Of a stretch of 64,000 bases of DNA, positions 1 through 64,000 are shown piece by piece. The translations under genes were made by a program, and so were the position numbers. Position 1 is the first letter of the stretch, and each line of letters begins with the position of its first letter. Source of the DNA: an uncultured Gammaproteobacteria bacterium (GTDB lineage Bacteria > Pseudomonadota > Gammaproteobacteria > JAURND01). The notes beneath the pieces are model-generated. The model worked only from the letters and a program-made list of their open reading frames with translations, did no database searches and had not been told where the DNA came from. The stretch spans positions 224,001 through 288,000 of the forward strand of contig CAVQQD010000001.1 in NCBI GenBank assembly GCA_963714975.1, given 5' to 3'.

Positions 1-230
1 ACTCTGCCAGGGCCGGCCAAGTCGGTGAACATGCTAATTTTACTCCATAGGTGTGGGGTGGATAGCAGACGCAGCCGTAGGGGTGACGCGTGGGGAAACC
101 ACGCCGCGCGCAGCGTGCGAGCACGGCGGGTGACCGCGCGGCAGGACCCCGAAGGCGTTGCGTCTGCCCCATCCCCCTCTCCCTAAGGAAATTTGGAGCT
201 GTTCACCGACTTGGCCGGCCCTGGCAGAGT
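1..230. mobile_element. MITE-like element with perfect 30-bp terminal inverted repeats and GC-rich self-complementary interior (may extend left of window)
   Basis: 1-30 actctgccagggccggccaagtcggtgaac is the exact reverse complement of 201-230; interior stem ggggtggatagcagacgcagc / gttgcgtctgccccatcccc. Confidence 0.7.
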
Positions 231-235
231 TGCCC

Positions 236-1297
236 TCAGCCGAGGCTGCCCTGCAGCTCTGTGATTTCTATCAGATAATTTGCAAATTCATCTAATTTTA
301 ATTCGCGATCGACAGCTCCCATCGCCTTAGCAACAGCGGCGATCCCAAAAACCACAGACGATTCGGGATCCTGAATCAAGGTATGGCCATGCGCATTTTT
401 TAACTCCATCAAACCTTGGGCGCCATCATTACCCATGCCTGTTAATAAAATACCGATAGCATTTGCACCACAGATTCTAGCAACGGACTTTAACATCACC
501 GTAATTGAAGGGCAGAACCCACTTACTTGATCACCAGACACAAGTCTTGAGATAAGTTTATCTTGAACGCGATCAATTTCTAGATGAACTCCATCTGGAG
601 CAACATAAATGCTGCCTTTTTCCAATTCTTGCAGATTAGTGGCGTCTTTAACTGGCAAAGCAGTACTCTCGTTTAGCCACTTGGTAAAGCCACTGATAAA
701 ACCAAAACTCATATGCTGCACGACTATAATAGGGAGAGGAAAATTGGGTGGTAGCTTCGAAAAAATAGTTTTTAGCGCCAAGGGACCGCCTACTGAAGTA
801 CCCACCGCAACTAACTCATAATTTCGAAATTGCGACTTAATAAAAGTTATTTTGCTAGGTTGTGGAACTTGAATCGTGGGAAATCCTCGCTTAACGACTT
901 TAATTGTTGCCATGCTGCGTAGGGTATCTACAATGCGTTGACGAGTTTCCTCGAATGAAGCTGCCAAAATGTTACTCGGTTTGGCGAGGGCAGTTAATGC
1001 TCCCGCTTCGAGGATATGGAAAGTGGCTTTGACTGATTCATCACTGACAGTGGAACTAATTACCACGATAGGAGTTGGGTTTTGTTCTACGATAATACGA
1101 GTTGCTTCAAGCCCATTCATTATGGGCATTTCAATGTCCATAGTAATCAAGTCGGGTTTTAACTGCGCGGCAAGCTCAACCCCCTCTCTGCCATTTCGAG
1201 CATTACCAACCACAATCATATCCGATTCTGGCTCGATGATATGTTTAATTAATGCAGTTTCGGTATCTGAGTCATCCACAATGAGAATTCGTATCAT
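236..1297 (-). CDS. cheB: Chemotaxis response regulator protein-glutamate methylesterase (REC + CheB)
   Basis: REC (ILIVDDS...ITMDIEMP) plus methylesterase motifs GTSVGGP, VQHM, LTGMGNDGA; ATG at 1297 preferred over 1333. Confidence 0.95.
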   Translation of the reverse strand: MIRILIVDDSDTETALIKHIIEPESDMIVVGNARNGREGVELAAQLKPDLITMDIEMPIMNGLEATRIIVEQNPTPIVVISSTVSDESVKATFHILEAGALTALAKPSNILAASFEETRQRIVDTLRSMATIKVVKRGFPTIQVPQPSKITFIKSQFRNYELVAVGTSVGGPLALKTIFSKLPPNFPLPIIVVQHMSFGFISGFTKWLNESTALPVKDATNLQELEKGSIYVAPDGVHLEIDRVQDKLISRLVSGDQVSGFCPSITVMLKSVARICGANAIGILLTGMGNDGAQGLMELKNAHGHTLIQDPESSVVFGIAAVAKAMGAVDRELKLDEFANYLIEITELQGSLG

Positions 1298-1301
1298 AGG
1301 T

Positions 1302-3548
1302 TTATACCCGTTGCGCTTCAAGATGAAGTGCATTATAAATGAGATCAGCTGAATTCAATACAATAATAATTTGCCCATTACCTGATAAGGTGGCGCCTGC
1401 AATACAGGGCACATTAATTAACGGGAATTGTAACGGTTTTATCACAATTTCTCGTTCGCCGATAACTTCATCGACAAGAATGGCGACAGAGTCCCGCTCT
1501 TTTTTAATCACCACTACGGGCAGTTGTTCGTCGGACGAAAATTTTCTAGCTGGAAGCTGCAATATTTCAGACAGAGCGCATAAATAAATCGGATGATTGT
1601 CCATTAAAATACCTTGGCTACCTTGCATACTAATGACGTCGGCAATACCCAATAACAATACTCGTTCCACTGAGTTAGTAGACATAACAAATAGTTGGTG
1701 ATTGCTACTTACAATCAAACCTCGCTCAGTAGCAAGCGTGAGGGGAACACGCAAATGAAAAGTTGTGCCTTTCCCCAGCTCCGTGGTCACAGTCACTCGA
1801 CCTTTTAAACTAGCAAGATTTGCTTTAACTACGTCAAGACCTACACCACGACCAGAAATTTCCGAGACGATTTCTTTGGTGGAAAATCCAGGGCGAAAAA
1901 TTAATTCGATAATTTCATCTTTCGCCAGGGTCTCGAGATCGGCTTTGGCTAAAATAGTTTTTTTCAAGGCATTTTCAGCCACTTTATTAATATCAATTCC
2001 TCCTCCATCATCAGAAATATTAAAAATAATTTGGTTACCTTCCTCCAGCACCTCAATGCTGATCCGACCCATTTCTGGCTTGCCACTTTTTTTCCGCCAC
2101 TCAACGCTTTCGATACCGTGGTCAATAGCATTGCGAAGGATATGAATAATCGGATCTTTTAAACCCTCCAGGACCATTTTATCAATCTTGACATCATTAT
2201 CTTTGATTACCAGCTCTACAGATTTCCTCAGGCTTTGTGCTATATCACGGACTACCCGGGGTAAATTGCGCAGCAAAGTTGCCACAGGAATCAGGCGTAA
2301 CATCCGCACTTCATCTTGGAGTGCGCTGAATAACACGGTATATTCATTAATGTGTACCTGCATTTCTTTATGCATTTGACTAATGTTATGGGCAATATCC
2401 TCGAGGAGATAGGTATTTTCGCCGTTACGGCTATTGTTAAATTCTAAGCTATTTTTCCTCCAATTAAGCATAAATTGCTTCATTCTATTATTTAACTTAA
2501 CCAGCTGATTAAAATCATCGTCCATAGCAATTTTGTTAACTTGCATTTCTTCCATGTAAGCAGATACACGGTCTAAATTATCAACCGCTACGCGGATGGT
2601 CTCATATTCGCTGGTTTTAGCGGCAGGCGCCTGAGGTTCTGTAATTGGCACTTGTGGAAGAGGCGGTTGCTTTTTTTCCAACTTGCCAGCAGCAGCTTGT
2701 TGTAACCGTAATAAAAGATCTTCAAGATCAAATTCAGGGGGTTTATTTTCCAAAAAACACTGCATGGCCTCTCGCATACAGTCAACTGCCCATAAACAAA
2801 GATTAATCATATCAGCAGAAACTTCTATACTTTTTTTTTGGACTGCAGCAAACAACGTCTCAACATGATGCGCAATTTCGCCGATGTTGGTCAGCCCAAT
2901 ACCGCGCGCAGACCCTTTTACGTTGTGTGCCGCCCTAAAAATAGCTTCAATCGTTTTAGTAGAATCCATTCCTTGTTTTTCATTTTGCTCGAATTCAAGC
3001 AAGGCATTGGTAATTAATTCTAGCCGCTCTTCCAACTCTGCCTTAAAGATTTCCATCACTTGTTGTTGAAATTCGTCAGGCTTAGGCTTGGTTTCCGTTG
3101 GTTTATGGGGTGTTTCTGGCGTAGATGGGAGTTTAAGTCCCGGAGCAGTTTGCCCCTGTTCCAGCTGTTTTAATAACTTTTTCAAGTCAAAAAGCAAGGG
3201 TTTTTCGTCAATGAAACATTGCATGGCTTCGCGCATACGGTCGACTGCTTGCAAACAAAGCGTGATAATTTCAGGAGAAATAGCCAGGGTCTGGGTTTGG
3301 ATGGATGAAAAAAGAGTTTCGACATGGTGGGCAATCTCTCCAACATCTGCAATACCAATTCCATGAGCTGCGCCTTTAATATTATGGGCTGCGCGAAAAA
3401 TTTCATTGATAGTTGGCGAAAGATCTACACCCTCAGGACTGCCCCTTTCTAATGCAAGTAGCCCATCAGTAATAGTTTGCAGTCTCTCTTCAAGCTCGGC
3501 TTTGAATGTGACTACTATTTGTTTTAAAAATTCAGCATTTGACCCCAT
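1302..3548 (-). CDS. cheA: CheA histidine kinase with two Hpt domains, dimerisation, HATPase and CheW domains; no C-terminal REC
   Basis: Two FRAAHN(I/V)KG Hpt motifs, HILRNAIDHGIE, DDGGGID, GFST...SGRGVGLDVV, C-terminal CheW-like IAGATLSGNG. Confidence 0.95.
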   Translation of the reverse strand: MGSNAEFLKQIVVTFKAELEERLQTITDGLLALERGSPEGVDLSPTINEIFRAAHNIKGAAHGIGIADVGEIAHHVETLFSSIQTQTLAISPEIITLCLQAVDRMREAMQCFIDEKPLLFDLKKLLKQLEQGQTAPGLKLPSTPETPHKPTETKPKPDEFQQQVMEIFKAELEERLELITNALLEFEQNEKQGMDSTKTIEAIFRAAHNVKGSARGIGLTNIGEIAHHVETLFAAVQKKSIEVSADMINLCLWAVDCMREAMQCFLENKPPEFDLEDLLLRLQQAAAGKLEKKQPPLPQVPITEPQAPAAKTSEYETIRVAVDNLDRVSAYMEEMQVNKIAMDDDFNQLVKLNNRMKQFMLNWRKNSLEFNNSRNGENTYLLEDIAHNISQMHKEMQVHINEYTVLFSALQDEVRMLRLIPVATLLRNLPRVVRDIAQSLRKSVELVIKDNDVKIDKMVLEGLKDPIIHILRNAIDHGIESVEWRKKSGKPEMGRISIEVLEEGNQIIFNISDDGGGIDINKVAENALKKTILAKADLETLAKDEIIELIFRPGFSTKEIVSEISGRGVGLDVVKANLASLKGRVTVTTELGKGTTFHLRVPLTLATERGLIVSSNHQLFVMSTNSVERVLLLGIADVISMQGSQGILMDNHPIYLCALSEILQLPARKFSSDEQLPVVVIKKERDSVAILVDEVIGEREIVIKPLQFPLINVPCIAGATLSGNGQIIIVLNSADLIYNALHLEAQRV

Positions 3549-3559
3549 TGCCGTACGTC

Positions 3560-5275
3560 CTAAGCATGGCCTCTCAATCCTTCGGCAATTTCAGCTAACT
3601 GATTGATAGCAGTGCTGGTTTGTTTGACACTATTGACGAATGCGGCGGTCACTTGGTTGATTTCACTCATACCTACAGTAATTTGTTCAATACCGATCGC
3701 TTCCTGGCGAATTGCAGCTTCAATATGCTGACTGGCAATGGAAGCTTCGTGGGTCATCTCACTTAAACTTTTAATGACTTCTCCGGCTTTTTCAATTAGT
3801 TTACTGCCATTATCAACTCCTTTAGTGCCTTCTTCAGTGACCAAAACTGCTTCTTCTGCGGCATGGCGGATATCTTCTAAAATTTTCTGCACTTGGGTTG
3901 TGGATTGTTCTGATTGTTCGGCTAAATTTTTTACTTCAATCGCGACCACAGCAAACCCCCTACCTGCTTCGCCTGCTTTTGCTGCTTCAATGGATGCATT
4001 CAGTGCCAACATTTTAGATTGTTGCGCTAAGGCATTAACAACAGCAGTAATTTCTCCTACTTGTTGAGTTTGATTACTTAAGTCAAGAATGGTTTGGGCA
4101 ATAATCTGTACCTTATCACGTAACTCCCGCATTCCCTGAATACTTTGTTCCACAGATTCCATGCCAAGCTTAGCTTTTTCGCGAGTTTGTCTTGCCATCT
4201 CACCCAGGGTCTGTGCTTTTTCACTGGTTTGTTTTGAGCTCTTATCGATTTGCTCTAATGACGCGGTAATTTCATTAATAGACGAAGCCTGCTCTGTAAT
4301 ACCCGTGGATTGTTCATTAGCTGATGACCTTACTTCCTTTAAGGTTTCAATCATGCTATTACTTGTCTCCACGATTCTGACATTTACTGTTTTCATCCTC
4401 TCTTCATTCCGCTTGATTTCATCTTCATTTTCTCGAATAGCGACTTGCATCACGCCTAAAGAATGCAATAAATCGCCAGTCTCATCATTAGAGATCGTGG
4501 TAATTTCAAGATTACGCTCACCTGCAGCAATTCTTTGGGCGATATTGATAGCGTTTTGTAAGGGAGGAACTATTTTCGTAGCGGTAACCAGTGCAATAGC
4601 AATGGAAGCAAGGATTACAATGACTAATATGAGGATTTCTAGTAATTCTAAGACGGTCATACTGTTTGCTATTGTGACGCTACCCTGTTGTAATTTTTGA
4701 TATTGAATATCAAGTAATCCGCCACTGGGATTATTGGCAGGACCTTCTATGATATTCATGATCTTATTAAATAACGGCAATGTTTCAGCACCTAAAATCT
4801 CGGTTGCGGCCGCTGGAGTGCTGGCGTTTTCTACCTTCTCTTGTGCGATTTTAAATGCAAGGAGCAAAGGCTTGATATTTTGCCATCCTGAAACAAAATT
4901 TCGCGACCAATAAGCGGATAAATTATCTAAAATTAGTCGCAGATGATCAATGGCGACCGAGGCAGCAACTCGTCCGGATTTAAACTTAGGATCGTGAAAT
5001 AAAATCCAGCTCCGATTCATTGAGGAAGATTCCCACAAGTTATTTTCTAAGCTGATCATATTATTGTAAGTGGGTAAGTCTGATGTTATGAACTTATTAA
5101 CTGAATTTTTAGTGTGGGCAATGATAAAAAAAGTGATTATAGCGGCGACTATTAAAATAATGATGATGGTAGTATAACCCAGGAGTAAACGTTTACGGAT
5201 ACCTAGACGGGCGAAGTGAGGCTCATCTACCCAATGCCGTGCGTTATTTTGCGGAAATTTGCTTATTCCATTCAT
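3560..5275 (-). CDS. Methyl-accepting chemotaxis protein (2 TM, periplasmic sensor, HAMP, signalling domain)
   Basis: Two hydrophobic TM segments, HAMP (SNDETGDL), hairpin tip LALNASIEAAKAGEAGRGFAVVA. Confidence 0.95.
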   Translation of the reverse strand: MNGISKFPQNNARHWVDEPHFARLGIRKRLLLGYTTIIIILIVAAIITFFIIAHTKNSVNKFITSDLPTYNNMISLENNLWESSSMNRSWILFHDPKFKSGRVAASVAIDHLRLILDNLSAYWSRNFVSGWQNIKPLLLAFKIAQEKVENASTPAAATEILGAETLPLFNKIMNIIEGPANNPSGGLLDIQYQKLQQGSVTIANSMTVLELLEILILVIVILASIAIALVTATKIVPPLQNAINIAQRIAAGERNLEITTISNDETGDLLHSLGVMQVAIRENEDEIKRNEERMKTVNVRIVETSNSMIETLKEVRSSANEQSTGITEQASSINEITASLEQIDKSSKQTSEKAQTLGEMARQTREKAKLGMESVEQSIQGMRELRDKVQIIAQTILDLSNQTQQVGEITAVVNALAQQSKMLALNASIEAAKAGEAGRGFAVVAIEVKNLAEQSEQSTTQVQKILEDIRHAAEEAVLVTEEGTKGVDNGSKLIEKAGEVIKSLSEMTHEASIASQHIEAAIRQEAIGIEQITVGMSEINQVTAAFVNSVKQTSTAINQLAEIAEGLRGHA

Positions 5276-5318
5276 TCAATATCCCTCCTGGAAACTTATT
5301 TAGACTACACCTGCGAAA

Positions 5319-5891
5319 TTAAGCTTGCAATAGCTGAGGATCTTTCATGATCGCTTCAATATTAATAATAGCAATAACTCCGCGGTGAAGTCCAATAACA
5401 TACTCAGTTTTAATCGCGCTAAGCGAGGGAAGGCCAGTGGCTAAGTTGACTGGCTCATAGGTATCACTGTCTTCGATGTTGTCTGCCAATATCCCCAAGG
5501 TAATGCCTTTGGTTGTAACAACTATTACTTGTGCTTTAGCCGTTTTTGTTTCCACACTCTGCAAAGTAAAGAACTGTTTAAGGTCTAAAATAGCAATCAA
5601 AGCGCCATGACGATTAATGATACCTTTGATAAACTGGCGTGAACGTGGCAAGGGAGTAATAAGTACATTACGCATTACCTCCTTAACAAATTCATAGGGA
5701 ATCCCATACGTCTCATTTTCGCCTAATTTAAACCGCACATACGCAACACCTGCCACGTGTTTTACCGTCTCAACTTTCAGCATTGCTAATTGCTTAGCGC
5801 GCTCATGCAAAATTTGCAGTTCTGTCTCATTTCGTGGCATGAGGTTGCTGGCATGTAGCTTGTGATGTCTCCTAGGGGAATGCATGATCAA
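5319..5891 (-). CDS. cheW: CheW-family coupling protein (WspD-like)
   Basis: FKLGENETYGIP...GIINRHGALIAILDLKQFF; position in che operon. Confidence 0.88.
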   Translation of the reverse strand: MIMHSPRRHHKLHASNLMPRNETELQILHERAKQLAMLKVETVKHVAGVAYVRFKLGENETYGIPYEFVKEVMRNVLITPLPRSRQFIKGIINRHGALIAILDLKQFFTLQSVETKTAKAQVIVVTTKGITLGILADNIEDSDTYEPVNLATGLPSLSAIKTEYVIGLHRGVIAIINIEAIMKDPQLLQA

Positions 5892-5915
5892 TACTCCTTA
5901 ACCATGGGCTCACCT

Positions 5916-6794
5916 TCATGGTTTTATAAAATATATTCCTTGATTATCTATATATTGCAGACCGGAATCTGCAACATTAATTGGATCAGAGGCACCTAAT
6001 AATAGATACCCGCCCTCCACCAGGCAGGCACTAATTTTTTTCATAATGCTAATAATACGTTCTTTATCAAAATAGATCAGCACATTTCGACATAAAATCA
6101 AATCTTGGGCATTAGTTCCGTTTAAAATAGCGGGGTATTTATTTGCATTTAAGTTAAGATAAGAAAACTTAACCAGGTTGCGGATTCTGGACGAAAGAAT
6201 ATACCCATGATTCTCTTTAGCAAAATATTTATTGAGATACTGCGGCGTTATGCTACGCATTGACCATTTCGTGTATCGACCAGAAGTTGCTTGCGCTAAT
6301 GCCATGGTATTGATATCTGTGCCCAGTAGCTGCAATGACCAAGCTTCAGGAGTGGTGAGGATTTCACAAAGTAAGATAGCGATAGTATATATTTCTTCAC
6401 CCGTTGCACAACCTGCACTCCATATTCGGATCGTTTTATTTTTTTCCCTGGTCTTTTTTGCGATAATTTCCGGAATAATGATATTTTCCAGCAGTCGTCC
6501 TTGCTGCTTATCACGAAAAAAATAGGTTTCGCCCACAGTAATGCCACCAACTAAATAATCAAATAGTGGAGAATTATCTGCTGCTTGCCGTAATTGTTCG
6601 AGATATTCTGTGGGTTGGCAATGAAATTTTTCACAGGCCTCCAGAATCGTTTTAAACAAATCATTGGTTTGATGCAGATGAATAACGATGCCTAAACGCA
6701 CTTGGATAAAGTTTAAAAAATCCGACTCGCAGGCTATCACCTTTTCGACAAGCTCTCTCGAATGTTGCTTGTAGATGCTAGCATCAATTTTCAT
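5916..6794 (-). CDS. cheR: Chemotaxis methyltransferase CheR (no TPR extension)
   Basis: TVGETYFFRD, IWSAGCATGEEIY, GTDIN, DLILCRNVLIYF. Confidence 0.95.
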   Translation of the reverse strand: MKIDASIYKQHSRELVEKVIACESDFLNFIQVRLGIVIHLHQTNDLFKTILEACEKFHCQPTEYLEQLRQAADNSPLFDYLVGGITVGETYFFRDKQQGRLLENIIIPEIIAKKTREKNKTIRIWSAGCATGEEIYTIAILLCEILTTPEAWSLQLLGTDINTMALAQATSGRYTKWSMRSITPQYLNKYFAKENHGYILSSRIRNLVKFSYLNLNANKYPAILNGTNAQDLILCRNVLIYFDKERIISIMKKISACLVEGGYLLLGASDPINVADSGLQYIDNQGIYFIKP

Positions 6795-7279
6795 ACAGCC
6801 CGTCGTCCCGGCTTCGAGCTAAGCCGAAAATCTAAAATACGTTCCATATTGATTAGTAATGAGACACCTGTATCTAAGGCAATAGCCGCAATAAAGAGGG
6901 AACTTGCGTTGTTAAATTCCTCACGCATTTGCATGATTTCCTCTTCAACATCAGCCAGCCCAAGGACTTCATCAATGATTAGACCTGCTTGAGCACCGTC
7001 AGTACAAAGTAAAATAGGGGTGGTTAATCGGTAGGGCTTATTGGGTGTAAATCCCAGTCTCATAGCTAGATCAATCACGGGGATGCTTTTGCCCGTAAGA
7101 TTCATTAATCCAGCCAAATAGGCAGGGCTATTAGGAACAGTTTCTAAAAAAACCAGTGGCAAAATTTTCTCAATATATTGAACATCCATACAGAAACGCA
7201 CATTTTGCAGCAAAAAATGCAATACTTGCAATTTGTATTTGATTGGTAAATTTGGCATACGATAAGTTCCCAAATGCAC
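6791..7279 (-). CDS. cheW: CheW-family coupling protein (WspB-like)
   Basis: VPNSPAYLAGLMNLTGKSIPVIDL, GLIIDEVLG. Confidence 0.9.
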   Translation of the reverse strand: MHLGTYRMPNLPIKYKLQVLHFLLQNVRFCMDVQYIEKILPLVFLETVPNSPAYLAGLMNLTGKSIPVIDLAMRLGFTPNKPYRLTTPILLCTDGAQAGLIIDEVLGLADVEEEIMQMREEFNNASSLFIAAIALDTGVSLLINMERILDFRLSSKPGRRAV

Positions 7280-7384
7280 GCTCGGTATTTGTGTATTATA
7301 GTTAAGTATGCGCTAAAAGCGAATCAATGCTTAGACTGCGCCCGTGGCCTGAATCCACGGGGCTTTTCAAAATAGGATTCAACC

Positions 7385-8734
7385 ATGCAGAAAAATACTC
7401 CGCCAGATGAACTCTACCAATTTGCCAATGAAAGGATCGAAGAACGAAAATCAGCATTAATTGGTTGGAAAATATTAATAGTGGATGATAAAAAAGCTAT
7501 CCATGAGGTAATTCAATTAGCCCTAAAGGATTTTATTTTTGCAGATAAAATTTTGATTTTTTTACATGCCTATTCAGGACAGGAAGCAAGACAAATTCTT
7601 AATGAAAATTCTAACATTGCCATAATACTGTTGGATGTAACCATGGAACAGGAAGATGCAGGATTACAGATAGTTAAATTTACCCGGGAAGAATTAAAAA
7701 ATTTTTCTACACGAATAATCTTATGCACGGGTCAATTGGATTATGCTCTCGAAACGAAAATAGTCATAGACTATGATGTCAATGAGTATATAGCAAACAC
7801 ACAATTATCTTCAAATCGACTATTTACTGCTATATTAGCCAATTTACGTGCTTATCGTAATATACAACGACTTTCAGAGCAGCAACGCCAATTAGAAAAA
7901 ATTAATGAAGCAGCGTCACGCTTTATTCCAGCGGGATTTTTGCAGCTATTGAACAAACAGAGCATTATTGAACTAGCGCTTGATGATCATATTGAGCAAG
8001 AAATGACAATATTATTTTTGGACATTCGTTCATTTACCACGATCAGTGAGTTTTTATTGCCATTAGAAACCATCAAATTTATTAATAATTTTGTATCATA
8101 CCTAGAGCCTGTCATTGTGGCAAATAAGGGTTTTGTGGATAAATACATTGGTGATGGCTTAATGGCCATATTTGCTACTAAAGCTGATGATGCGGTAAAC
8201 GCAGCAATTGCCATGCTTAAGTCACTAGGAGATTATAATTACACTCGTTTAACCAAGCATCAAATACCTATTAAAATTGGGGTTGGAATTAATACGGGGA
8301 AAACATGTGTTGGAGTAGTAGGTTTCGAGGATCGGATGGATTGCACGGTTATTAGCACCGCAGTTAATGTTGCCTCGCGGATAGAAGATTTAACTAAAAA
8401 ATTGGGGACTCATCTACTGATTAGTTCCGATACTTTTTTGTCCCTTGAAAACTCCAAACAATTTCATTTTCGCTTCATTGGGAAAATGACAGTTAAGGGA
8501 AAACACGAGCCTGTGGGTATCTACGAAATTTTTGATATGGATCCAGAATCTATATTGCAATTTAAAGAACAAACTAAAGAAGAATTCGAAGCAGCGATTA
8601 GCTTATACATGACACGAGAATTCGAAGCAGCGAACAAAATTTTTAGCAAAATTGTTGCTCATAATTCCCACGATGCGCCAGCTAAATATTTTTTAGCAAA
8701 AACCGAGGAATTGCTAAGGTACTCACATAAATAG
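7385..8734 (+). CDS. REC-domain class III adenylate/guanylate cyclase
   Basis: N-terminal REC (ILIVDD, ILLDVTME); cyclase motifs FLDIRSFT, DKYIGDGLM, GINTG, TVISTAVNVASRIE, VKGK. Confidence 0.92.
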   Translation: MQKNTPPDELYQFANERIEERKSALIGWKILIVDDKKAIHEVIQLALKDFIFADKILIFLHAYSGQEARQILNENSNIAIILLDVTMEQEDAGLQIVKFTREELKNFSTRIILCTGQLDYALETKIVIDYDVNEYIANTQLSSNRLFTAILANLRAYRNIQRLSEQQRQLEKINEAASRFIPAGFLQLLNKQSIIELALDDHIEQEMTILFLDIRSFTTISEFLLPLETIKFINNFVSYLEPVIVANKGFVDKYIGDGLMAIFATKADDAVNAAIAMLKSLGDYNYTRLTKHQIPIKIGVGINTGKTCVGVVGFEDRMDCTVISTAVNVASRIEDLTKKLGTHLLISSDTFLSLENSKQFHFRFIGKMTVKGKHEPVGIYEIFDMDPESILQFKEQTKEEFEAAISLYMTREFEAANKIFSKIVAHNSHDAPAKYFLAKTEELLRYSHK

Positions 8735-8742
8735 GAGCACTG

Positions 8743-10050
8743 TCAGTGCGAGGAGCGAGGAAAATTTATAATAAATGTCGTTCCCTTCCCTAAAGTGCTT
8801 TCACATTTTATGCTTCCATTTAAAACCTGGGAAATCTGATTGTAGACAATATGTAACCCTAACCCAGTGCATCCGGCTTCCCGCTTGGTAGTGAAAAAAG
8901 GCTCAAAGATTTTTTGCAGATTTTGTGATGCAATACCTTTGCCGTTATCAGAATATTTAAGCTCTACTCCCCCATTGGTACTTGAAGCTTCAATATTAAG
9001 CGTGCCTGATTGACCTGGATCAAAGCCATGGATGATAGAATTCATAACCATTACCGTAATTGCCCGAAATATTACTCCAGGATAACCATAAACCAGCAAA
9101 TCTTCAGGGCATTCGATCATGGTTTTTAGGGCGGTATCTTTTAAAGCAGGGGCTAAACTAAAAATGATTTCCTCTAAATATTCTTTCAATGAAAACTGAC
9201 GACTTTGTTCTGTTACTTGGTCGACAGACACTTGCTTGAAATTGACAATGAGATCGACAGCTCTATTCAGGTTAATTTTTAATAACTCAATAGCTTCTTG
9301 GATTTTTGCAAAAAAATCAGTTAATTCCGATTTTTTTAAAAGATTTTGGGTGAAGGAACGATAAATAGGCTCCAAGGTTTCATTTAATTGGGTAACCGCT
9401 AAGACACTAATGCCTAAGGGAGTATTGACCTCGTGCGCAACACCAGCAACAAGGTTACCTAAAGAAGCCATTTTTTCTGATTCAATTAATTGCTTTTGGG
9501 TGCTTTTCAATGAATCAATGGTGGCCACAAGTTCATCATTAGCTTTGCGCAATTCTTCCGTTCTTAACTCGACTCTTTGCTCTAACTCAAGATTTAACTT
9601 TTTTAGCTCTTGCTGCGTTTTTTGCAAATCTATTTTCTTTTCTTGCAATTCGAAATAGTCACGGCTATTGCGGATGATATATCGCACGCGATGACCCAGT
9701 AGATCCCAGTTGATGGGCTTGGTAATGAAGTCAGTTGCTTTTACATTAAAAGCTCTATCAATTGAACTTACATCTTCGGAAGCCGTAGTAATTACTATAG
9801 GAACATGCTCACCACCAGGTAATTCTCGCAACTTGGCACAGGCAGTAAAACCATCCATGCCAGCCATAACCAGGTCAAGCAAGATTATGTCTGGCTTTGT
9901 TTCAGCAAATACTGTTAGCGCACTGGCGCCATCTTCTGCTTCATAAACGACAAATCCGGCAGATTCAAGAGCCGAACGCATCAGCAGCCGCATAGTGCGG
10001 CTATCATCAACCACCAGAGCAATATCTTTATCAAGGTTTTGATTTGACAT
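8743..10050 (-). CDS. Cytoplasmic hybrid kinase: REC + coiled coil + HisKA + HATPase
   Basis: REC (LVVDDS, ILLDLVM, FITKP); H-box VAHEVNTPLG; DNGKGI, FEPFFTTK, GLGL. Confidence 0.92.
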   Translation of the reverse strand: MSNQNLDKDIALVVDDSRTMRLLMRSALESAGFVVYEAEDGASALTVFAETKPDIILLDLVMAGMDGFTACAKLRELPGGEHVPIVITTASEDVSSIDRAFNVKATDFITKPINWDLLGHRVRYIIRNSRDYFELQEKKIDLQKTQQELKKLNLELEQRVELRTEELRKANDELVATIDSLKSTQKQLIESEKMASLGNLVAGVAHEVNTPLGISVLAVTQLNETLEPIYRSFTQNLLKKSELTDFFAKIQEAIELLKINLNRAVDLIVNFKQVSVDQVTEQSRQFSLKEYLEEIIFSLAPALKDTALKTMIECPEDLLVYGYPGVIFRAITVMVMNSIIHGFDPGQSGTLNIEASSTNGGVELKYSDNGKGIASQNLQKIFEPFFTTKREAGCTGLGLHIVYNQISQVLNGSIKCESTLGKGTTFIINFPRSSH

Positions 10051-10070
10051 AATTGCAACGCTCTCACACC

Positions 10071-10192
10071 GTCGTCCCGCTCCCGCGACTTGATCGCGGG
10101 ATTGTCCGCGGGATCTAGGTAAAGGCCAATAGAAACTTCATTTCTGGAGTCCCGCGGACAATCCCGCGATCAAGTCGCGGGAGCGGGACGAC
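10071..10192. repeat. REP/REPIN-like palindrome with 43-bp perfect inverted arms
   Basis: 10071-10113 is the reverse complement of 10150-10192; each arm contains hairpin cccgcgacttgatcgcggg. Confidence 0.85.
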
Positions 10193-10312
10193 AAAGCTAA
10201 TTAAGCATAATCGAGTTTACCCGTTTGTCAAAGTCTTATTGACAAAATAGGAGGATAAGATTAGGGTTACTGGCATTAGTAGAGGAAGGAACCATGCTAA
10301 AAGGAACGCAAA

Positions 10313-12124
10313 ATGGATGATATGGAATTACTTTCTTCAGTAAAAGCTTGTGATCTGTTTGCTCATTTAACCGATGAAAAAATTTTTTCTATCCTACCTT
10401 TTTTTAAAAAAATCAGCCTCCTCGAAAGTGAAGTTTTATTTCAACAAGGCACAGAACCCGACGGTTTTTATGTGCTTGTTTCTGGTAAGCTAGTAAGCTC
10501 TTTAGAAACTCCCACAGCGGGAAAGAAAATTATTGGTATGGCTTACCCTGGTGAAACCATAGGCGAATTAGGGGTGATTTCCGGAGAACCGCGCAGCTTG
10601 ACGGTTTCAGCATTGACCGACTCTGAGCTATGGAAACTTTCCGCTGAAGCTTTTTTTCGGATTACCACAGAAAATCCAGATATTTCATCGCAAATAATGC
10701 AGGTTATCACCAAAAGATCCCTGAAAACTCTTAAATTAATTGCTAGTACTAATAAAGCAAAATTCCTAGTATTTTTCAAAGGAAACGAACTGATACCTAT
10801 AGAACAGTTAAAGGAATTTATTCAAACGCAATCCGCTGAAAAGAAAATTGAATTTTGGGATGAAGAATCTTTATCGGCAGAGAAAGTAAGCCGAGTTATT
10901 GAAAGTTCAAGCTATGATGACTATATCATCGTTACTTTAATTACCAATATTAATGCGTTGGTTTTTCAATTAATAGAAAAACAATCCCTCTACTTTTACC
11001 TAATAATACAAAACAACTTGCCAATTACCTTAACTACTCAAATTCAACAAATTTTAAATTATGCCCGAAAAAATAACATTAGAGTAGAACTCATAATATT
11101 GCGAGACAATTTTCAACCAACAGAGCTAAGCACTGAAAAATGGTTGAATCTAGCAGATTTTTGGTTTTATCATAACTTGAACATCCATGACACTACTAGC
11201 TTACAACGTTTTTGGCGCTTTATCCTTGGAAAACCCAACGCCTTAGTTCTTGGTGGCGGAGGAGTAAGAGGATATTGCCATTTTGGCGTCATCAAAGCGT
11301 TGCTAGAACATAATATTCCTATTGATATTATTGGCGGAACTAGTGTTGGCGCTATTGTGGGAGGCCTTTATGCTTTTACCTTGGATTACGCCAAAGCATT
11401 AGAGATTTTTAGCCAAGGAACCGACCTTATCGCAAGCACAGTCTCATTTAAAAATATTACTTTACCTTTAGTGTCTATTTTTAGCGGCAATCCTTTAAAC
11501 GATTTTAACCGAGAAATATTTGGTTCAACCCGAATTGAAAATTTATCCTTGCCATTTTTTTGTGTCTCTGCAAATCTTTCTTCTAAAAGTGAGTATATGC
11601 ATAAATCAGGTTTGCTTTGGCAGGCTGTGCGCAGTAGCTCCTCCATTCCTGGTTTATGGCCACCCGTGCTGCTTAACGGCGATGTACATTTCGATGGTGG
11701 CTTGTTGAATCAACTGCCAGTGGATGCCATGCGTGCATTGCTAGGCCCCAATGCAAAAATTATTGCCTCTCAAGCTTCCGTCACTAAACAGGATTATATC
11801 TATTACAATTTCCCTTCCACAATTAGTTTAAAAGAGGCGTTGCTATATAAGCTAGGATTTAAAAAAAATCAGTATAACTACCCTCCTTTCTTAGAAATTT
11901 TTTTATCAGCCATATTTTTGGGAGCTTCACATGTCGAAGAAAAAAATAGTGCTTTGTGCGATATTCATATTAAGCCCGATCTTACCGATTTTGGTAGATT
12001 TAAGTTAAATCCTGGGCAGGCAGAGCAATTAATTAATATTGGCTACGAATACACAAACAAGTTTTTGCAGAATAAAGAGGAATTATTTAGCAAAAACCAC
12101 CAGGGTTTGTTTACAATTCGCTAG
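10313..12124 (+). CDS. Cyclic-nucleotide-binding patatin-like phospholipase (NTE/RssA-like)
   Basis: N-terminal CNB cassette GETIGELGVISGEPRSLTV; patatin motifs GGGGVRG, GTSVG, DGG all intact. Confidence 0.92.
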   Translation: MDDMELLSSVKACDLFAHLTDEKIFSILPFFKKISLLESEVLFQQGTEPDGFYVLVSGKLVSSLETPTAGKKIIGMAYPGETIGELGVISGEPRSLTVSALTDSELWKLSAEAFFRITTENPDISSQIMQVITKRSLKTLKLIASTNKAKFLVFFKGNELIPIEQLKEFIQTQSAEKKIEFWDEESLSAEKVSRVIESSSYDDYIIVTLITNINALVFQLIEKQSLYFYLIIQNNLPITLTTQIQQILNYARKNNIRVELIILRDNFQPTELSTEKWLNLADFWFYHNLNIHDTTSLQRFWRFILGKPNALVLGGGGVRGYCHFGVIKALLEHNIPIDIIGGTSVGAIVGGLYAFTLDYAKALEIFSQGTDLIASTVSFKNITLPLVSIFSGNPLNDFNREIFGSTRIENLSLPFFCVSANLSSKSEYMHKSGLLWQAVRSSSSIPGLWPPVLLNGDVHFDGGLLNQLPVDAMRALLGPNAKIIASQASVTKQDYIYYNFPSTISLKEALLYKLGFKKNQYNYPPFLEIFLSAIFLGASHVEEKNSALCDIHIKPDLTDFGRFKLNPGQAEQLINIGYEYTNKFLQNKEELFSKNHQGLFTIR

Positions 12125-12221
12125 GCTTGAGCAGAAATCATTGAATTCTGAGCACCGTAGCGCAGTTTACGTGGGTGTAAATGAGCAACGGAGCACAAGA
12201 AATCAATGATTTATGCCAAGC
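12125..12221. repeat. Imperfect ~97-bp palindromic element between convergent genes
   Basis: gcttgagcagaaatcattgaattct ... agaaatcaatgatttatgccaagc arms with inner gtttac..gtaaat hairpin. Confidence 0.65.
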
Positions 12222-12243
12222 ATAGTAGAATTGTAAATAAACC

Positions 12244-13011
12244 CTAAAATGTAAACTCCTGACCACGCCTAACAAATCCCAAAAAACCATAAGCTTTGGC
12301 ATCTGGTAAATCAGCGGCATCATAGTGATATAACCACATTTTAGATTTTATGTCCGAATCTAAGGTGATTAATTGGTCAAAATGAGCATGAAGCCCACTG
12401 GCAGGCGTGGTTAATTCGCAATCTTGAAAAATAATATCCACAGTACGGTAAAAATCAATTAGCTGCTTAGGAGCAAGTTGGGTATCCGTCGTGATAAAAA
12501 TTTTAGTCTGTTTAATATTAAAAATTAACCCATGGCTGGATATTAAAGAATAACCGGACATGGCATGAATGGTTTGTACAGTTTGAAAACTAATATTCTG
12601 CCATTGGAAGATGCCGTTTTTAGATATTGCATGCAGATTAAAAAAACTGCTTAATGAGGCTTGTTCTATCTGCAATGTACTCAAGCCTGCTGAAAGGGCT
12701 TTTTCCCATAAGTCATTAACTAATTCAGAGCTAATATATAAATTGGGTTTTTTGCAGTTAACATCAAACTTAGTGCTAAATGCTAGCCATTCGAGACCGC
12801 CGATATGATCCGCGTGTAAATGACTAATATAAACATCAGTAATATCGCGGTAAGAATAATGCAATCTAGCTAAGGCATGTCGGGCATCAGAGCCGCAGTC
12901 AATCAGCAATTTCTCCGGTATGTTTTCATCCAAAAGTAACATATTGGACTGATAGTTATCATTGAGCGTGAAGGCTGAGCCTGAACCAATGAAGATGAGT
13001 TTCATGTCCAA
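12244..13011 (-). CDS. MBL-fold metallo-hydrolase, Apyc1/RNase Z-like; probable cyclic-nucleotide phosphodiesterase
   Basis: GSGSAF, LLIDCG, SHLHADHIGGLE (HxHxDH), IFQDCE, C-terminal WLYHY. Confidence 0.8.
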   Translation of the reverse strand: MDMKLIFIGSGSAFTLNDNYQSNMLLLDENIPEKLLIDCGSDARHALARLHYSYRDITDVYISHLHADHIGGLEWLAFSTKFDVNCKKPNLYISSELVNDLWEKALSAGLSTLQIEQASLSSFFNLHAISKNGIFQWQNISFQTVQTIHAMSGYSLISSHGLIFNIKQTKIFITTDTQLAPKQLIDFYRTVDIIFQDCELTTPASGLHAHFDQLITLDSDIKSKMWLYHYDAADLPDAKAYGFLGFVRRGQEFTF

Positions 13012-13036
13012 TCCTATAGTTAGTATCGCCGGTGAC

Positions 13037-13603
13037 TCACCGCACTAAAATTTCAATTCGGCGATTAGCGGCACTACCATCAACAGTTTTGTTACTGGCT
13101 ACAGGTTCAGTGTCGCCACAACCAATGATCTTGATGTTTCCTAAAAGGATGCCCTGAGACCATAAATAGGCCGCGATAGTATTAGCTTGCTGATAAGATC
13201 TGGCAAATTTCGAACGGTCTGACCCCACTTCATCAGTATGTCCAACCACAATAACTCGATGATAACCATGCAGCCGAATTAAAGCAGCAATACCATCTAG
13301 GGTCATCACACGATGCTGGGCAATTAGCAGCGAACTGCGGTATCGGAAAAATCGATCTACACCGATGATGATATCCAATTGATCACCCCGCATATTTATT
13401 TCCACTCCATCAGCCTCAAGTTTGGCGATAAGATCACGCAGGTACATTCTAGGGGTATAGCAACCATTTCCCTTACAGACGGTTTTAGGTAGGCAAAAGC
13501 CATTAAGACAAGGCGCGGTTACAACTAGCGGGTCTGAGGCAAGTGTGGGAAGAGCTAAACCCAGCAAGCAAAAAACGCTCATTACTTTAAGCAACCGGCG
13601 CAT
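13037..13603 (-). CDS. Secreted OmpA-C-domain peptidoglycan-binding protein
   Basis: Signal-peptide-like N-terminus; VVGHTDEVG and NRRIEI motifs. Confidence 0.85.
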   Translation of the reverse strand: MRRLLKVMSVFCLLGLALPTLASDPLVVTAPCLNGFCLPKTVCKGNGCYTPRMYLRDLIAKLEADGVEINMRGDQLDIIIGVDRFFRYRSSLLIAQHRVMTLDGIAALIRLHGYHRVIVVGHTDEVGSDRSKFARSYQQANTIAAYLWSQGILLGNIKIIGCGDTEPVASNKTVDGSAANRRIEILVR

Positions 13604-13626
13604 ATTCCTATCCCTCTTTACCCTAT

Positions 13627-13653
13627 AAAAAAGGCGCCTTCTTGACGCCTTTT
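13627..13653 (-). terminator. Intrinsic terminator downstream of cold-shock gene
   Basis: Minus strand AAAAGGCGTC-AAGAA-GGCGCCTTTTTT hairpin with U-tract. Confidence 0.7.
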
Positions 13654-13670
13654 GGTACTACAAAATTTGA

Positions 13671-13889
13671 TTAATCGTCAGCGGGAGTTACCTCTTCTGC
13701 TTGCCAACCCTTTGGCCCTCGCACTGCTTTAAATGTAACCTTTTGACCGTCTGTTAAAGAACGATGGCCCTGTCCTTGAATTTGGCTAAAGTGGACAAAC
13801 ACATCATCGCCACTAGCACGCGCAATAAAACCAAAACCTTTGGCATTGTTAAACCACTTAACAGTACCCGTTTCACGAACATCTGACAT
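13671..13889 (-). CDS. csp: Cold-shock protein (CspA family)
   Basis: [15 protein letters not shown] and DVFVHFS RNP motifs; ATG at 13889 with GAGG RBS. Confidence 0.95.
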
Positions 13890-14050
13890 AAAAAAACCTC
13901 TTAAAAAATAAAAATTCAAACCTTGCGCTTTAGCCAAAAACCACAGAAAATAGCAGCTTCTTTAAAACGCGTAAGTGGGCAAAAGCCATACAGCCCCTTC
14001 CCACCGGTAGCATTATCCTACATTTTCATGGGATTTGTCCAGCAAAAATT

Positions 14051-14866
14051 ATGCATACATCAACTATTGGCGTTTTTGATTCAGGGGTAGGAGGCCTTAC
14101 CGCCCTAAGTAAGCTAGTGGAGCTGCTTCCTTCCTGCAATTTACTTTACCTAGGAGATACGGCGCGTGTGCCATACGGCAATCGCTCGCCCCTGACCATT
14201 GAGTACTATGCCAGGGAGTGCGTGGAATTTCTCTTAAAGCAATCAGTAGAATTGATATTAGTGGCCTGTAATACTATTTCGTCCGTGGCATTGCCGAAAA
14301 TCGAGCAAATATCTTCAGTCCCCGTGGTGGGAGTAATAGACCCAGCCGCTGCAGCCGCCTTAAAATATAGTGATCAGGGCGCAATCGGTATTATTGGTAC
14401 CAGAGCTACGATTACAGCCCAAGCCTATGAACAAGCTATACGTCGGCTAGCAGGACCTGAACGCCGCTTGGCGCTCTATTCTCAAGCTTGCCCCTTGTTT
14501 GTGCCACTGGTGGAAGAAGGCTTCCAGGATCATGCGGCAACTTATGCTATTGCTAAAGAATACTTGCTCCCCTTGCAACAAACCAACATTCAATCATTAA
14601 TTTTAGGGTGCACGCATTATCCTTTACTAAAAAAGGTCATTAGCGATATTATGCCGGAGGTACGTTTGATTGATTCAGGAGAGGAGGCGGCTTTACAAAT
14701 TGTGCAAAAACTTGCGGGAATCGCTGCGGGACAAGAAACATTAGTTGCAGGAAAACGCTCGATTGAGTGTTATGTCACCGATGTAACCCCAACCTTTCTG
14801 CGCCTAGCTCAGCATTTCCTCGGAGTGGCGCCTGATAAGGTGCACCAGGTGTCGATTTCCCAATAA
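14051..14866 (+). CDS. murI: Glutamate racemase
   Basis: FDSGVGGL, PYG, ACNT, LGCTHYP. Confidence 0.96.
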   Translation: MHTSTIGVFDSGVGGLTALSKLVELLPSCNLLYLGDTARVPYGNRSPLTIEYYARECVEFLLKQSVELILVACNTISSVALPKIEQISSVPVVGVIDPAAAAALKYSDQGAIGIIGTRATITAQAYEQAIRRLAGPERRLALYSQACPLFVPLVEEGFQDHAATYAIAKEYLLPLQQTNIQSLILGCTHYPLLKKVISDIMPEVRLIDSGEEAALQIVQKLAGIAAGQETLVAGKRSIECYVTDVTPTFLRLAQHFLGVAPDKVHQVSISQ

Positions 14867-14917
14867 ATTCGTTTTCCCCTTGTGGGAGCAGGAAAACAGT
14901 TGCTATGAGAGTGACGC

Positions 14918-15553
14918 ATGAAAGAAAAATTCATTGAGTTTGCCCTGGAAAATAAAGCCCTGCTTTTTGGTGAGTATAAGTTAAATAGCGGTCGAGTGAG
15001 CCCGTATTTTTTTAATGCCGGTTGTTTTAACACTGGAGCGGCGGTAGCGCGCCTCGGGCAGTTTTATGCCGATACCATTGCAAAATCTGGCCTGGCATTT
15101 GATATTCTATTCGGCCCTGCTTACAAGGGCATCACCTTGGTAACCAGTGTTGCCATTGCCCTAGCGGAACATTTTGGCATTAATAAACCCTACTGTTTTA
15201 ATCGCAAAGAGCCCAAGGACCATGGCGAAGGTGGGCTTATGGTCGGCGCACCGCTGCAAGGTCGAGTGCTGATTATTGATGACGTGGTGAGTACCGGACT
15301 CACCATGCAGAAAACCATGGATCTCATTCATAATGCAGGCGCCACGGTAGTAGGCCTGATTATTTCATTGGATCGACAAGAACGAGGCTTGAATCATCTT
15401 TCAGCCGTGCAAGAAGTCAAAAAAAAATATCAAATTCCTGTAATTAATGTGATAGACTTACAAAACTTGATGGATTATTTACAGGGCCAGGGATCTTTCC
15501 AGCAATTAGAGCTAATGCAAAATTATCAGAATCAGTATGGGGTTAATGTTTAA
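14918..15553 (+). CDS. pyrE: Orotate phosphoribosyltransferase
   Basis: SGRVSPYFFNAG, FGPAYKGI, NRKEPKDHGEGG, IIDDVVSTG. Confidence 0.96.
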   Translation: MKEKFIEFALENKALLFGEYKLNSGRVSPYFFNAGCFNTGAAVARLGQFYADTIAKSGLAFDILFGPAYKGITLVTSVAIALAEHFGINKPYCFNRKEPKDHGEGGLMVGAPLQGRVLIIDDVVSTGLTMQKTMDLIHNAGATVVGLIISLDRQERGLNHLSAVQEVKKKYQIPVINVIDLQNLMDYLQGQGSFQQLELMQNYQNQYGVNV

Positions 15554-15559
15554 GCAATA

Positions 15560-15764
15560 TAACTATTCACCACCTTTGTGCGTAAAAATCCTTCTCCCCT
15601 TGTGGGAGAAGGTGCCCGAAAGGGCGGATGAGGGGTAAACTTGAAACCATCAAGAAGCATTTTATTAGCTAAATGCTAACTGTTGCTTACCCCTCACCCG
15701 CGCACCTTACGGCGCGGCGGCCTCTCCCACAAGGGGAGAGAGGCAAAATCGTGGTGAATAGCTA
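15560..15764. mobile_element. ~205-bp MITE/REPIN-like element, family A copy 1
   Basis: TIR taactattcaccac...gtggtgaatagcta enclosing two inverted REP units (ccttctccccttgtgggagaagg..gagggg / cccctc..cctctcccacaaggggagag); near-identical to 16257-16462. Confidence 0.8.
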
Positions 15765-15800
15765 CATAAGTAATTACTATTAATTTAGAGGATTAATATT

Positions 15801-16232
15801 ATGTCAGCACAACCAATAAACCGCAGAGATCCAAATCGTTGGAATGAAGGTCTAACAGCCGCGCAAGAAAAACATATCAAGGCGATGGCCAATCAACCCG
15901 GGATGGGTAGCGCCGTGGGATCTCTATTGCTACTGTTAGGAGGTGGCGCCGCGAGTGCTACTGGAGGAGGAGCAGCACCAGTCTTGCCAAGAACAACAGA
16001 GTTAACTCTAGAAGTTGTTGGAGCAGCATGTGCAGTATTAGGACTCATATGGGCCCTCTGTGCTTACTATAAGCTTCGACGTGCTGAGGCAGCCGAACAC
16101 TTTTTTCTACCAGGCCATAACAATAGAATAGATCAACAAGGTAATCAAATTAACATTACACAAGCGGTGGAGGGTTATGAAAAGGCCCAAAAGGCCACAA
16201 GCTGCTGGACGGGGGAATCTGCCCATCCATAG
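15801..16232 (+). CDS. Small hypothetical membrane protein, paralog A
   Basis: GAGG RBS, two hydrophobic segments, motif similarity to 16504 and 17023 ORFs. Confidence 0.7.
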   Translation: MSAQPINRRDPNRWNEGLTAAQEKHIKAMANQPGMGSAVGSLLLLLGGGAASATGGGAAPVLPRTTELTLEVVGAACAVLGLIWALCAYYKLRRAEAAEHFFLPGHNNRIDQQGNQINITQAVEGYEKAQKATSCWTGESAHP

Positions 16233-16256
16233 GTGGCAATTAGGTGGGGAAAATTG

Positions 16257-16462
16257 TAATCATTCACACCACCTTTGTGTGCAAAAATCCTTCTCCCCTT
16301 GTGGGAGAAGGTGCCCGAAAGGGCGGATGAGGGGTAAGCTTGAAAACAGCAAGAAGCATTTTATTAGCTAAATGCTAACCGTTGCTTACCCCTCACCCGC
16401 GCGCCTTACGGCGCGGCGGCCTCTCCCACAAGGGGGAGAGGCAAAGTCGTGGTGAATAGTTA
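16257..16462. mobile_element. ~205-bp MITE/REPIN-like element, family A copy 2
   Basis: Direct repeat of 15560-15764 with few substitutions. Confidence 0.8.
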
Positions 16463-16503
16463 CGGAAAATTTTTTTATACGCACAATAATTAAGAGGCAC
16501 ATA

Positions 16504-16926
16504 ATGTCAAACAACAAAAAGGAGCAGGTGAAGACGTGGAATACAAACATAACTGAAGAGCAACGGCGTCACGTCATGGACATAGTCCATAGTCCCGGCT
16601 TGGGCACTGTCCTAGAAGTTGGAATTCTGGTTACAGCGGGCAGCCTTTTGATTGACGACGCGCGAGGGCGTGGACCCTTCAACATCGCTGAGCATATTCC
16701 TCCTAATTTATATGAGATTGACACACGGACGATGGAGTACGCTGCCGGAGGAATGCTTTTGGTATTAGGCGTCCTGCTTGCTTTATGGGCTGGTTATAAA
16801 TATGGGGATGCCAGCTTAAAATATGATGCGGTGAAAAAGCAATTAGAGGACGGCGGAGAGACTAACATTAAGGATGAGTTAAGAATATATAAGGAATTTG
16901 CGACCACACCCTGGTGCTGTTGTTAA
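16504..16926 (+). CDS. Small hypothetical membrane protein, paralog B (ends WCCC)
   Basis: GAGG RBS; AGSLL and GGMLLVLG hydrophobic segments shared with 17023 ORF. Confidence 0.7.
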   Translation: MSNNKKEQVKTWNTNITEEQRRHVMDIVHSPGLGTVLEVGILVTAGSLLIDDARGRGPFNIAEHIPPNLYEIDTRTMEYAAGGMLLVLGVLLALWAGYKYGDASLKYDAVKKQLEDGGETNIKDELRIYKEFATTPWCCC

Positions 16927-16991
16927 GCTGCGATTTTGCCTCCCGGGGTAAGGGGAGAAGGATTTTTACGCACAAGGAGGGTGGATGATTA
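16927..16991 (-). repeat. Inverted, internally deleted family A element
   Basis: Reverse complement contains tgtgcgtaaaaatccttctcccctt and gaggcaaaatcg, i.e. both ends of the 15560 element fused. Confidence 0.65.
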
Positions 16992-17022
16992 TATATTTTT
17001 AAGATAACAAGAGGATTTAGCT

Positions 17023-17496
17023 ATGAGTAGCCAGCGCCAGTATCGCCAACAACCCGATGATCTATATGATCACTACAAAAATGCAGACCGTTGGAAAATC
17101 AACCTTAATGCGTCTAAACGAGATGCTTTTGCAGCTATAGCTGATAAGCCCACCAAGGGTACTGGCATCTATATTTTGGCTTTCTTTGCAGCAGGTAGTC
17201 TGTTAATTGCTGACGGAAAGTTAGATTTAAGCACCCTGGGGTTACCCGTCAGCACTCATACGTGGTTAGAGCCCAGGACAGAAATAGTAGACTACTCCGT
17301 GGGAGGAATGCTGCTCTTAATAGGCCTCTTGGCAGCTGGATATGCCTGGTTGAGGCAAAGAGCAGGTAATGCAAGTTATCAATCTTTGACGGAAAACCGA
17401 GATAACAATCAGCCCATGCAAGCAGCAGAAGTTGCGGCCAGGCTAGAGGGTTATAAAGCTTCACAAAAATGCGCTTGCTTTGGTGGAGGGGACTAA
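17023..17496 (+). CDS. Small hypothetical membrane protein, paralog C
   Basis: GAGG RBS; AAGSLLI and GGMLLLIG segments; C-terminal EGYK..QKCAC similar to paralog A EGYEKAQK..SC. Confidence 0.7.
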   Translation: MSSQRQYRQQPDDLYDHYKNADRWKINLNASKRDAFAAIADKPTKGTGIYILAFFAAGSLLIADGKLDLSTLGLPVSTHTWLEPRTEIVDYSVGGMLLLIGLLAAGYAWLRQRAGNASYQSLTENRDNNQPMQAAEVAARLEGYKASQKCACFGGGD

Positions 17497-17523
17497 GTGC
17501 AAAGGGACCGCTTGAACTAGCAT

Positions 17524-17672
17524 CCCCTCTCCCTAACCCTCTCCCACCAACAAAAACGATTGGGGGAGAGGGGACTTAAGGCGGGGATGGTGTTTCAAAA
17601 CACTGAAAGCCATTTCAAACACCCTCATCCGGCCTACGGCCACCTTCTCCCACAAGGGGAGAAGGAATAATG
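17524..17672. repeat. Pair of REP-like hairpins between paralog C and pyrF
   Basis: cccctctccctaaccctctccc...gggagagggg and ccctcatcc..ccttctcccacaaggggagaagg (reverse copy of the unit at ~19300-19352). Confidence 0.7.
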
Positions 17673-17680
17673 TCGTAGGT

Positions 17681-18451
17681 TTATAGGAGCTGCTGATAAG
17701 CTGCCCACCCCGCTTCCTGATATTCCTTGGCGGCTGCTTGCGGATTGGCGGCTGCATAAATCCCGCGCCCCACAATCATCACGTCGCATCCACGTCGCAA
17801 AATGGCTTCTTCTGGCGTAGTGTATTGCTGGCCTAACGGGTCGCCTTCTTGCGACAAATGAATGCCTGGCATGAAATGAATAAAGAAGGGGTCTGGGGTC
17901 AGCCGATGTTGGGCAATAAAACCAATCACAAATTCGGGATAAGCTTTAGCCATTTCCACCACCGCAGTAGTATAGTCTGCAGTAATTAAATTCCCCTGCG
18001 AACTCATTTCTGCTAGCAACAACAACGCATTTCCCTTGCTAAGACCGACCGATTGCAAGCCCTCAATAATGCCGGGGCCTGGTAGGGGATGCGCATTGGT
18101 AATTGTGGCCCACTCGGCAATTTGATACAGGCCTGCTGCATATTGCAATCTTACGGTATTGCCAATATCCGCAAACTTCCGATCCTCAAAAATTAAAAAT
18201 TGCTGATCATGCGCCAATTGCTTCAATTCAGTGATGAAACGAAAATCAAAATTCTCCACGATATCGATATGGGTCTTCAGGACACAAATATGCGGGCCAA
18301 TTTGCCGAACCAATGCGAGCAGGGAGGCTTTATCTAGCAAATCCGCCGAAACAGCCAAGTTGGATTTTTTGGTTTCGATGAGCTGCAACAGCTTTTGTGC
18401 TGTTGGGTTGGTGTGCAGGGAAGCTCGTTGAGTATAAGTCAACAAGCTCAT
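17681..18451 (-). CDS. pyrF: Orotidine 5'-phosphate decarboxylase (UMP-synthase/eukaryote-like subtype)
   Basis: LAVSAD, LKTHID, FEDRKFADIGNTV, LGQQY, IVGRGIY. Confidence 0.95.
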   Translation of the reverse strand: MSLLTYTQRASLHTNPTAQKLLQLIETKKSNLAVSADLLDKASLLALVRQIGPHICVLKTHIDIVENFDFRFITELKQLAHDQQFLIFEDRKFADIGNTVRLQYAAGLYQIAEWATITNAHPLPGPGIIEGLQSVGLSKGNALLLLAEMSSQGNLITADYTTAVVEMAKAYPEFVIGFIAQHRLTPDPFFIHFMPGIHLSQEGDPLGQQYTTPEEAILRRGCDVMIVGRGIYAAANPQAAAKEYQEAGWAAYQQLL

Positions 18452-19146
18452 GTAGGGTTTTCCTGCGCCACATCATGACGACGATGCCAAATAACCGGGG
18501 CAGCGCTAATTAATTCTTGATCATAAAGTGTTGAGTTAGCTACGTTAGTATCTGGATTAATGCAGATTAAATTGTAGAGCCCGCTTTTAGTCCCTGGCTT
18601 AACACGACGAAAGAGAATTTCATTATGTGAAGTTTCAATAATACAATCCTTCCCTACTAATGCCGCAATATCAGCCCCACGGCGACGTTTGCCGGCCACT
18701 AAATCGTTTGGACTGAAGTAAGGTTTCATCCCATCGTCACGGATAATATAGTCAATCGCATTGGGATGTAAGTCGCGGAAGTGTAACAATTCTTGGATGA
18801 TTGTTTTGTCTTCTGGCGCTCCGACTGGCATAGTCGTTGCAGTGGTCCTTGGTATGGATGTCGTTCCTCCTTTGGGTTGCGGCGGAGTACCTATGCCATA
18901 CAGCAGCCAATCTATGGGGCAAATAATTCCTTCTTGGCTGAGAATAGGCGCAATGCGTTGCGCGCCGCGTTCCGTCAAGCCACCTGCTTTGGCTGCCTCC
19001 CAAGATTGAATGGTGCTCGCACTAATCCCATATTTGTCTTCCAAGCCATTCCGAGTGAGCTCAGCCATCATGCGAGCTGTTTTAAGACGCTTCCCTCGAG
19101 CAGAAGGACTGGATTTAGGGTCGTTATTGGTAGTTTTGTTTACCAT
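18448..19146 (-). CDS. XRE-family HTH regulator with S24-like C-terminal domain
   Basis: RGKRLKTARM...ISASTIQSWE...WLLYG HTH; DDGMKPYFSPND resembles the GDSMxP..GD S24 fold. Confidence 0.75.
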   Translation of the reverse strand: MVNKTTNNDPKSSPSARGKRLKTARMMAELTRNGLEDKYGISASTIQSWEAAKAGGLTERGAQRIAPILSQEGIICPIDWLLYGIGTPPQPKGGTTSIPRTTATTMPVGAPEDKTIIQELLHFRDLHPNAIDYIIRDDGMKPYFSPNDLVAGKRRRGADIAALVGKDCIIETSHNEILFRRVKPGTKSGLYNLICINPDTNVANSTLYDQELISAAPVIWHRRHDVAQENPT

Positions 19147-19287
19147 GATTTGCCTTACCTTAATAGTGTAAAAATGGGAATTTCAAATATCACATTGCTA
19201 ATTGTTTAGGACTTTATTATGATGCTTGCTAATAATCACAATGTGAATAAGTTGAATTATAACAAAATAACAATATAAGCCAACCTA

Positions 19288-19355
19288 TAACTATTCAGCA
19301 TCATTATTCCTTCTCCTCTGGTGGGAGAAGGTGCCGAAGGCGGATGAGGGGTAAG
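19288..19355 (+). repeat. Half family A element (TIR + one REP unit) just upstream of mrcA
   Basis: taactattcagc...ccttctcctctggtgggagaaggtgccgaaggcggatgagggg. Confidence 0.7.
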
Positions 19356-19366
19356 CTGGAACTCAA

Positions 19367-21637
19367 ATGAACTTTTTCCGTTATACTGCAAAGCATCTCA
19401 TCATGACCATCCTCAGCCTGCTATTTAGCCTGTTGATTGTAGCTGGTTGCACGTATTTTTACATGATATTTCAGTTAGAAGATGTGGAGGCGCTCAAAGA
19501 CATGCGCCTGCAAACTCCCCTACGCATTTACAGCAGCGATGGCCAGTTAATTGGCGAATATGGTTCCATGCGGCGCAATCCGATCACCCTGGCCCAAGTC
19601 CCGAAACCATTACTAGCAGCGATTATTGCCACCGAAGATCAACGTTTCTTTGAGCATAATGGCGTTGATTTGATCGGTATTGTGCGTGCCACCCGTGAAC
19701 TGTTAATCACCGGACAACGCAATCAAGGAGCCAGCACCATCACCATGCAAGTGGCACGCAATTTTTTTCTGACCCGCGAAAAAACCTTCAGCCGCAAAAT
19801 TAACGAAATCCTGTTAGCTCTTAAAATCAATAGTACCCTGAGTAAAGAAAAAATCCTGGAACTGTATCTCAACAAAATTTATCTAGGACAACGCGCCTAT
19901 GGGGTCTCAGCGGCGGCAGAAATTTACTATGGGAAACGCCTGGATCAACTGAATTTAAGCGAAATGGCCATGATCGCAGGCCTTCCCCAATCACCCTCTA
20001 AAGAAAATCCGATCACTAATCCAAGTGCAGCCAAGGAGCGCCGTAACCACGTGTTAGCGCGCATGTTGGAATTAGGTTACATCGATCAAAAAGCTTATGC
20101 TGAAGCCAGCAGCGCTCCGGCCGCTACCTATTATCATGGTCCTAAAATTACCTTGTATGCCCCGCATGTGGCCGAGATGGTGCGCAATGTCATTTATCAA
20201 CAATATGGTGAGGACGGCTATACCAGCGGCCTGCAGGTCTATACCACCCTGAACTCTGGCTTACAACAGGCAGCAAACCTGGCCTTGCAACATGGCCTAA
20301 TTGCGTATGAGCGCCGACACAGTGGCTATCGTGGCCCAGAAAAAAACTTGGGCCGAGCTCCTCGAACCGAGTGGCAAGACATCTTGGCCAGTTTACCCGC
20401 CCAAATGGATTTAATTCCGGCAGCCATCATTCAGTTAGGAAAAAATTCTGCACGCGGGATGCTTGCCAATGGTGCTACGATCCCCATCGCCCTACCGCAA
20501 CGCGGATTTAAAATCGGCGATGTCGTGCGGGTGATTCAAAAAGAGGAGCAATGGGAATTGGCGCAATTGCCTAAGATCGAGGGCGCTTTGGTCGCGCTTA
20601 ATCCCGATACTGGCGCCATTTTGGCATTAAATGGCGGTTTTGATAATGCCAACAACGGCTTTAATCGAGCTGTCCAAGCCTACCGTCAACCTGGCTCCAG
20701 CTTTAAGCCTTTCATTTATGCCGCTGCTTTAGCTAAGGGCTATAACTTAGCCACCATTGTTAACGATGAACCCATTGCGATCAATGACACCGGCGATCCT
20801 AATAATCTGTGGCAGCCGCAAAATTCCGACAATCAATTTCATGGGCCGACGCGCTTACGCGTCGGATTAGTGCGGTCCATTAACGTCATGACGGTACGTT
20901 TATTGCAAATGCTGGGAGTTCCTTACGCCATCAACTACATCACCCAGTTTGGTTTTAGCCGCGACAGCCTGCCCCCCTCACTGTCGCTGGCGCTGGGCAC
21001 TGCCCTAGAAACACCATTGCAAATGGCTTCGGCTTATGCGGTATTTGCCAATGGCGGCTATCGAGTAATCCCTTATTTTATCGAGAGAATTGAAAGCGCG
21101 GACGAGAAATTATTGTATCAAGCAAAACCCACAGCACCATTTCTCACCATCAATCCTGAAATTGCTTATTTGATTACCAATGTCCTGCAAGATGTGGTGC
21201 AACATGGCACTGCGGCCGCGGCCGCGGCAAAATTAGGGCGAGGCGATTTAGCAGGAAAAACCGGCACCACCAATCGTCAAATAGATGCCTGGTTTTCGGG
21301 ATACAACCGCCGTCTAGTCGCCACGGTGTGGGTGGGCTACAATCAACCCAAGCCCTTGTACGAATATGGCGCCCAAGCTGCCCTGCCCATTTGGGTCGAT
21401 TTTATGAAGGAAGCACTGGAAGGAAAACCTGAAGAAAGCCTACCTCCCCCCAGCAATATCGTGACAGTCCGCATCAATCGTGAAACTGGCTTGCTGGCCG
21501 ACCCCGAAGATGCAGATAGCTTCTTCGAAGTATTTGTGGCCAATAATGTGCCCCAGGAAGAGCAGACTGAAGCTGAGGATGCAGAGGCCCCAGTCGTCGT
21601 CAATGATGGGATGATCCCTTGGCCGTGGCGCCACTAA
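19367..21637 (+). CDS. mrcA: Penicillin-binding protein 1A
   Basis: EDQRFFEHNG, GASTITMQ, RKINE, SSFK, SIN, KTG motifs. Confidence 0.95.
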   Translation: MNFFRYTAKHLIMTILSLLFSLLIVAGCTYFYMIFQLEDVEALKDMRLQTPLRIYSSDGQLIGEYGSMRRNPITLAQVPKPLLAAIIATEDQRFFEHNGVDLIGIVRATRELLITGQRNQGASTITMQVARNFFLTREKTFSRKINEILLALKINSTLSKEKILELYLNKIYLGQRAYGVSAAAEIYYGKRLDQLNLSEMAMIAGLPQSPSKENPITNPSAAKERRNHVLARMLELGYIDQKAYAEASSAPAATYYHGPKITLYAPHVAEMVRNVIYQQYGEDGYTSGLQVYTTLNSGLQQAANLALQHGLIAYERRHSGYRGPEKNLGRAPRTEWQDILASLPAQMDLIPAAIIQLGKNSARGMLANGATIPIALPQRGFKIGDVVRVIQKEEQWELAQLPKIEGALVALNPDTGAILALNGGFDNANNGFNRAVQAYRQPGSSFKPFIYAAALAKGYNLATIVNDEPIAINDTGDPNNLWQPQNSDNQFHGPTRLRVGLVRSINVMTVRLLQMLGVPYAINYITQFGFSRDSLPPSLSLALGTALETPLQMASAYAVFANGGYRVIPYFIERIESADEKLLYQAKPTAPFLTINPEIAYLITNVLQDVVQHGTAAAAAAKLGRGDLAGKTGTTNRQIDAWFSGYNRRLVATVWVGYNQPKPLYEYGAQAALPIWVDFMKEALEGKPEESLPPPSNIVTVRINRETGLLADPEDADSFFEVFVANNVPQEEQTEAEDAEAPVVVNDGMIPWPWRH

Positions 21638-21730
21638 CTTTGAGCGTAAGTCGATGAAATCTGGGATTCGGTAGTGATACCTTGTTGCACTGTCGCCACT
21701 TCACCACTACTGCCCTGCGCCGTGGATCAG

Positions 21731-21991
21731 CTAAAACAACTCTTCTAAAAATGGCAATAATTTTCTAATTTCAATGCCATCGCTTATTTTTTCTTGTCGC
21801 AACTCTTTTACCAGCTGCATGGAAGGCCAATGATATTTGCTGCAAAAATATTTTAATGAACTGCTGATAGTATTGTTAGCTTGTTTTACTTCTAAAATCT
21901 TCTCTACTATTCTCAGCCATGATGGCTGCTTTTTGACGTCGATACATCCGACTATTCTGCAATAGCTTGCAGAATAGTCGGGGCTCATCAC
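21731..21991 (-). CDS. Hypothetical protein (possibly a gene remnant)
   Basis: 86-aa AT-rich ORF whose start overlaps the gpmI stop; no recognisable motif. Confidence 0.35.
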   Translation of the reverse strand: MMSPDYSASYCRIVGCIDVKKQPSWLRIVEKILEVKQANNTISSSLKYFCSKYHWPSMQLVKELRQEKISDGIEIRKLLPFLEELF

Positions 21992-23601
21992 TCAAGATTG
22001 AACAAATTCTTCCCAGTCATTTCTGCCGGTTGTGGCAAACCCATTAATTGCAATAACGTCGGCGCAACGTCTTGCAAGCTTCCTTCAGCGGTGGTGGGTT
22101 TTGCTTTACGACCGACATAAATAATCGGCACTAAATTAGTGGTATGAGCGGTGTGCGGTTGTTGGGTATTGGGATCGTACATAAATTCGGCGTTACCATG
22201 ATCTGCGGTAATTAACGCTTCACCTCCTCCCTCCTGAAGGGCGGTAATCACTTGCTTTAGGCAATGATCAATCACTTCAATGGCTTTGACCGTGGCTTGA
22301 AAATCTCCGGTATGTCCCACCATGTCGGGATTAGCAAAATTACAGACAATTAATGCAAACTTCCCTTGCTGAATTTCTTTCACTAAGCGCGTCGCCAAAG
22401 GATAAGCGCTCATTTCAGGATGTAAATCATAAGTGGCCACTTTCGGTGACGGAATTAAATCGCGCACTTCGCCCGGATATAATTTTTCTTCTCCCCCGTT
22501 GAAAAAAAATGTGACATGCGCGTATTTTTCCGTTTCAGCAATCCGCAGCTGCGTCAATCCCAAATGGGAAATGTATTCGCCTAAGTTATTTTTCAGGGAA
22601 ATGGGAGTATAAGCCACCTCAGCCGGAATATCGGCCGCATATTGAGTGAGAGTGACAAAATGGCTCAGTTTGGGTACACGTTTACGTGGAAAACCCTCGA
22701 AGTTGGGGTCGGTGAATGCTCGCGTCAGTTGCCGTGCGCGGTCGGCTCTAAAGTTCATGAATACCACCGCATCTCCATCTTGGACGATGAGGGGATGATC
22801 CTGCGGATAAATGGCGGTTGGCTGCACAAATTCATCATTTTCCCCACGCGCATACGCCTGATGCAACCCTGCTAGTGCCGATGCGGCATGAAAAGTAGTG
22901 TCACCCGCAGCCAATAAATCATAAGCGCGCGCGGTGCGTTCCCAGCGGGTATCTCGGTCCATCGCATAATAACGCCCGGTGATGGAAGCAATTTGACCAC
23001 AACCTTCTGCCTGGAAGGTTTTTTCCAAAGCTTCAAGAGAGGCTTCTGCTGATTTTGGCGGGGTATCGCGACCATCCAGAAACGCATGTAAATAAATCTT
23101 CCGCAACCCGCGCTCTGCAGCTAATTTTACTAGTGCCTGGATATGCCGTTGATGGCTATGCACTCCCCCGGGAGAGAGCAAGCCAAAAATATGCAAGGAA
23201 TGCTGGGTTTTAATCAGTTGGTCCACTGTTTGAGTGAATACCGGATTGCGATAAAAATCTCCTGAATCAATCGCCAAATCAATACGCGTTAAATCTTGGG
23301 AAACCAAACGACCCGCCCCGATATGCAGATGCCCCACTTCTGAGTTACCCATCTGACCCTTAGGCAAGCCCACCGCTAATCCTGAGGCATCAAGCAAAGT
23401 ATGGGGATAGTGATTCCACAATTTATGCCAAAAAGGCGCATGGGCTGCAGCGATGGCATTATATTGGGTATCTTCGCGATAGCCCCAACCATCTAAAACA
23501 ATTAACACGAAAGGGGAATGGGGGAGAGGCAAACCCCTCTCCCCCGCCTGAGCGCCAGCGAGGGAAGGTGGGAGAGGGTTAGGGAGAGGGGGTTTAATCA
23601 T
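21988..23601 (-). CDS. gpmI: 2,3-bisphosphoglycerate-independent phosphoglycerate mutase
   Basis: LDGWG, MGNSEVGH, AETEKYAHVTFF, DMVGHTG, TADHGNAE. Confidence 0.96.
   Translation of the reverse strand: MIKPPLPNPLPPSLAGAQAGERGLPLPHSPFVLIVLDGWGYREDTQYNAIAAAHAPFWHKLWNHYPHTLLDASGLAVGLPKGQMGNSEVGHLHIGAGRLVSQDLTRIDLAIDSGDFYRNPVFTQTVDQLIKTQHSLHIFGLLSPGGVHSHQRHIQALVKLAAERGLRKIYLHAFLDGRDTPPKSAEASLEALEKTFQAEGCGQIASITGRYYAMDRDTRWERTARAYDLLAAGDTTFHAASALAGLHQAYARGENDEFVQPTAIYPQDHPLIVQDGDAVVFMNFRADRARQLTRAFTDPNFEGFPRKRVPKLSHFVTLTQYAADIPAEVAYTPISLKNNLGEYISHLGLTQLRIAETEKYAHVTFFFNGGEEKLYPGEVRDLIPSPKVATYDLHPEMSAYPLATRLVKEIQQGKFALIVCNFANPDMVGHTGDFQATVKAIEVIDHCLKQVITALQEGGGEALITADHGNAEFMYDPNTQQPHTAHTTNLVPIIYVGRKAKPTTAEGSLQDVAPTLLQLMGLPQPAEMTGKNLFNLE
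23512..23594 (-). repeat. REP-like hairpin inserted in-frame in the 5' end of gpmI
   Basis: Minus strand cccctctccctaaccctctccc...gggggagagggg matches the intergenic copy at 17524; encodes PPLPNPLPP...GERG. Confidence 0.8.
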
Positions 23602-24185
23602 ATATTCTCTACTGTATGTAATTTTTGCATGGCCTTTTCAATGACGCCAATTAATAGTTCGGGGATGATGGACAGGGCCTGGTCAATCGCCTCAAGAATT
23701 AAGGTGTAATCCTGCTTAGAAGGCTTATTGAGCACATAGTCATGGACTTGGCTTCTATCTCCCGGATGCCCAATACCCAAGCGGAGGCGATAAAAATTAT
23801 CCGTATGCAGGTGATGCATAATATCGCGTAAGCCATTATGTCCACCATGCCCCCCACCTCGTTTTAACCGAACGACACCTGGGGGGAAATCGAGTTCATC
23901 ATGAGCTACTAAAATACTAGTCGGAGGAATTTGGTAAAACTGCGTGATTGCTCGAACCGCTTGGCCGCTCAAATTCATAAAGGTGCTGGGAATCAACACC
24001 AGCACTTTATGTTCAGCTGAGGTATACGCAGCTAATTGCCCCTGGAATTTATTCTCGAACCGTAATGCCAATTGCCATTGCTTAGCCAGGCGCTCAGCAA
24101 ACCAAGCACCCGCATTGTGGCGCGTCGCCGCATACTCTGGCCCAGGATTGCCTAAGCCAACGATTAAACGAATAGGGTCTGGCAC
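23598..24185 (-). CDS. pth: Peptidyl-tRNA hydrolase
   Basis: GLGNPG, TRHNAG, HDELD, GGHGGHNGL. Confidence 0.96.
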   Translation of the reverse strand: MPDPIRLIVGLGNPGPEYAATRHNAGAWFAERLAKQWQLALRFENKFQGQLAAYTSAEHKVLVLIPSTFMNLSGQAVRAITQFYQIPPTSILVAHDELDFPPGVVRLKRGGGHGGHNGLRDIMHHLHTDNFYRLRLGIGHPGDRSQVHDYVLNKPSKQDYTLILEAIDQALSIIPELLIGVIEKAMQKLHTVENI

Positions 24186-24202
24186 GATACGGAATTCTTT
24201 AA

Positions 24203-24868
24203 CTATTCTTCGCCTTCTTTTTCTTCCTTACCCACCAATGGGACTTCGGCGGCAGGAACTACAATCGGCGCTTCTGGCTCTTCGCTAACGACTCGGCGAT
24301 GAATACTCGCTACAGGCCGATCTTCTCCTCCGTGCAATAAAGCTACAATTTCTACCCCTTCAGGAACTTTCAATCCTGACAAGTGCACAGCTTCATCATT
24401 TCGAAGATCGGCCATATCGACTTCAATGAATTCAGGCAAATCTGCAGGCAAACAGCGAATTTCAACCTCATTCATTAAATGAGAGACGACCCCGCCTTCA
24501 ATTTTCACGCCATAGGCAGTGTCTTCATTAATAAATTGCAACGGAACATTCATCTGCAATTTTTCGGTAGCGCTGATTCGTAAAAAATCCGCGTGGAGAA
24601 TTTGCGGTTTACTCGGATGACGCTGTAAGGCTTTCAATATGACTTTTTCGGCGTTATCGTTCACATTGATGGTTAAGATATGAGAATAAAAAGCCTGATT
24701 CTTGAGCGCATTACTGATATGGTGATGATTAATCAAAATCGCGAGAGGGTCCTTTTTGGCGCCATAGATGATGGCAGGCACCTGATTATGCACGCGGCGT
24801 GCCCGTCGGCTTGCCCCTTTGCCGCGATGTTCGCGTACTTCTGCTGAAAGTTCAAATAGATTCGCCAT
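24203..24868 (-). CDS. rplY: 50S ribosomal protein L25/general stress protein Ctc
   Basis: GKGASRRAR, VPAIIYG, QRHP..HADF, long Ctc form; upstream of pth; ATG at 24868. Confidence 0.95.
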   Translation of the reverse strand: MANLFELSAEVREHRGKGASRRARRVHNQVPAIIYGAKKDPLAILINHHHISNALKNQAFYSHILTINVNDNAEKVILKALQRHPSKPQILHADFLRISATEKLQMNVPLQFINEDTAYGVKIEGGVVSHLMNEVEIRCLPADLPEFIEVDMADLRNDEAVHLSGLKVPEGVEIVALLHGGEDRPVASIHRRVVSEEPEAPIVVPAAEVPLVGKEEKEGEE

Positions 24869-25185
24869 GGTTGTTTTCCTCAATAAAAAGCAAGGGTAGC
24901 GATTCTACCGGAGGGGCGGTCTCGAGTAAAGCGGCCTCTGCTACATTACGTATACACCAGTTCTTTCCGTCATCAGCGCTGTTATTCCAAACGAACATTT
25001 GTGAAAATTGAACGTCATTTGACAATCGCAGCAATCATTCGCTAAGCTACAAGAAGCCGAGGCTCCCACCCAGGCGACGATTCTCAGATAAGCTGCGATG
25101 ACCTCTGTGCTATCCACTCACTCTCTTTTGTTGCGACCCAAAGATCCCCATTTACAAAAACAATAAAAACAAGAGGAGCAATGCT

Positions 25186-27399
25186 ATGACCGACTCCAAA
25201 TCCGCTGAAGCCACGCCCAAATCCCCTACTAAGATCGTAGGTACTCCCTCCCATTCTTCTTCACCTATCGGACCTACCAATCAATCGACCTTCTTTGCGA
25301 GGAGCAGCAGTTCTTCCAGCACATCGCCGACACTCAAGATAGAGGAGCAAAAGTCTCCACTATTTCAATTAACAGAAGGGGAACTCAATGGCTATCGAGA
25401 AGGGGAGAAATTCTATCTGCTAGGAAATTACTCTAAGGCATTACCTGGGTTAGAACAAGCCGCTAAGTTGAATTATCCCCCCGCTTTACTGCTCTTATGG
25501 CGTATTTATAGCGCTCCTCGTTATGGCATCCCTCAAGATGAAAAACGCGCTCAAACCTACCGTGTCGCAGCCGCTCGATGCTACCCATGGTTCGAAGAGC
25601 AAGCCAGTAAGTGGTACGCAGAGGAACAGTATTATTTGGGCTTGTGCTACGAGTATGGAATAGGGGTTACCCAAGATGCCGAGCAGGCCGTGCATTGGTA
25701 TCGCGCTGCCGCGGGACAAAAAAATGCGCGAGGGCAATGCAAATTTGGCGAGTCCTACGCTACGGGAAGAGGGCTTGCCAAAAAAGATACCAGGGAGGCC
25801 GTGCGTTGGTATCGCGCTAGCGCGGAACAGGGGGATGCACAAGGGCAATGCAATTTGGGCTCGTGCTACGCTACAGGAGAAGGGGTTCCCCAAGATTACA
25901 AGGAGGCCCTGCGTTGGTTTCAGGCTAGCGCGGCACAGGAGCATGCGTCAGGGCAACTCAATTTGGGCTGGTGCTACGCCAATTGGATAGGGGTAACCCA
26001 AAATTACGAGGACGCCGTGCGTTGGTATCGCGCTGCCGCGGAACAGGGGCATGCGTCAGGACAATTCCATTTGGGCTGGTCCTACGAAAGGGCACGAGGA
26101 ATTCACCAAGATGCCAAAGAGGCCATGCGTTGGTATCGCGCTGCCGCGGAACAGGGGCATGCGTCAGGGCAATTCCATTTGGGCTTGTGCTACCGAGACG
26201 GAACTGGCGTGGCTAAAGATCGAGCAAGAGCCCTTTATTGGTTTGAATTGGCTGCAAAACAGGGAAATACAGGGGCTCAAGGCCAACTGAAAGCATTGCG
26301 GGCTCAGTGCCCCACTTTGACCCCTAGGCCGCCCTCACCCTTAGTAGGGACTCAACACCCCCTTGTGCCAATAGGGGAGCAAAAGTCTCCACTATTTCAA
26401 TTAACAGAAGAGGCACTCAATGGCTATCGAGAAGGGGAGAAATTCTATCTGCTAGAAAATTACTCTAAGGCGTTACCTGGGTTAGTACAAGCCGCTGAGT
26501 TGAATTATCCCCCCGCTTTACTGCGCTTAGCGCATATTTATAGCGCTCCTCGTTATAAAATCCCTAAAGATGAAAAACGCGCTCAAACCTACCGTGCCGC
26601 AGCCGCTCTATGCTTCCCATGGTTCAAAGAGCAAGCCGGTAAGGAGCACGCAGAGGAACAGTATTATTTGGGCTTGTGCTACGACCATGGAATAGGGGTT
26701 ACCCAAGATGCCAAGCAGGCCGTGCGTTGGTATCGCGCTGCCGCGGAACAAGGCTATGCGTCAGGGCAATGCAATTTGGGCCACTGCTACACCCAGGGGA
26801 GAGGGATTCCCCAAGATTACATAGAGGCCGTGCGTTGGTATCGCGCTGCCGCGGACCAAGGGCATGTGCGAGGGCAATACTATCTGGGCTGGTGCTACGA
26901 TCTGGGAAAAGGGGTTCCCGAGGATTACAAGGAGGCCGTGCGTTGGTATCGCGCTGCCGCGGAACAAGGCTATGCGTCAGGGCAATGCAATTTGGGCTAC
27001 TGCTACACCCAGGGGAGAGGGATTCCCCAAGATTACATAGAGGCCGTGCGTTGGTATCGCGCTGCCGCGGACCAAGGGCATGTGCGAGGGCAATACTATC
27101 TGGGCTTGTGCTACCGAAACGGAGCTGGCGTGGCTAAAGATCCAGCAAAAGCCCTTTATTGGTTTGAATTGGCTGCAACACAGGGAAATAAAGAGGCTCA
27201 AAACCAACTGAAAGCATTGCAGGCTCAGTACCCCAGTTTGACCCCTAGACCGCCCACACCCCTGGCAGGGGCGCAACACCTTTTTTTGCCACCACCCGAT
27301 AAAAAAAACAGCACCGACACCGACCAAGCTTCTTCGCAATCTGTTTCTATTACTCAACCCACCACAACAGTCACGCCTGGGTTAGGAAACCCTCCATAA
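25186..27399 (+). CDS. Sel1-like repeat protein with internal duplication, putative secreted effector
   Basis: About 11 canonical 36-aa repeats (LGxCY..G.GV.QD..EAVRWYRAAAEQG) in two duplicated blocks; Ser/Pro-rich termini. Confidence 0.9.
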   Translation: MTDSKSAEATPKSPTKIVGTPSHSSSPIGPTNQSTFFARSSSSSSTSPTLKIEEQKSPLFQLTEGELNGYREGEKFYLLGNYSKALPGLEQAAKLNYPPALLLLWRIYSAPRYGIPQDEKRAQTYRVAAARCYPWFEEQASKWYAEEQYYLGLCYEYGIGVTQDAEQAVHWYRAAAGQKNARGQCKFGESYATGRGLAKKDTREAVRWYRASAEQGDAQGQCNLGSCYATGEGVPQDYKEALRWFQASAAQEHASGQLNLGWCYANWIGVTQNYEDAVRWYRAAAEQGHASGQFHLGWSYERARGIHQDAKEAMRWYRAAAEQGHASGQFHLGLCYRDGTGVAKDRARALYWFELAAKQGNTGAQGQLKALRAQCPTLTPRPPSPLVGTQHPLVPIGEQKSPLFQLTEEALNGYREGEKFYLLENYSKALPGLVQAAELNYPPALLRLAHIYSAPRYKIPKDEKRAQTYRAAAALCFPWFKEQAGKEHAEEQYYLGLCYDHGIGVTQDAKQAVRWYRAAAEQGYASGQCNLGHCYTQGRGIPQDYIEAVRWYRAAADQGHVRGQYYLGWCYDLGKGVPEDYKEAVRWYRAAAEQGYASGQCNLGYCYTQGRGIPQDYIEAVRWYRAAADQGHVRGQYYLGLCYRNGAGVAKDPAKALYWFELAATQGNKEAQNQLKALQAQYPSLTPRPPTPLAGAQHLFLPPPDKKNSTDTDQASSQSVSITQPTTTVTPGLGNPP

Positions 27400-27446
27400 T
27401 TCAGGAGGTAACCATGGCATCTGACTCTGTGCACTAGACAAAAATT

Positions 27447-27521
27447 GGTTCTATGTAGAATCGAGTGGGTAGATTTTCCTTCTCCCCTTGTGGGAGAAGG
27501 TGCCGAAGGTGGATGAGGGGT
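27447..27521 (+). repeat. Family B element, left end + REP unit
   Basis: ggttctatgtagaatcgagtgggtagattttccttctccccttgtgggagaagg..gagggg; near-identical to 35719-35793. Confidence 0.75.
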
Positions 27522-27635
27522 CGTCATCCCAACCCTACCACGGAGGGTTGATACTGCTGCGTTTCTTGAGACGAAGTTCCATCGGCAGGAAATAAGCAAG
27601 GATAGCAACATACTAAAATTAACTAAATATTAAGC

Positions 27636-28523
27636 TTAAGCACGTAGTTTTTCCGCTAATTCTCGACCAAGACGCTCAGCTGCTGAGGAAGGACCCGTTA
27701 CTCGAGCTGTAGCAACGGTATAAGTTTCAGGATTGCCCAGCAAACCCCGAACCGTCATTTGCTGACCTTGCATGGTCGCATAAGCGCCAATCGGCATCTG
27801 ACAGCCGCCATTCAGAGCAAGGTTCATCGCACGCTCTGCAGTAATACACAGCCGCGCTACTGGGTCTTCTAATGTGGCCAGCCAATCCAGCACTACTTGA
27901 TTCGACTCATGGCATTCAATGCCAATCGCACCCTGACCTACGGCAGGAATCCACACTTCCGGATTGAGATAGCTGCGAATTCGTACTTCTTGTTGCAAGC
28001 GCTTAAGACCTGCAGCCGCTAAAATAATCGCGTCATAGCGCCCTTGATCTAATTTTTGCAGTCTAGTCCCCACATTCCCACGCAAGTTTTCCACATTTAT
28101 ATCAGGGCGCAGCGCTTTTAGCTGGCAAGTACGCCGGCTGCTGGAAGTACCCACCGTGGCTCCGTGAGGTAACTCTTCTACAGCAGAAAATTGATGTGAA
28201 ATAAAAACATCCCGTGGATCCTCTCGAGGGCAGACCGCCGCTAGTATTAATCGATCCGTCAGCTCCGCAGGCATATCCTTGATGGAGTGGACGGCAATAT
28301 CGGCACGACGCTCCAAAATAGCTTTTTCCAATTCCTTAACAAACAACCCTTTGCCCCCAATCTGCGACAACGGGGTGGTCAATAATTTATCTCCCTCAGT
28401 CATTAAGCCAATGATTTCAACCACAAGCCCCGGATGCGCTGCCTCTACAGCTGTTTTCACATAATGGGCTTGCCATAGGGCCAGGGGGCTTTTGCGCGTA
28501 GCAATTCTTAGTACGGAATTCAT
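27636..28523 (-). CDS. hemC: Hydroxymethylbilane synthase (porphobilinogen deaminase)
   Basis: IATRKSPLALWQA, GGKGLFVKELE, AVHSIKD, RGNV, GGCQMPIG. Confidence 0.97.
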   Translation of the reverse strand: MNSVLRIATRKSPLALWQAHYVKTAVEAAHPGLVVEIIGLMTEGDKLLTTPLSQIGGKGLFVKELEKAILERRADIAVHSIKDMPAELTDRLILAAVCPREDPRDVFISHQFSAVEELPHGATVGTSSSRRTCQLKALRPDINVENLRGNVGTRLQKLDQGRYDAIILAAAGLKRLQQEVRIRSYLNPEVWIPAVGQGAIGIECHESNQVVLDWLATLEDPVARLCITAERAMNLALNGGCQMPIGAYATMQGQQMTVRGLLGNPETYTVATARVTGPSSAAERLGRELAEKLRA

Positions 28524-28530
28524 ATTAAGT

Positions 28531-29037
28531 TCACTTTTTAGGCGCCGGCTTGAGCTTAAACAGCTCTAATTCTTCATAGACATTCTCTGGCTTCACCGAA
28601 ATCGCCAACTGAAACGCGCAAGCATCGGGGGTGATAGCTTCACAGTTTTTATAACCGCCTTTATCCGCAGTCCAGTTCCCTCCCACTGGAGACTGCACTA
28701 ACGACGGACGTTGCAATTCCACAGGAAAATCATAACTTTCTGCCGTAATATAGACACAAATCACTTCCCCAAAAGTCACCCCCACCCATTGTGCCCCCGC
28801 AAATTTTTGCAACGACTTAACAAAAAAAGGCGTCGTGCTTTTCCAACCATTAGACGCCCCCCATGTGTTGTCCGGATTTTTCTTCACCCTCTCCACCGGC
28901 GGACAAGTCTCCCGCTTAAAGGTGATGTCTTTAATCGCCACTGGAGCATGGGCAATGGGGGGGCTTTTTTGGGCCAAGGCTGGGGCAAATACCGATAACG
29001 CGACTGCCACAGTGACTAATTGATAAAAATACTTCAT
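28531..29037 (-). CDS. eirA: Secreted Cys-rich protein resembling Coxiella T4SS-associated EirA
   Basis: Signal peptide; TCPP, GWKS, GAQW.G...G.V.C.Y, FPV.L, GG.W, GGY.NC..CAF pattern recalled from EirA; adjacent to hemC. Confidence 0.65.
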   Translation of the reverse strand: MKYFYQLVTVAVALSVFAPALAQKSPPIAHAPVAIKDITFKRETCPPVERVKKNPDNTWGASNGWKSTTPFFVKSLQKFAGAQWVGVTFGEVICVYITAESYDFPVELQRPSLVQSPVGGNWTADKGGYKNCEAITPDACAFQLAISVKPENVYEELELFKLKPAPKK

Positions 29038-29063
29038 GCAGAACCTCTCTTTCTTTTGCTAGA

Positions 29064-31007
29064 ATGCAGAATATGCAAAGTACTCTTATTTTAGACTCTC
29101 TCAATCCGGCTCAGCAAGCAGCAGTGACTGCACCTGCCGAGCATCACTTAATTCTCGCCGGCGCGGGCAGCGGTAAAACACGGGTATTGGTGCATCGGAT
29201 TGCTTGGCTGGTCATTGAGCAACGAATTTCCCCAGAACGTATTTTAGCCGTCACCTTCACCAACAAAGCAGCACAGCAAATGCATGAACGCATTGAAGGA
29301 TTGCTCCACGTGCCAGTATCTCATCTTTGGATCGGGACTTTTCATGGCATGGCGCATCGCTTGTTGCGCCGCCATTGGCAAGCGGCGGAACTCCCCAACA
29401 CCTTCCAAGTCATTGATAGTGACGACCAGCAACGACTCATCCGGCGGGTAATGAAAAATCAAAAACTCGATGACGATCGCTGGCCACCGAAACAAGCCCA
29501 ATGGTTTATCAATACCCAAAAAGAAGAAGGAATCCGCTCCCAGCAGGTGGATCACACAGCAAGCCCGCTGAGCCGGGCTTACGCACCCATTTATCAAGAA
29601 TACGAGCAAATTTGCCGGAGTTCTGGTCTGGTCGATTTCTCAGAATTGTTGCTACGCAGCTATGAATTGCTCCAGCAAAACCCAGAATTGCTTACGCATT
29701 ATCAGGAACGATTTCAACATATTTTAGTGGATGAATTTCAAGACACCAATCAGATTCAATATCGCTGGTTGCAGTTGCTCGCCGGTACGCAAAGTAAGCT
29801 GATGATGGTAGGTGATGATGATCAGTCTATTTATAGCTGGCGTGGCGCTAAGGCCGAACATCTGCAGCGCTTCATTAAAGACTATCCCAGAGTACAAACG
29901 GTGCGCTTAGAAGAAAACTACCGTTCTACCGGCAGGATTTTAGCTGCGGCCAATGGGGTTATTTCCCATAATCAACAGCGGCTTGGGAAAAATTTGTGGA
30001 CCCAGGCTCAGCCGGGGGAAAAAATAAACCTCTATGCCGCCATAAGAGATCGGGATGAGGCGCAATTTGTCATCAACCAAGTGTATCGTTGGATAGAAGG
30101 CGGGGGCAGTCAACGTGATGCGGCGGTCTTGTATCGATCCAATGCCCAATCGCGGGTGTTAGAAGAAGCCCTGCTGCAGGCCGGCATGTCCTACCGAATT
30201 TATGGGGGATTACGCTTTTTTGAGCGCGCGGAAATAAAAGACGCTCTGGCTTATTTACGTTTGATAGTCAATCCTGCTGACGACGGCGCTTTTGAACGGG
30301 TCGTGAATTTGCCCGCCCGTGGTATCGGAGAAACTACGCTCGCCACCATCCAAGATTGCGCCCGGCAACAGCGTACTTCATTTTGGCACGCCGGAGAAAT
30401 TTTGTTGCAGGCGGGAACTTTGGCTGCCCGCTCAGCAACCGCTATTCGTGGTTTTATGCAATTAATTCAAGACCTACGAACCGCCAGCAGCCACATGGCT
30501 TTGCCAGAGCAGGTAAGCTATGTGTTAGAAAAAAGTGGCTTGCTGTATTATTACCGCCAAGATGCTTCCGAAAAAGGCCGGGGGCGGGTGGAAAACCTGG
30601 AGGAATTAATCAATGGCATCTATCAATTTACCCCTCAACAGGATCCAGAAAGTGCCACTCCTTTGACGGCGTATTTAGCGCATGTCACTTTAAATTCGGG
30701 AGAAGAAGCCGGAGATCCGATGGCAGATAGTATTCATTTGATGACGTTGCATTCGGCCAAAGGCTTGGAATTTCCTCTGGTATTTTTAACCGGCATGGAA
30801 GAAGGTTTATTCCCGCATGCGATGTCAGCACGTGATCCCAGACAGCTCGAAGAGGAGCGGCGATTGTGCTATGTGGGGATGACGCGAGCGATGGGTAAAT
30901 TGTATATGACTTATGCGCAAAGCCGTTATTTAAATGGCAAAGAGATGTACCAACGTCCCTCTCGATTTTTAAAAGAAATTCCGCGGGAGTGTATTGCTTA
31001 TGCCTGA
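29064..31007 (+). CDS. uvrD: DNA helicase II, lacking the C-terminal extension
   Basis: AGAGSGKT, TFTNKAA, DEFQD, GDDDQSIY, TLHSAKGLEF, EERRLCYVGMTRA; ends shortly after PSRFL.E. Confidence 0.95.
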   Translation: MQNMQSTLILDSLNPAQQAAVTAPAEHHLILAGAGSGKTRVLVHRIAWLVIEQRISPERILAVTFTNKAAQQMHERIEGLLHVPVSHLWIGTFHGMAHRLLRRHWQAAELPNTFQVIDSDDQQRLIRRVMKNQKLDDDRWPPKQAQWFINTQKEEGIRSQQVDHTASPLSRAYAPIYQEYEQICRSSGLVDFSELLLRSYELLQQNPELLTHYQERFQHILVDEFQDTNQIQYRWLQLLAGTQSKLMMVGDDDQSIYSWRGAKAEHLQRFIKDYPRVQTVRLEENYRSTGRILAAANGVISHNQQRLGKNLWTQAQPGEKINLYAAIRDRDEAQFVINQVYRWIEGGGSQRDAAVLYRSNAQSRVLEEALLQAGMSYRIYGGLRFFERAEIKDALAYLRLIVNPADDGAFERVVNLPARGIGETTLATIQDCARQQRTSFWHAGEILLQAGTLAARSATAIRGFMQLIQDLRTASSHMALPEQVSYVLEKSGLLYYYRQDASEKGRGRVENLEELINGIYQFTPQQDPESATPLTAYLAHVTLNSGEEAGDPMADSIHLMTLHSAKGLEFPLVFLTGMEEGLFPHAMSARDPRQLEEERRLCYVGMTRAMGKLYMTYAQSRYLNGKEMYQRPSRFLKEIPRECIAYA

Positions 31008-31968
31008 AGAAACAACCTCTCAACCCAAACAGCCCGGTTTATTGGCAAAAATAATTGCCCTAATCGCACTAGTGATTGCAGTCGCTTGCGCCATCGCACT
31101 GCTCTATTTTGGGCAACGCATTGCTTTCATGCAAAATACTTTGGCCACAGAACCTAAGCTGCATCAACAACTGACAGCACAAGCCACTGCCATCCAAAAT
31201 CTCCAGCAGCAAATGCAGCGCTCTCAGTTGGAGATTCAGCAAGCCCAACAGGCCAGGGCCACTGATAATCATTTGGCGCTCATTGAAGCGGATTACTTAG
31301 TCAATCTCGCCGCATTTAACTTGCTGGCTGAAAATAATGTGAGTTTAGCTCGACAATTACTGAGAAGTGCCGATCAACGCATTGCGATGCACGGCGATTC
31401 GCGATTACTACCGGTGCGAGAAGCTCTGGGCGCTGATTTGGCTGAGCTCGATGCCGTGCCTACTATTGATGTAGCCGGGCTCATCATTCAGCTCAATGCA
31501 CTCACAGCGCAGGTAGAGCAATTACCGCGCGTCCCTTTGCTGAATAAACAGGCTCCCCCGACAACAGTAGCACCCGCCAAGCCAGCCCATCCATCCTGGA
31601 AAGAACAAGCAAAGCAATTCCTAGAACAAGTAGGAAAAACTTTGGAAAGTTTGTTCGTGGTACGTTACGAAACAGGACAAGTAGCGCCCCTATTACCTCC
31701 TGACCACTATGTATTTATCGTCGCTAATATTCAATCGCAATTAGCAATAGCACAATGGGCAGTACTGCATCGCCAGCCTGAAGTATACCAACAAGCTCTC
31801 AACCAGGCCGCCACTTGGATCCAGCGCTATTTTCCAGCAGATAATCCTGTCGTACAGGCGCTATTAAAGAACTTACATGAATTATTAACCATCCCCGTGA
31901 AGTCACCCTTACCGAATTTAGATCGCAGCGTTCAAGCCATTTTGCAAGCTTTAAAATCCGCGGGTTAG
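31000..31968 (+). CDS. hemX: HemX family membrane protein
   Basis: N-terminal TM, coiled coil, EADYLVNLA, Y..AL..A..WIQRYF; upstream of hemY. Confidence 0.85.
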   Translation: MPEETTSQPKQPGLLAKIIALIALVIAVACAIALLYFGQRIAFMQNTLATEPKLHQQLTAQATAIQNLQQQMQRSQLEIQQAQQARATDNHLALIEADYLVNLAAFNLLAENNVSLARQLLRSADQRIAMHGDSRLLPVREALGADLAELDAVPTIDVAGLIIQLNALTAQVEQLPRVPLLNKQAPPTTVAPAKPAHPSWKEQAKQFLEQVGKTLESLFVVRYETGQVAPLLPPDHYVFIVANIQSQLAIAQWAVLHRQPEVYQQALNQAATWIQRYFPADNPVVQALLKNLHELLTIPVKSPLPNLDRSVQAILQALKSAG

Positions 31969-31981
31969 GGAGAGGGGGCTT

Positions 31982-32854
31982 ATGAAAAAACTACTCATCC
32001 TCTTTTTTATAATCCTGCTAGGAGTATACCTTGGCATAGCCATGCAACAAGAATCCGGCTATGTCTTGCTGGGTATGAGTCATTGGCGCGTAGAAATGTC
32101 CCTTTGGCTTGCCCTGCTGCTTTTCATTTTAGCGGTCATAATGCTCTATTGGCTGATCCATTTTATCCGGGGAATTTATTTCATACCTCGCCGTTATGCG
32201 AAATGGCGCGAGCAGCGACGCCAATTATCCCTCAATAACCCCATCATCTTATTAGGCACCAAAGAAACTTATTTAGCACAGCAACAATGGGAGCCTTTGC
32301 GCAAGTTACTCCCTAAATTAGCCAAAACTCAGGCTCTCAATACCGCTGCTTTAAGCGCCTTATCGGTGCAAGTATATGGTCAACTTTTGCAACAAAGCGC
32401 AAGCTCACAAAAATTGCCTGACTTAGAGCGACAATGGCAGAGCATTCCCCACGTTTGGCGTAAAAACCCCGCTTTATTGGCAGTCTATGTACAGTATTTA
32501 TTGCAACTCGGAAAATCAGAAACAGCAGAACACGTTTTAAAAAAAGCATTACACAAACATCGCGACTCGCGCCTGTTGGAATTATACACTCAAATAAATA
32601 GTGTCAACTCTGCCAAGCAATTAAACCGCGCCAAAATGTGGTTAAAATCGGACCCCAATAATCCAGCGTTATTGCTTTGCCTTGGCCGCTTGTCGGCACG
32701 ACTTCGTTTATGGGGCAAGGCACGTAGCTATCTTGAAGCAGCCATCCGTTTGGAACCCAACCCTGCCATGTACCAAGCCCTCGGCAAAGTACTCGAAGAA
32801 TTAGGCGATTCCCAAGCAGCCCTAAACTGTTACCGCGCTGGCTTAGCGATGTAA
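31982..32854 (+). CDS. hemY: HemY family TPR membrane protein (short)
   Basis: Two N-terminal TMs with GYVLL, C-terminal LLLCLGRL..LWGKARSYLE. Confidence 0.85.
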   Translation: MKKLLILFFIILLGVYLGIAMQQESGYVLLGMSHWRVEMSLWLALLLFILAVIMLYWLIHFIRGIYFIPRRYAKWREQRRQLSLNNPIILLGTKETYLAQQQWEPLRKLLPKLAKTQALNTAALSALSVQVYGQLLQQSASSQKLPDLERQWQSIPHVWRKNPALLAVYVQYLLQLGKSETAEHVLKKALHKHRDSRLLELYTQINSVNSAKQLNRAKMWLKSDPNNPALLLCLGRLSARLRLWGKARSYLEAAIRLEPNPAMYQALGKVLEELGDSQAALNCYRAGLAM

Positions 32855-32878
32855 TAGATCAGGTACCTCCATTAATTT

Positions 32879-32963
32879 GGCTCTATGAAGTTTTGAGTGG
32901 GTAATCTATCCTTCTCCCCCTGTGGGAGAAGGAAAATCTACCCACTCGATTCTACATAGAACC
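32879..32963. mobile_element. Collapsed family B MITE (both TIRs around a single REP hairpin)
   Basis: ggctctatgaagttttgagtgggta ... tacccactcgattctacatagaacc enclosing ccttctccccctgtgggagaagg. Confidence 0.7.
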
Positions 32964-32988
32964 AAATAGATGGACCTGTAAGCCACTA

Positions 32989-33021
32989 CTTAATATTGCC
33001 ATAAGCTTGCTCTATTAAAAT
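32989..33021 (+). promoter_or_regulatory. PmrA-type direct-repeat box with -10 element
   Basis: cTTAAtatt-gc-cATAAgctt, 7 nt, TAAAAT; same architecture at 42075. Confidence 0.7.
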
Positions 33022-33053
33022 CTAACAATGAAAGTGAGTCGTCCTGCCCCCTA

Positions 33054-33147
33054 CGTCGTCCCGGCATGGATGCCGGGATCCAGTTCACAAGGATGTGAAG
33101 GATTCGCTTCCTGCGCCATGGATCCTGGCATCCATGCCAGGACGACG
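33054..33147. repeat. REPIN-like inverted pair in the 5' UTR of the effector gene
   Basis: cgtcgtcccggcatggatgccgggatcca ... tggatcctggcatccatgccaggacgacg. Confidence 0.8.
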
Positions 33148-33182
33148 AGGTGAGGGGCAGAACAACAAAGAGGTGAGTATAT

Positions 33183-35414
33183 ATGAGCACAGAATTAAAC
33201 GAAATAAACGAAAAAGCAAATTTAAAACAATACCCAGAGACTCGCAGGGAGCCTGAGGGCCGTTTCATCATCTTGCCTGATATACATGGCTGTACCCTGA
33301 AGTTAATCTATTCTCTAGTCAAAGAAGGAATTTTTAAATTTAACGACCCGGATGACTATACAAAAATTGTTGGGATATGTGAAAGGGCCTCAACTCTTTC
33401 AAAAGAGGATGCGGAAGCATTTAAGACTATCCTTAGTAGCATTGAGGTGCGCTCTCCACATAGGCTGAATTTGCTGGGAGATTTATTGGCTGATCGAGGA
33501 TTGTTAGGTAATGATTATTTGACCCTAAAAGTCATAGAAAAATTAGGGACAGGACAAGTAAATTATCGAATAAACTGGTCGAATCATGATGCGGAATTTT
33601 TAAGTCGACTGCAGGGAGAGCATGGAAACATTACAAATCAGTCCCAAAGTATAACGTCTCTCTTTAAATTTTTACTTCATTATCCTAATGAACTCTACAG
33701 CCAAGAAGTAGAAAATATTGTCAACCAATATTATAAACCTAAACTGGAAATTTTAGGTGGGGCTATTATCTCCTCTCAACCACCTAAGTTTCTGCACTTG
33801 TCACATGCACCAACGGATGCCAGTACCACTCAAGCAAATTTGGTCGATTATTTTAATATCCCGCCCGAAGCCGAAGAAACAAAGCAATCAAACTCAGAAT
33901 TAGCAAACTTTATAAGCCAAAGGGCGGCTATTAATACTCAATTTCGGAAGGCTATTGAGGATGGGCTTTTTTTCCAGGAATGGCAAAAGCAAGTACATGC
34001 TTGGAATCCTAAGACCCTGAATAACCCGGGGATCCCACTTTATCCCATAATAATCCCTGCTTGGAATAGAGAAGTTCCAGACGACGAAGCATACAAAAAT
34101 ATAGGAGAGCATGAGGTTTTCCATGTGCATGGACATTCGAGCGACGATGAAAAACCCCAAAAACGAATCAATTTGGATAATGACAATCTTCTAGGGCATT
34201 CTGGGTCAGACTCCCCGGCAAAAGGCAATTATCATATTTATTCCTGCAAGGGCGCTCAAACGATGGAAGAATATTTGGGCACAACGAATGAAGTGCTTAA
34301 ACATCCAGAAAAAAAGAAGATGGCCCCAGAGTCGAAGCCACTCGCCAAGTTTCGGGAAGCCTCTTTTGCGCAGGACCCTGAAGGAGCACTTGATTTCATA
34401 GTACAAAACGGATACTGGGATGCTCTTCCCGATTTCCTTCGCTACCAGCCAACGATGGTTAACCACATTAACTCCAAGACAGGGATGGGGCTTCTGCATC
34501 ACGCAGTGGAACAAAATGTTGCTTCTGCGGTGCAGCAGCTAATAGCACAAAAAGCAGATGTTAACCTCTACGATCGTTTTGGATGCACACCTCTCCATTT
34601 ATGCGAAGATAAGGCCATTAGAAGCCAATTGCTTAAGGCAAGGGCAAAGCCAACCAAGGCACCTGCATATCAAAAAAATCCTCAATTTCTTGCTGATGCA
34701 GTACAAGATCAGGAGTGGGCGGTTGTACGTTTCTTATTAGGTGAACTTGAGTGTCCGGTAACCGGTAGTTGTTCTGACAAATATAGCCTGTTTGCAACGC
34801 CTGGCGCCCCAGTTTTACAGCAGCTAATGTGGAAGGACCAATGGGATTTGGTTCGAACGCTGTTGAGAAGATCGGATGTAGCTATCAATGCAAAAACTCC
34901 AGGAGGAGTGGATGCACGTGAAATTGCTGAGACGTATAACAGCTGCCCCGAGGACATTCGGAATTGTTTGCAGAATCAGAAAAACCTTGACTGTTTGAAA
35001 TCACCACAGGAAGAAAAAAGGCGTAAAATTATAGCGCCCATAAAAAATCATGAGAGCATAGCTGATAACCCTAATGCGTTCTTCCAAGGGTTGCAAATAA
35101 CTGGAAAGCTATCGCTGATTTCTTCAATATCTGCGGCGGCTTTATTAATCACCCTGGAAATAGCAGCAACAGGCGATAAGGCCGATTGGGCAACCAAGGC
35201 CTTATTTGCAGAGCCTGGAGCTGGATTGAAAGTCGAGGATATTTTGATCGCCTGTTCATTCATTGCAGTGCCTTACTTACTCTACCTTGTTGTAATTTCT
35301 TTAAACCTTCTTGTTGTAATACTTCTAATGATGCCACTAAGATACAACAACTTACAGGCAACTAACGTCATCCCTGCAGGAGGCAGGAATCCAGTCGCCA
35401 CTATTGACATCTAA
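33183..35414 (+). CDS. Putative Dot/Icm effector: WipA/WipB/Lem3-like metallophosphoesterase + ankyrin repeats + C-terminal TM (paralog 1)
   Basis: DIHG, GDLLADRG, NDYLTLK, SNHD, HGH; ankyrin motifs (LLHHAV, ADVN..DRFGCTPLH); two C-terminal hydrophobic helices. Confidence 0.75.
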   Translation: MSTELNEINEKANLKQYPETRREPEGRFIILPDIHGCTLKLIYSLVKEGIFKFNDPDDYTKIVGICERASTLSKEDAEAFKTILSSIEVRSPHRLNLLGDLLADRGLLGNDYLTLKVIEKLGTGQVNYRINWSNHDAEFLSRLQGEHGNITNQSQSITSLFKFLLHYPNELYSQEVENIVNQYYKPKLEILGGAIISSQPPKFLHLSHAPTDASTTQANLVDYFNIPPEAEETKQSNSELANFISQRAAINTQFRKAIEDGLFFQEWQKQVHAWNPKTLNNPGIPLYPIIIPAWNREVPDDEAYKNIGEHEVFHVHGHSSDDEKPQKRINLDNDNLLGHSGSDSPAKGNYHIYSCKGAQTMEEYLGTTNEVLKHPEKKKMAPESKPLAKFREASFAQDPEGALDFIVQNGYWDALPDFLRYQPTMVNHINSKTGMGLLHHAVEQNVASAVQQLIAQKADVNLYDRFGCTPLHLCEDKAIRSQLLKARAKPTKAPAYQKNPQFLADAVQDQEWAVVRFLLGELECPVTGSCSDKYSLFATPGAPVLQQLMWKDQWDLVRTLLRRSDVAINAKTPGGVDAREIAETYNSCPEDIRNCLQNQKNLDCLKSPQEEKRRKIIAPIKNHESIADNPNAFFQGLQITGKLSLISSISAAALLITLEIAATGDKADWATKALFAEPGAGLKVEDILIACSFIAVPYLLYLVVISLNLLVVILLMMPLRYNNLQATNVIPAGGRNPVATIDI

Positions 35415-35446
35415 GACCCGTCTGACTAGACGGGTCATCTGACTAG
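35415..35446. promoter_or_regulatory. Palindromic operator upstream of antitoxin
   Basis: gacccgtctgactagacgggtc inverted repeat plus repeated tctgactag directly before the start codon. Confidence 0.5.
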
Positions 35447-35450
35447 TTTT

Positions 35451-35714
35451 ATGGGGATCACAATGAAGGAGATTAACGTATTTGCCGCTAAAACGCATTT
35501 TTCAGGGATTATTACGGAAGTGCTGGAGCAACATCAGCAATTTGTTATTACCAAACGTGGTCAGAAAGTTGCGAAAATTATTCCTTATGAAACAGAGGAT
35601 AAAAAAGATGTGGACACTGTTATCGAAGCAATGGACGTTCTAGCCAAAGAAATTGGCAAAACAGGCATTACCCTGGATGAGATTCTCGAAATGCGGGATA
35701 CAGGAAGGGAATAG
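35451..35714 (+). CDS. Phd/YefM family antitoxin (no cognate toxin visible)
   Basis: INVFAAKTHFSGII...VITKRGQKVAKIIP; C-terminal EILEMRDTGR. Confidence 0.85.
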   Translation: MGITMKEINVFAAKTHFSGIITEVLEQHQQFVITKRGQKVAKIIPYETEDKKDVDTVIEAMDVLAKEIGKTGITLDEILEMRDTGRE

Positions 35715-35718
35715 TAAT

Positions 35719-35793
35719 GGTTCTATGTAAAATCGAGTGGGTAGATTTTCCTTCTCCCCTTGTGGGAGAAGGTGCCGAAGGCGGATGAGGGGT
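35719..35793 (+). repeat. Family B element, left end + REP unit
   Basis: Near-identical to 27447-27521. Confidence 0.75.
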
Positions 35794-35803
35794 AACAAGA
35801 TTC

Positions 35804-35847
35804 ATGCTAAAAACTTTCCAAAAACAGTTAAGAAGAAACCAACGGCA
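35804..35847 (+). pseudogene. Possible 5' stub of a DUF559/Vsr-like endonuclease gene, truncated by IS
   Basis: ATG...MLKTFQKQLRRNQ resembles the DUF559 N-terminal (A/Q)xxLRxNQT motif; only about 14 codons. Confidence 0.35.
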
Positions 35848-36062
35848 GTATAGCGGGCGAAAAATCTAGACAATTTTTTAAAAAATTAAGATATAAATTC
35901 TCGTCCAGTGTTTGTTAAAATAAAGCCACGATACAGCCGGGGACGGCAATGACCGTGACGTGATTCCGGGCAGCTTTTGCCACCCAAGCCACTGCCCGGT
36001 TATTTAAATCACGTCTTAAATATCCCGGGGTGTGGGGCGGAGCCCCACCTTAATCCGCATCT

Positions 36063-36911
36063 TTAATGCACCAATTTTGAATGTACCCTGTTAGGTGTGA
36101 GCCCATTTAAACTTTGATGGGGTCTTTCAAAATTATAAAACTGAAAGTACTCGTCCAATCCTTCCCGCGCAGTCGTAACGTTTTCCCACTCCTGCAGGTA
36201 CACACATTCATATTTTACCGATCGCCATAGGCGCTCAACAAAAATATTATCTGCCCATCGTCCCTTTCCATCCATGCTGATTTTGATTTGATGCGCGGCG
36301 AGCACATCAGTAAAATCTTTGCTTGTAAATTGCGCTCCCTGATCAGTATTAAATATATCGCAGCGTGAATGCGCTAATACCCGCTTAAGTGTTTCTACAC
36401 AAAAATCAGCCTCCATAGTGATGCTAAGCTGCCAATCCAATACAAAACGGCTATACCAGTCTATTATGGCCATCAAGTAAACGAAACCTCGTCGTAGCCT
36501 AATATACGTGATATCTGTACTGAAAACTTGGCAAGGCCTGACTATTGCAACGTCATTCAGTAAGTACGGATATACTTTATGTTCAGGATGCGGCTTACTG
36601 GTATGAGGGCCCGGCGCCAATGAGTGCAATCCTAAATGCTCATAAGCCCAACGTGTCTCATGGCGTTTACAAGGGTAATGGTGATAAGAAATGTAGTCAC
36701 TCATTTGCCTTGTACCGAAAGCTGGATGCTTTGTGTAAATTTCATCCACTAAGCGCAGTAATGCTAGCTGTTTATCACTTAATACCTTGGGACGTGGCAC
36801 GTAATATACATTGGAACGGGTTAAATCCAGTAGATCACATTGTCGACAGACTGACAACAATGGGTGTTCTCTCTCAACCCAACCTCGCCTTTCATCCACG
36901 GAACAACTCAA
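36063..36911 (-). CDS. IS3 transposase OrfB (DDE integrase core)
   Basis: STDITYI, NTDQGAQFTS, DNIFVERLWRSVKYE, YN.ERPHQSL. Confidence 0.92.
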   Translation of the reverse strand: MSCSVDERRGWVEREHPLLSVCRQCDLLDLTRSNVYYVPRPKVLSDKQLALLRLVDEIYTKHPAFGTRQMSDYISYHHYPCKRHETRWAYEHLGLHSLAPGPHTSKPHPEHKVYPYLLNDVAIVRPCQVFSTDITYIRLRRGFVYLMAIIDWYSRFVLDWQLSITMEADFCVETLKRVLAHSRCDIFNTDQGAQFTSKDFTDVLAAHQIKISMDGKGRWADNIFVERLWRSVKYECVYLQEWENVTTAREGLDEYFQFYNFERPHQSLNGLTPNRVHSKLVH

Positions 36912-36920
36912 ACTTTTTTT

Positions 36921-37184
36921 TTAAAAATCATTCTCTACTTTTAAACGACCAATTTGTTCATATAATTCAGCCAGTTGAGTAGCATGTTCCGTAATTTCAT
37001 TTTTATTTTTATCACTAAAAACATCGGGCAACAAGGCTAAGGCTTGTTTTTTCCATGCGTTTATTTGCGTTCCATGGGCACCATACTTCGAGCTAATTTG
37101 TGCCAATGTTAGCTCCCCTTTAATAGCTTCCAAAGCAATTTTTGCTTTTTCTGCTGGAGTATATGTTTTACGTTTTTGGCTCAT
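36921..37184 (-). CDS. IS3 transposase OrfA (HTH)
   Basis: RKTYTPAEKAKIALEA...WKKQ...LYEQIGRLKVENDF. Confidence 0.9.
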   Translation of the reverse strand: MSQKRKTYTPAEKAKIALEAIKGELTLAQISSKYGAHGTQINAWKKQALALLPDVFSDKNKNEITEHATQLAELYEQIGRLKVENDF

Positions 37185-37261
37185 TCTCGTCTCCTGATCC
37201 GAAGCGAGAATTATATCTTAGCTTGCCATTTTAACTGTCTGAATTTCTTCGCCCACTATAC

Positions 37262-38724
37262 TCGAGGAAGAAAAAAATTCAGAAACAGAATTCAAGAGTT
37301 TTATAAATAAAAGAATGGCAATTAATGTCAAATTTCGGAAAGCTATTGAGGGTGAGAATTTTTTTCGGGATTTTAATGAGCAGAGTGCTGAGTGGTGTAA
37401 CTATTATCAGCCTAGTTTTTCAGGTATGACGTGGGGTAATCGTGAGTTTTCTTTTGCTCCTATAATAATACCTGCTTGGCAGAGAAAAGCTCCGGGTGAT
37501 GACGAATATAAGAACATTGGGGAGCATGAGGTTTTTCATGTCCATGGGCATACAGGCCAAGATAAAAAAGAATCCACACTGCCCCAAAAACGCAGCAATT
37601 TGGATAACGATAATCAGCTAGGCCACAGTAATGCAACCCAACCAGAAAATGGAAATTATCATATTTATTCCTGCACGGGCGCGCAGACGATGGAAGAATA
37701 TTTGGGGGTGAACGTCACCCGCGAAATCCCTGTGCCGGAACCCAAGCAGACTCCTGAGTCAAAAGAAGCCTTACCCTTAGCAAAATTCCGGCAAACCGCT
37801 AACGTTTCTCAGGTCTTTGATCAGGCAGCAAAGGGAAATTGGGATAATGTCTTTTATATATTGGAATACCAGCCAACAATAATTAACGAGATCAGGCCAC
37901 ATGTGGACTTAGAGGAAAGTGGTACTCTTCTGCAATATGCGGTTCAACAAAATAATGTGGGTGCTGTACAAACGCTACTAGACAATAAAGCCAATGTAAA
38001 CCTCAAGAATGGATTACAGTGTTCACCTCTATTTTTTTGTAAGAATGATTCCCCCATAAAGCAAATACTTGAAAAAGCAGGTGCTAAGGAGGCTAATGCC
38101 TGTGCATATAAAAATCCGGGCTTTTTATTGCAAACAATGTGTAAGGTTGCAAAGGACTATCCACGTTACGGCGAGCATACTAATCATAAACTAGCAGCTG
38201 CTTTAATAGAGAAAAAAGATTGCCCAGTAACTGGTCTTACAGAACATGGGGAGACTGTATTACATCTAGCAGTTCAGGCACAAAATCGTTTGCTATTGAC
38301 ACGCCTGTTAAAAAGATCTGATATAGATATACATGCCAAAAATAAGCAGGGTCACACAGCCCTTGATATTGCAAAGCAAAGTGCAAATGAAGAGTTAATC
38401 ACATTATTAGAAAGCAAGATCGCACAAAATAGACGGCAAACAGCCGGACAGGTATCACTGGTTACATCAGCATTTGCAGCAATTGTATTAATTACCCTGG
38501 AAATAGCGGCAAGTGGTTACGAATCTGCATGGGCAACTCAGGCCTTAGCTGCCGAGCCTGGACTGGGGAAAATTGGTGCTACAGTCGAGGATATTTTGAT
38601 TGCTTGCTCGCTCATTGCAGTGCCCTATCTGCTCTACTGCGTTTTCACTTGCTTTAAAACTTCTTGCGCTACAGCTTCGAATGATGATACTGGGGAAGCA
38701 AAAACCAAAACCTGCTCAAATTAG
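37262..38724 (+). pseudogene. 5'-truncated paralog 2 of the phosphoesterase-ankyrin-TM effector family (ORF 37315-38724)
   Basis: Aligns to the middle of paralogs 1/3 (AIN..FRKAIE, IIPAW, HVHGH, YSCTGAQTMEEYLG); open frame runs back to the IS end; DxH/GDxxxDR/SNH half absent. Confidence 0.75.
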
Positions 38725-39029
38725 TTTGGCATTTAAGAATAGCAGCACCAAACTGATCATCTAAGTCTCTGTAGACAAAAAAATAGTTCCTCCCTTTGGA
38801 AAAGCAAGGTTAGGGGGGCTTAGGAATCAAAAGCCCAAGCTATGTTTCCAAGGACTGTCATAATCGGGACGAGTAGTTTGTTGTTCAGTGGCTGTAGTCT
38901 CGGCGTTCACCTGCTCATATTAAAAAAAAGAGCGATTTTCGCAATACCGTAGTGCACTCATGCCGTCATCCCTGCATCCTGCAGGGATAAGGGTTTTAAT
39001 ATAGAAAGGTGTGCGCCATAGCTTTTTGA

Positions 39030-39413
39030 TTATTGCAGCATTTCTTTGAGAATCTCCTCACATAATTCGTAAGTTAAGGGTTTTTCCACAAAAGCGTTAC
39101 AACCAATTTTTCGGGCTTGTTCTTTGTGGGTATCATCACCATGCGCAGTAAGAATTACAATCGGGGTTGTGTTGATGGGAGGAGGGCATTGCCGAATATA
39201 ACGTGCGATGTCAAAGCCATTGCCATCCGGCAGGCCTAAATCACAGACCACTAACTGAAAGAGTTGTTCTTTGAGTTTTTCCAAGGCAGAGGTCATATTT
39301 CTGGCGACTTCTACCTCGCATTTAAGGCATTTAAATAGCCCTTGTTGTGCTTTGGCGCACATCAAATTATCTTCAACAAGTAATAATTTAATGGGGTGCA
39401 TTTGATTAGACAT
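39030..39413 (-). CDS. Single-domain response regulator (CheY-like)
   Basis: LLVEDN, CDLGLPDGNG, ILTAH, VEKP; ATG 39413 with GGAG RBS. Confidence 0.9.
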   Translation of the reverse strand: MSNQMHPIKLLLVEDNLMCAKAQQGLFKCLKCEVEVARNMTSALEKLKEQLFQLVVCDLGLPDGNGFDIARYIRQCPPPINTTPIVILTAHGDDTHKEQARKIGCNAFVEKPLTYELCEEILKEMLQ

Positions 39414-40001
39414 AAAAATACTCCGATGGATATTATTGTTAGAAAATGCAAGGAACCCAAGTAAAGTAAGTGGCAGCAAAGGATTTTATAGGCGAGGGCG
39501 CAGGCGCTAGCTTAAGAGAAGGAGTGCCTAAGCCCTACCTATTTCCTCTGCTACCAGCTTACCTCCTCTTGTCCTGGATGCTGACCACTAAAAAACCCAC
39601 GGCAAATCCTTACCTTATGCCAGCAACACCGCTGTGGCATTCGAGGAAAATCATTCAGCAAGAATTCGTTGCTCCAGGCGCAAAACATCCGCTCGACACA
39701 ATGCAGGTGAAAAAAATTAGTTAACATACAGAAAAGAGTTTTACGCGAGAGCGTAATCAAGTAAGCTTCTAGAGCCACGTGCGGACCTCGCTTATAGGTT
39801 CGTTGCTGGAAGTGCCTCAAGAATGTTCGTTGCATTCTTTTGGCGCGACCTCGGAGGCGCAAGCCCCCGAGGCTTTGCCATTATTCCTTGAGTTTGGCTG
39901 AAATGCAAACGTTTCTTAAGGGCGACTTAATCCCAGAGGCGAGTTCAAAGGGGAAATTATTTTTGTTTTTCCGCAGTTTCGCTATGTTACAATAGCCTCT
40001 T

Positions 40002-41093
40002 ATGAAAAAATCCTCGTTACAAAATAAGCTTATTTCTCTTACTGAACGTTACGAAGAGCTCAGCCGATTACTCAGTGACCCCAGCGTCATCAATGATCAA
40101 AATCGATTTCGTGAATTGTCCAAAGAATATGCGCAATTAGAGCCAGTGGTCAATTGCTTTCAAGCCTATCAGCAGACTGAAGCAGTCATTGCCGCGACGC
40201 AGCAATTGCTGCAAGAAGCAGATACGGAAATACACAGTCTGGCTGAAGAAGAGCTATCGATTCAGGCCCACAAGCAAGAAACTCTAGAAGAACAGCTTAA
40301 AATTTTATTGCTCCCTCAAGATCCCAATGATAAACGCAATGTATTTTTAGAAATCCGTGCTGCGGCCGGGGGCGATGAAGCGGCGATTTTTTCTGGGGAT
40401 TTGCTGCGAATGTACACCCGTTATGCTGAAGCACAGGGCTGGCATTTAGAAGTTGTTTCCGCCAGTCATGGTGAACATGGCGGCTATAAAGAAGTGATCA
40501 CTCGTATTACCGGGAACGATGTATATTCCCGGTTAAAATTTGAATCTGGAGCCCATCGGGTGCAGCGTGTGCCAGTAACTGAATCCCAGGGGCGGGTACA
40601 TACTTCAACTTGCACGGTGGCAATCTTACCCGAAGTCGAAGAGGTGGATGCGATTGCGATTAATCCCGCGGATTTGCGCGTGGATACCTTTCGCGCTTCA
40701 GGCGCGGGTGGCCAGCATGTGAACCGCACTGAATCCGCTATCCGTATTACTCACATCCCAACCGGGGTGGTCGTGGAATGTCAGGATGAACGCTCACAGC
40801 ATAAAAATCGTGCCCGCGCCATGAGTATCTTACAATCGAAATTATTACTCGCTGAACAAGAAAAGCAGCACCGCGAACAAAGCGAAAAGCGCCGTAACTT
40901 GGTAGGCACTGGTGACCGCTCCGAGCGAATCCGCACTTATAATTTCCCCCAAGGCCGAGTGACTGACCATCGCATTAATTTAACTTTGTATCAATTAGAT
41001 GAAGTCATGGAAGGGCTAGGCTTATCGTTAGTGATTGAGCCACTGATGCGGGAATATCAGGCAGATTTATTAGCAGAGACAGCTGGAGAATAA
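40002..41093 (+). CDS. prfA: Peptide chain release factor 1
   Basis: PVT motif (RVPVTES), [18 protein letters not shown]. Confidence 0.97.
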
Positions 41094-41103
41094 TTCCCCA
41101 GGG

Positions 41104-41176
41104 GTCATCCCGAGGAGCTTGCGACGAGGGATCTCCATGCCAGTTGAAGGAGATCCCTCGCTTTGCTCGGGATGAC
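41104..41176. repeat. REPIN-like inverted pair (GTCATCCCG family) followed by short degenerate tandem repeats
   Basis: gtcatcccgag...gagggatctcc / ggagatccctcg...ctcgggatgac; similar copy at 60209-60290. Confidence 0.8.
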
Positions 41177-41245
41177 AGAGGAGGCTCGGATGACAGAGGG
41201 CTCAGACGGGGAGAGGGCTCAGGGGGAGAGAGGATTGATAATTAC

Positions 41246-42079
41246 ATGAAAACTATTACAGAAGCCCTGTCCATAGCTACCCATATTTTAAAACCCTACG
41301 TGCCACAATCTCACTTAGAGGCCGAATTACTACTGGCGCTTGCGCTGCAAAAACCCCGCAGCAGTTTATACGCCTACCCCGAATGCTCACTCACACCTCC
41401 ACAAATCGAACAATTTTCCTCACTTTTAAAACGTCGTAGCAGCGGTGAACCCCTAGCCTATATCCTCGGGGAAAAAGAATTTTGGTCACTCCCATTGCAT
41501 ATCACTCAAGATACCCTGGTTCCACGACCTGAGACCGAATTATTAGTCGAACTCGTGTTAAAAACGTTGCCCGCGCAACCACAACAGCTAGCCGATCTAG
41601 GTACAGGAAGCGGCGCCATTGCCTTGGCACTTGCTAAGGAACGCCCTGCCTGGCGCCTGACTGCCACCGATGCGTCACATCAAGCCTTGCAGGTTGCGCA
41701 GCAAAACGCCAAACGTCTGGAAATTACTAATCTAGAGTTTTTACAGGGAGATTGGTGCGCTGCATTACCAGCGCAAAAATACCATGCGCTCATCAGCAAT
41801 CCCCCGTATATTGCCGAAAATGATCCTCACTTAGCTGACTTAACTTTTGAACCCAAGCAAGCCTTGGTGAGCGGCGCTAGCGGGCTCGATGCCTTAGGCA
41901 AAATCATCCAACAATCTCCAAACTATTTGACCATTGGCGGTTGGATTTTTCTAGAACATGGTTGTGATCAAGCTGCCGCAGTCAAAGAGTTGCTGGCTGC
42001 CACAGGCTACCACAATGTAATGACCCACCAAGATTTATCAGGACAAGATAGGGTTACTGCAGGAAGACAGTGGCCTTAA
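41246..42079 (+). CDS. prmC: Release factor glutamine methyltransferase
   Basis: GEPLAYILG, PRPETE, DLGTGSG, SNPPY; follows prfA; ATG 41246. Confidence 0.96.
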   Translation: MKTITEALSIATHILKPYVPQSHLEAELLLALALQKPRSSLYAYPECSLTPPQIEQFSSLLKRRSSGEPLAYILGEKEFWSLPLHITQDTLVPRPETELLVELVLKTLPAQPQQLADLGTGSGAIALALAKERPAWRLTATDASHQALQVAQQNAKRLEITNLEFLQGDWCAALPAQKYHALISNPPYIAENDPHLADLTFEPKQALVSGASGLDALGKIIQQSPNYLTIGGWIFLEHGCDQAAAVKELLAATGYHNVMTHQDLSGQDRVTAGRQWP

Positions 42080-42107
42080 TATTTCCATAATAGTGCCCTG
42101 TTAAAAT
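42075..42107 (+). promoter_or_regulatory. PmrA-type direct-repeat box with -10 element
   Basis: cTTAAtatt-tc-cATAAtagt, 7 nt, TAAAAT. Confidence 0.7.
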
Positions 42108-42154
42108 GTGATTTGTTGTAATCTGTCATCATTGCGAGGAGTAAAAGGTTCCAT

Positions 42155-44617
42155 ATGAGCATAGAATTAAACACCATTAACGAACAAGAAAATTTAATCG
42201 AATACCCAAAGATTCGCAGAGAGGCTAAGGGCCGCTTCATTATCCTACCTGATCAACATGGTTGTACCCTGAAATTAATTTTTTCTCTGGTCAAAGAAGG
42301 GATATTTGAAATCGAACCGGGCGACTATGCGAAAATCGTTGGGATATGTAAGCGAGCCGAAAAACTTTCTCAGGAAGATGCCGAGGAATTTAATACGATC
42401 CTGCGAGATAAAATTAAAGTGCGTCTTCCGCATAAACTGCATTTACTGGAAGATTTATTGGCTGACCGAGGATTTTTAGGGAATGATTATTTGAATGTTA
42501 AAGTCATAGAAAAATTAGGGGAAGCAGGAGTAAATTATGGAATAAGTTGGGCAAACCACGGCGCAGAGGCTTTATGTCGACTGCAGGGAGCGGCAGGAAA
42601 TATTGACCCCATGCAAACGCAGAGTTTCGGGCATATGGTTAGATTTTTACTTCGTTATCCTAAAGAAGAACATTATAGGCACGAAGTAGAAAATATAATA
42701 AACCGATACTATAAACCCAAACTGGAAATTTTAAGTGGGGCTATTATCCCCGCTAATGACTCATCTTTGCCACCCACATTTCTTCACCTGTCACATGCGC
42801 CAACCGATGTAACCTCCACCCAAGCAAATTTGGCCAAGTATTTTACAATGGAAGAGCGAAAACATACGAAATTAACCGATGTGATACAAGAAAGAATGGC
42901 GATTAATGCTCAATTTCGACTCGCTATTGAAAAAGAGAATTTTTTTCACGACTGGCATACTCAATTAAAGGCGTGGGAATGCAATAAGAATCAGAATGCG
43001 GACTGGAATACATGGAATACCTCAAAGATCCTTCTTTCTCCACTAATTATACCCGCTTGGAATAAAGGGGTTCCAACAGATGAGGTTTATGAGGACATCG
43101 AGGGGCATCAAGTAATTCATGTGCATGGACATGTGGGGAATGCTCCCGAGATTCCGTCCCCTAAAAAACGCATCAATTTGGATGCTAACAATTGGCTAGG
43201 ACATCTTCAACATCATCAACAAAAAAACGGCAATTATCGTGTTTATTCCTGCACCGGCGCCCAAACTCTGGAAGAATATTTAGGGGCGAGCGTCACCAGC
43301 AAAACGCCTGTGCAGGAAACAAAGCCGAAGCTTCAAGAATCAAAAGCCTTACCCTTAGCAAAACTCTGGCAAGCACAAAAGGGTTCCGAAATTTTATCTC
43401 AGGCCAGGAGCGAAAATTGGGACGCCGTATTTTTTTTACTGGAATATCAACCAAAGCAGGTTAACTATATTGACCCAAATAAAGAGACGGCCGTAATAAA
43501 TAGCGCCTCTCTCCTGCAATATGCAGTGCAACAAAATAATGAAGCTGCTGTAACAAAACTACTAGAACTAAAAGCCGAGGTTAATCTCCAAAATCGAGCA
43601 GGGTACTCACCGTTATATTTTTGCAACAATGAAACAATAAAGGCAAAGCTCATAGAGGCAGGAGCCACTGAAGCCAAGAAATGTGCCTATCTAGATCCCC
43701 AATTTCTGGTGCGAGAAATCCAGCAAGCTCCTCCTGATAATGTTTGGGATTGGGAGTTGGCCCATTTTTTAGTGGCAGAACCGGATTGTCCAGTAAATGG
43801 CTGTAACGACTCTCATCAAACCGTTTTACAGCAATTAATTATCAAGCAAAAATTCCAGCTGGCTGAAAAGCTACTGCAGAGAAATGATGTAGAGGTAAAT
43901 GCAGAAGATAATCAGGGCCGAACAGCTCTGGATTATCTGCAGTACCAATATGCTCCGAAATTAAGCGAATTGCTAGCAGGCAAGCAGGCACGAAAGGGTT
44001 CAGGCAAGGTAAGTGAAACCAAAAAAATCGAGCCCATAATTCAGAAGAAAGAAAACATTCATTCCCATGAAAATCCACAGCCGCCTCCTCCACCTAAGGG
44101 GCAAATCCTCAAGAGGAGCGATTTACCCGCTACCCATGCTCCTCTCCCTTCAAAATTAGAGGCTCCCCTTCCTCCACCCCTTGCCAATAATGATAATGAG
44201 ATTGAGGAGCAGAAGCTGCAAAAAGCCAAGAAAACGAAATCCCGCTCTAATTTTTGTCGATACTTCAAAGCTCCAACTAAACCCAGCTTGCACACAGTGG
44301 GAAAAGGATCAGTGGCCTCTTCAATACTTGCGACTATGTTATTAACTACCCTGGAAATAGCAGCAAACGGTTATGAGGCTGAATGGGCAACCAAGGCCTT
44401 ATCTCCAGAGCTGGGAACACTGGGGAAAACTGCAGTGATCACAGCCGAGGATGTGTTAATTGCTTGCGCATTAATCGGAGGGCCTTATTTACTCTACCGT
44501 TTGGGAAGTTTTCTTAAAGCTTCTTGTGCGGCTAAACCTTCGGATCATGCCACTAAGACACAACAGACCGGCCCCACTCATACCGCTGGCGGAAGGCCAT
44601 CATCCACCAACACGTAA
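42155..44617 (+). CDS. Putative Dot/Icm effector: WipA/Lem3-like metallophosphoesterase + ankyrin + Pro-rich linker + TM (paralog 3)
   Basis: DQHG, EDLLADRG, ANHG, HGH; ankyrin repeats; poly-Pro segments; strong identity to the 33183 ORF. Confidence 0.75.
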   Translation: MSIELNTINEQENLIEYPKIRREAKGRFIILPDQHGCTLKLIFSLVKEGIFEIEPGDYAKIVGICKRAEKLSQEDAEEFNTILRDKIKVRLPHKLHLLEDLLADRGFLGNDYLNVKVIEKLGEAGVNYGISWANHGAEALCRLQGAAGNIDPMQTQSFGHMVRFLLRYPKEEHYRHEVENIINRYYKPKLEILSGAIIPANDSSLPPTFLHLSHAPTDVTSTQANLAKYFTMEERKHTKLTDVIQERMAINAQFRLAIEKENFFHDWHTQLKAWECNKNQNADWNTWNTSKILLSPLIIPAWNKGVPTDEVYEDIEGHQVIHVHGHVGNAPEIPSPKKRINLDANNWLGHLQHHQQKNGNYRVYSCTGAQTLEEYLGASVTSKTPVQETKPKLQESKALPLAKLWQAQKGSEILSQARSENWDAVFFLLEYQPKQVNYIDPNKETAVINSASLLQYAVQQNNEAAVTKLLELKAEVNLQNRAGYSPLYFCNNETIKAKLIEAGATEAKKCAYLDPQFLVREIQQAPPDNVWDWELAHFLVAEPDCPVNGCNDSHQTVLQQLIIKQKFQLAEKLLQRNDVEVNAEDNQGRTALDYLQYQYAPKLSELLAGKQARKGSGKVSETKKIEPIIQKKENIHSHENPQPPPPPKGQILKRSDLPATHAPLPSKLEAPLPPPLANNDNEIEEQKLQKAKKTKSRSNFCRYFKAPTKPSLHTVGKGSVASSILATMLLTTLEIAANGYEAEWATKALSPELGTLGKTAVITAEDVLIACALIGGPYLLYRLGSFLKASCAAKPSDHATKTQQTGPTHTAGGRPSSTNT

Positions 44618-45690
44618 TAAGGCTTGGCTAGCCGATATTTTCTTGCTTTATTGGAATAATCAACAATTTCCAAAAAACCCGATTGCACCCATTTTTTACA
44701 AAGTGCTGTGCTGGTGCGAGGTTGAAAGCCAAATAATTCGCCAATTTGATGACTGGTAACGACGTCATAATTTTGAAATAACTCAAATGCTTTGCGCTGT
44801 TTTGGATCCAAGGCCCTGATTAAAGCAGAATGATCTTGCTCGCCTTTATTTTTGGAGTGAATCATTTGCGTGACCACTTTCTCAAAAGCAAAAGCCATTC
44901 CCTCAATAAAATATTCAATCCAATCTGTAATATCACTTTCAACGCGACCAAAATAATAATTGTGTGAAGGCCCGATACTGATAGCACGATAATAGGCAAG
45001 TAAATTTCGTGCATAATATTCTTCTAGGGAATAAAGCCCTTTTAGATCATAGCCACCTAAATGCAAAATCAATGTCGTCAATAATCTCGCAGTACGACCA
45101 TTACCATCGTAATAAGGATGAATCGTTGCAAACTGGTAATGCGCAATGCTGGCGACAATCGGGCAGGGCAAATCAACACTTTCTCTGATCCAAGCAACCA
45201 GCTGTCGCATTAAAGCCGGGACATCCTTAAATTCTGGCGGCATATAGACAATCGTATTGGTCGCGCCATCTCTAATCACATTTTGCCCATCTCGGTAGGC
45301 AGTAGGGGATACCCGCTTTCGGCCGTCACTCATGACCAATGCATGAAGCGTTTGTATCAGCTTTTCAGTAATTGGGCATCCTTGAGCCACATATTGCTCC
45401 ACTTGCGCAAGCGCCGCATAATAGCCTTTTACCTCATGTTCATCGCGCTCACGCCCAGGGAAATGTCCGTCCAAAGTCAACACTTCCTTAACTTGCTCAG
45501 GGTCTAATCGGTTACCTTCTATCATCGTAGAATAATGCGTCGTATATAATTTCGCGGTTTCCCGCAATGAGGCTATAACGCTAGGATTAATAGGTAGCAA
45601 AGAAACCTGCTGTTTCGCAGCCTCAATTCGCATCAAATCTTTTGCTAGCTTTGGACTGATAACATACACAGGGTTGAATTTTGTCGGCAT
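44578..45690 (-). CDS. Fic family protein (N-terminal inhibitory motif, C-terminal HTH)
   Basis: STMIEGN; HPYYDGNGRTAR. Confidence 0.93.
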   Translation of the reverse strand: MPTKFNPVYVISPKLAKDLMRIEAAKQQVSLLPINPSVIASLRETAKLYTTHYSTMIEGNRLDPEQVKEVLTLDGHFPGRERDEHEVKGYYAALAQVEQYVAQGCPITEKLIQTLHALVMSDGRKRVSPTAYRDGQNVIRDGATNTIVYMPPEFKDVPALMRQLVAWIRESVDLPCPIVASIAHYQFATIHPYYDGNGRTARLLTTLILHLGGYDLKGLYSLEEYYARNLLAYYRAISIGPSHNYYFGRVESDITDWIEYFIEGMAFAFEKVVTQMIHSKNKGEQDHSALIRALDPKQRKAFELFQNYDVVTSHQIGELFGFQPRTSTALCKKWVQSGFLEIVDYSNKARKYRLAKPYYVLVDDGLPPAV

Positions 45691-45773
45691 ATTAATGGCT
45701 ATATATCAGCTAAATGTATACCAACAGTATGCTGATATTTTTCTGATAAATCAAGAATAAGCTGAATTAAGCT

Positions 45774-46901
45774 CTACTGATTAAAAATAGTGATATATCT
45801 TTTATACATAAAAGAGCGGCCATAAGTTTTACTCTCATCCTTAGGCTCTAATATATCTAAAGTGATTAATCGATCTATAGCTTTCTGAGCTCCTTGGCGG
45901 GTAAATCCGCTGAGATTTTGAACATTATGCACATTGGTTACGGGAAGTTTAAACAATTCGTATAAGATTTTTATTGAAGTTTCTGCTGAGGTTTTCCCTA
46001 AAGATTGAATTTTCCTTAAGTCTTCTTCTCGCAACGTATTAATTTTCTTGACTGTCTCTGTGGCTTCCTTGGCAATTTCTATCACTCCGTCCAAGAAAAA
46101 ATCAAGCCATTTTTCCATACCTTCACGACAGTAGTTGTTTAACCGATCATAATAGCTTTGCTGATGTTTTTTAAAATAGGAAGAAAGAAATAACAAAGGT
46201 CGATCTAACAACCCCTGTAGCCATAAATAAAGCGTAATCAAGATTCGACCAGTACGACCATTGCCATCTAAAAATGGATGAATAGTTTCAAATTGGGCAT
46301 GAATGATGCCTGCTTTTAGCACGGGCAATAGCTCGTTTTCTTGATGGCAGAATTTTTCTAATTCCCCCATTGCTCGTTGCATCTCATGCACAGGGGGCGG
46401 CACAAACAAGGCATCTGCAGGAGATCTTCCACCAATCCAATTTTGAGAATTTCGAAAATTCCCAGGATCAGCAATATGAGTTTTTCTGGCGCCATCCATC
46501 AGTAATTTATGGATTTCTTTGATAAATCGGAGACTTAGAGGAAAAGTTCGTAAGCGATTCAAGCCATAATTCAGGGCTTCAACATAATGCAGTATATCGT
46601 CCACATCATCTGGCAAGTTTTCAGAGGTTTTTGAAATCGCCTCTACTGCATCAATAATGGTCGCTTGAGTTCCTTCAATTTGGCTCGATGAAGCAGCATC
46701 CTTAGAGATATACATCGAAATAAAAAAATCGATGTCGGGTAATAGCTCAGAAATCCCATCAAGCTTTCCCAAAGCCAAAGTGGCTTCGCTTGCTTTCTGG
46801 ATGAGGGAGTTGGCGAAAATGAAGCCACCCTTTGGAGGGAAGGATAGAGGAATAAAGGCCTTATAGCCTTGGGACTGTTTGACAAAATGACCTACTTTCA
46901 T
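45774..46901 (-). CDS. Fic family protein (SoFic-like)
   Basis: SSQIEGT; HPFLDGNGRTGR. Confidence 0.93.
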   Translation of the reverse strand: MKVGHFVKQSQGYKAFIPLSFPPKGGFIFANSLIQKASEATLALGKLDGISELLPDIDFFISMYISKDAASSSQIEGTQATIIDAVEAISKTSENLPDDVDDILHYVEALNYGLNRLRTFPLSLRFIKEIHKLLMDGARKTHIADPGNFRNSQNWIGGRSPADALFVPPPVHEMQRAMGELEKFCHQENELLPVLKAGIIHAQFETIHPFLDGNGRTGRILITLYLWLQGLLDRPLLFLSSYFKKHQQSYYDRLNNYCREGMEKWLDFFLDGVIEIAKEATETVKKINTLREEDLRKIQSLGKTSAETSIKILYELFKLPVTNVHNVQNLSGFTRQGAQKAIDRLITLDILEPKDESKTYGRSFMYKRYITIFNQ

Positions 46902-46902
46902 T

Positions 46903-46978
46903 TTTGTTTACATCTCTGGGAAGATGTAACCAGTTTATCAAAATTTGTTTACATCTCAAGGCAAATGTAAACAAAAAA
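46903..46978. promoter_or_regulatory. Repeated inverted tgtttacat...atgtaa(a)c sites upstream of fic, putative operators
   Basis: tgtttacatct..agatgtaacc and tgtttacatct..aaatgtaaaca. Confidence 0.5.
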
Positions 46979-47150
46979 GTTATTTTTATGTGATGACGCT
47001 TTAACCCCAAAAATTGGCATGTCGGGCATGTCACTAAAATAAGATCCCCGACAAGAATTTCATAACTCACCTAAATTATAATTTTGGGTAGCGCAATCAT
47101 TTAGTGCTGTCTTCGGTATTAAGATTGATTATTGATGGGTGCCTCATTTG

Positions 47151-47537
47151 TCACCAAATTGTTTTCGCTTGAGGATAAGCAACAATGTGCTGATCCGGCG
47201 TTAGAATGGTGAGATTATGCTTGTGGGCGGTAGCAATGATTAGCCGATCCGCAGGGTCTTTATGGATTGGAGGTAATTGTGCGGCATATAAGGCGATTTC
47301 ACCATCTATGGGTAATTCAATTAATCCATGTAAATAAAGCGCTTTACTTAACCAGTCTTGCGGCAATAATGGTAACTCTAGAAGTTTTTTATTTACCTTA
47401 ACTCCGATTTCAAAAGCGCTTATGGCAGAAGTAAACAAAGCACTTGCATTATTACTAATTTGCTGACGGGCCTTTTGGCTTAAACTATCTTGTTGAGCTA
47501 CTAGCCAAAGTAATGCACACGTATCAAGTAATATCAC
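47151..47537 (-). CDS. vapC: PIN-domain toxin (VapC family)
   Basis: ILLDTCALLW, SAFEI, HKDPADR, LTPD. Confidence 0.92.
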   Translation of the reverse strand: MILLDTCALLWLVAQQDSLSQKARQQISNNASALFTSAISAFEIGVKVNKKLLELPLLPQDWLSKALYLHGLIELPIDGEIALYAAQLPPIHKDPADRLIIATAHKHNLTILTPDQHIVAYPQAKTIW

Positions 47538-47776
47538 ACATTATCCTCAGTCGGCCATTCATCTTCAGTGAGTGGAGACATAGGATCATAATGTATTTTA
47601 ATATCCTGTAAAATACTGTATTGCTGTAATGGGTCTATAGCTGATTTTTTAATAGGGACTATATCGGCGATTGGTTTGCCATTACGACACACCCGTACTA
47701 CCTCATTGTGCTCTTCAATTTGTGCTAATAAATAAGACAACTTAGTTTTCGCCTGATGAGTATTGACAGTAATCAT
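47534..47776 (-). CDS. Phd/YefM family antitoxin
   Basis: VNTHQAKTKLS, RNGKPIADIVP; overlaps vapC start. Confidence 0.9.
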   Translation of the reverse strand: MITVNTHQAKTKLSYLLAQIEEHNEVVRVCRNGKPIADIVPIKKSAIDPLQQYSILQDIKIHYDPMSPLTEDEWPTEDNV

Positions 47777-47858
47777 TTTCGCACCCGCACCATAAAATTA
47801 ACTAGACTAAGTTTAGTTCAAAAAAATGGGGTGGTCAACAATTTAATTAGGCATAACA

Positions 47859-48296
47859 TCATGAGCCCACCACCTCAAATGAAACCTCAATGTTGCCACG
47901 GGTAGCATGGGAATAAGGGCAAATTTGTTCGTGTGCTTCCTTAACATAAGCGGCCAGCTCTGTTTGCGGCAAACTTTTATCTTCCACTTTCATCTGCACT
48001 GCTAAGCCAAACCCACCTTGATCCCGCTTGCCAATTGAAACACTACAAGAGACCTTAGCTTTTGAGGCATCTTTATGGTATTTCTTAGCGACAAAATCCA
48101 ATGCACCGCCAAAACAAGCTGCATAACCTGCTGCAAACAAATGTTCAGGGGTGACGGTGTTGGGCTGGCCCGGACCGCCCATTTCTTTTGGGACGGATAA
48201 GTTGACTTTTACAATGGAGTCACTAGTTTCACTATGCCCATTGCGACCACCAATTGCCGTCGCCGTGATGGTAAAAAGAGGTTTTATGGTATCCAT
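47859..48296 (-). CDS. ohr: Organic hydroperoxide resistance protein
   Basis: GGRNG, PEHLFAAGYAACF, AHEQICPYSHATRGN. Confidence 0.93.
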   Translation of the reverse strand: MDTIKPLFTITATAIGGRNGHSETSDSIVKVNLSVPKEMGGPGQPNTVTPEHLFAAGYAACFGGALDFVAKKYHKDASKAKVSCSVSIGKRDQGGFGLAVQMKVEDKSLPQTELAAYVKEAHEQICPYSHATRGNIEVSFEVVGS

Positions 48297-48390
48297 GATT
48301 ATTTCCTTATATAATTTATGAGGTTGTTGTGGACCCACATTACTACTATTTTAGTAGGGTGTCTATCTTTCAGGAGGATCCGTTGGTTGT

Positions 48391-49599
48391 ATGCTGCTAA
48401 TATTTAAAAAATTACAAATCCTGTCATCACAACCTCTGCGTTGGTTTGTTCTCAATGGTATTTTTGCAACCTTTAGTAATGGTCTAATCTACATCGCCAT
48501 GACTTGGATAATCTTAAATGAAATCAATTCAATCAGTTCCTTGTCCACCTTAATGATCTGTTTCTGGGCACCCACTACTCTTTTAGGGCCGTTATGTGGT
48601 GTTATTGCCGATCGGTATTCAAGAAGAAAAATAATGACTTTCAGTAATCTATTACGCGGATTGTTCTTATTAGCCTTAATGACTATTGAAGACATGACCA
48701 GCACGGAGATCTACATTACTGCTTTAGCCTTGGGCATCATGGGCAACTTGTACGGTCCAGCTGCTTTTGCTTTTATTAGAGAAATAGTTCCTGCTGAGAA
48801 AATGTTTCAAGCAAATGCAATCGTTGCCATGTCTTATGAAGTTGGAAATATGGTAGGAATGGGTTGTGCAGGAATTTTAATGTCTGTATATCCCGCCAAA
48901 ATAGTGATTGCCATCAGCGGCTCACTTTTTTTGGCTGCCGTGGTATGCTTAATGCTCATTAAAGCGAAACCATCAATATCAAGCAATCTTCCTGGAACAT
49001 CAATAAATTTTCTTAAATCATTGCAAGAAGGGTTGAGTTATATTTGGAAGGTCAAAAAAATCCGTATTCTGTATACCGTGGAGTTATTGCTGATGGTCAA
49101 TTTTTTAACTGCACCCATTTTATTAGCTCCCTTCGCCAAAAATATTTTGCATACCAATGTCAGTCAATTCGGCATTATTCAAGCTTTTTTGTCATTAGGA
49201 ATTATTATGGGTGCTCTAATTGCTCCTTGGTTATTAGAACTTTGGCCATTAAAAAAAATAGTGATCGTCAAAACCACGGTTATCATGTTGCTTTTTTTAC
49301 TATTTTCAATAACTTCAAACGTAGTTACCGCCAACATAATTCATTTTTTTCTGGGGTTTGCAATGGTGGCTTGGACTTTAGTGGTCACTCAAGCGCAGCT
49401 TTGCACGGAATTAGACTTTCAAGCTCGTACTCATGCCGCATTTAATAGCATAACTGCAGTGGTAATTTTATTATTTTATATTTTGTTAGACGTTGGCAGC
49501 AAGTTAATTTCTCTGCGAGGATTATATGTACTCGAAGCAACTTTTGCTGCGATTGCGACTTATTTGTTGTGGCGTCATAGAGATTTTTTAACATCTTAG
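48391..49599 (+). CDS. MFS transporter
   Basis: About 12 TM segments, motif A GVIADRYSRRK. Confidence 0.9.
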   Translation: MLLIFKKLQILSSQPLRWFVLNGIFATFSNGLIYIAMTWIILNEINSISSLSTLMICFWAPTTLLGPLCGVIADRYSRRKIMTFSNLLRGLFLLALMTIEDMTSTEIYITALALGIMGNLYGPAAFAFIREIVPAEKMFQANAIVAMSYEVGNMVGMGCAGILMSVYPAKIVIAISGSLFLAAVVCLMLIKAKPSISSNLPGTSINFLKSLQEGLSYIWKVKKIRILYTVELLLMVNFLTAPILLAPFAKNILHTNVSQFGIIQAFLSLGIIMGALIAPWLLELWPLKKIVIVKTTVIMLLFLLFSITSNVVTANIIHFFLGFAMVAWTLVVTQAQLCTELDFQARTHAAFNSITAVVILLFYILLDVGSKLISLRGLYVLEATFAAIATYLLWRHRDFLTS

Positions 49600-49699
49600 G
49601 GCTCTGGCCAATCGATTGTTAACATCAGGATGAATAGGTCTGGAGAGTCCTAAGTTCCAGCCACAAATCCAGAAGGAGCAGGGTTTCAGCGGGACATGC

Positions 49700-50905
49700 T
49701 CAAATTCGCTCATAAAACACGGCTCTTCCTGGCAGATCTCCCTGCAACCCCATCGCGCGCCGGATAAAATAGGCTTTAAGCCATGGCAGCTTTTCAGTGC
49801 AGACAAATGCTCCTTCTCGTGCTTTTTTTGCGAGCGGAGACGTGCTAGCAAAACAACGCCGAAATCCTTCCATGGCTTTAATCATTAGGGTATTTTCGCC
49901 TTTACGCCAACGCTCATAACGTCGTAAATTCAATATATGCGCAAAATCTCGGCCTTTCTGAGCCGCTTCTTGGAGTACTTGCGCCAAACATGTGGCATCT
50001 AATAAGCCTAAATTGACCCCTTGACCCGCCAGAGGATGCAGAGTATGTGCTGCATCTCCAATTAACGCCACTCCTGGTTTGACATAATTTATGGCGTGAC
50101 TCTCTTGCAAGGAAAAAACCAGCCGCTGGTCAATCGCTTCCATCTCCCCCAGTGTCATCCCGAGCGAAGCGAGGGATCCTTCAAACGCAGCGGTTAGTTG
50201 TTGATTAAAGTCAATGACCTCCATTTTCTGAAGCTGTTGTGCTTGCTCAGGAGTAGTCGACCAGACTAACGAAGCAAGCTGCGGGTCTGCTAAAGGTAAT
50301 AATGCTACCGGACCGGTGGCCAGGAAACGTTGCCAGGCTGTTTGTCGATACCCTTGCTGGCAGCGTACTGTAGTCACTAAGGCGCTCTGCTGATAGGACC
50401 TGGTCTTTGCCGTTAACCCCGTTTGCTGGGCCACCCAAGAATTGGCGCCATCAGCACCTACTAATAAGCGGGTTTTAAGGTCTCCAAGATTAGTTAACCC
50501 CGTAGCATAAAATAACTGGACATTTTCATAGGATTGGAGCCGCGACCATAGGGCTTGTTTCATCACGGAATGTTCAACAATATGGCCTAAATAGGGTTGG
50601 GAAACTTCCGTGCAATCAAATTCAATCTTCGCAGAGCTTTGAGCATCCCAAACATACATCTGTTGAAATGGACTGACCCGCCATTGCTGTATCGTTTCCC
50701 AGAGATTAAAAGATTGAAAAATAGCGACAGCCGCATGGTTAATAGCACTCACCCGAAGGTCATAGCTGACGGGGGAAAAATTTGCCTCTGGCGCAGGTTG
50801 TTGGTCAATGACGGCAATAGTCCAGTGGCTATCTGCCAACGCATTGGCTAAGGTCAAACCAACTAGACTGCCACCGATTATGCAAATATCTGCTTCAACT
50901 ACCAT
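49700..50905 (-). CDS. FAD-dependent ubiquinone-biosynthesis hydroxylase (UbiI/UbiH/VisC family)
   Basis: IIGGSLVG, DLRVSAI, LVGADGANS, IGDAAHTLHPLAGQGVNLG. Confidence 0.92.
   Translation of the reverse strand: MVVEADICIIGGSLVGLTLANALADSHWTIAVIDQQPAPEANFSPVSYDLRVSAINHAAVAIFQSFNLWETIQQWRVSPFQQMYVWDAQSSAKIEFDCTEVSQPYLGHIVEHSVMKQALWSRLQSYENVQLFYATGLTNLGDLKTRLLVGADGANSWVAQQTGLTAKTRSYQQSALVTTVRCQQGYRQTAWQRFLATGPVALLPLADPQLASLVWSTTPEQAQQLQKMEVIDFNQQLTAAFEGSLASLGMTLGEMEAIDQRLVFSLQESHAINYVKPGVALIGDAAHTLHPLAGQGVNLGLLDATCLAQVLQEAAQKGRDFAHILNLRRYERWRKGENTLMIKAMEGFRRCFASTSPLAKKAREGAFVCTEKLPWLKAYFIRRAMGLQGDLPGRAVFYERI
50149..50178. repeat. REP unit inserted in-frame inside the ubiquinone hydroxylase gene
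   Basis: ccagtgtcatcccgagcgaagcgagggatc is identical to intergenic 60223-60252; encodes GSLASLGMTL. Confidence 0.85.
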
Positions 50906-51947
50906 GCCCTTCTCGATAAGTGGCCAACTGCAGCAGCATGGATTCCGTTTGCTCCCACCCTAAACAAGGATCAGTGATCGATAAGCCATTTAAGCTCACA
51001 TCGGCGGGATTCTGATGGTCAATGGCTTGATTACCAGGCAATAGAAAACTCTCCATCATAAATCCTTTGATCAATTTTCGTAATTCTGGATGATCTTTTA
51101 AACTTTCCAATACTTCAAACACCACGTGAGGTTGTTGATTGAAATCCTTTTTACCATTGACTACGCAATTGTCATGGCTCGCATCAATCATCACGGCAGG
51201 ATTTTGAATGCCATGGCGGTCCATTTCTTGCTTAACTTGCTGCAGATGCGCAATGGAATAATTAGGTTGTTGATTGCTGCCACGCAGCACTAAATGCGCA
51301 TAGGGATTGCCACTGGTTTGTACTTCATAGCCATCGAACACCGCCACATGCGGATGCTGAGCCGCTACAATGCTATTCACCCCCACCACCAAGGATCCAT
51401 GGGTAGGATTTTTCATGCCGACCGCGCAATCAATGGCTGAGGCAAAAATACGATGTTCCTGGTCTTCGGCACTTCGCGCACCGATAGCCACCCAGGATAA
51501 AAGCTCAAGGAATCCCTTGGCATTGTGGGTAAACAAAGCTTCATCGGCAATCGGCAGCCCCATCTCGACGATATCAATCATCATTTCCCGCACATAACGT
51601 ATTCCAGACTCAATATCGGCGGCAGCAAAAGGACTGGGTTGATTAAGAGGGCCTATCCACCCTTTAGTGGTGCGAGGCTTTTGAATATAAACGCGCATGA
51701 CTATTTTGATGACATGCTTAATTTTTTCATTGAGTGCTAGCAAGCGTTTGGCATATTCAATCACCGCTGGTTTTGGCCAAGCCGAACAAGGCCCTACTAC
51801 CATCAGCAAACGCGCATCTTGTCCCCCTAGAATATTTTTAATCTCTTCCCTATCCTGCATCACTCGTTCCTCACCCTCGGCGGATAGAGGAAGGGTACGA
51901 ATAAGCTCTTCTGCAGCTGGAAGTTTTTTTATCACGGTAAAACTCAT
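50895..51947 (-). CDS. DAHP synthase (class I alpha)
   Basis: VVGPCS, RVYIQKPRT, IGARS, GMKNPT, DASHDN, SITDPC. Confidence 0.93.
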   Translation of the reverse strand: MSFTVIKKLPAAEELIRTLPLSAEGEERVMQDREEIKNILGGQDARLLMVVGPCSAWPKPAVIEYAKRLLALNEKIKHVIKIVMRVYIQKPRTTKGWIGPLNQPSPFAAADIESGIRYVREMMIDIVEMGLPIADEALFTHNAKGFLELLSWVAIGARSAEDQEHRIFASAIDCAVGMKNPTHGSLVVGVNSIVAAQHPHVAVFDGYEVQTSGNPYAHLVLRGSNQQPNYSIAHLQQVKQEMDRHGIQNPAVMIDASHDNCVVNGKKDFNQQPHVVFEVLESLKDHPELRKLIKGFMMESFLLPGNQAIDHQNPADVSLNGLSITDPCLGWEQTESMLLQLATYREGHGS

Positions 51948-51992
51948 AATTTCATATCTCTTAATTAAGCACGTCACCCCTGCATGATGGGG

Positions 51993-53021
51993 TTACTTAA
52001 AACCTAAAGCCGCTAATCTCTTTTTTATACTTGGGTGGGTGGAAAAAGCATCCGATAACCCGCCAAAACTACTAATACCCGCTTGCAACGGGTCAAAAAT
52101 ATAAGCCTGTCGTCGCACAGATTCGTGCGACGTTGCCTGGGTTTGTTGGCCATAAACTTCGGCATTTTGCTGATAATCTCCCTGAATCTTTAATAAAGCC
52201 CGGGCCAGCGGTTCATTATTGCGGGTGAGTTCTACGCAACCGGCGTCCGCCATATACTCACGCGTCCGACTTAAATAGAGGGTAAGCAAAATCGTGGTAA
52301 TAGGCAAAATCCACCGTAATAAAATAATAATAAACAGCAAATTATTACGACCGCGATCGCCAGAACGACGGCCAAAAATAGCGCTATAAAATAAAATATC
52401 TAACAACATCAGCATCAAATTACTTAGCACCGAAGCCATCAAAGTTAATTTGATATCGCCATGACGAATATGGCTGAGCTCATGCGCCATTACGGCTTGC
52501 AGTTCACTGCGATCTAACTTTTCAATCAAGCCGCGGGTGATCGCCACCATGGCTGATTTTTCACTATAGCCGCTGGCAAAAGCATTCATATAATCTGCCT
52601 CAATTAAATAAATCTTTGGCATATAATGCAAGCCAGCCGCCACTTTCATTTCTTCAACTACATTATAGAGCTGGATTTCTTGGGTAGTCTTTGCAGTCTC
52701 CGGGGTAATTTCTCGATACTCCGTCCCCAGCAACATGAGTTTGTCATAGAACTTAAAGGTGACCCACAAGGAAATAATGGCCACTGCCCCGGCAATTAAG
52801 GCCACTTGCGGGAAAAGCCGAAAGCTAATTAGGGCAAAGAAAATTTGCGATAAAGCAGCATTCGGATATTGCCCCGAATAAATGAACATATCGACCAGCA
52901 AGCCAATAAAAAAATAAATCAGCATAAAAGTAATGATGACAAAATAAGTACGGCGAGTGTTTAACTTAATTAAACCTCGCCAGTCTGGGGCATGATTGTG
53001 GGTGTTATTTATCTGATTCAT
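51993..53021 (-). CDS. htpX: Zinc metalloprotease HtpX (M48)
   Basis: NAFASG, HELSH, REYMAD, STHP. Confidence 0.92.
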   Translation of the reverse strand: MNQINNTHNHAPDWRGLIKLNTRRTYFVIITFMLIYFFIGLLVDMFIYSGQYPNAALSQIFFALISFRLFPQVALIAGAVAIISLWVTFKFYDKLMLLGTEYREITPETAKTTQEIQLYNVVEEMKVAAGLHYMPKIYLIEADYMNAFASGYSEKSAMVAITRGLIEKLDRSELQAVMAHELSHIRHGDIKLTLMASVLSNLMLMLLDILFYSAIFGRRSGDRGRNNLLFIIILLRWILPITTILLTLYLSRTREYMADAGCVELTRNNEPLARALLKIQGDYQQNAEVYGQQTQATSHESVRRQAYIFDPLQAGISSFGGLSDAFSTHPSIKKRLAALGFK

Positions 53022-53610
53022 CTGATTTACGATCGATCTTCACGGTGTATTCTTCTCTAGCACTTACCTGTTCTGCACTTAATTGCCAATAAGGAAAATC
53101 CAATTCCAGCTTGCCATGAAACAAAGAAACCACCATGGCAGCAAAAAAGGACTTCTTATCGGCGTTATAGCGTTCAATGCTATCATTCAAAGCTTGCTTG
53201 GAAAAAGCGAGTTTATTTTCAGTATTGACCACTTCCTCTTGGAGCTGCAATGCATTTTCGTTGGCCTTCAAAGTGGGATACTGTTCAAAAACGACATTTA
53301 ATCCCCCTAAAATTTGCGAAATCTTATTTTCCGAAGCAATGCGCGCTCCTTCATCTCCCTGGGCGTGGGCTTGCTGCGCCTGAGCACGCAAACCTACGAT
53401 GTCTTTGAGGGTGCTCCGTTCATAGTCCATATAGTTTCTTAAGACATTAATTAAGGACTCAAAGACCTTATAACGCCGATCCAATTGGATATCGATCTGC
53501 TTTTGGTTATTTTTGACTGCCTCAATTTCGGCAATTAAGCGATTATAGGTCAGAACAATAAACCCAAGGATTAAAGCAATGATGATAAGGGAAATAATTA
53601 AAGCACCCAT
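53005..53610 (-). CDS. lemA: LemA family protein
   Basis: N-terminal TM, IDIQLDRR, EQYPTLKAN, TENKL; upstream of htpX. Confidence 0.93.
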   Translation of the reverse strand: MGALIISLIIIALILGFIVLTYNRLIAEIEAVKNNQKQIDIQLDRRYKVFESLINVLRNYMDYERSTLKDIVGLRAQAQQAHAQGDEGARIASENKISQILGGLNVVFEQYPTLKANENALQLQEEVVNTENKLAFSKQALNDSIERYNADKKSFFAAMVVSLFHGKLELDFPYWQLSAEQVSAREEYTVKIDRKSDESDK

Positions 53611-53682
53611 AGAATGACCTCCTTTTTCAAATTAGGCTGCATTATAACCTATTTATGGCTAAAAATCAGCGGAGAAGGGATA

Positions 53683-54522
53683 TTATTGCCTAATTTGTAA
53701 TGCTCGCGCATAAAGCTTATTTCGCTTCTCTCCAGTAATTTCAGCCGCTAACTCCACGGCCTGTTTGAGCGGTAATTGCCCAGATAAAATTTTCATTACC
53801 CGTAAACTTTCAGCCGCTAGCTCATTGTCGATTGGAGCTGGAGAAGCTCCGGCAACTAAAACCACCCATTCGCCCTTTTGTGAAACCGCATTTTCAAGCC
53901 ACACACTCGCTTCAGCTGCAGTACCATAAAAAAATGTTTCAAACGTTTTGGTTAATTCTTTAGCCAGCACAACCTGTCGATCGAGAGAAAAAACTTGCGC
54001 TATATCGTGGCACAGTTTAAGAATGCGGTGGGGAGCTTCATAAAATATTATCGTTCGCTCTTCTTGGGCTAAATCCGCTAACTGCCGGCGGCGCTCAGTA
54101 TCGCGAGCTGATAAAAACCCTTCAAATACAAAGCGTGCTGTAGGTAATCCCGCAGCAGACAGTGCAGTAATTGCAGCACACGGTCCTGGAATGGGGATTA
54201 TTTTTATTCTGGCTTCCCGTAAATTTTTAATCAACCAATAGCCAGGATCACTAATTAATGGGGTACCCGCGTCACTGATCAGGGCAATGTCTTTACCCTC
54301 TTGCAGCCAACGCAAGCAAGCTGCAAGCCGTTTTTGTTCATTAAACTCATGTAAAGAAAATACCGGGGTGGTAATACCATAATGTTGGAGCAAGCGTTTG
54401 CTATGACGGGTATCTTCAGCGGCGATGAGCTGCACCGTTTTGAGCACCGTTAACCCCCGCTGGCTGATATCACCCAAATTACCGATGGGGGTAGCTACTA
54501 CATAAAGAATACCCTCACCCAT
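53683..54522 (-). CDS. rsmI: 16S rRNA C1402 2'-O-methyltransferase
   Basis: VATPIGNL.DI, AEDTR, SDAGTPLISDPG, YEAPHR, ELTKTFE. Confidence 0.96.
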   Translation of the reverse strand: MGEGILYVVATPIGNLGDISQRGLTVLKTVQLIAAEDTRHSKRLLQHYGITTPVFSLHEFNEQKRLAACLRWLQEGKDIALISDAGTPLISDPGYWLIKNLREARIKIIPIPGPCAAITALSAAGLPTARFVFEGFLSARDTERRRQLADLAQEERTIIFYEAPHRILKLCHDIAQVFSLDRQVVLAKELTKTFETFFYGTAAEASVWLENAVSQKGEWVVLVAGASPAPIDNELAAESLRVMKILSGQLPLKQAVELAAEITGEKRNKLYARALQIRQ

Positions 54523-54523
54523 C

Positions 54524-55087
54524 TCATCTACAGCTTAAAAAGGACTTTACTAAATAAGAACTCACTTGTCCCGCGCTTTGTTGGCGCAAAATGGACCATT
54601 GGGTCGGTAGTGGCAAAGGTTGTAAATCACGCTCAGCTTCAATATAAATGAGTGCTGCTGGCGCCACGCAGTGGTTAGCTTCCAACCATTGGTAGCAAGT
54701 AGGTAAGCAATTTTGATGAAAGGGCGGGTCTAAAAACACTATATCAAATCTGCCTAGCTCAGATAATTTTAGCTTTGGAATCTGCCCACAGTACAAACGG
54801 ACCCGATCCCCGCCACCTAAAATCTTTACATTAGTTTGCAATTCTTTAATCACTTGGGGTGACGTATCAATCATGACTACAGAATGAGCTCCTCGTGACA
54901 AGGCTTCAAATCCCAAGGCGCCGCTACCTGCGAATAAATCCAAACAACGCGCACCAATAACTTTATGCATAAGCCAATTAAACAAAGTTTCACGCAACCT
55001 ATTCGGCGTGGGACGTAATCCAGGTAAGCTACTAAAATGTATTTTACGACCGCGCCATTGGCCACCAATGATTCTCACAGCTCCCAT
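54524..55087 (-). CDS. rsmD: 16S rRNA m2G966 methyltransferase
   Basis: RIIGG.WRGR, RPTP.RLRETLFNWL, DLFAGSG, DPPF. Confidence 0.96.
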   Translation of the reverse strand: MGAVRIIGGQWRGRKIHFSSLPGLRPTPNRLRETLFNWLMHKVIGARCLDLFAGSGALGFEALSRGAHSVVMIDTSPQVIKELQTNVKILGGGDRVRLYCGQIPKLKLSELGRFDIVFLDPPFHQNCLPTCYQWLEANHCVAPAALIYIEAERDLQPLPLPTQWSILRQQSAGQVSSYLVKSFLSCR

Positions 55088-55093
55088 GGAGTC

Positions 55094-56464
55094 TTATGAG
55101 GCCTTAGCAGTAGTCATACCTTCTGAACTAGGTTGTCCTACCATCACGGTGATAAAAGCATCAGGATCTAAATGGTTGTGAAAAGCCTCTTTAATTTGCG
55201 CAGGAGTTACAGCACTAATTTTACTGCGATAGCTATCAAGATAATCCAGCGGCAATCCATAAAAGGCAATAAAACTAATTCGATTTAAAATCTCAACATT
55301 ACTATCAATGGTCAATGGAAATTCACCAACGATATGCTGCTTAGCTTTTTCCACTTCCTGATCGGTAGGCCCTTTCTCTAAAAAATTAAGCAAAATCGAT
55401 CGTGCAACATCAACGGCATTTTTCGCCTGCTGGTTACGCGTTTGTAATGCAACGATAAAAGGCCCCTTACCTTGCCACAAAGCAAACTGACTATTAGTGC
55501 CATAAACAAGGCCACGCTGTTCACGCAGTTGGACAAAAAGCTGAGACACTAAAGCCGCTCCCCCCAAAATATAGTTCCCAACCGTTAAGGGAAATATTTC
55601 AGAGTCTTGAGGAGCCACGCCGATTTGCCCAAGCAAAATAGCTGTTTGTTGTGAAGGAAAGGTAATTTGTTTCGTAACCGGTTTCAGAGGCGCCTGGGCC
55701 AAGGGTATAGTTTGCGCTGCCTGACCCTTTGCCAAAGATTTGCTCACTTGCTCAGCGACATCGTGTGCTTGCTGTGTGCTTAAATTCCCAACGAGGGTAA
55801 TTAAAGCATTTTTACTCACATAAAACTGTTTATAAAAATCGCGAACGTCCTGCTGAGTAAGCTGCGCTACTGACGCGAGCGTTCCAGCGCTGGAATGTCC
55901 ATAGGGCTGTTCACCATATAAGAGTTTCAAGAAAGCATTTCTTGCAACAACGGTCGGTAGCTGCAACTCTGCTTGTAAGCCAACCATTACCTGTTTTTTG
56001 ACCCGCTCAAACGCATTAAGCGCAAAATCTGGGGCAGCAACGACTGTGGTATAAATTTGCAATGCGGGTTGTAAGTAGTTTGCATCCGTCAAGCTACGCA
56101 TCCCCACAGTAGCGAGATCGTTATTAACTCTTGCATTGAAAATGGCGCCTGCAGCATCAAATTTTTCAGCAATCTGATCCGCAGATAAACCAGCTGCCCC
56201 TTCATCCATTAAAGAATTGGTTAAATTAGCCAGGCCATGTTTTTTCTCGTCATAGCCAGAACCCGCTCGAAATACTAGTTGAATATCCATCATGGGAATT
56301 TCTTGTGCTTGCACGAAATACACCGGGACCCCTTGGGCCGTTTCCCAATGCTGAATATTTAACACGCGAGATGCAGGAGCAACTGGATTTTGCGCCAAAA
56401 CAGGAGAACTGATATTTAACGAGCTAGCGATCATAATGCACCTGATTATCCATTTAATGTACAT
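55094..56464 (-). CDS. M16 peptidase, non-catalytic subunit
   Basis: M16 fold lacking HxxEH; LREQRGLVY motif; ATG 56464 overlaps upstream gene. Confidence 0.88.
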   Translation of the reverse strand: MYIKWIIRCIMIASSLNISSPVLAQNPVAPASRVLNIQHWETAQGVPVYFVQAQEIPMMDIQLVFRAGSGYDEKKHGLANLTNSLMDEGAAGLSADQIAEKFDAAGAIFNARVNNDLATVGMRSLTDANYLQPALQIYTTVVAAPDFALNAFERVKKQVMVGLQAELQLPTVVARNAFLKLLYGEQPYGHSSAGTLASVAQLTQQDVRDFYKQFYVSKNALITLVGNLSTQQAHDVAEQVSKSLAKGQAAQTIPLAQAPLKPVTKQITFPSQQTAILLGQIGVAPQDSEIFPLTVGNYILGGAALVSQLFVQLREQRGLVYGTNSQFALWQGKGPFIVALQTRNQQAKNAVDVARSILLNFLEKGPTDQEVEKAKQHIVGEFPLTIDSNVEILNRISFIAFYGLPLDYLDSYRSKISAVTPAQIKEAFHNHLDPDAFITVMVGQPSSEGMTTAKAS

Positions 56465-57845
56465 GAGTTGCTTCTCCTGGCGCAGCCGGGGCTTGAGCGG
56501 GCTTCTGCCCTTTTTCCAAAGGCAAGGGCTGCAATTCGGCAACAGTGAGGTTTTCAGGAATAAAATAATGTCTTGCTACTTCTTGTATTTGTGCTGGGGT
56601 AACCGCGGCAATCCGTTGGACGAATTCATCTCGAAGTTGCCAAGGCAGGCCTACAGCAATTAATGAACCAATTTCTTCTGCTTGATGGCTGATCACATCC
56701 TGAGAATATACCTTACTAGCGATGACTCCAGTTTTTACTCGCGCCAATTCTTCAGCTAAAACCAGGGTATCTTGCAATTTTTTGATTTCAGTAATCAAGC
56801 CTGTCTTAATTTCTTCACTAGTTCGCCCCGGCGCCGGGGTACCTTGTAAATAAACAGCAGTACTCAATCGTTGATAAGGATCATAATCAATCTGGGCATC
56901 TGCCGCAATTTGACTACCACGAATTAAATCTTTGTTTAACCAACTATTGCTGCCACTACCTAAAATAGCAGCGATTACCGCTAAAACATAAGGATCATTG
57001 CTCTGACGTGCTTGAGGGACGCTAGGAACATTGTAAGCCATTAATACCCAAGGCACTTGTGCTGGCAGGCGAGTCACCAGACTGCGTTGCCCTACTGAAG
57101 GTAGTTCAACTTGGGGCTTGATTTCCGGTAACACTGCGGATTTTAACGGACCAAAATATTGCAATGCGAGTTGATAAATTTCCTGGGGTTTTACATCACC
57201 TACCACCACAATAAAAGCATTATTAGGGGCATACCATTGTTGATACCATTGTTGTAAATCATGTAACTTCAGGTTCTTGATGTCATTCATCCACCCAATC
57301 GGTAAATGATGATAAGAGGTAGAAATAAAAGTGGCTGCAACCAAACGCTCATAGGTAAAAGATTGCGGGTTATCTTCAAAACGCATCCGTCGCTCTTCCA
57401 TCACCACTTGCATTTCTTTGGCAAATTCTTCCGGGGTCAAATTTATATTTCGCATTCGATCTGCTTCCAACTCAAATGCAATCGCTAATTTTCGCGAATC
57501 CATCAGCTCGTAATAGAGTGTGTAATCTGTTCCGGTCATCGCATTGAGTTGAGCACCCACATCAGACAGAATACGTGAAAATTCACCTCGGCCATGCTTT
57601 GCAGTGCCTTGGAACATCATGTGCTCTAAGGCGTGAGAGATACCAGTAATCCCATTGGGCTCATAACTCGAACCCACCTTATACCAAACTTGTAACACAG
57701 CTACGGGCGCACGATGATCCTCTTGGACAAACACCTGGAGGCCATTTGGTAAAGTATACGAAGTAACTTCTTTGGCAGAAGCCGGAAGAGGAAGCATAAG
57801 GGCCATAAATAAGGTCAACACAATAGTGAAAATGAACTGTCGCAC
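56454..57845 (-). CDS. M16 zinc peptidase, catalytic subunit
   Basis: HALEH, EER, WYAPNNA; GTG at 57845 with AAGGA RBS and signal peptide. Confidence 0.9.
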   Translation of the reverse strand: MRQFIFTIVLTLFMALMLPLPASAKEVTSYTLPNGLQVFVQEDHRAPVAVLQVWYKVGSSYEPNGITGISHALEHMMFQGTAKHGRGEFSRILSDVGAQLNAMTGTDYTLYYELMDSRKLAIAFELEADRMRNINLTPEEFAKEMQVVMEERRMRFEDNPQSFTYERLVAATFISTSYHHLPIGWMNDIKNLKLHDLQQWYQQWYAPNNAFIVVVGDVKPQEIYQLALQYFGPLKSAVLPEIKPQVELPSVGQRSLVTRLPAQVPWVLMAYNVPSVPQARQSNDPYVLAVIAAILGSGSNSWLNKDLIRGSQIAADAQIDYDPYQRLSTAVYLQGTPAPGRTSEEIKTGLITEIKKLQDTLVLAEELARVKTGVIASKVYSQDVISHQAEEIGSLIAVGLPWQLRDEFVQRIAAVTPAQIQEVARHYFIPENLTVAELQPLPLEKGQKPAQAPAAPGEATHVH

Positions 57846-57915
57846 AGCGTTTCCTTTTGGGGCAAAGTGGAATAAAGTATAGCGCATATATTCTGTTAAT
57901 AGGAACACAAATAAT

Positions 57916-58914
57916 ATGTTTGGCTTGCGCAAACCCAAAACAACCCCTGGAACAATCATTACCTCAGCGCCCCCGGTTCAAGAAAAACCCAAGGGCTTAT
58001 TCGGCACCCTAAGTCAGGGACTGAAGCGCACCCGAAGCCAATTTTCCGAAGGATTAGCCACACTCCTTTTTGGCAAGAAAATAGTCGATGCTGAGCTATT
58101 GGAAGAAATTGAAACCCACCTGCTCATGGCCGATGTCGGAGTTACGGCCACCGAACATATTGTGGGAGAAATGACCGCGCGAGTAAAACGCAAGGAATTG
58201 GCAGATGCCTCAAACTTATTTCGCGCACTGCAAGAAGCGCTAATTACTATTCTTAGCCCCTGTGCTACTCCTTGGATTATTCCCCCTGACACTAAGCCTT
58301 ACATTATTTTAATAGTAGGGGTCAACGGCGCCGGCAAAACCACTACAATTGGTAAATTAGCCAAGCGTTTCCAGGCAGAAGGCAAATCCGTTTTGTTGGC
58401 TGCAGGTGATACCTTTCGTGCCGCTGCGATCGACCAATTACAAGTTTGGGGAGATCGCAATCAAATACCAGTCATTAAACAACTTCCCGGCGCAGATAGC
58501 GCCTCGGTCATTTTTGATGGTTTATCAGCTGCTCGGGCACGGAATGTTGATATCATGATTGCTGATACTGCCGGTCGCTTGCATACTCAGACTCATTTGA
58601 TGGAGGAATTAAAAAAAATTAAGCGTGTGATGACGAAATTGGATCCCACTGCCCCACATGAAACTATGTTGGTGCTTGATGCCGGGATTGGACAAAATGC
58701 CCTACGCCAAGCCGAACAATTTAACGAGGCAATCCAATTAACTAGCCTAACCCTCACTAAATTAGATGGAACAGCCAAAGGAGGAGTGATTTTTTCTTTG
58801 GCTGAGTCTTTAAAATTACCTATTCGTTTTGTGGGGGTGGGAGAAGGTATTGAAGATTTGCAGCCATTTGATGCAAAATTATTTGTTGAAGCTTTATTGC
58901 CATCACGTGAGTGA
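57916..58914 (+). CDS. ftsY: Signal recognition particle receptor
   Basis: GVNGAGKTT, DTFRAAA, DTAGR, TKLDG. Confidence 0.97.
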   Translation: MFGLRKPKTTPGTIITSAPPVQEKPKGLFGTLSQGLKRTRSQFSEGLATLLFGKKIVDAELLEEIETHLLMADVGVTATEHIVGEMTARVKRKELADASNLFRALQEALITILSPCATPWIIPPDTKPYIILIVGVNGAGKTTTIGKLAKRFQAEGKSVLLAAGDTFRAAAIDQLQVWGDRNQIPVIKQLPGADSASVIFDGLSAARARNVDIMIADTAGRLHTQTHLMEELKKIKRVMTKLDPTAPHETMLVLDAGIGQNALRQAEQFNEAIQLTSLTLTKLDGTAKGGVIFSLAESLKLPIRFVGVGEGIEDLQPFDAKLFVEALLPSRE

Positions 58915-58964
58915 TCAGGAACCACCATATCATTGTGGCAGCCATTAAAAGGATATTAAAAACC

Positions 58965-60191
58965 ATGACCCTACTACGCCAATTATTTTTAATCGCCATT
59001 TTCTTTAGTGGTTCGGCTTTCGCCCAGCACGCTCATCATTATCCCATTACCGGATCTGCAACCACTGAAAACATTGCGGCCTTCGATACGAAATTTATTT
59101 CCTTTTTAAGGCAATGGGGGATTCCAGGCGCCGCGGTGACCGCCGTCCGCAACGGTAATATCCTAGTACAACGGGGCTATGGTTGGGCTAACCTAGAAAA
59201 GCACGAAGCCGTCCAGCCTTATTCGAGGTTTCGCATCGCCAGTGTCTCAAAAACCTTTACCGCCGTGGCTATACTAAAACTTGCTGAAGCACATAAACTG
59301 AATTTAAACGATAAAGTATTCAACCTCTTAAGCGACCTCACCCCATTAAGAGAGCGCAAAATTAATCCGCAGATTTACCAAATTAGTGTCTTAAATCTAT
59401 TACAGATGTCGTCAGGTTGGTTTTCACCAGGATCGGGCCATTTCGATCCCTTGTTTGGACCTTGGCCTCCTAGCATCACTCGCATACTCCACCCCGAATT
59501 ACCCGCCAGCTGTCAAACGACCACCCGTTACATGATGTCTGTGCCGCTGCGCTTTAAACCAGGGACCAACTATTCCTATTCGAATCTGGATTATTGCATC
59601 CTGGGCTTGATCATTAACAAAGTGACTGGAACCCGCTATGGCTATCATGGCTATGAAAATTACATCGAAAGGGATTTATTACACCCGCTGGGGATTCATG
59701 ATATGACTATCGCGAGTACTCAATACAAATATCGCTTATCGAATGAAGCCACCTATTATCGAGATATCCATACCAGCCCTCAGACGTCCCTTGACACGAA
59801 GTCGCACTTGCCCTACAGCAGCTCAGAAATCCTCAAAAAGAATTTTTCTAATGCGGGATGGGTGGCAACAGCAACTGATCTAGCGCTGTTTATTCACGCG
59901 GTGTGGGAACACAAAATCCTCAATGTAAAAAGTTTAGCGTTAATGCTGGAGAAACCTGCTTTCGTTAGCGCAAAAAAAAATAACTATTACACCATTGGCA
60001 GTCTGGTCCATTTAGTAAACGGGCAACGTTATTGGATTCAGCATGGCAGCTTTACTGGAACAAATGCCTTTATTGTCACCAAGCCGGATGGAACCACGAT
60101 TGCCGCCGTCTTTAACTCTCGCCCCAATGCTGCCTTTTTCTCGAAGTGTAGACCGCAGTTGTTAGCGATGTTAATTAATAGCGGCTTTTAG
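58965..60191 (+). CDS. Secreted serine hydrolase, beta-lactamase/AmpC-like family
   Basis: Signal peptide; SVSK, YSN, HGS motifs; start may be 58911. Confidence 0.88.
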   Translation: MTLLRQLFLIAIFFSGSAFAQHAHHYPITGSATTENIAAFDTKFISFLRQWGIPGAAVTAVRNGNILVQRGYGWANLEKHEAVQPYSRFRIASVSKTFTAVAILKLAEAHKLNLNDKVFNLLSDLTPLRERKINPQIYQISVLNLLQMSSGWFSPGSGHFDPLFGPWPPSITRILHPELPASCQTTTRYMMSVPLRFKPGTNYSYSNLDYCILGLIINKVTGTRYGYHGYENYIERDLLHPLGIHDMTIASTQYKYRLSNEATYYRDIHTSPQTSLDTKSHLPYSSSEILKKNFSNAGWVATATDLALFIHAVWEHKILNVKSLALMLEKPAFVSAKKNNYYTIGSLVHLVNGQRYWIQHGSFTGTNAFIVTKPDGTTIAAVFNSRPNAAFFSKCRPQLLAMLINSGF

Positions 60192-60208
60192 AGTCGTTCA
60201 GCCTCTCC

Positions 60209-60290
60209 GTCATCCCGAGCGACCAGTGTCATCCCGAGCGAAGCGAGGGATCTCCATGCCAGTTGCAGGAGATCCCGTCGCAAGCTCCTC
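60209..60290. repeat. GTCATCCCG-family REP cluster
   Basis: Two gtcatcccgagcga starts plus gagggatctccatgccagttg shared with 41104 element. Confidence 0.75.
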
Positions 60291-60314
60291 AAATACCGGG
60301 ATTACTGCTCTTTC

Positions 60315-60356
60315 AACCTAGATTCGGCAGTAGAAACCTACTGCCGAATCTAGGTT
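60315..60356. repeat. Perfect hairpin, possible bidirectional terminator or mini-element
   Basis: aacctagattcggcagtag-aaac-ctactgccgaatctaggtt. Confidence 0.65.
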
Positions 60357-60537
60357 AAATTGCTCAATGCTCATGCCAGGCGGCATAATACCAGGGTTTT
60401 GGATCTCAAGCTTATCTTCATAAAAACTAAAATTATGCTAAAAAATGCATTAAATTAATTAAAATTTGACAATTAACTAGACTTCATATAAAATTGTTAG
60501 CATCGAACAAGGTTACAAAGAGTTATTAGGGTGATTT

Positions 60538-62079
60538 ATGGCAGAAGCAATTACTCAGACCGCAAGTAAGTCTAAAATAGTTGCAGGAAAAAAAAGCACA
60601 AATAAGCAAGCATTTATTCAAAAAATTATTGCCGCAAAGAAGAGCTGGCCTGATCCATTTCCGTTACCGGCTAAAGATCTCCCTAAATTAGTAGGTCATT
60701 ATAACAGAATACCCATTCTAGTGAATGGGTGTACGCCCCAAGGCCAACACCTTATTAATTTAAAAAAGCCAAATTGGAAAAAGGCTATTAAAAATTTTAA
60801 GGTCTATCCCGAAGCTGCATACATAACCCAAAATTGGGTTTCCTCTAAAGAGGACTACATCCCTGAATACGCATCACCCCGATTATTTTATAAAAGAAGC
60901 AAATTAGTTTCTCAAAGAGAAAAATTTCCCCAGCTAGATGCTTTAATGTCTCAATTTTTTCAAGAGGCCAAGCTCTCTGCTGATTTTAGCTTTCGTCAAA
61001 GTGCTAATCTGACTGAGCAACAATTGGAGTTGCTACAAAAACAAGAGGGATTCCAGGAACTAGTCACAGAAATGCAAATACCGAAAGAATACGAAACACA
61101 ACTCGAAGAAATGCCCAATGATGTATGCCTAGACCGGCAAGAAGTATTGCAAGAAATGTTAGAAATACAGCAGCATCTTGAATCCATAGCATACAAAGGG
61201 TTTATCGGCTACGTCCACACTGGGGGCCATAACAGCTTAGGCCGCCACATGGAATGTTACCTCATCTCTAAAGAATGCATTATCAAGCCCCTAATTTGGG
61301 GAACAGTTTGGCAACAAGGCAAATATCTAACGGAGCCCGAAGATTTAGTAGATTACCATCAGCAGCCATTTTACCAAAACAACCCTGCGGTTTTCCTAAC
61401 AAAGGGATCAGCGAATATCTTCCCTGAGATGCAAGCAGATCATGACTCTTGCGGCCATCTGGTTTTTGCAAATATGCATCAACATTTAAAAGAAGGTCAA
61501 AAACAATTAAATGAACTGGCCCTCAGATTTCGATTTTATGACGCAGAAGGGCAATTACAATACTATTTCTTACCTTCTCCCCAAAGCCTACGTTATGCGC
61601 AATCTACTCGATACATCAAGTATGTAAATCAGATCGTTATGGAAGACAAGCCATTTACTATAAAGAAAGAAAAAGAAACGGCGACAGTGAATCCGATTCG
61701 AGTCGCCTTAACCCAATCTATAGAAACTGCCAAAGGCAAAGGCGAGGACCCCATAGCAAAAAAAATAATAGAAGAAAATAACACTACTATTGCACAATTA
61801 ACAGCTTTCAGAGAAATATGGAAAGAGGCGGGCGCCTTTATGCTGGAAAAACGCAAGGAATTTCAGGCAGGAAAATACAATCATACTTTACTTTATTGCG
61901 GTTTAGAAAATCAAAAACTACTTCAAGCAGAAAATAAAAACATTACCATCCATAAGTCTGAAAATAATTTCTTAGCATTTCCTGATAAGACAGAATGGAC
62001 TGTGCCCAAGCGTAGTTTAAAAGATGTAGGGGCGCAATCACCGGCAGTGGAGCTTGAAAAGTCAGATCAAAAAATTTGA
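60538..62079 (+). CDS. Hypothetical protein, possible CE-clan cysteine protease effector
   Basis: GRHME(C) and MQADHDSCG motifs; AT-rich with long upstream region. Confidence 0.55.
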   Translation: MAEAITQTASKSKIVAGKKSTNKQAFIQKIIAAKKSWPDPFPLPAKDLPKLVGHYNRIPILVNGCTPQGQHLINLKKPNWKKAIKNFKVYPEAAYITQNWVSSKEDYIPEYASPRLFYKRSKLVSQREKFPQLDALMSQFFQEAKLSADFSFRQSANLTEQQLELLQKQEGFQELVTEMQIPKEYETQLEEMPNDVCLDRQEVLQEMLEIQQHLESIAYKGFIGYVHTGGHNSLGRHMECYLISKECIIKPLIWGTVWQQGKYLTEPEDLVDYHQQPFYQNNPAVFLTKGSANIFPEMQADHDSCGHLVFANMHQHLKEGQKQLNELALRFRFYDAEGQLQYYFLPSPQSLRYAQSTRYIKYVNQIVMEDKPFTIKKEKETATVNPIRVALTQSIETAKGKGEDPIAKKIIEENNTTIAQLTAFREIWKEAGAFMLEKRKEFQAGKYNHTLLYCGLENQKLLQAENKNITIHKSENNFLAFPDKTEWTVPKRSLKDVGAQSPAVELEKSDQKI

Positions 62080-62161
62080 ACTGCTCTAGCATCTCCCCAC
62101 TTGCAATTTACTCCGGAATTTCCTATCCTAGGCTCTCATCAAAACAACCTGAGATTTTTTT

Positions 62162-62488
62162 ATGAGCGAACATCTACAAGCCATTACGGATAGCAGCTTC
62201 GATGCACAAGTCCTAAAAGCAACCCTTCCGGTGCTAGTTGATTTCTGGGCCGAGTGGTGCGGGCCTTGCAAAATGATTGCCCCCGTCTTAGATGAAATTG
62301 CCAAAGAGTATGCGGGTCGGCTTATTGTCGCCAAAATAAACGTGGACGAGAATAACAAGACTCCGGCCCAATACGGGATAAGAGGGATACCGACCTTGCT
62401 TTTGTTCAAGGAAGGAAACTTAGTTGGTACTAAGGTCGGCGCCATGACCAAGTCGCAGCTGGCAGAATTTATCGACCAATCAATTTAG
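62162..62488 (+). CDS. trxA: Thioredoxin
   Basis: WCGPC; upstream of rho. Confidence 0.97.
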
Positions 62489-62631
62489 CTTGCAATTTGC
62501 ACTAAATGTTTTATAGTTACTCCCACTTACAGAACAAGTTCTGTAGTTTAGCGTCTTACCATTCGGTAGGGTTCCTCTCTATTTCCTTTATTAAAGATCC
62601 ATTTTTTATAACCATTTCGTGAAAAAACCAT

Positions 62632-63888
62632 ATGAATTTAACTGAATTGAAAAAAAAATCTCCTTCGGAATTAATACAACTCGCCCAAGATCAGGGCATC
62701 GAAAACATGGCTCGGGTACGCAAACAAGATATTATTTTTGCGTTACTCAAAGCCCATGCCCAGGGTGGCGAAGACATCTTTGGAGATGGTGTCTTAGAAA
62801 TTCTGCAGGACGGATTTGGGTTTCTCCGCTCTGATGAGAGCTCTTATTTGGCAGGCCCGGATGATATTTATGTCTCTCCTAGTCAAATTCGTCGCTTCAA
62901 TCTCCGTACTGGCGACACCGTTTCTGGCAAAATTCGCCCACCCAAAGAAGGAGAGCGTTATTTTGCCTTGCTGCAGGTCAGCGATATCAATTTTGACAAA
63001 CCTGAACTCGCCAAGAATAAGATTCTATTTGAAAATTTAACCCCATTGTTCCCCGACGTACGACTCAAAATGGAACGTGGCAACGGTAGCTCGGAAGATA
63101 TTACCGCTCGCATCATCGATTTAGTGGCGCCCATTGGCAAAGGTCAGCGCGGCTTAATCGTATCACCGCCTAAAGCGGGTAAAACCATGATGCTGCAAAA
63201 CATCGCGACCTCCATTACTCACAATCATCCCGAATGCTATTTAATGGTGTTGTTAATTGATGAGCGGCCTGAAGAAGTCACTGAAATGACACGCTCGGTG
63301 AAGGGTGAAGTCATTGCCAGCACTTTTGATGAACCTGCAGCCCGTCACGTCCAAGTGGCTGAAATGGTCATTGAAAAGGCCAAACGTCTGGTAGAGCATA
63401 AACGCGACGTGGTGATTTTATTGGACTCCATTACTCGACTTGCTCGCGCTTATAACACCGTGGTTCCTGCCTCTGGCAAAGTGTTAACTGGTGGTGTTGA
63501 TGCCAACGCCTTACAACGCCCCAAGCGTTTCTTTGGCGCTGCGCGTAATATTGAAGGAGGAGGCAGTTTAACCATCATTGCCACAGCCCTAGTAGAAACT
63601 GGTTCGAAGATGGATGAAGTCATTTACGAGGAGTTTAAGGGTACCGGCAATATGGAAATTCATTTGGATCGCCGTATCGCAGAAAAACGGGTATTTCCCT
63701 CGATTAATATCAATCGTTCCGGCACACGACGAGAGGAATTAATCACCAAACCGGATGAATTGCAAAAAATGTGGATTCTACGCAAGATTCTGCATCCGAT
63801 GGATGAATTGACTGCCAGTGAATTCCTCATCGATCGACTTAAGGTAACAAAAACGAACGAAGATTTTTTTGAGGCTATGAAGCGTTGA
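62632..63888 (+). CDS. rho: Transcription termination factor Rho
   Basis: [32 protein letters not shown]. Confidence 0.98.
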
Positions 63889-64000
63889 GATATCGCGATC
63901 TGCGTGATTTCCTAGCCCAACTTCAGTCACTCGGTGAGCTAAAATCTATTGCGATTCCGATTAATCCTCACTTGGAAGTGACTGAGGTTTGTTGTCGTGT
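63885..64000 (+). CDS. ubiD: 4-hydroxy-3-polyprenylbenzoate decarboxylase, 5' partial
   Basis: TTG start overlapping rho stop; [27 protein letters not shown] matches the UbiD N-terminus; rho-ubiD synteny. Confidence 0.85.

Follow-up and report, generated by a model that had tools for sequence, protein, structure and literature searches.

A contiguous block of ten genes in the window, by which we mean the whole 64,000-nucleotide stretch of DNA analysed here, looks like a complete circuit to sense, write, read and erase a cyclic-nucleotide signal, of a kind that seems not to have been described. It is a variation on kinds already known, namely alternative-function chemosensory pathways and modules of cyclase, CNB (cNMP-binding) protein and phosphodiesterase. 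On balance we favour the reading that the ~12.8-kb block is a horizontally inserted signalling island which encodes a five-step pathway from a chemoreceptor through a relay to cAMP and a lipase, with an MBL-fold enzyme for reset. An earlier note on this DNA had described a contiguous set of genes with their domains and motifs, and that description is borne out: all ten ORFs in 236-13011 are present and intact, their domain calls all exceed the Pfam cut-offs, and the catalytic motifs can be read directly in the translations. The features are as follows.

1-237, no strand: MITE-like repeat bounded by 37-bp terminal inverted repeats, found by sequence reading; left edge of the inserted block
236-1333, minus strand: CheB methylesterase, composed of a receiver (REC) and a catalytic domain; closes the che operon (Pfam CheB_methylest 183 bits, Response_reg 76 bits; NCBIfam)
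1302-3548, minus strand: CheA kinase: a tandem pair of Hpt (P1) domains, HATPase_c and a CheW-like domain (Pfam)
3560-5275, minus strand: transmembrane chemoreceptor, MCP (Pfam MCPsignal, 124 bits)
5319-5891, minus strand: CheW coupling protein, second copy (Pfam CheW, 69 bits)
5916-6794, minus strand: CheR methyltransferase (Pfam CheR, 163 bits)
6791-7279, minus strand: CheW coupling protein; its gene opens the che operon (Pfam CheW, 78 bits)
7385-8734, plus strand: REC plus class III (IIIb-like, Lys/Thr) adenylate cyclase, candidate writer (Pfam Guanylate_cyc, REC)
8743-10050, minus strand: REC plus HATPase_c histidine kinase (Pfam)
10313-12124, plus strand: cNMP_binding domain, alpha/beta middle domain and Patatin lipase, candidate reader and effector (Pfam)
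12244-13011, minus strand: Apyc1-family MBL-fold phosphodiesterase candidate, the putative eraser (PF23023 Anti-Pycsar_Apyc1, 92.5 bits, cut-off 50)

In two relatives (G002 and G003) the two flanks of the block, a 279-aa ORF on one side and OmpA-Csp-racemase-PRT on the other, are immediate neighbours, and this comparison shows the block to be one insertion at a single site. Because the whole block is inserted between genes that are neighbours in two relatives, the co-location of its ten genes exceeds chance. Its GC content is 39.7%, lower than in the genome as a whole (43.1%) or in the window outside the block (45.2%). The MITE-like element at the left edge starts ~5 bp ahead of the window start, and more than 30 full or partial copies of it are found across all three contigs (blastn). 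Among the relatives' loci compared, the full five-part block was seen in this genome only; the assembly is 93.75% complete, that of G008, the closest relative in which every part occurs, only 67%.

The che operon contains the parts of a chemosensory array. CheB scores 322 bits against NCBIfam PRK00742 (cut-off 293), and CheA carries its Hpt histidines at His55 and His208, both Hpt copies aligning with the single Hpt of the G008 orthologue, and has no C-terminal receiver. Hydrophobicity predicts two membrane segments in the MCP (residues 26-44 and 214-232), which bracket a periplasmic domain of ~165 residues, with the cytoplasmic signalling domain C-terminal of the second segment. In the first step of the proposed pathway, the MCP, the two CheW proteins and CheA would form an array, adapted by CheR and CheB, that responds to a signal from outside the cytoplasm with no tie to a flagellum; FlhA was not found. 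The operon had been called CheY-less, and this holds for the block, where receiver matches are confined to CheB, the cyclase and the kinase and no single-domain REC gene is present. Genome-wide, small ORFs made up of a stand-alone REC number 24, with 21 belonging to a single paralogous family, and each of the 24 could likewise accept phosphate from CheA.

The first che gene and the cyclase gene are divergent, with 105 bp between them, and it is the loci of relatives that tie the cyclase and the kinase to the chemosensory genes. On contig C9 of G008, one strand carries CheW-CheR-CheW-MCP-CheA-CheB-RECcyclase-RECkinase, and the CheB gene overlaps the cyclase gene. Three Magnetococcales loci (L027-L029) have the order CheA, REC-kinase, REC-cyclase, followed on the same strand by CheW and CheB in L028 and L029, with MCP and CheR also present in L028. 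That the REC-kinase and REC-cyclase genes belong with the che genes in one unit, a single operon in G008 and in the three Magnetococcales loci, is well supported by these gene orders. The kinase has its receiver aspartate (D59), His206 and all ATPase boxes. Of 80 loci with a homologous receiver gene, 46 have a homologue of the kinase core immediately upstream of it, and 13 more have one at a distance of 3.5 kb or less. REC was found in 80, DUF3369 in 71 and HD in 57 of 82 aligned relatives of the cyclase receiver. By these counts the kinase core and the cyclase receiver are members of a widespread pair of cognate kinase and regulator, that of the REC-DUF3369 regulators (mostly HD-GYP) and their upstream kinase. 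They differ from the usual pair in that a class III cyclase takes the place of DUF3369/HD-GYP in only seven of the 82 aligned relatives, and in that the kinase bears an N-terminal receiver only in five che-linked cases, namely the window, G008 and L027-L029.

Since the kinase would be the cognate partner of the cyclase receiver, the likely route is a relay from CheA to the REC-kinase and on to the REC-adenylate cyclase, not two parallel outputs. The earlier note had set the REC-kinase beside the REC-cyclase and proposed to assay CheA phosphotransfer to each REC; in the relay the kinase is instead an intermediate. In the second step, CheA~P, with its two Hpt domains, would phosphorylate CheB and the kinase receiver at D59, setting kinase activity, and in the third, H206 of the kinase would transfer phosphate to D84 of the cyclase receiver and so alter cAMP synthesis.

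Several known pathways share parts of this layout. In the Wsp system of Pseudomonas, a chemosensory array that includes two CheW proteins, CheR and CheB acts through WspR, a REC-GGDEF protein; the system makes c-di-GMP by direct transfer from its CheA to WspR, and WspE is a CheA-REC hybrid. The block resembles it in joining such an array to a receiver-fused cyclase for a nucleotide second messenger, but the enzyme in which it ends is a class III cyclase, apparently reached via an intermediate kinase. Pil-Chp, also of Pseudomonas, raises cAMP from the class III cyclase CyaB, which lacks a receiver and is under indirect control, and Chp, which includes the CheY-like proteins PilG and PilH, is linked to type IV pili. 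It too combines a chemosensory system with a class III cyclase, and CyaB (3r5g) is near the cyclase domain described here, whereas this block has no type IV pilus tie, PilG or PilH. For a CheA that phosphorylates a REC-kinase there is precedent in the non-motility Che3 system of Rhodospirillum centenum, where, in excerpts of the published account (PMC3868531), CheA3 acts on the receiver of the REC-kinase CheS3 and CheY3 is the final regulator. The order proposed here, from CheA to a second REC-histidine kinase to a final response regulator, is the same, but there the final regulator is the single-domain CheY3 (cyst formation), whereas in the block it is a receiver joined to an adenylate cyclase. 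CheA3 is also a hybrid, and the CheA of the block lacks a receiver. Similarly, excerpts on Myxococcus xanthus (PMC3147164) describe a Che3 cluster with no CheY that feeds a separate two-component pair, CrdS/CrdA; a CheY-less che cluster with a separate two-component pair is found here as well, with a cyclase and not an NtrC-type transcription factor as the output.

The cyclase receiver retains its acidic pair, phospho-acceptor Asp and Thr (D34, D35, D84, T115), but has N138 where Lys is conserved in 81 of the 82 aligned proteins, the window's protein being the sole exception, and it deviates at three other nearly invariant positions among the 82 compared; the earlier note does not mention the missing Lys. 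With the Lys missing and these further changes, phospho-control of the cyclase may be weakened or lost. This raises the alternative that the pathway is decaying or has been rewired here, leaving the cyclase free of che and kinase control and either constitutive or controlled in some other way. The gene order is also rearranged, the kinase and cyclase genes being convergent in the window and co-directional in G008 and the Magnetococcales loci. Nevertheless, we consider decay or rewiring rather unlikely, as the ten ORFs are intact, the receiver retains the residues just named and the catalytic residues of the cyclase are complete (D213, D257, K253, T321, N328, R332, K373), unlike those of the G008 orthologue, in which Lys replaces Arg332.

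Returning to the favoured pathway, cAMP is the predicted product of the writer. The specificity pair of the cyclase is Lys/Thr, a purine-type site, and the solved structures nearest to its cyclase domain are bPAC, CyaB and OaPAC, all adenylate cyclases. It is the single match to PF00211 in the genome, where neither class I nor CYTH cyclases were found, and so appears to be the genome's only recognisable cAMP-making enzyme.

The candidate reader is the CNB-patatin. Its CNB domain has E85 and R94 intact, and its lipase part has the patatin motifs GGGxxRG, G-T-S344-V-G and D461-G-G. In the AlphaFold model (mean pLDDT 81.5) the patatin part is like PlpD, CapV and CapE and the CNB part like CRP and PKA-R; the alpha/beta domain between them gave no match. 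In the fourth step, binding of cAMP to the CNB domain would switch lipid hydrolysis, and the only other CNB protein of the genome, whose gene adjoins a bacteriocin-type exporter, may bind cAMP too. A class III cyclase lies directly downstream of the CNB-patatin in three of 17 homologous loci (G003, G006 and G156), being the sole class III cyclase of the genome in G003 and G006, and 3.4 kb away in one more (G216). The other 13 loci have no cyclase within reach, some of the contigs concerned being short, and class III cyclases are wholly missing from four of the 16 genomes that encode a CNB-patatin. We therefore regard the link between cyclase and CNB-patatin as moderately supported.

The absence of a class III cyclase from those four genomes would also fit a host-directed lipase that is exported, reads the cyclic nucleotides of the host and has nothing to do with the bacterial cyclase. 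Excerpted literature gives the combination of CNB and patatin as the architecture of the eukaryotic NTE/PNPLA6 and PNPLA7 proteins, and the protein has a weak partial match to an NCBIfam family of secreted patatin effectors (E 8e-11, 43 residues). The eukaryotic proteins are, however, membrane-anchored with several CNB domains, whereas the protein here has a single CNB domain, differs in its alpha/beta middle domain, which is unrelated, and is predicted to be soluble, with no signal peptide, hydrophobic or membrane segment predicted. Together with the operon-like pairing with bacterial cyclases in three other genomes, this makes an exported lipase very improbable.

In the fifth step of the favoured pathway the MBL protein would hydrolyse cAMP and so reset the system. 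It carries the motif H64-x-H-x-D-H, and its best solved relatives are Apyc1 structures (7u2r, 7u2s and 7t28, E ~1e-25); family and HxHxDH motif are shared with phage Apyc1, an anti-Pycsar nuclease, and with bacterial MBL phosphodiesterases such as YhfI. Cleavage of cNMPs by bacterial homologues of Apyc1 is described in PMC9117128. In the loci of 20 gammaproteobacterial orthologues, a class III cyclase lies within ~5 kb in ten and a CNB protein in seven; the genomes concerned have 1-5 cyclases each, and in five genomes with a single cyclase the MBL gene adjoins it. In G008 the MBL gene overlaps the gene of a different, 1786-aa cyclase by 4 bp. A role as cyclic-nucleotide eraser is well supported by these neighbourhoods, and the roles of writer, reader and eraser assigned in the earlier note fit a class III cyclase, a CNB-patatin with intact sites and an Apyc1-family MBL protein. 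In the window the gene follows the conserved OmpA-family gene, with which it shares a strand, at a distance of 25 bp. Excerpts of PMC9239204 describe conserved clustering of a CHASE2 sensor adenylate cyclase with a cAMP phosphodiesterase in Campylobacterota, a likeness to the cyclase and candidate phosphodiesterase here, but those clusters have a different sensor, a different phosphodiesterase context and other partners (FecR, TPR), and neither che input nor a CNB-lipase.

Like Pycsar (PycC with CNB-TIR or CNB-TM) and CBASS CapV, the block would pair a cyclase with a nucleotide-activated effector, and the two could be an abortive-infection pair, with an alarm nucleotide, membrane destruction and the MBL protein as a host-encoded brake. 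Among PADLOC models, those for PycC match the cyclase (best 69.9 bits), the PycTIR model scores 40 bits against the CNB part and CBASS phospholipase models 32 bits against the patatin part; the CapV- and CapE-like fold and the inserted nature of the block are in keeping with this. But the PADLOC scores do not rise above that for the generic Pfam class III model (77 bits), the nearest solved relatives include the signalling adenylate cyclases bPAC and CyaB, and the effector types matched are TIR proteins and phospholipases without CNB, CNB-patatins not being among them. There is no CD-NTase here, and the cyclase is receiver-controlled by its domains, che-linked and seemingly purine-specific. 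Cyclases that partner CNB-patatins elsewhere carry dCache, CHASE2 or DUF5939 sensors, and across the relatives partner cyclases have dCache, CHASE2 or REC sensors. Genes next to the MBL orthologues encode transporters, channels and a fusion of GGDEF with CNB, with no defence genes seen in these neighbourhoods, and in contrast to phage Apyc1 the gene here is chromosomal, neither phage nor other defence genes being seen in the flanks of the block. Pycsar- or CBASS-type defence is thus quite unlikely, and the analogies drawn in the earlier note survive at the level of domains only.

How far the favoured circuit is self-contained bears on a further alternative, in which a single pathway takes in no more than the che genes with the REC-kinase and REC-cyclase, while the CNB-patatin and MBL protein are general cAMP genes at the same insertion site that serve the cell's cAMP pool without special chemoreceptor wiring. 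In G008 the CNB-patatin is on contig C6 and the MBL gene on C19, neither linked to the che operon on C9, so the co-location of the right-hand genes, whose absence in relatives the earlier note had named as refuting, does not hold for these two in this relative. There is no MBL gene near any of the 17 CNB-patatin loci and no CNB-patatin near any of the 20 MBL loci, the exact triad being absent from both sets, and GC is uneven inside the block, at 41.2% across the che operon and 35-40% in the right-hand genes. Against this stand the single cyclase and two CNB proteins of the genome and the presence of the block at one insertion site. We see general cAMP genes as possible, if on the unlikely side; the proposed self-containment finds backing in the pairwise coupling in relatives and the single inserted unit, but the five-part block is not conserved. 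In a genome with a single cyclase and two CNB proteins, the cAMP read by the lipase would have to come from the che-linked cyclase, and with that cyclase as the only source the two readings would converge in practice.

Between window positions 236 and 13011 lie ten intact open reading frames, every one of them with a Pfam match over the cut-off, and the block described in the earlier note, a che operon standing together with a REC-cyclase, a REC-kinase, a patatin fused to a cNMP-binding (CNB) domain and an HxHxDH metallo-beta-lactamase-fold (MBL) protein, is thus real. All of the catalytic motifs that had been named for it were found in the translations.

Genes of the block (window coordinates, strand and product; all domains by Pfam matches above cut-off)
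236-1333, minus strand: CheB
1302-3548, minus strand: CheA with two Hpt domains, a kinase domain and a CheW-like domain, without a receiver
3560-5275, minus strand: MCP
5319-5891, minus strand: CheW
5916-6794, minus strand: CheR
6791-7279, minus strand: CheW
7385-8734, plus strand: REC and class III cyclase
8743-10050, minus strand: REC and histidine kinase
10313-12124, plus strand: CNB and patatin
12244-13011, minus strand: MBL-fold protein, PF23023 (Anti-Pycsar_Apyc1) at 92.5 bits against a cut-off of 50

The MCP has a periplasmic domain some 165 residues long between two hydrophobic segments, and the four right-hand proteins (cyclase, kinase, CNB-patatin and MBL) are predicted to be soluble. 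The Hpt (P1) domain of CheA is tandemly duplicated (His55 and His208) and is present as a single copy in the orthologue from G008, the closest relative with a CheA; each of the two P1 domains could act on a receiver of its own. Counts of promoter-like sites (19, with 21.4 expected) and terminator-like sites (1, with 6.4 expected) in 6800-14100 were uninformative.

The source assembly (2.56 Mb in 3 contigs, 93.75% complete) has a GC content of 43.1%, and the block, at 39.7%, lies below the rest of the window at 45.2%. To its left are an efflux pump, lgt and sucCD, all housekeeping genes, followed by a 279-aa open reading frame, and to its right are OmpA-family, Csp, glutamate-racemase-like and phosphoribosyltransferase genes. 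G002 and G003, two relatives from the same family, have the orthologues of the 279-aa frame and of the OmpA-Csp-racemase-phosphoribosyltransferase group directly next to each other, and therefore all ten genes of the block share one insertion site. At the left edge is a 245-bp element, GC-rich and MITE-like, whose terminal inverted repeats measure 37 bp (window 1-237; C1:223995-224237); it has more than 30 copies, complete or partial, spread over all three contigs. No tRNA gene was found in a scan of window 1-20000 and no integrase near the block; direct repeats do not flank it, and its two ends have no direct or inverted repeats of at least 9 bp in common.

Chemosensory arrays are known to act on motors, pili, c-di-GMP and transcription, and Wsp and Chp are known Che pathways of alternative function. 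Wsp-type systems have a REC-GGDEF output and a CheA-REC hybrid kinase, and a system of this type was ruled out for the block, which has no GGDEF domain and whose CheA has no receiver (Pfam). The che core is complete in one place (MCP, CheW, CheA, CheR and CheB by Pfam), and no second cluster with CheW occurs in the genome. The block and its flanks contain no gene for CheY, flagella or pili, T2SSE-type ATPases are encoded elsewhere in the genome, away from the block, and flagellar control is unlikely because FlhA was not found in the genome. With a full core, no flagellar or pilus link and an output other than a motor-binding CheY, the cluster is probably of the ACF (alternative cellular function) type, in the sense of the 19-class scheme cited in the available text of PMC9239204.

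How the array would reach the cyclase is suggested by the relatives. Among the 9 species genomes of the window's taxonomic order in the collection, CheA is otherwise found only in G008 (67% complete), where the genes follow one another on one strand as CheW-CheR-CheW-MCP-CheA-CheB-REC-cyclase-REC-kinase, the end of CheB overlapping the start of the cyclase gene; thus the same eight genes are linked in both genomes, in different order. (CheB of G008 is split into two frames of 143 and 183 aa, L023:3150-4212 on G008:C9, by a frameshift or an assembly error.) Scanning the REC-cyclase alignment against one genome per species gave 80 loci, five of which encode a full-length REC-cyclase, one in Latescibacterota and four in Magnetococcales; in the remaining 75 the match is confined to the receiver. 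The order CheA, REC-kinase, REC-cyclase recurs in three of the four Magnetococcales loci (L027-L029), and two of these continue on the same strand with more che genes, L028 and L029 both with CheW and CheB, and L028 with MCP and CheR in addition. The sequence fetched around the Latescibacterota and Magnetococcales loci contains no CNB or MBL gene. Conservation of the neighbourhood, on which the earlier note had staked its proposal, therefore extends to the linkage of che genes, REC-kinase and REC-cyclase in G008 and Magnetococcales, whereas the five-part block is found in the window genome alone, its parts being dispersed in G008 over contigs C9, C6 and C19.

The wider receiver family points to the kinase as the partner of the cyclase. 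The 82 aligned proteins contain REC (80), DUF3369 (71), HD(-GYP) (57), cyclase (7), SpoIIE (5) and GGDEF/EAL (4) domains. A homologue of the kinase core is encoded directly upstream of the receiver gene on the same strand in 46 of the 80 loci, within 3.5 kb in another 13 and farther away in 2; it was not seen in 19, 3 of which have almost no upstream sequence. This adjacency argues that the REC-kinase and the receiver of the cyclase are a cognate two-component pair. An N-terminal receiver on the kinase occurs in the five che-linked cases only (the window, G008 and L027-L029), and the phospho-sites of the window's REC-kinase, D59 and H206, are intact. In the simplest reading, phosphorylated CheA would phosphorylate the receiver of the REC-kinase, which would in turn phosphorylate that of the cyclase. 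The Che3 pathways of R. centenum and M. xanthus are described as having alternative functions, and for the former the available text of PMC3868531 reports an experimentally demonstrated relay from CheA3 through CheS3 to CheY3. The logic proposed for the block, from CheA through a REC-kinase to a response regulator, is the same, and as in that system the putative intermediate is a che-encoded REC-histidine kinase with intact Asp and His. A relay from the che system through the kinase to the cyclase is well supported by this genomic context.

The REC-cyclase is the sole PF00211 match in the genome, in which neither a class I cyclase nor a CYTH protein was found. Class III cyclases are marked by two metal-binding Asp residues, a substrate-binding pair of Lys and Asp/Thr, and a transition-state Asn and Arg; alignment to bPAC and CyaB places D213, D257, K253, T321, N328 and R332 at these positions. 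Among solved structures, the adenylate cyclases bPAC, CyaB and OaPAC come closest to the window's enzyme (E about 1e-21), with all catalytic positions aligned, and because of these relatives and the Lys253/Thr321 pair the product is likely to be cAMP. The receiver of the cyclase retains D34, D35, D84 and T115; of the residues of a phosphorylatable receiver (acidic pair, Asp, Thr/Ser and Lys) the Lys is missing, with an Asn at position 138 that is unique among the 82 aligned receivers, and the nearly invariant positions 134, 136 and 140 deviate as well. Control of the cyclase by phosphorylation may be altered or weakened in the window genome.

The genome encodes two CNB proteins, the CNB-patatin and a protein of 145 aa. 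The former has the residues of an NTE-like CNB-patatin (E85, R94, S344, D461 and GGGxxRG); of 18 family members, 14 retain the Glu and Arg that bind phosphate, and all retain the Ser-Asp dyad. Its AlphaFold model (mean pLDDT 81.5) comprises CNB, alpha/beta middle (about 150-305) and patatin domains, and Foldseek against the PDB likened the lipase to PlpD, CapV and CapE and the CNB domain to CRP and PKA-R. The middle domain (window 10760-11230) is conserved; it has no Pfam match, and the Foldseek search with the whole model matched the patatin and CNB parts only. A degenerate second CNB domain was ruled out for it (hhalign probability 2.3%).

Full-length homologues of the CNB-patatin were found in 14 other genomes of 301 sampled, which with G003 and G008 makes 17 loci in 16 genomes; a tally of 29 of 301 genomes from the same survey includes two flagged as unpublished (G046 and G148), on which no claim rests. 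A class III cyclase gene lies directly downstream in G003 and G006 (both dCache) and in G156 (CHASE2), and 3.4 kb away in G216; in G003 and G006 this neighbour is the only class III cyclase of the genome. No class III cyclase is within reach in 13 of the 17 loci, 4 of the 16 genomes have none at all, and an MBL gene is near none of the 17. Because the window genome has one cyclase and two CNB proteins, because the pairing recurs elsewhere and because both genes share the insertion, the role of the CNB-patatin as candidate reader of the cyclase product is supported. In G216 a gene for a 1066-aa fatty-acyl-AMP ligase-carrier-reductase stands between the CNB-patatin and DUF5939-cyclase genes (L107:10609-13809), which hints at a lipid-metabolic setting. 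The 145-aa CNB protein (G000:C3:732712-744971) is encoded upstream of genes for an HlyD-like protein, a bacteriocin-type ABC exporter with a C39 peptidase and another ABC protein, next to a 1882-aa NRPS gene, these functions being taken from the starts of the frames and a weak TIGR03896 match; it is a possible further target of cAMP.

Since Pycsar and CBASS had been brought in as parallels, the cyclase and CNB-patatin might instead be read as a defence system of one of these types, which we consider unlikely. The best PADLOC score for PycC, 69.9 bits, does not rise above the level of generic class III homology, the effector is a CNB-patatin rather than a CNB-TIR or CNB-TM protein, and the cyclase looks sensor-driven and has a purine-type Lys/Thr pair, whereas the product in Pycsar is a pyrimidine cNMP. 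As for CBASS, the block has no CD-NTase, and the patatin reaches 29.8 bits on the NCBIfam CBASS_lipase model, whose cut-off is 200. The PADLOC scan of the block gave weak domain-level matches only, with nothing better than E 0.003 for the MBL protein, and there are no phage or defence genes among the neighbours.

The MBL protein itself belongs to the Apyc1 family by its PF23023 score and its HxHxDH motif (residues 64-69), and its best PDB matches are three Apyc1 structures (E about 1e-25). PF23023 matches over the cut-off occur in 22 genomes of an even sample of 300 from the class and in none of 14 control genomes. The loci compared were the 20 with the highest scores outside the window, from 19 genomes; G061 and G136, the lowest over the cut-off, and three below it were left aside. 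A class III cyclase is encoded within about 5 kb of the MBL gene in 10 of the 20 loci (one a weak match) and a CNB protein in 7, so that one or the other is near in 11, two pairs of loci not being independent (G234 twice; G109 and G291 from one genus). The 19 genomes have between 0 and 5 class III cyclases, 18 of them at least one, and in five with a single cyclase that cyclase adjoins the MBL; on a rough estimate, taking a genome as about 2.7 Mb with some two cyclases, chance adjacency is below 1% per locus. The neighbouring cyclases have dCache or REC sensors, and the CNB proteins stand alone or are fused to MMPL, Na+/H+ exchanger, MscS, GGDEF, SulP-STAS or M50 peptidase domains. The MBL gene of G008 and the gene for a 1786-aa kinase-AAA-GAF-cyclase overlap by 4 bp. 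These neighbourhoods argue that the MBL clade belongs to ordinary cyclase/CNB signalling modules, and no phage genes lie in the flanks of the window's MBL gene. The available text of Hobbs et al. 2022 (PMC9117128) reports broad cNMP cleavage by bacterial Apyc1 homologues, and the assignment of the MBL protein as a predicted cNMP phosphodiesterase, the candidate eraser, is well supported by context.

G008 has three giant proteins of 1727-1786 aa, each with a class III cyclase domain (on C19, and on C8 near 208000-214000); the one on C19 (L024:8945-14305), whose gene overlaps that of the MBL, combines Ser/Thr-kinase, AAA_16, GAF and class III cyclase domains, and a similar 1697-aa cyclase-domain protein adjoins the MBL in G234 (L118). 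In another gammaproteobacterium, a comparable signalling cluster that lacks che genes (L120, G027:C15:54800-74799) encodes a kinase with a REC-DUF3369-type regulator, a further kinase, the orthologue of the MBL, a HisKA-REC-cyclase and three receiver domains, together with two CNB proteins, one fused to MMPL and one standing alone.

Taken together, we lean towards a complete circuit in the block, from chemoreceptor through relay and cyclase to lipase and eraser; the relay link and the eraser link, each well supported by context, would individually deserve more confidence than the whole. A broader reading is offered tentatively, as one that may well prove wrong: the block would be a transferable and self-contained circuit through which an array of chemoreceptors that adapt by methylation governs the hydrolysis of membrane lipids, with cAMP as the messenger. 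It would be the first case of a chemosensory pathway that ends in a nucleotide cyclase as its last response regulator, reached from CheA through the REC-kinase by a relay that recurs in Magnetococcales, and the Apyc1 family would primarily be a housekeeping eraser of bacterial cyclase/CNB modules, with the phage anti-Pycsar enzymes as one branch. Searches of freely available full texts, main articles only, turned up no paper on a che-linked REC-cyclase relay, on a bacterial cyclase/CNB-patatin pair or on a bacterial cyclase/CNB-patatin/Apyc1-type module; clusters of cyclase and phosphodiesterase are already known (PMC9239204), as are eukaryotic CNB-patatin proteins.

If the circuit is as proposed, the known outputs of chemosensory arrays would come to include cAMP from a class III cyclase fused to a receiver, and R. 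centenum, where a relay from CheA to a REC-kinase has been studied so far, would be joined by a second, sequence-defined case. The available text of PMC9117128 leaves open whether bacterial Apyc1 homologues act in cNMP signalling; our survey bears on this question, since in roughly half of the loci surveyed the neighbours of their genes encode sensor cyclases and transporters, channels and enzymes fused to CNB domains. The CNB-patatin, with its NTE/PNPLA6-7 architecture, would offer a simple bacterial model for the control of a patatin lipase by cNMP.

The genome also encodes 24 small REC frames in all, among them a paralogous family of 21 single-domain receivers of about 110-175 aa, one at window 39030-39479 on the minus strand and 20 at other loci on C1, C2 and C3. 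They share an acidic 'LVED' motif, 'DLGLPD', 'TAHG' and 'KPL', in a genome that has one CheA.
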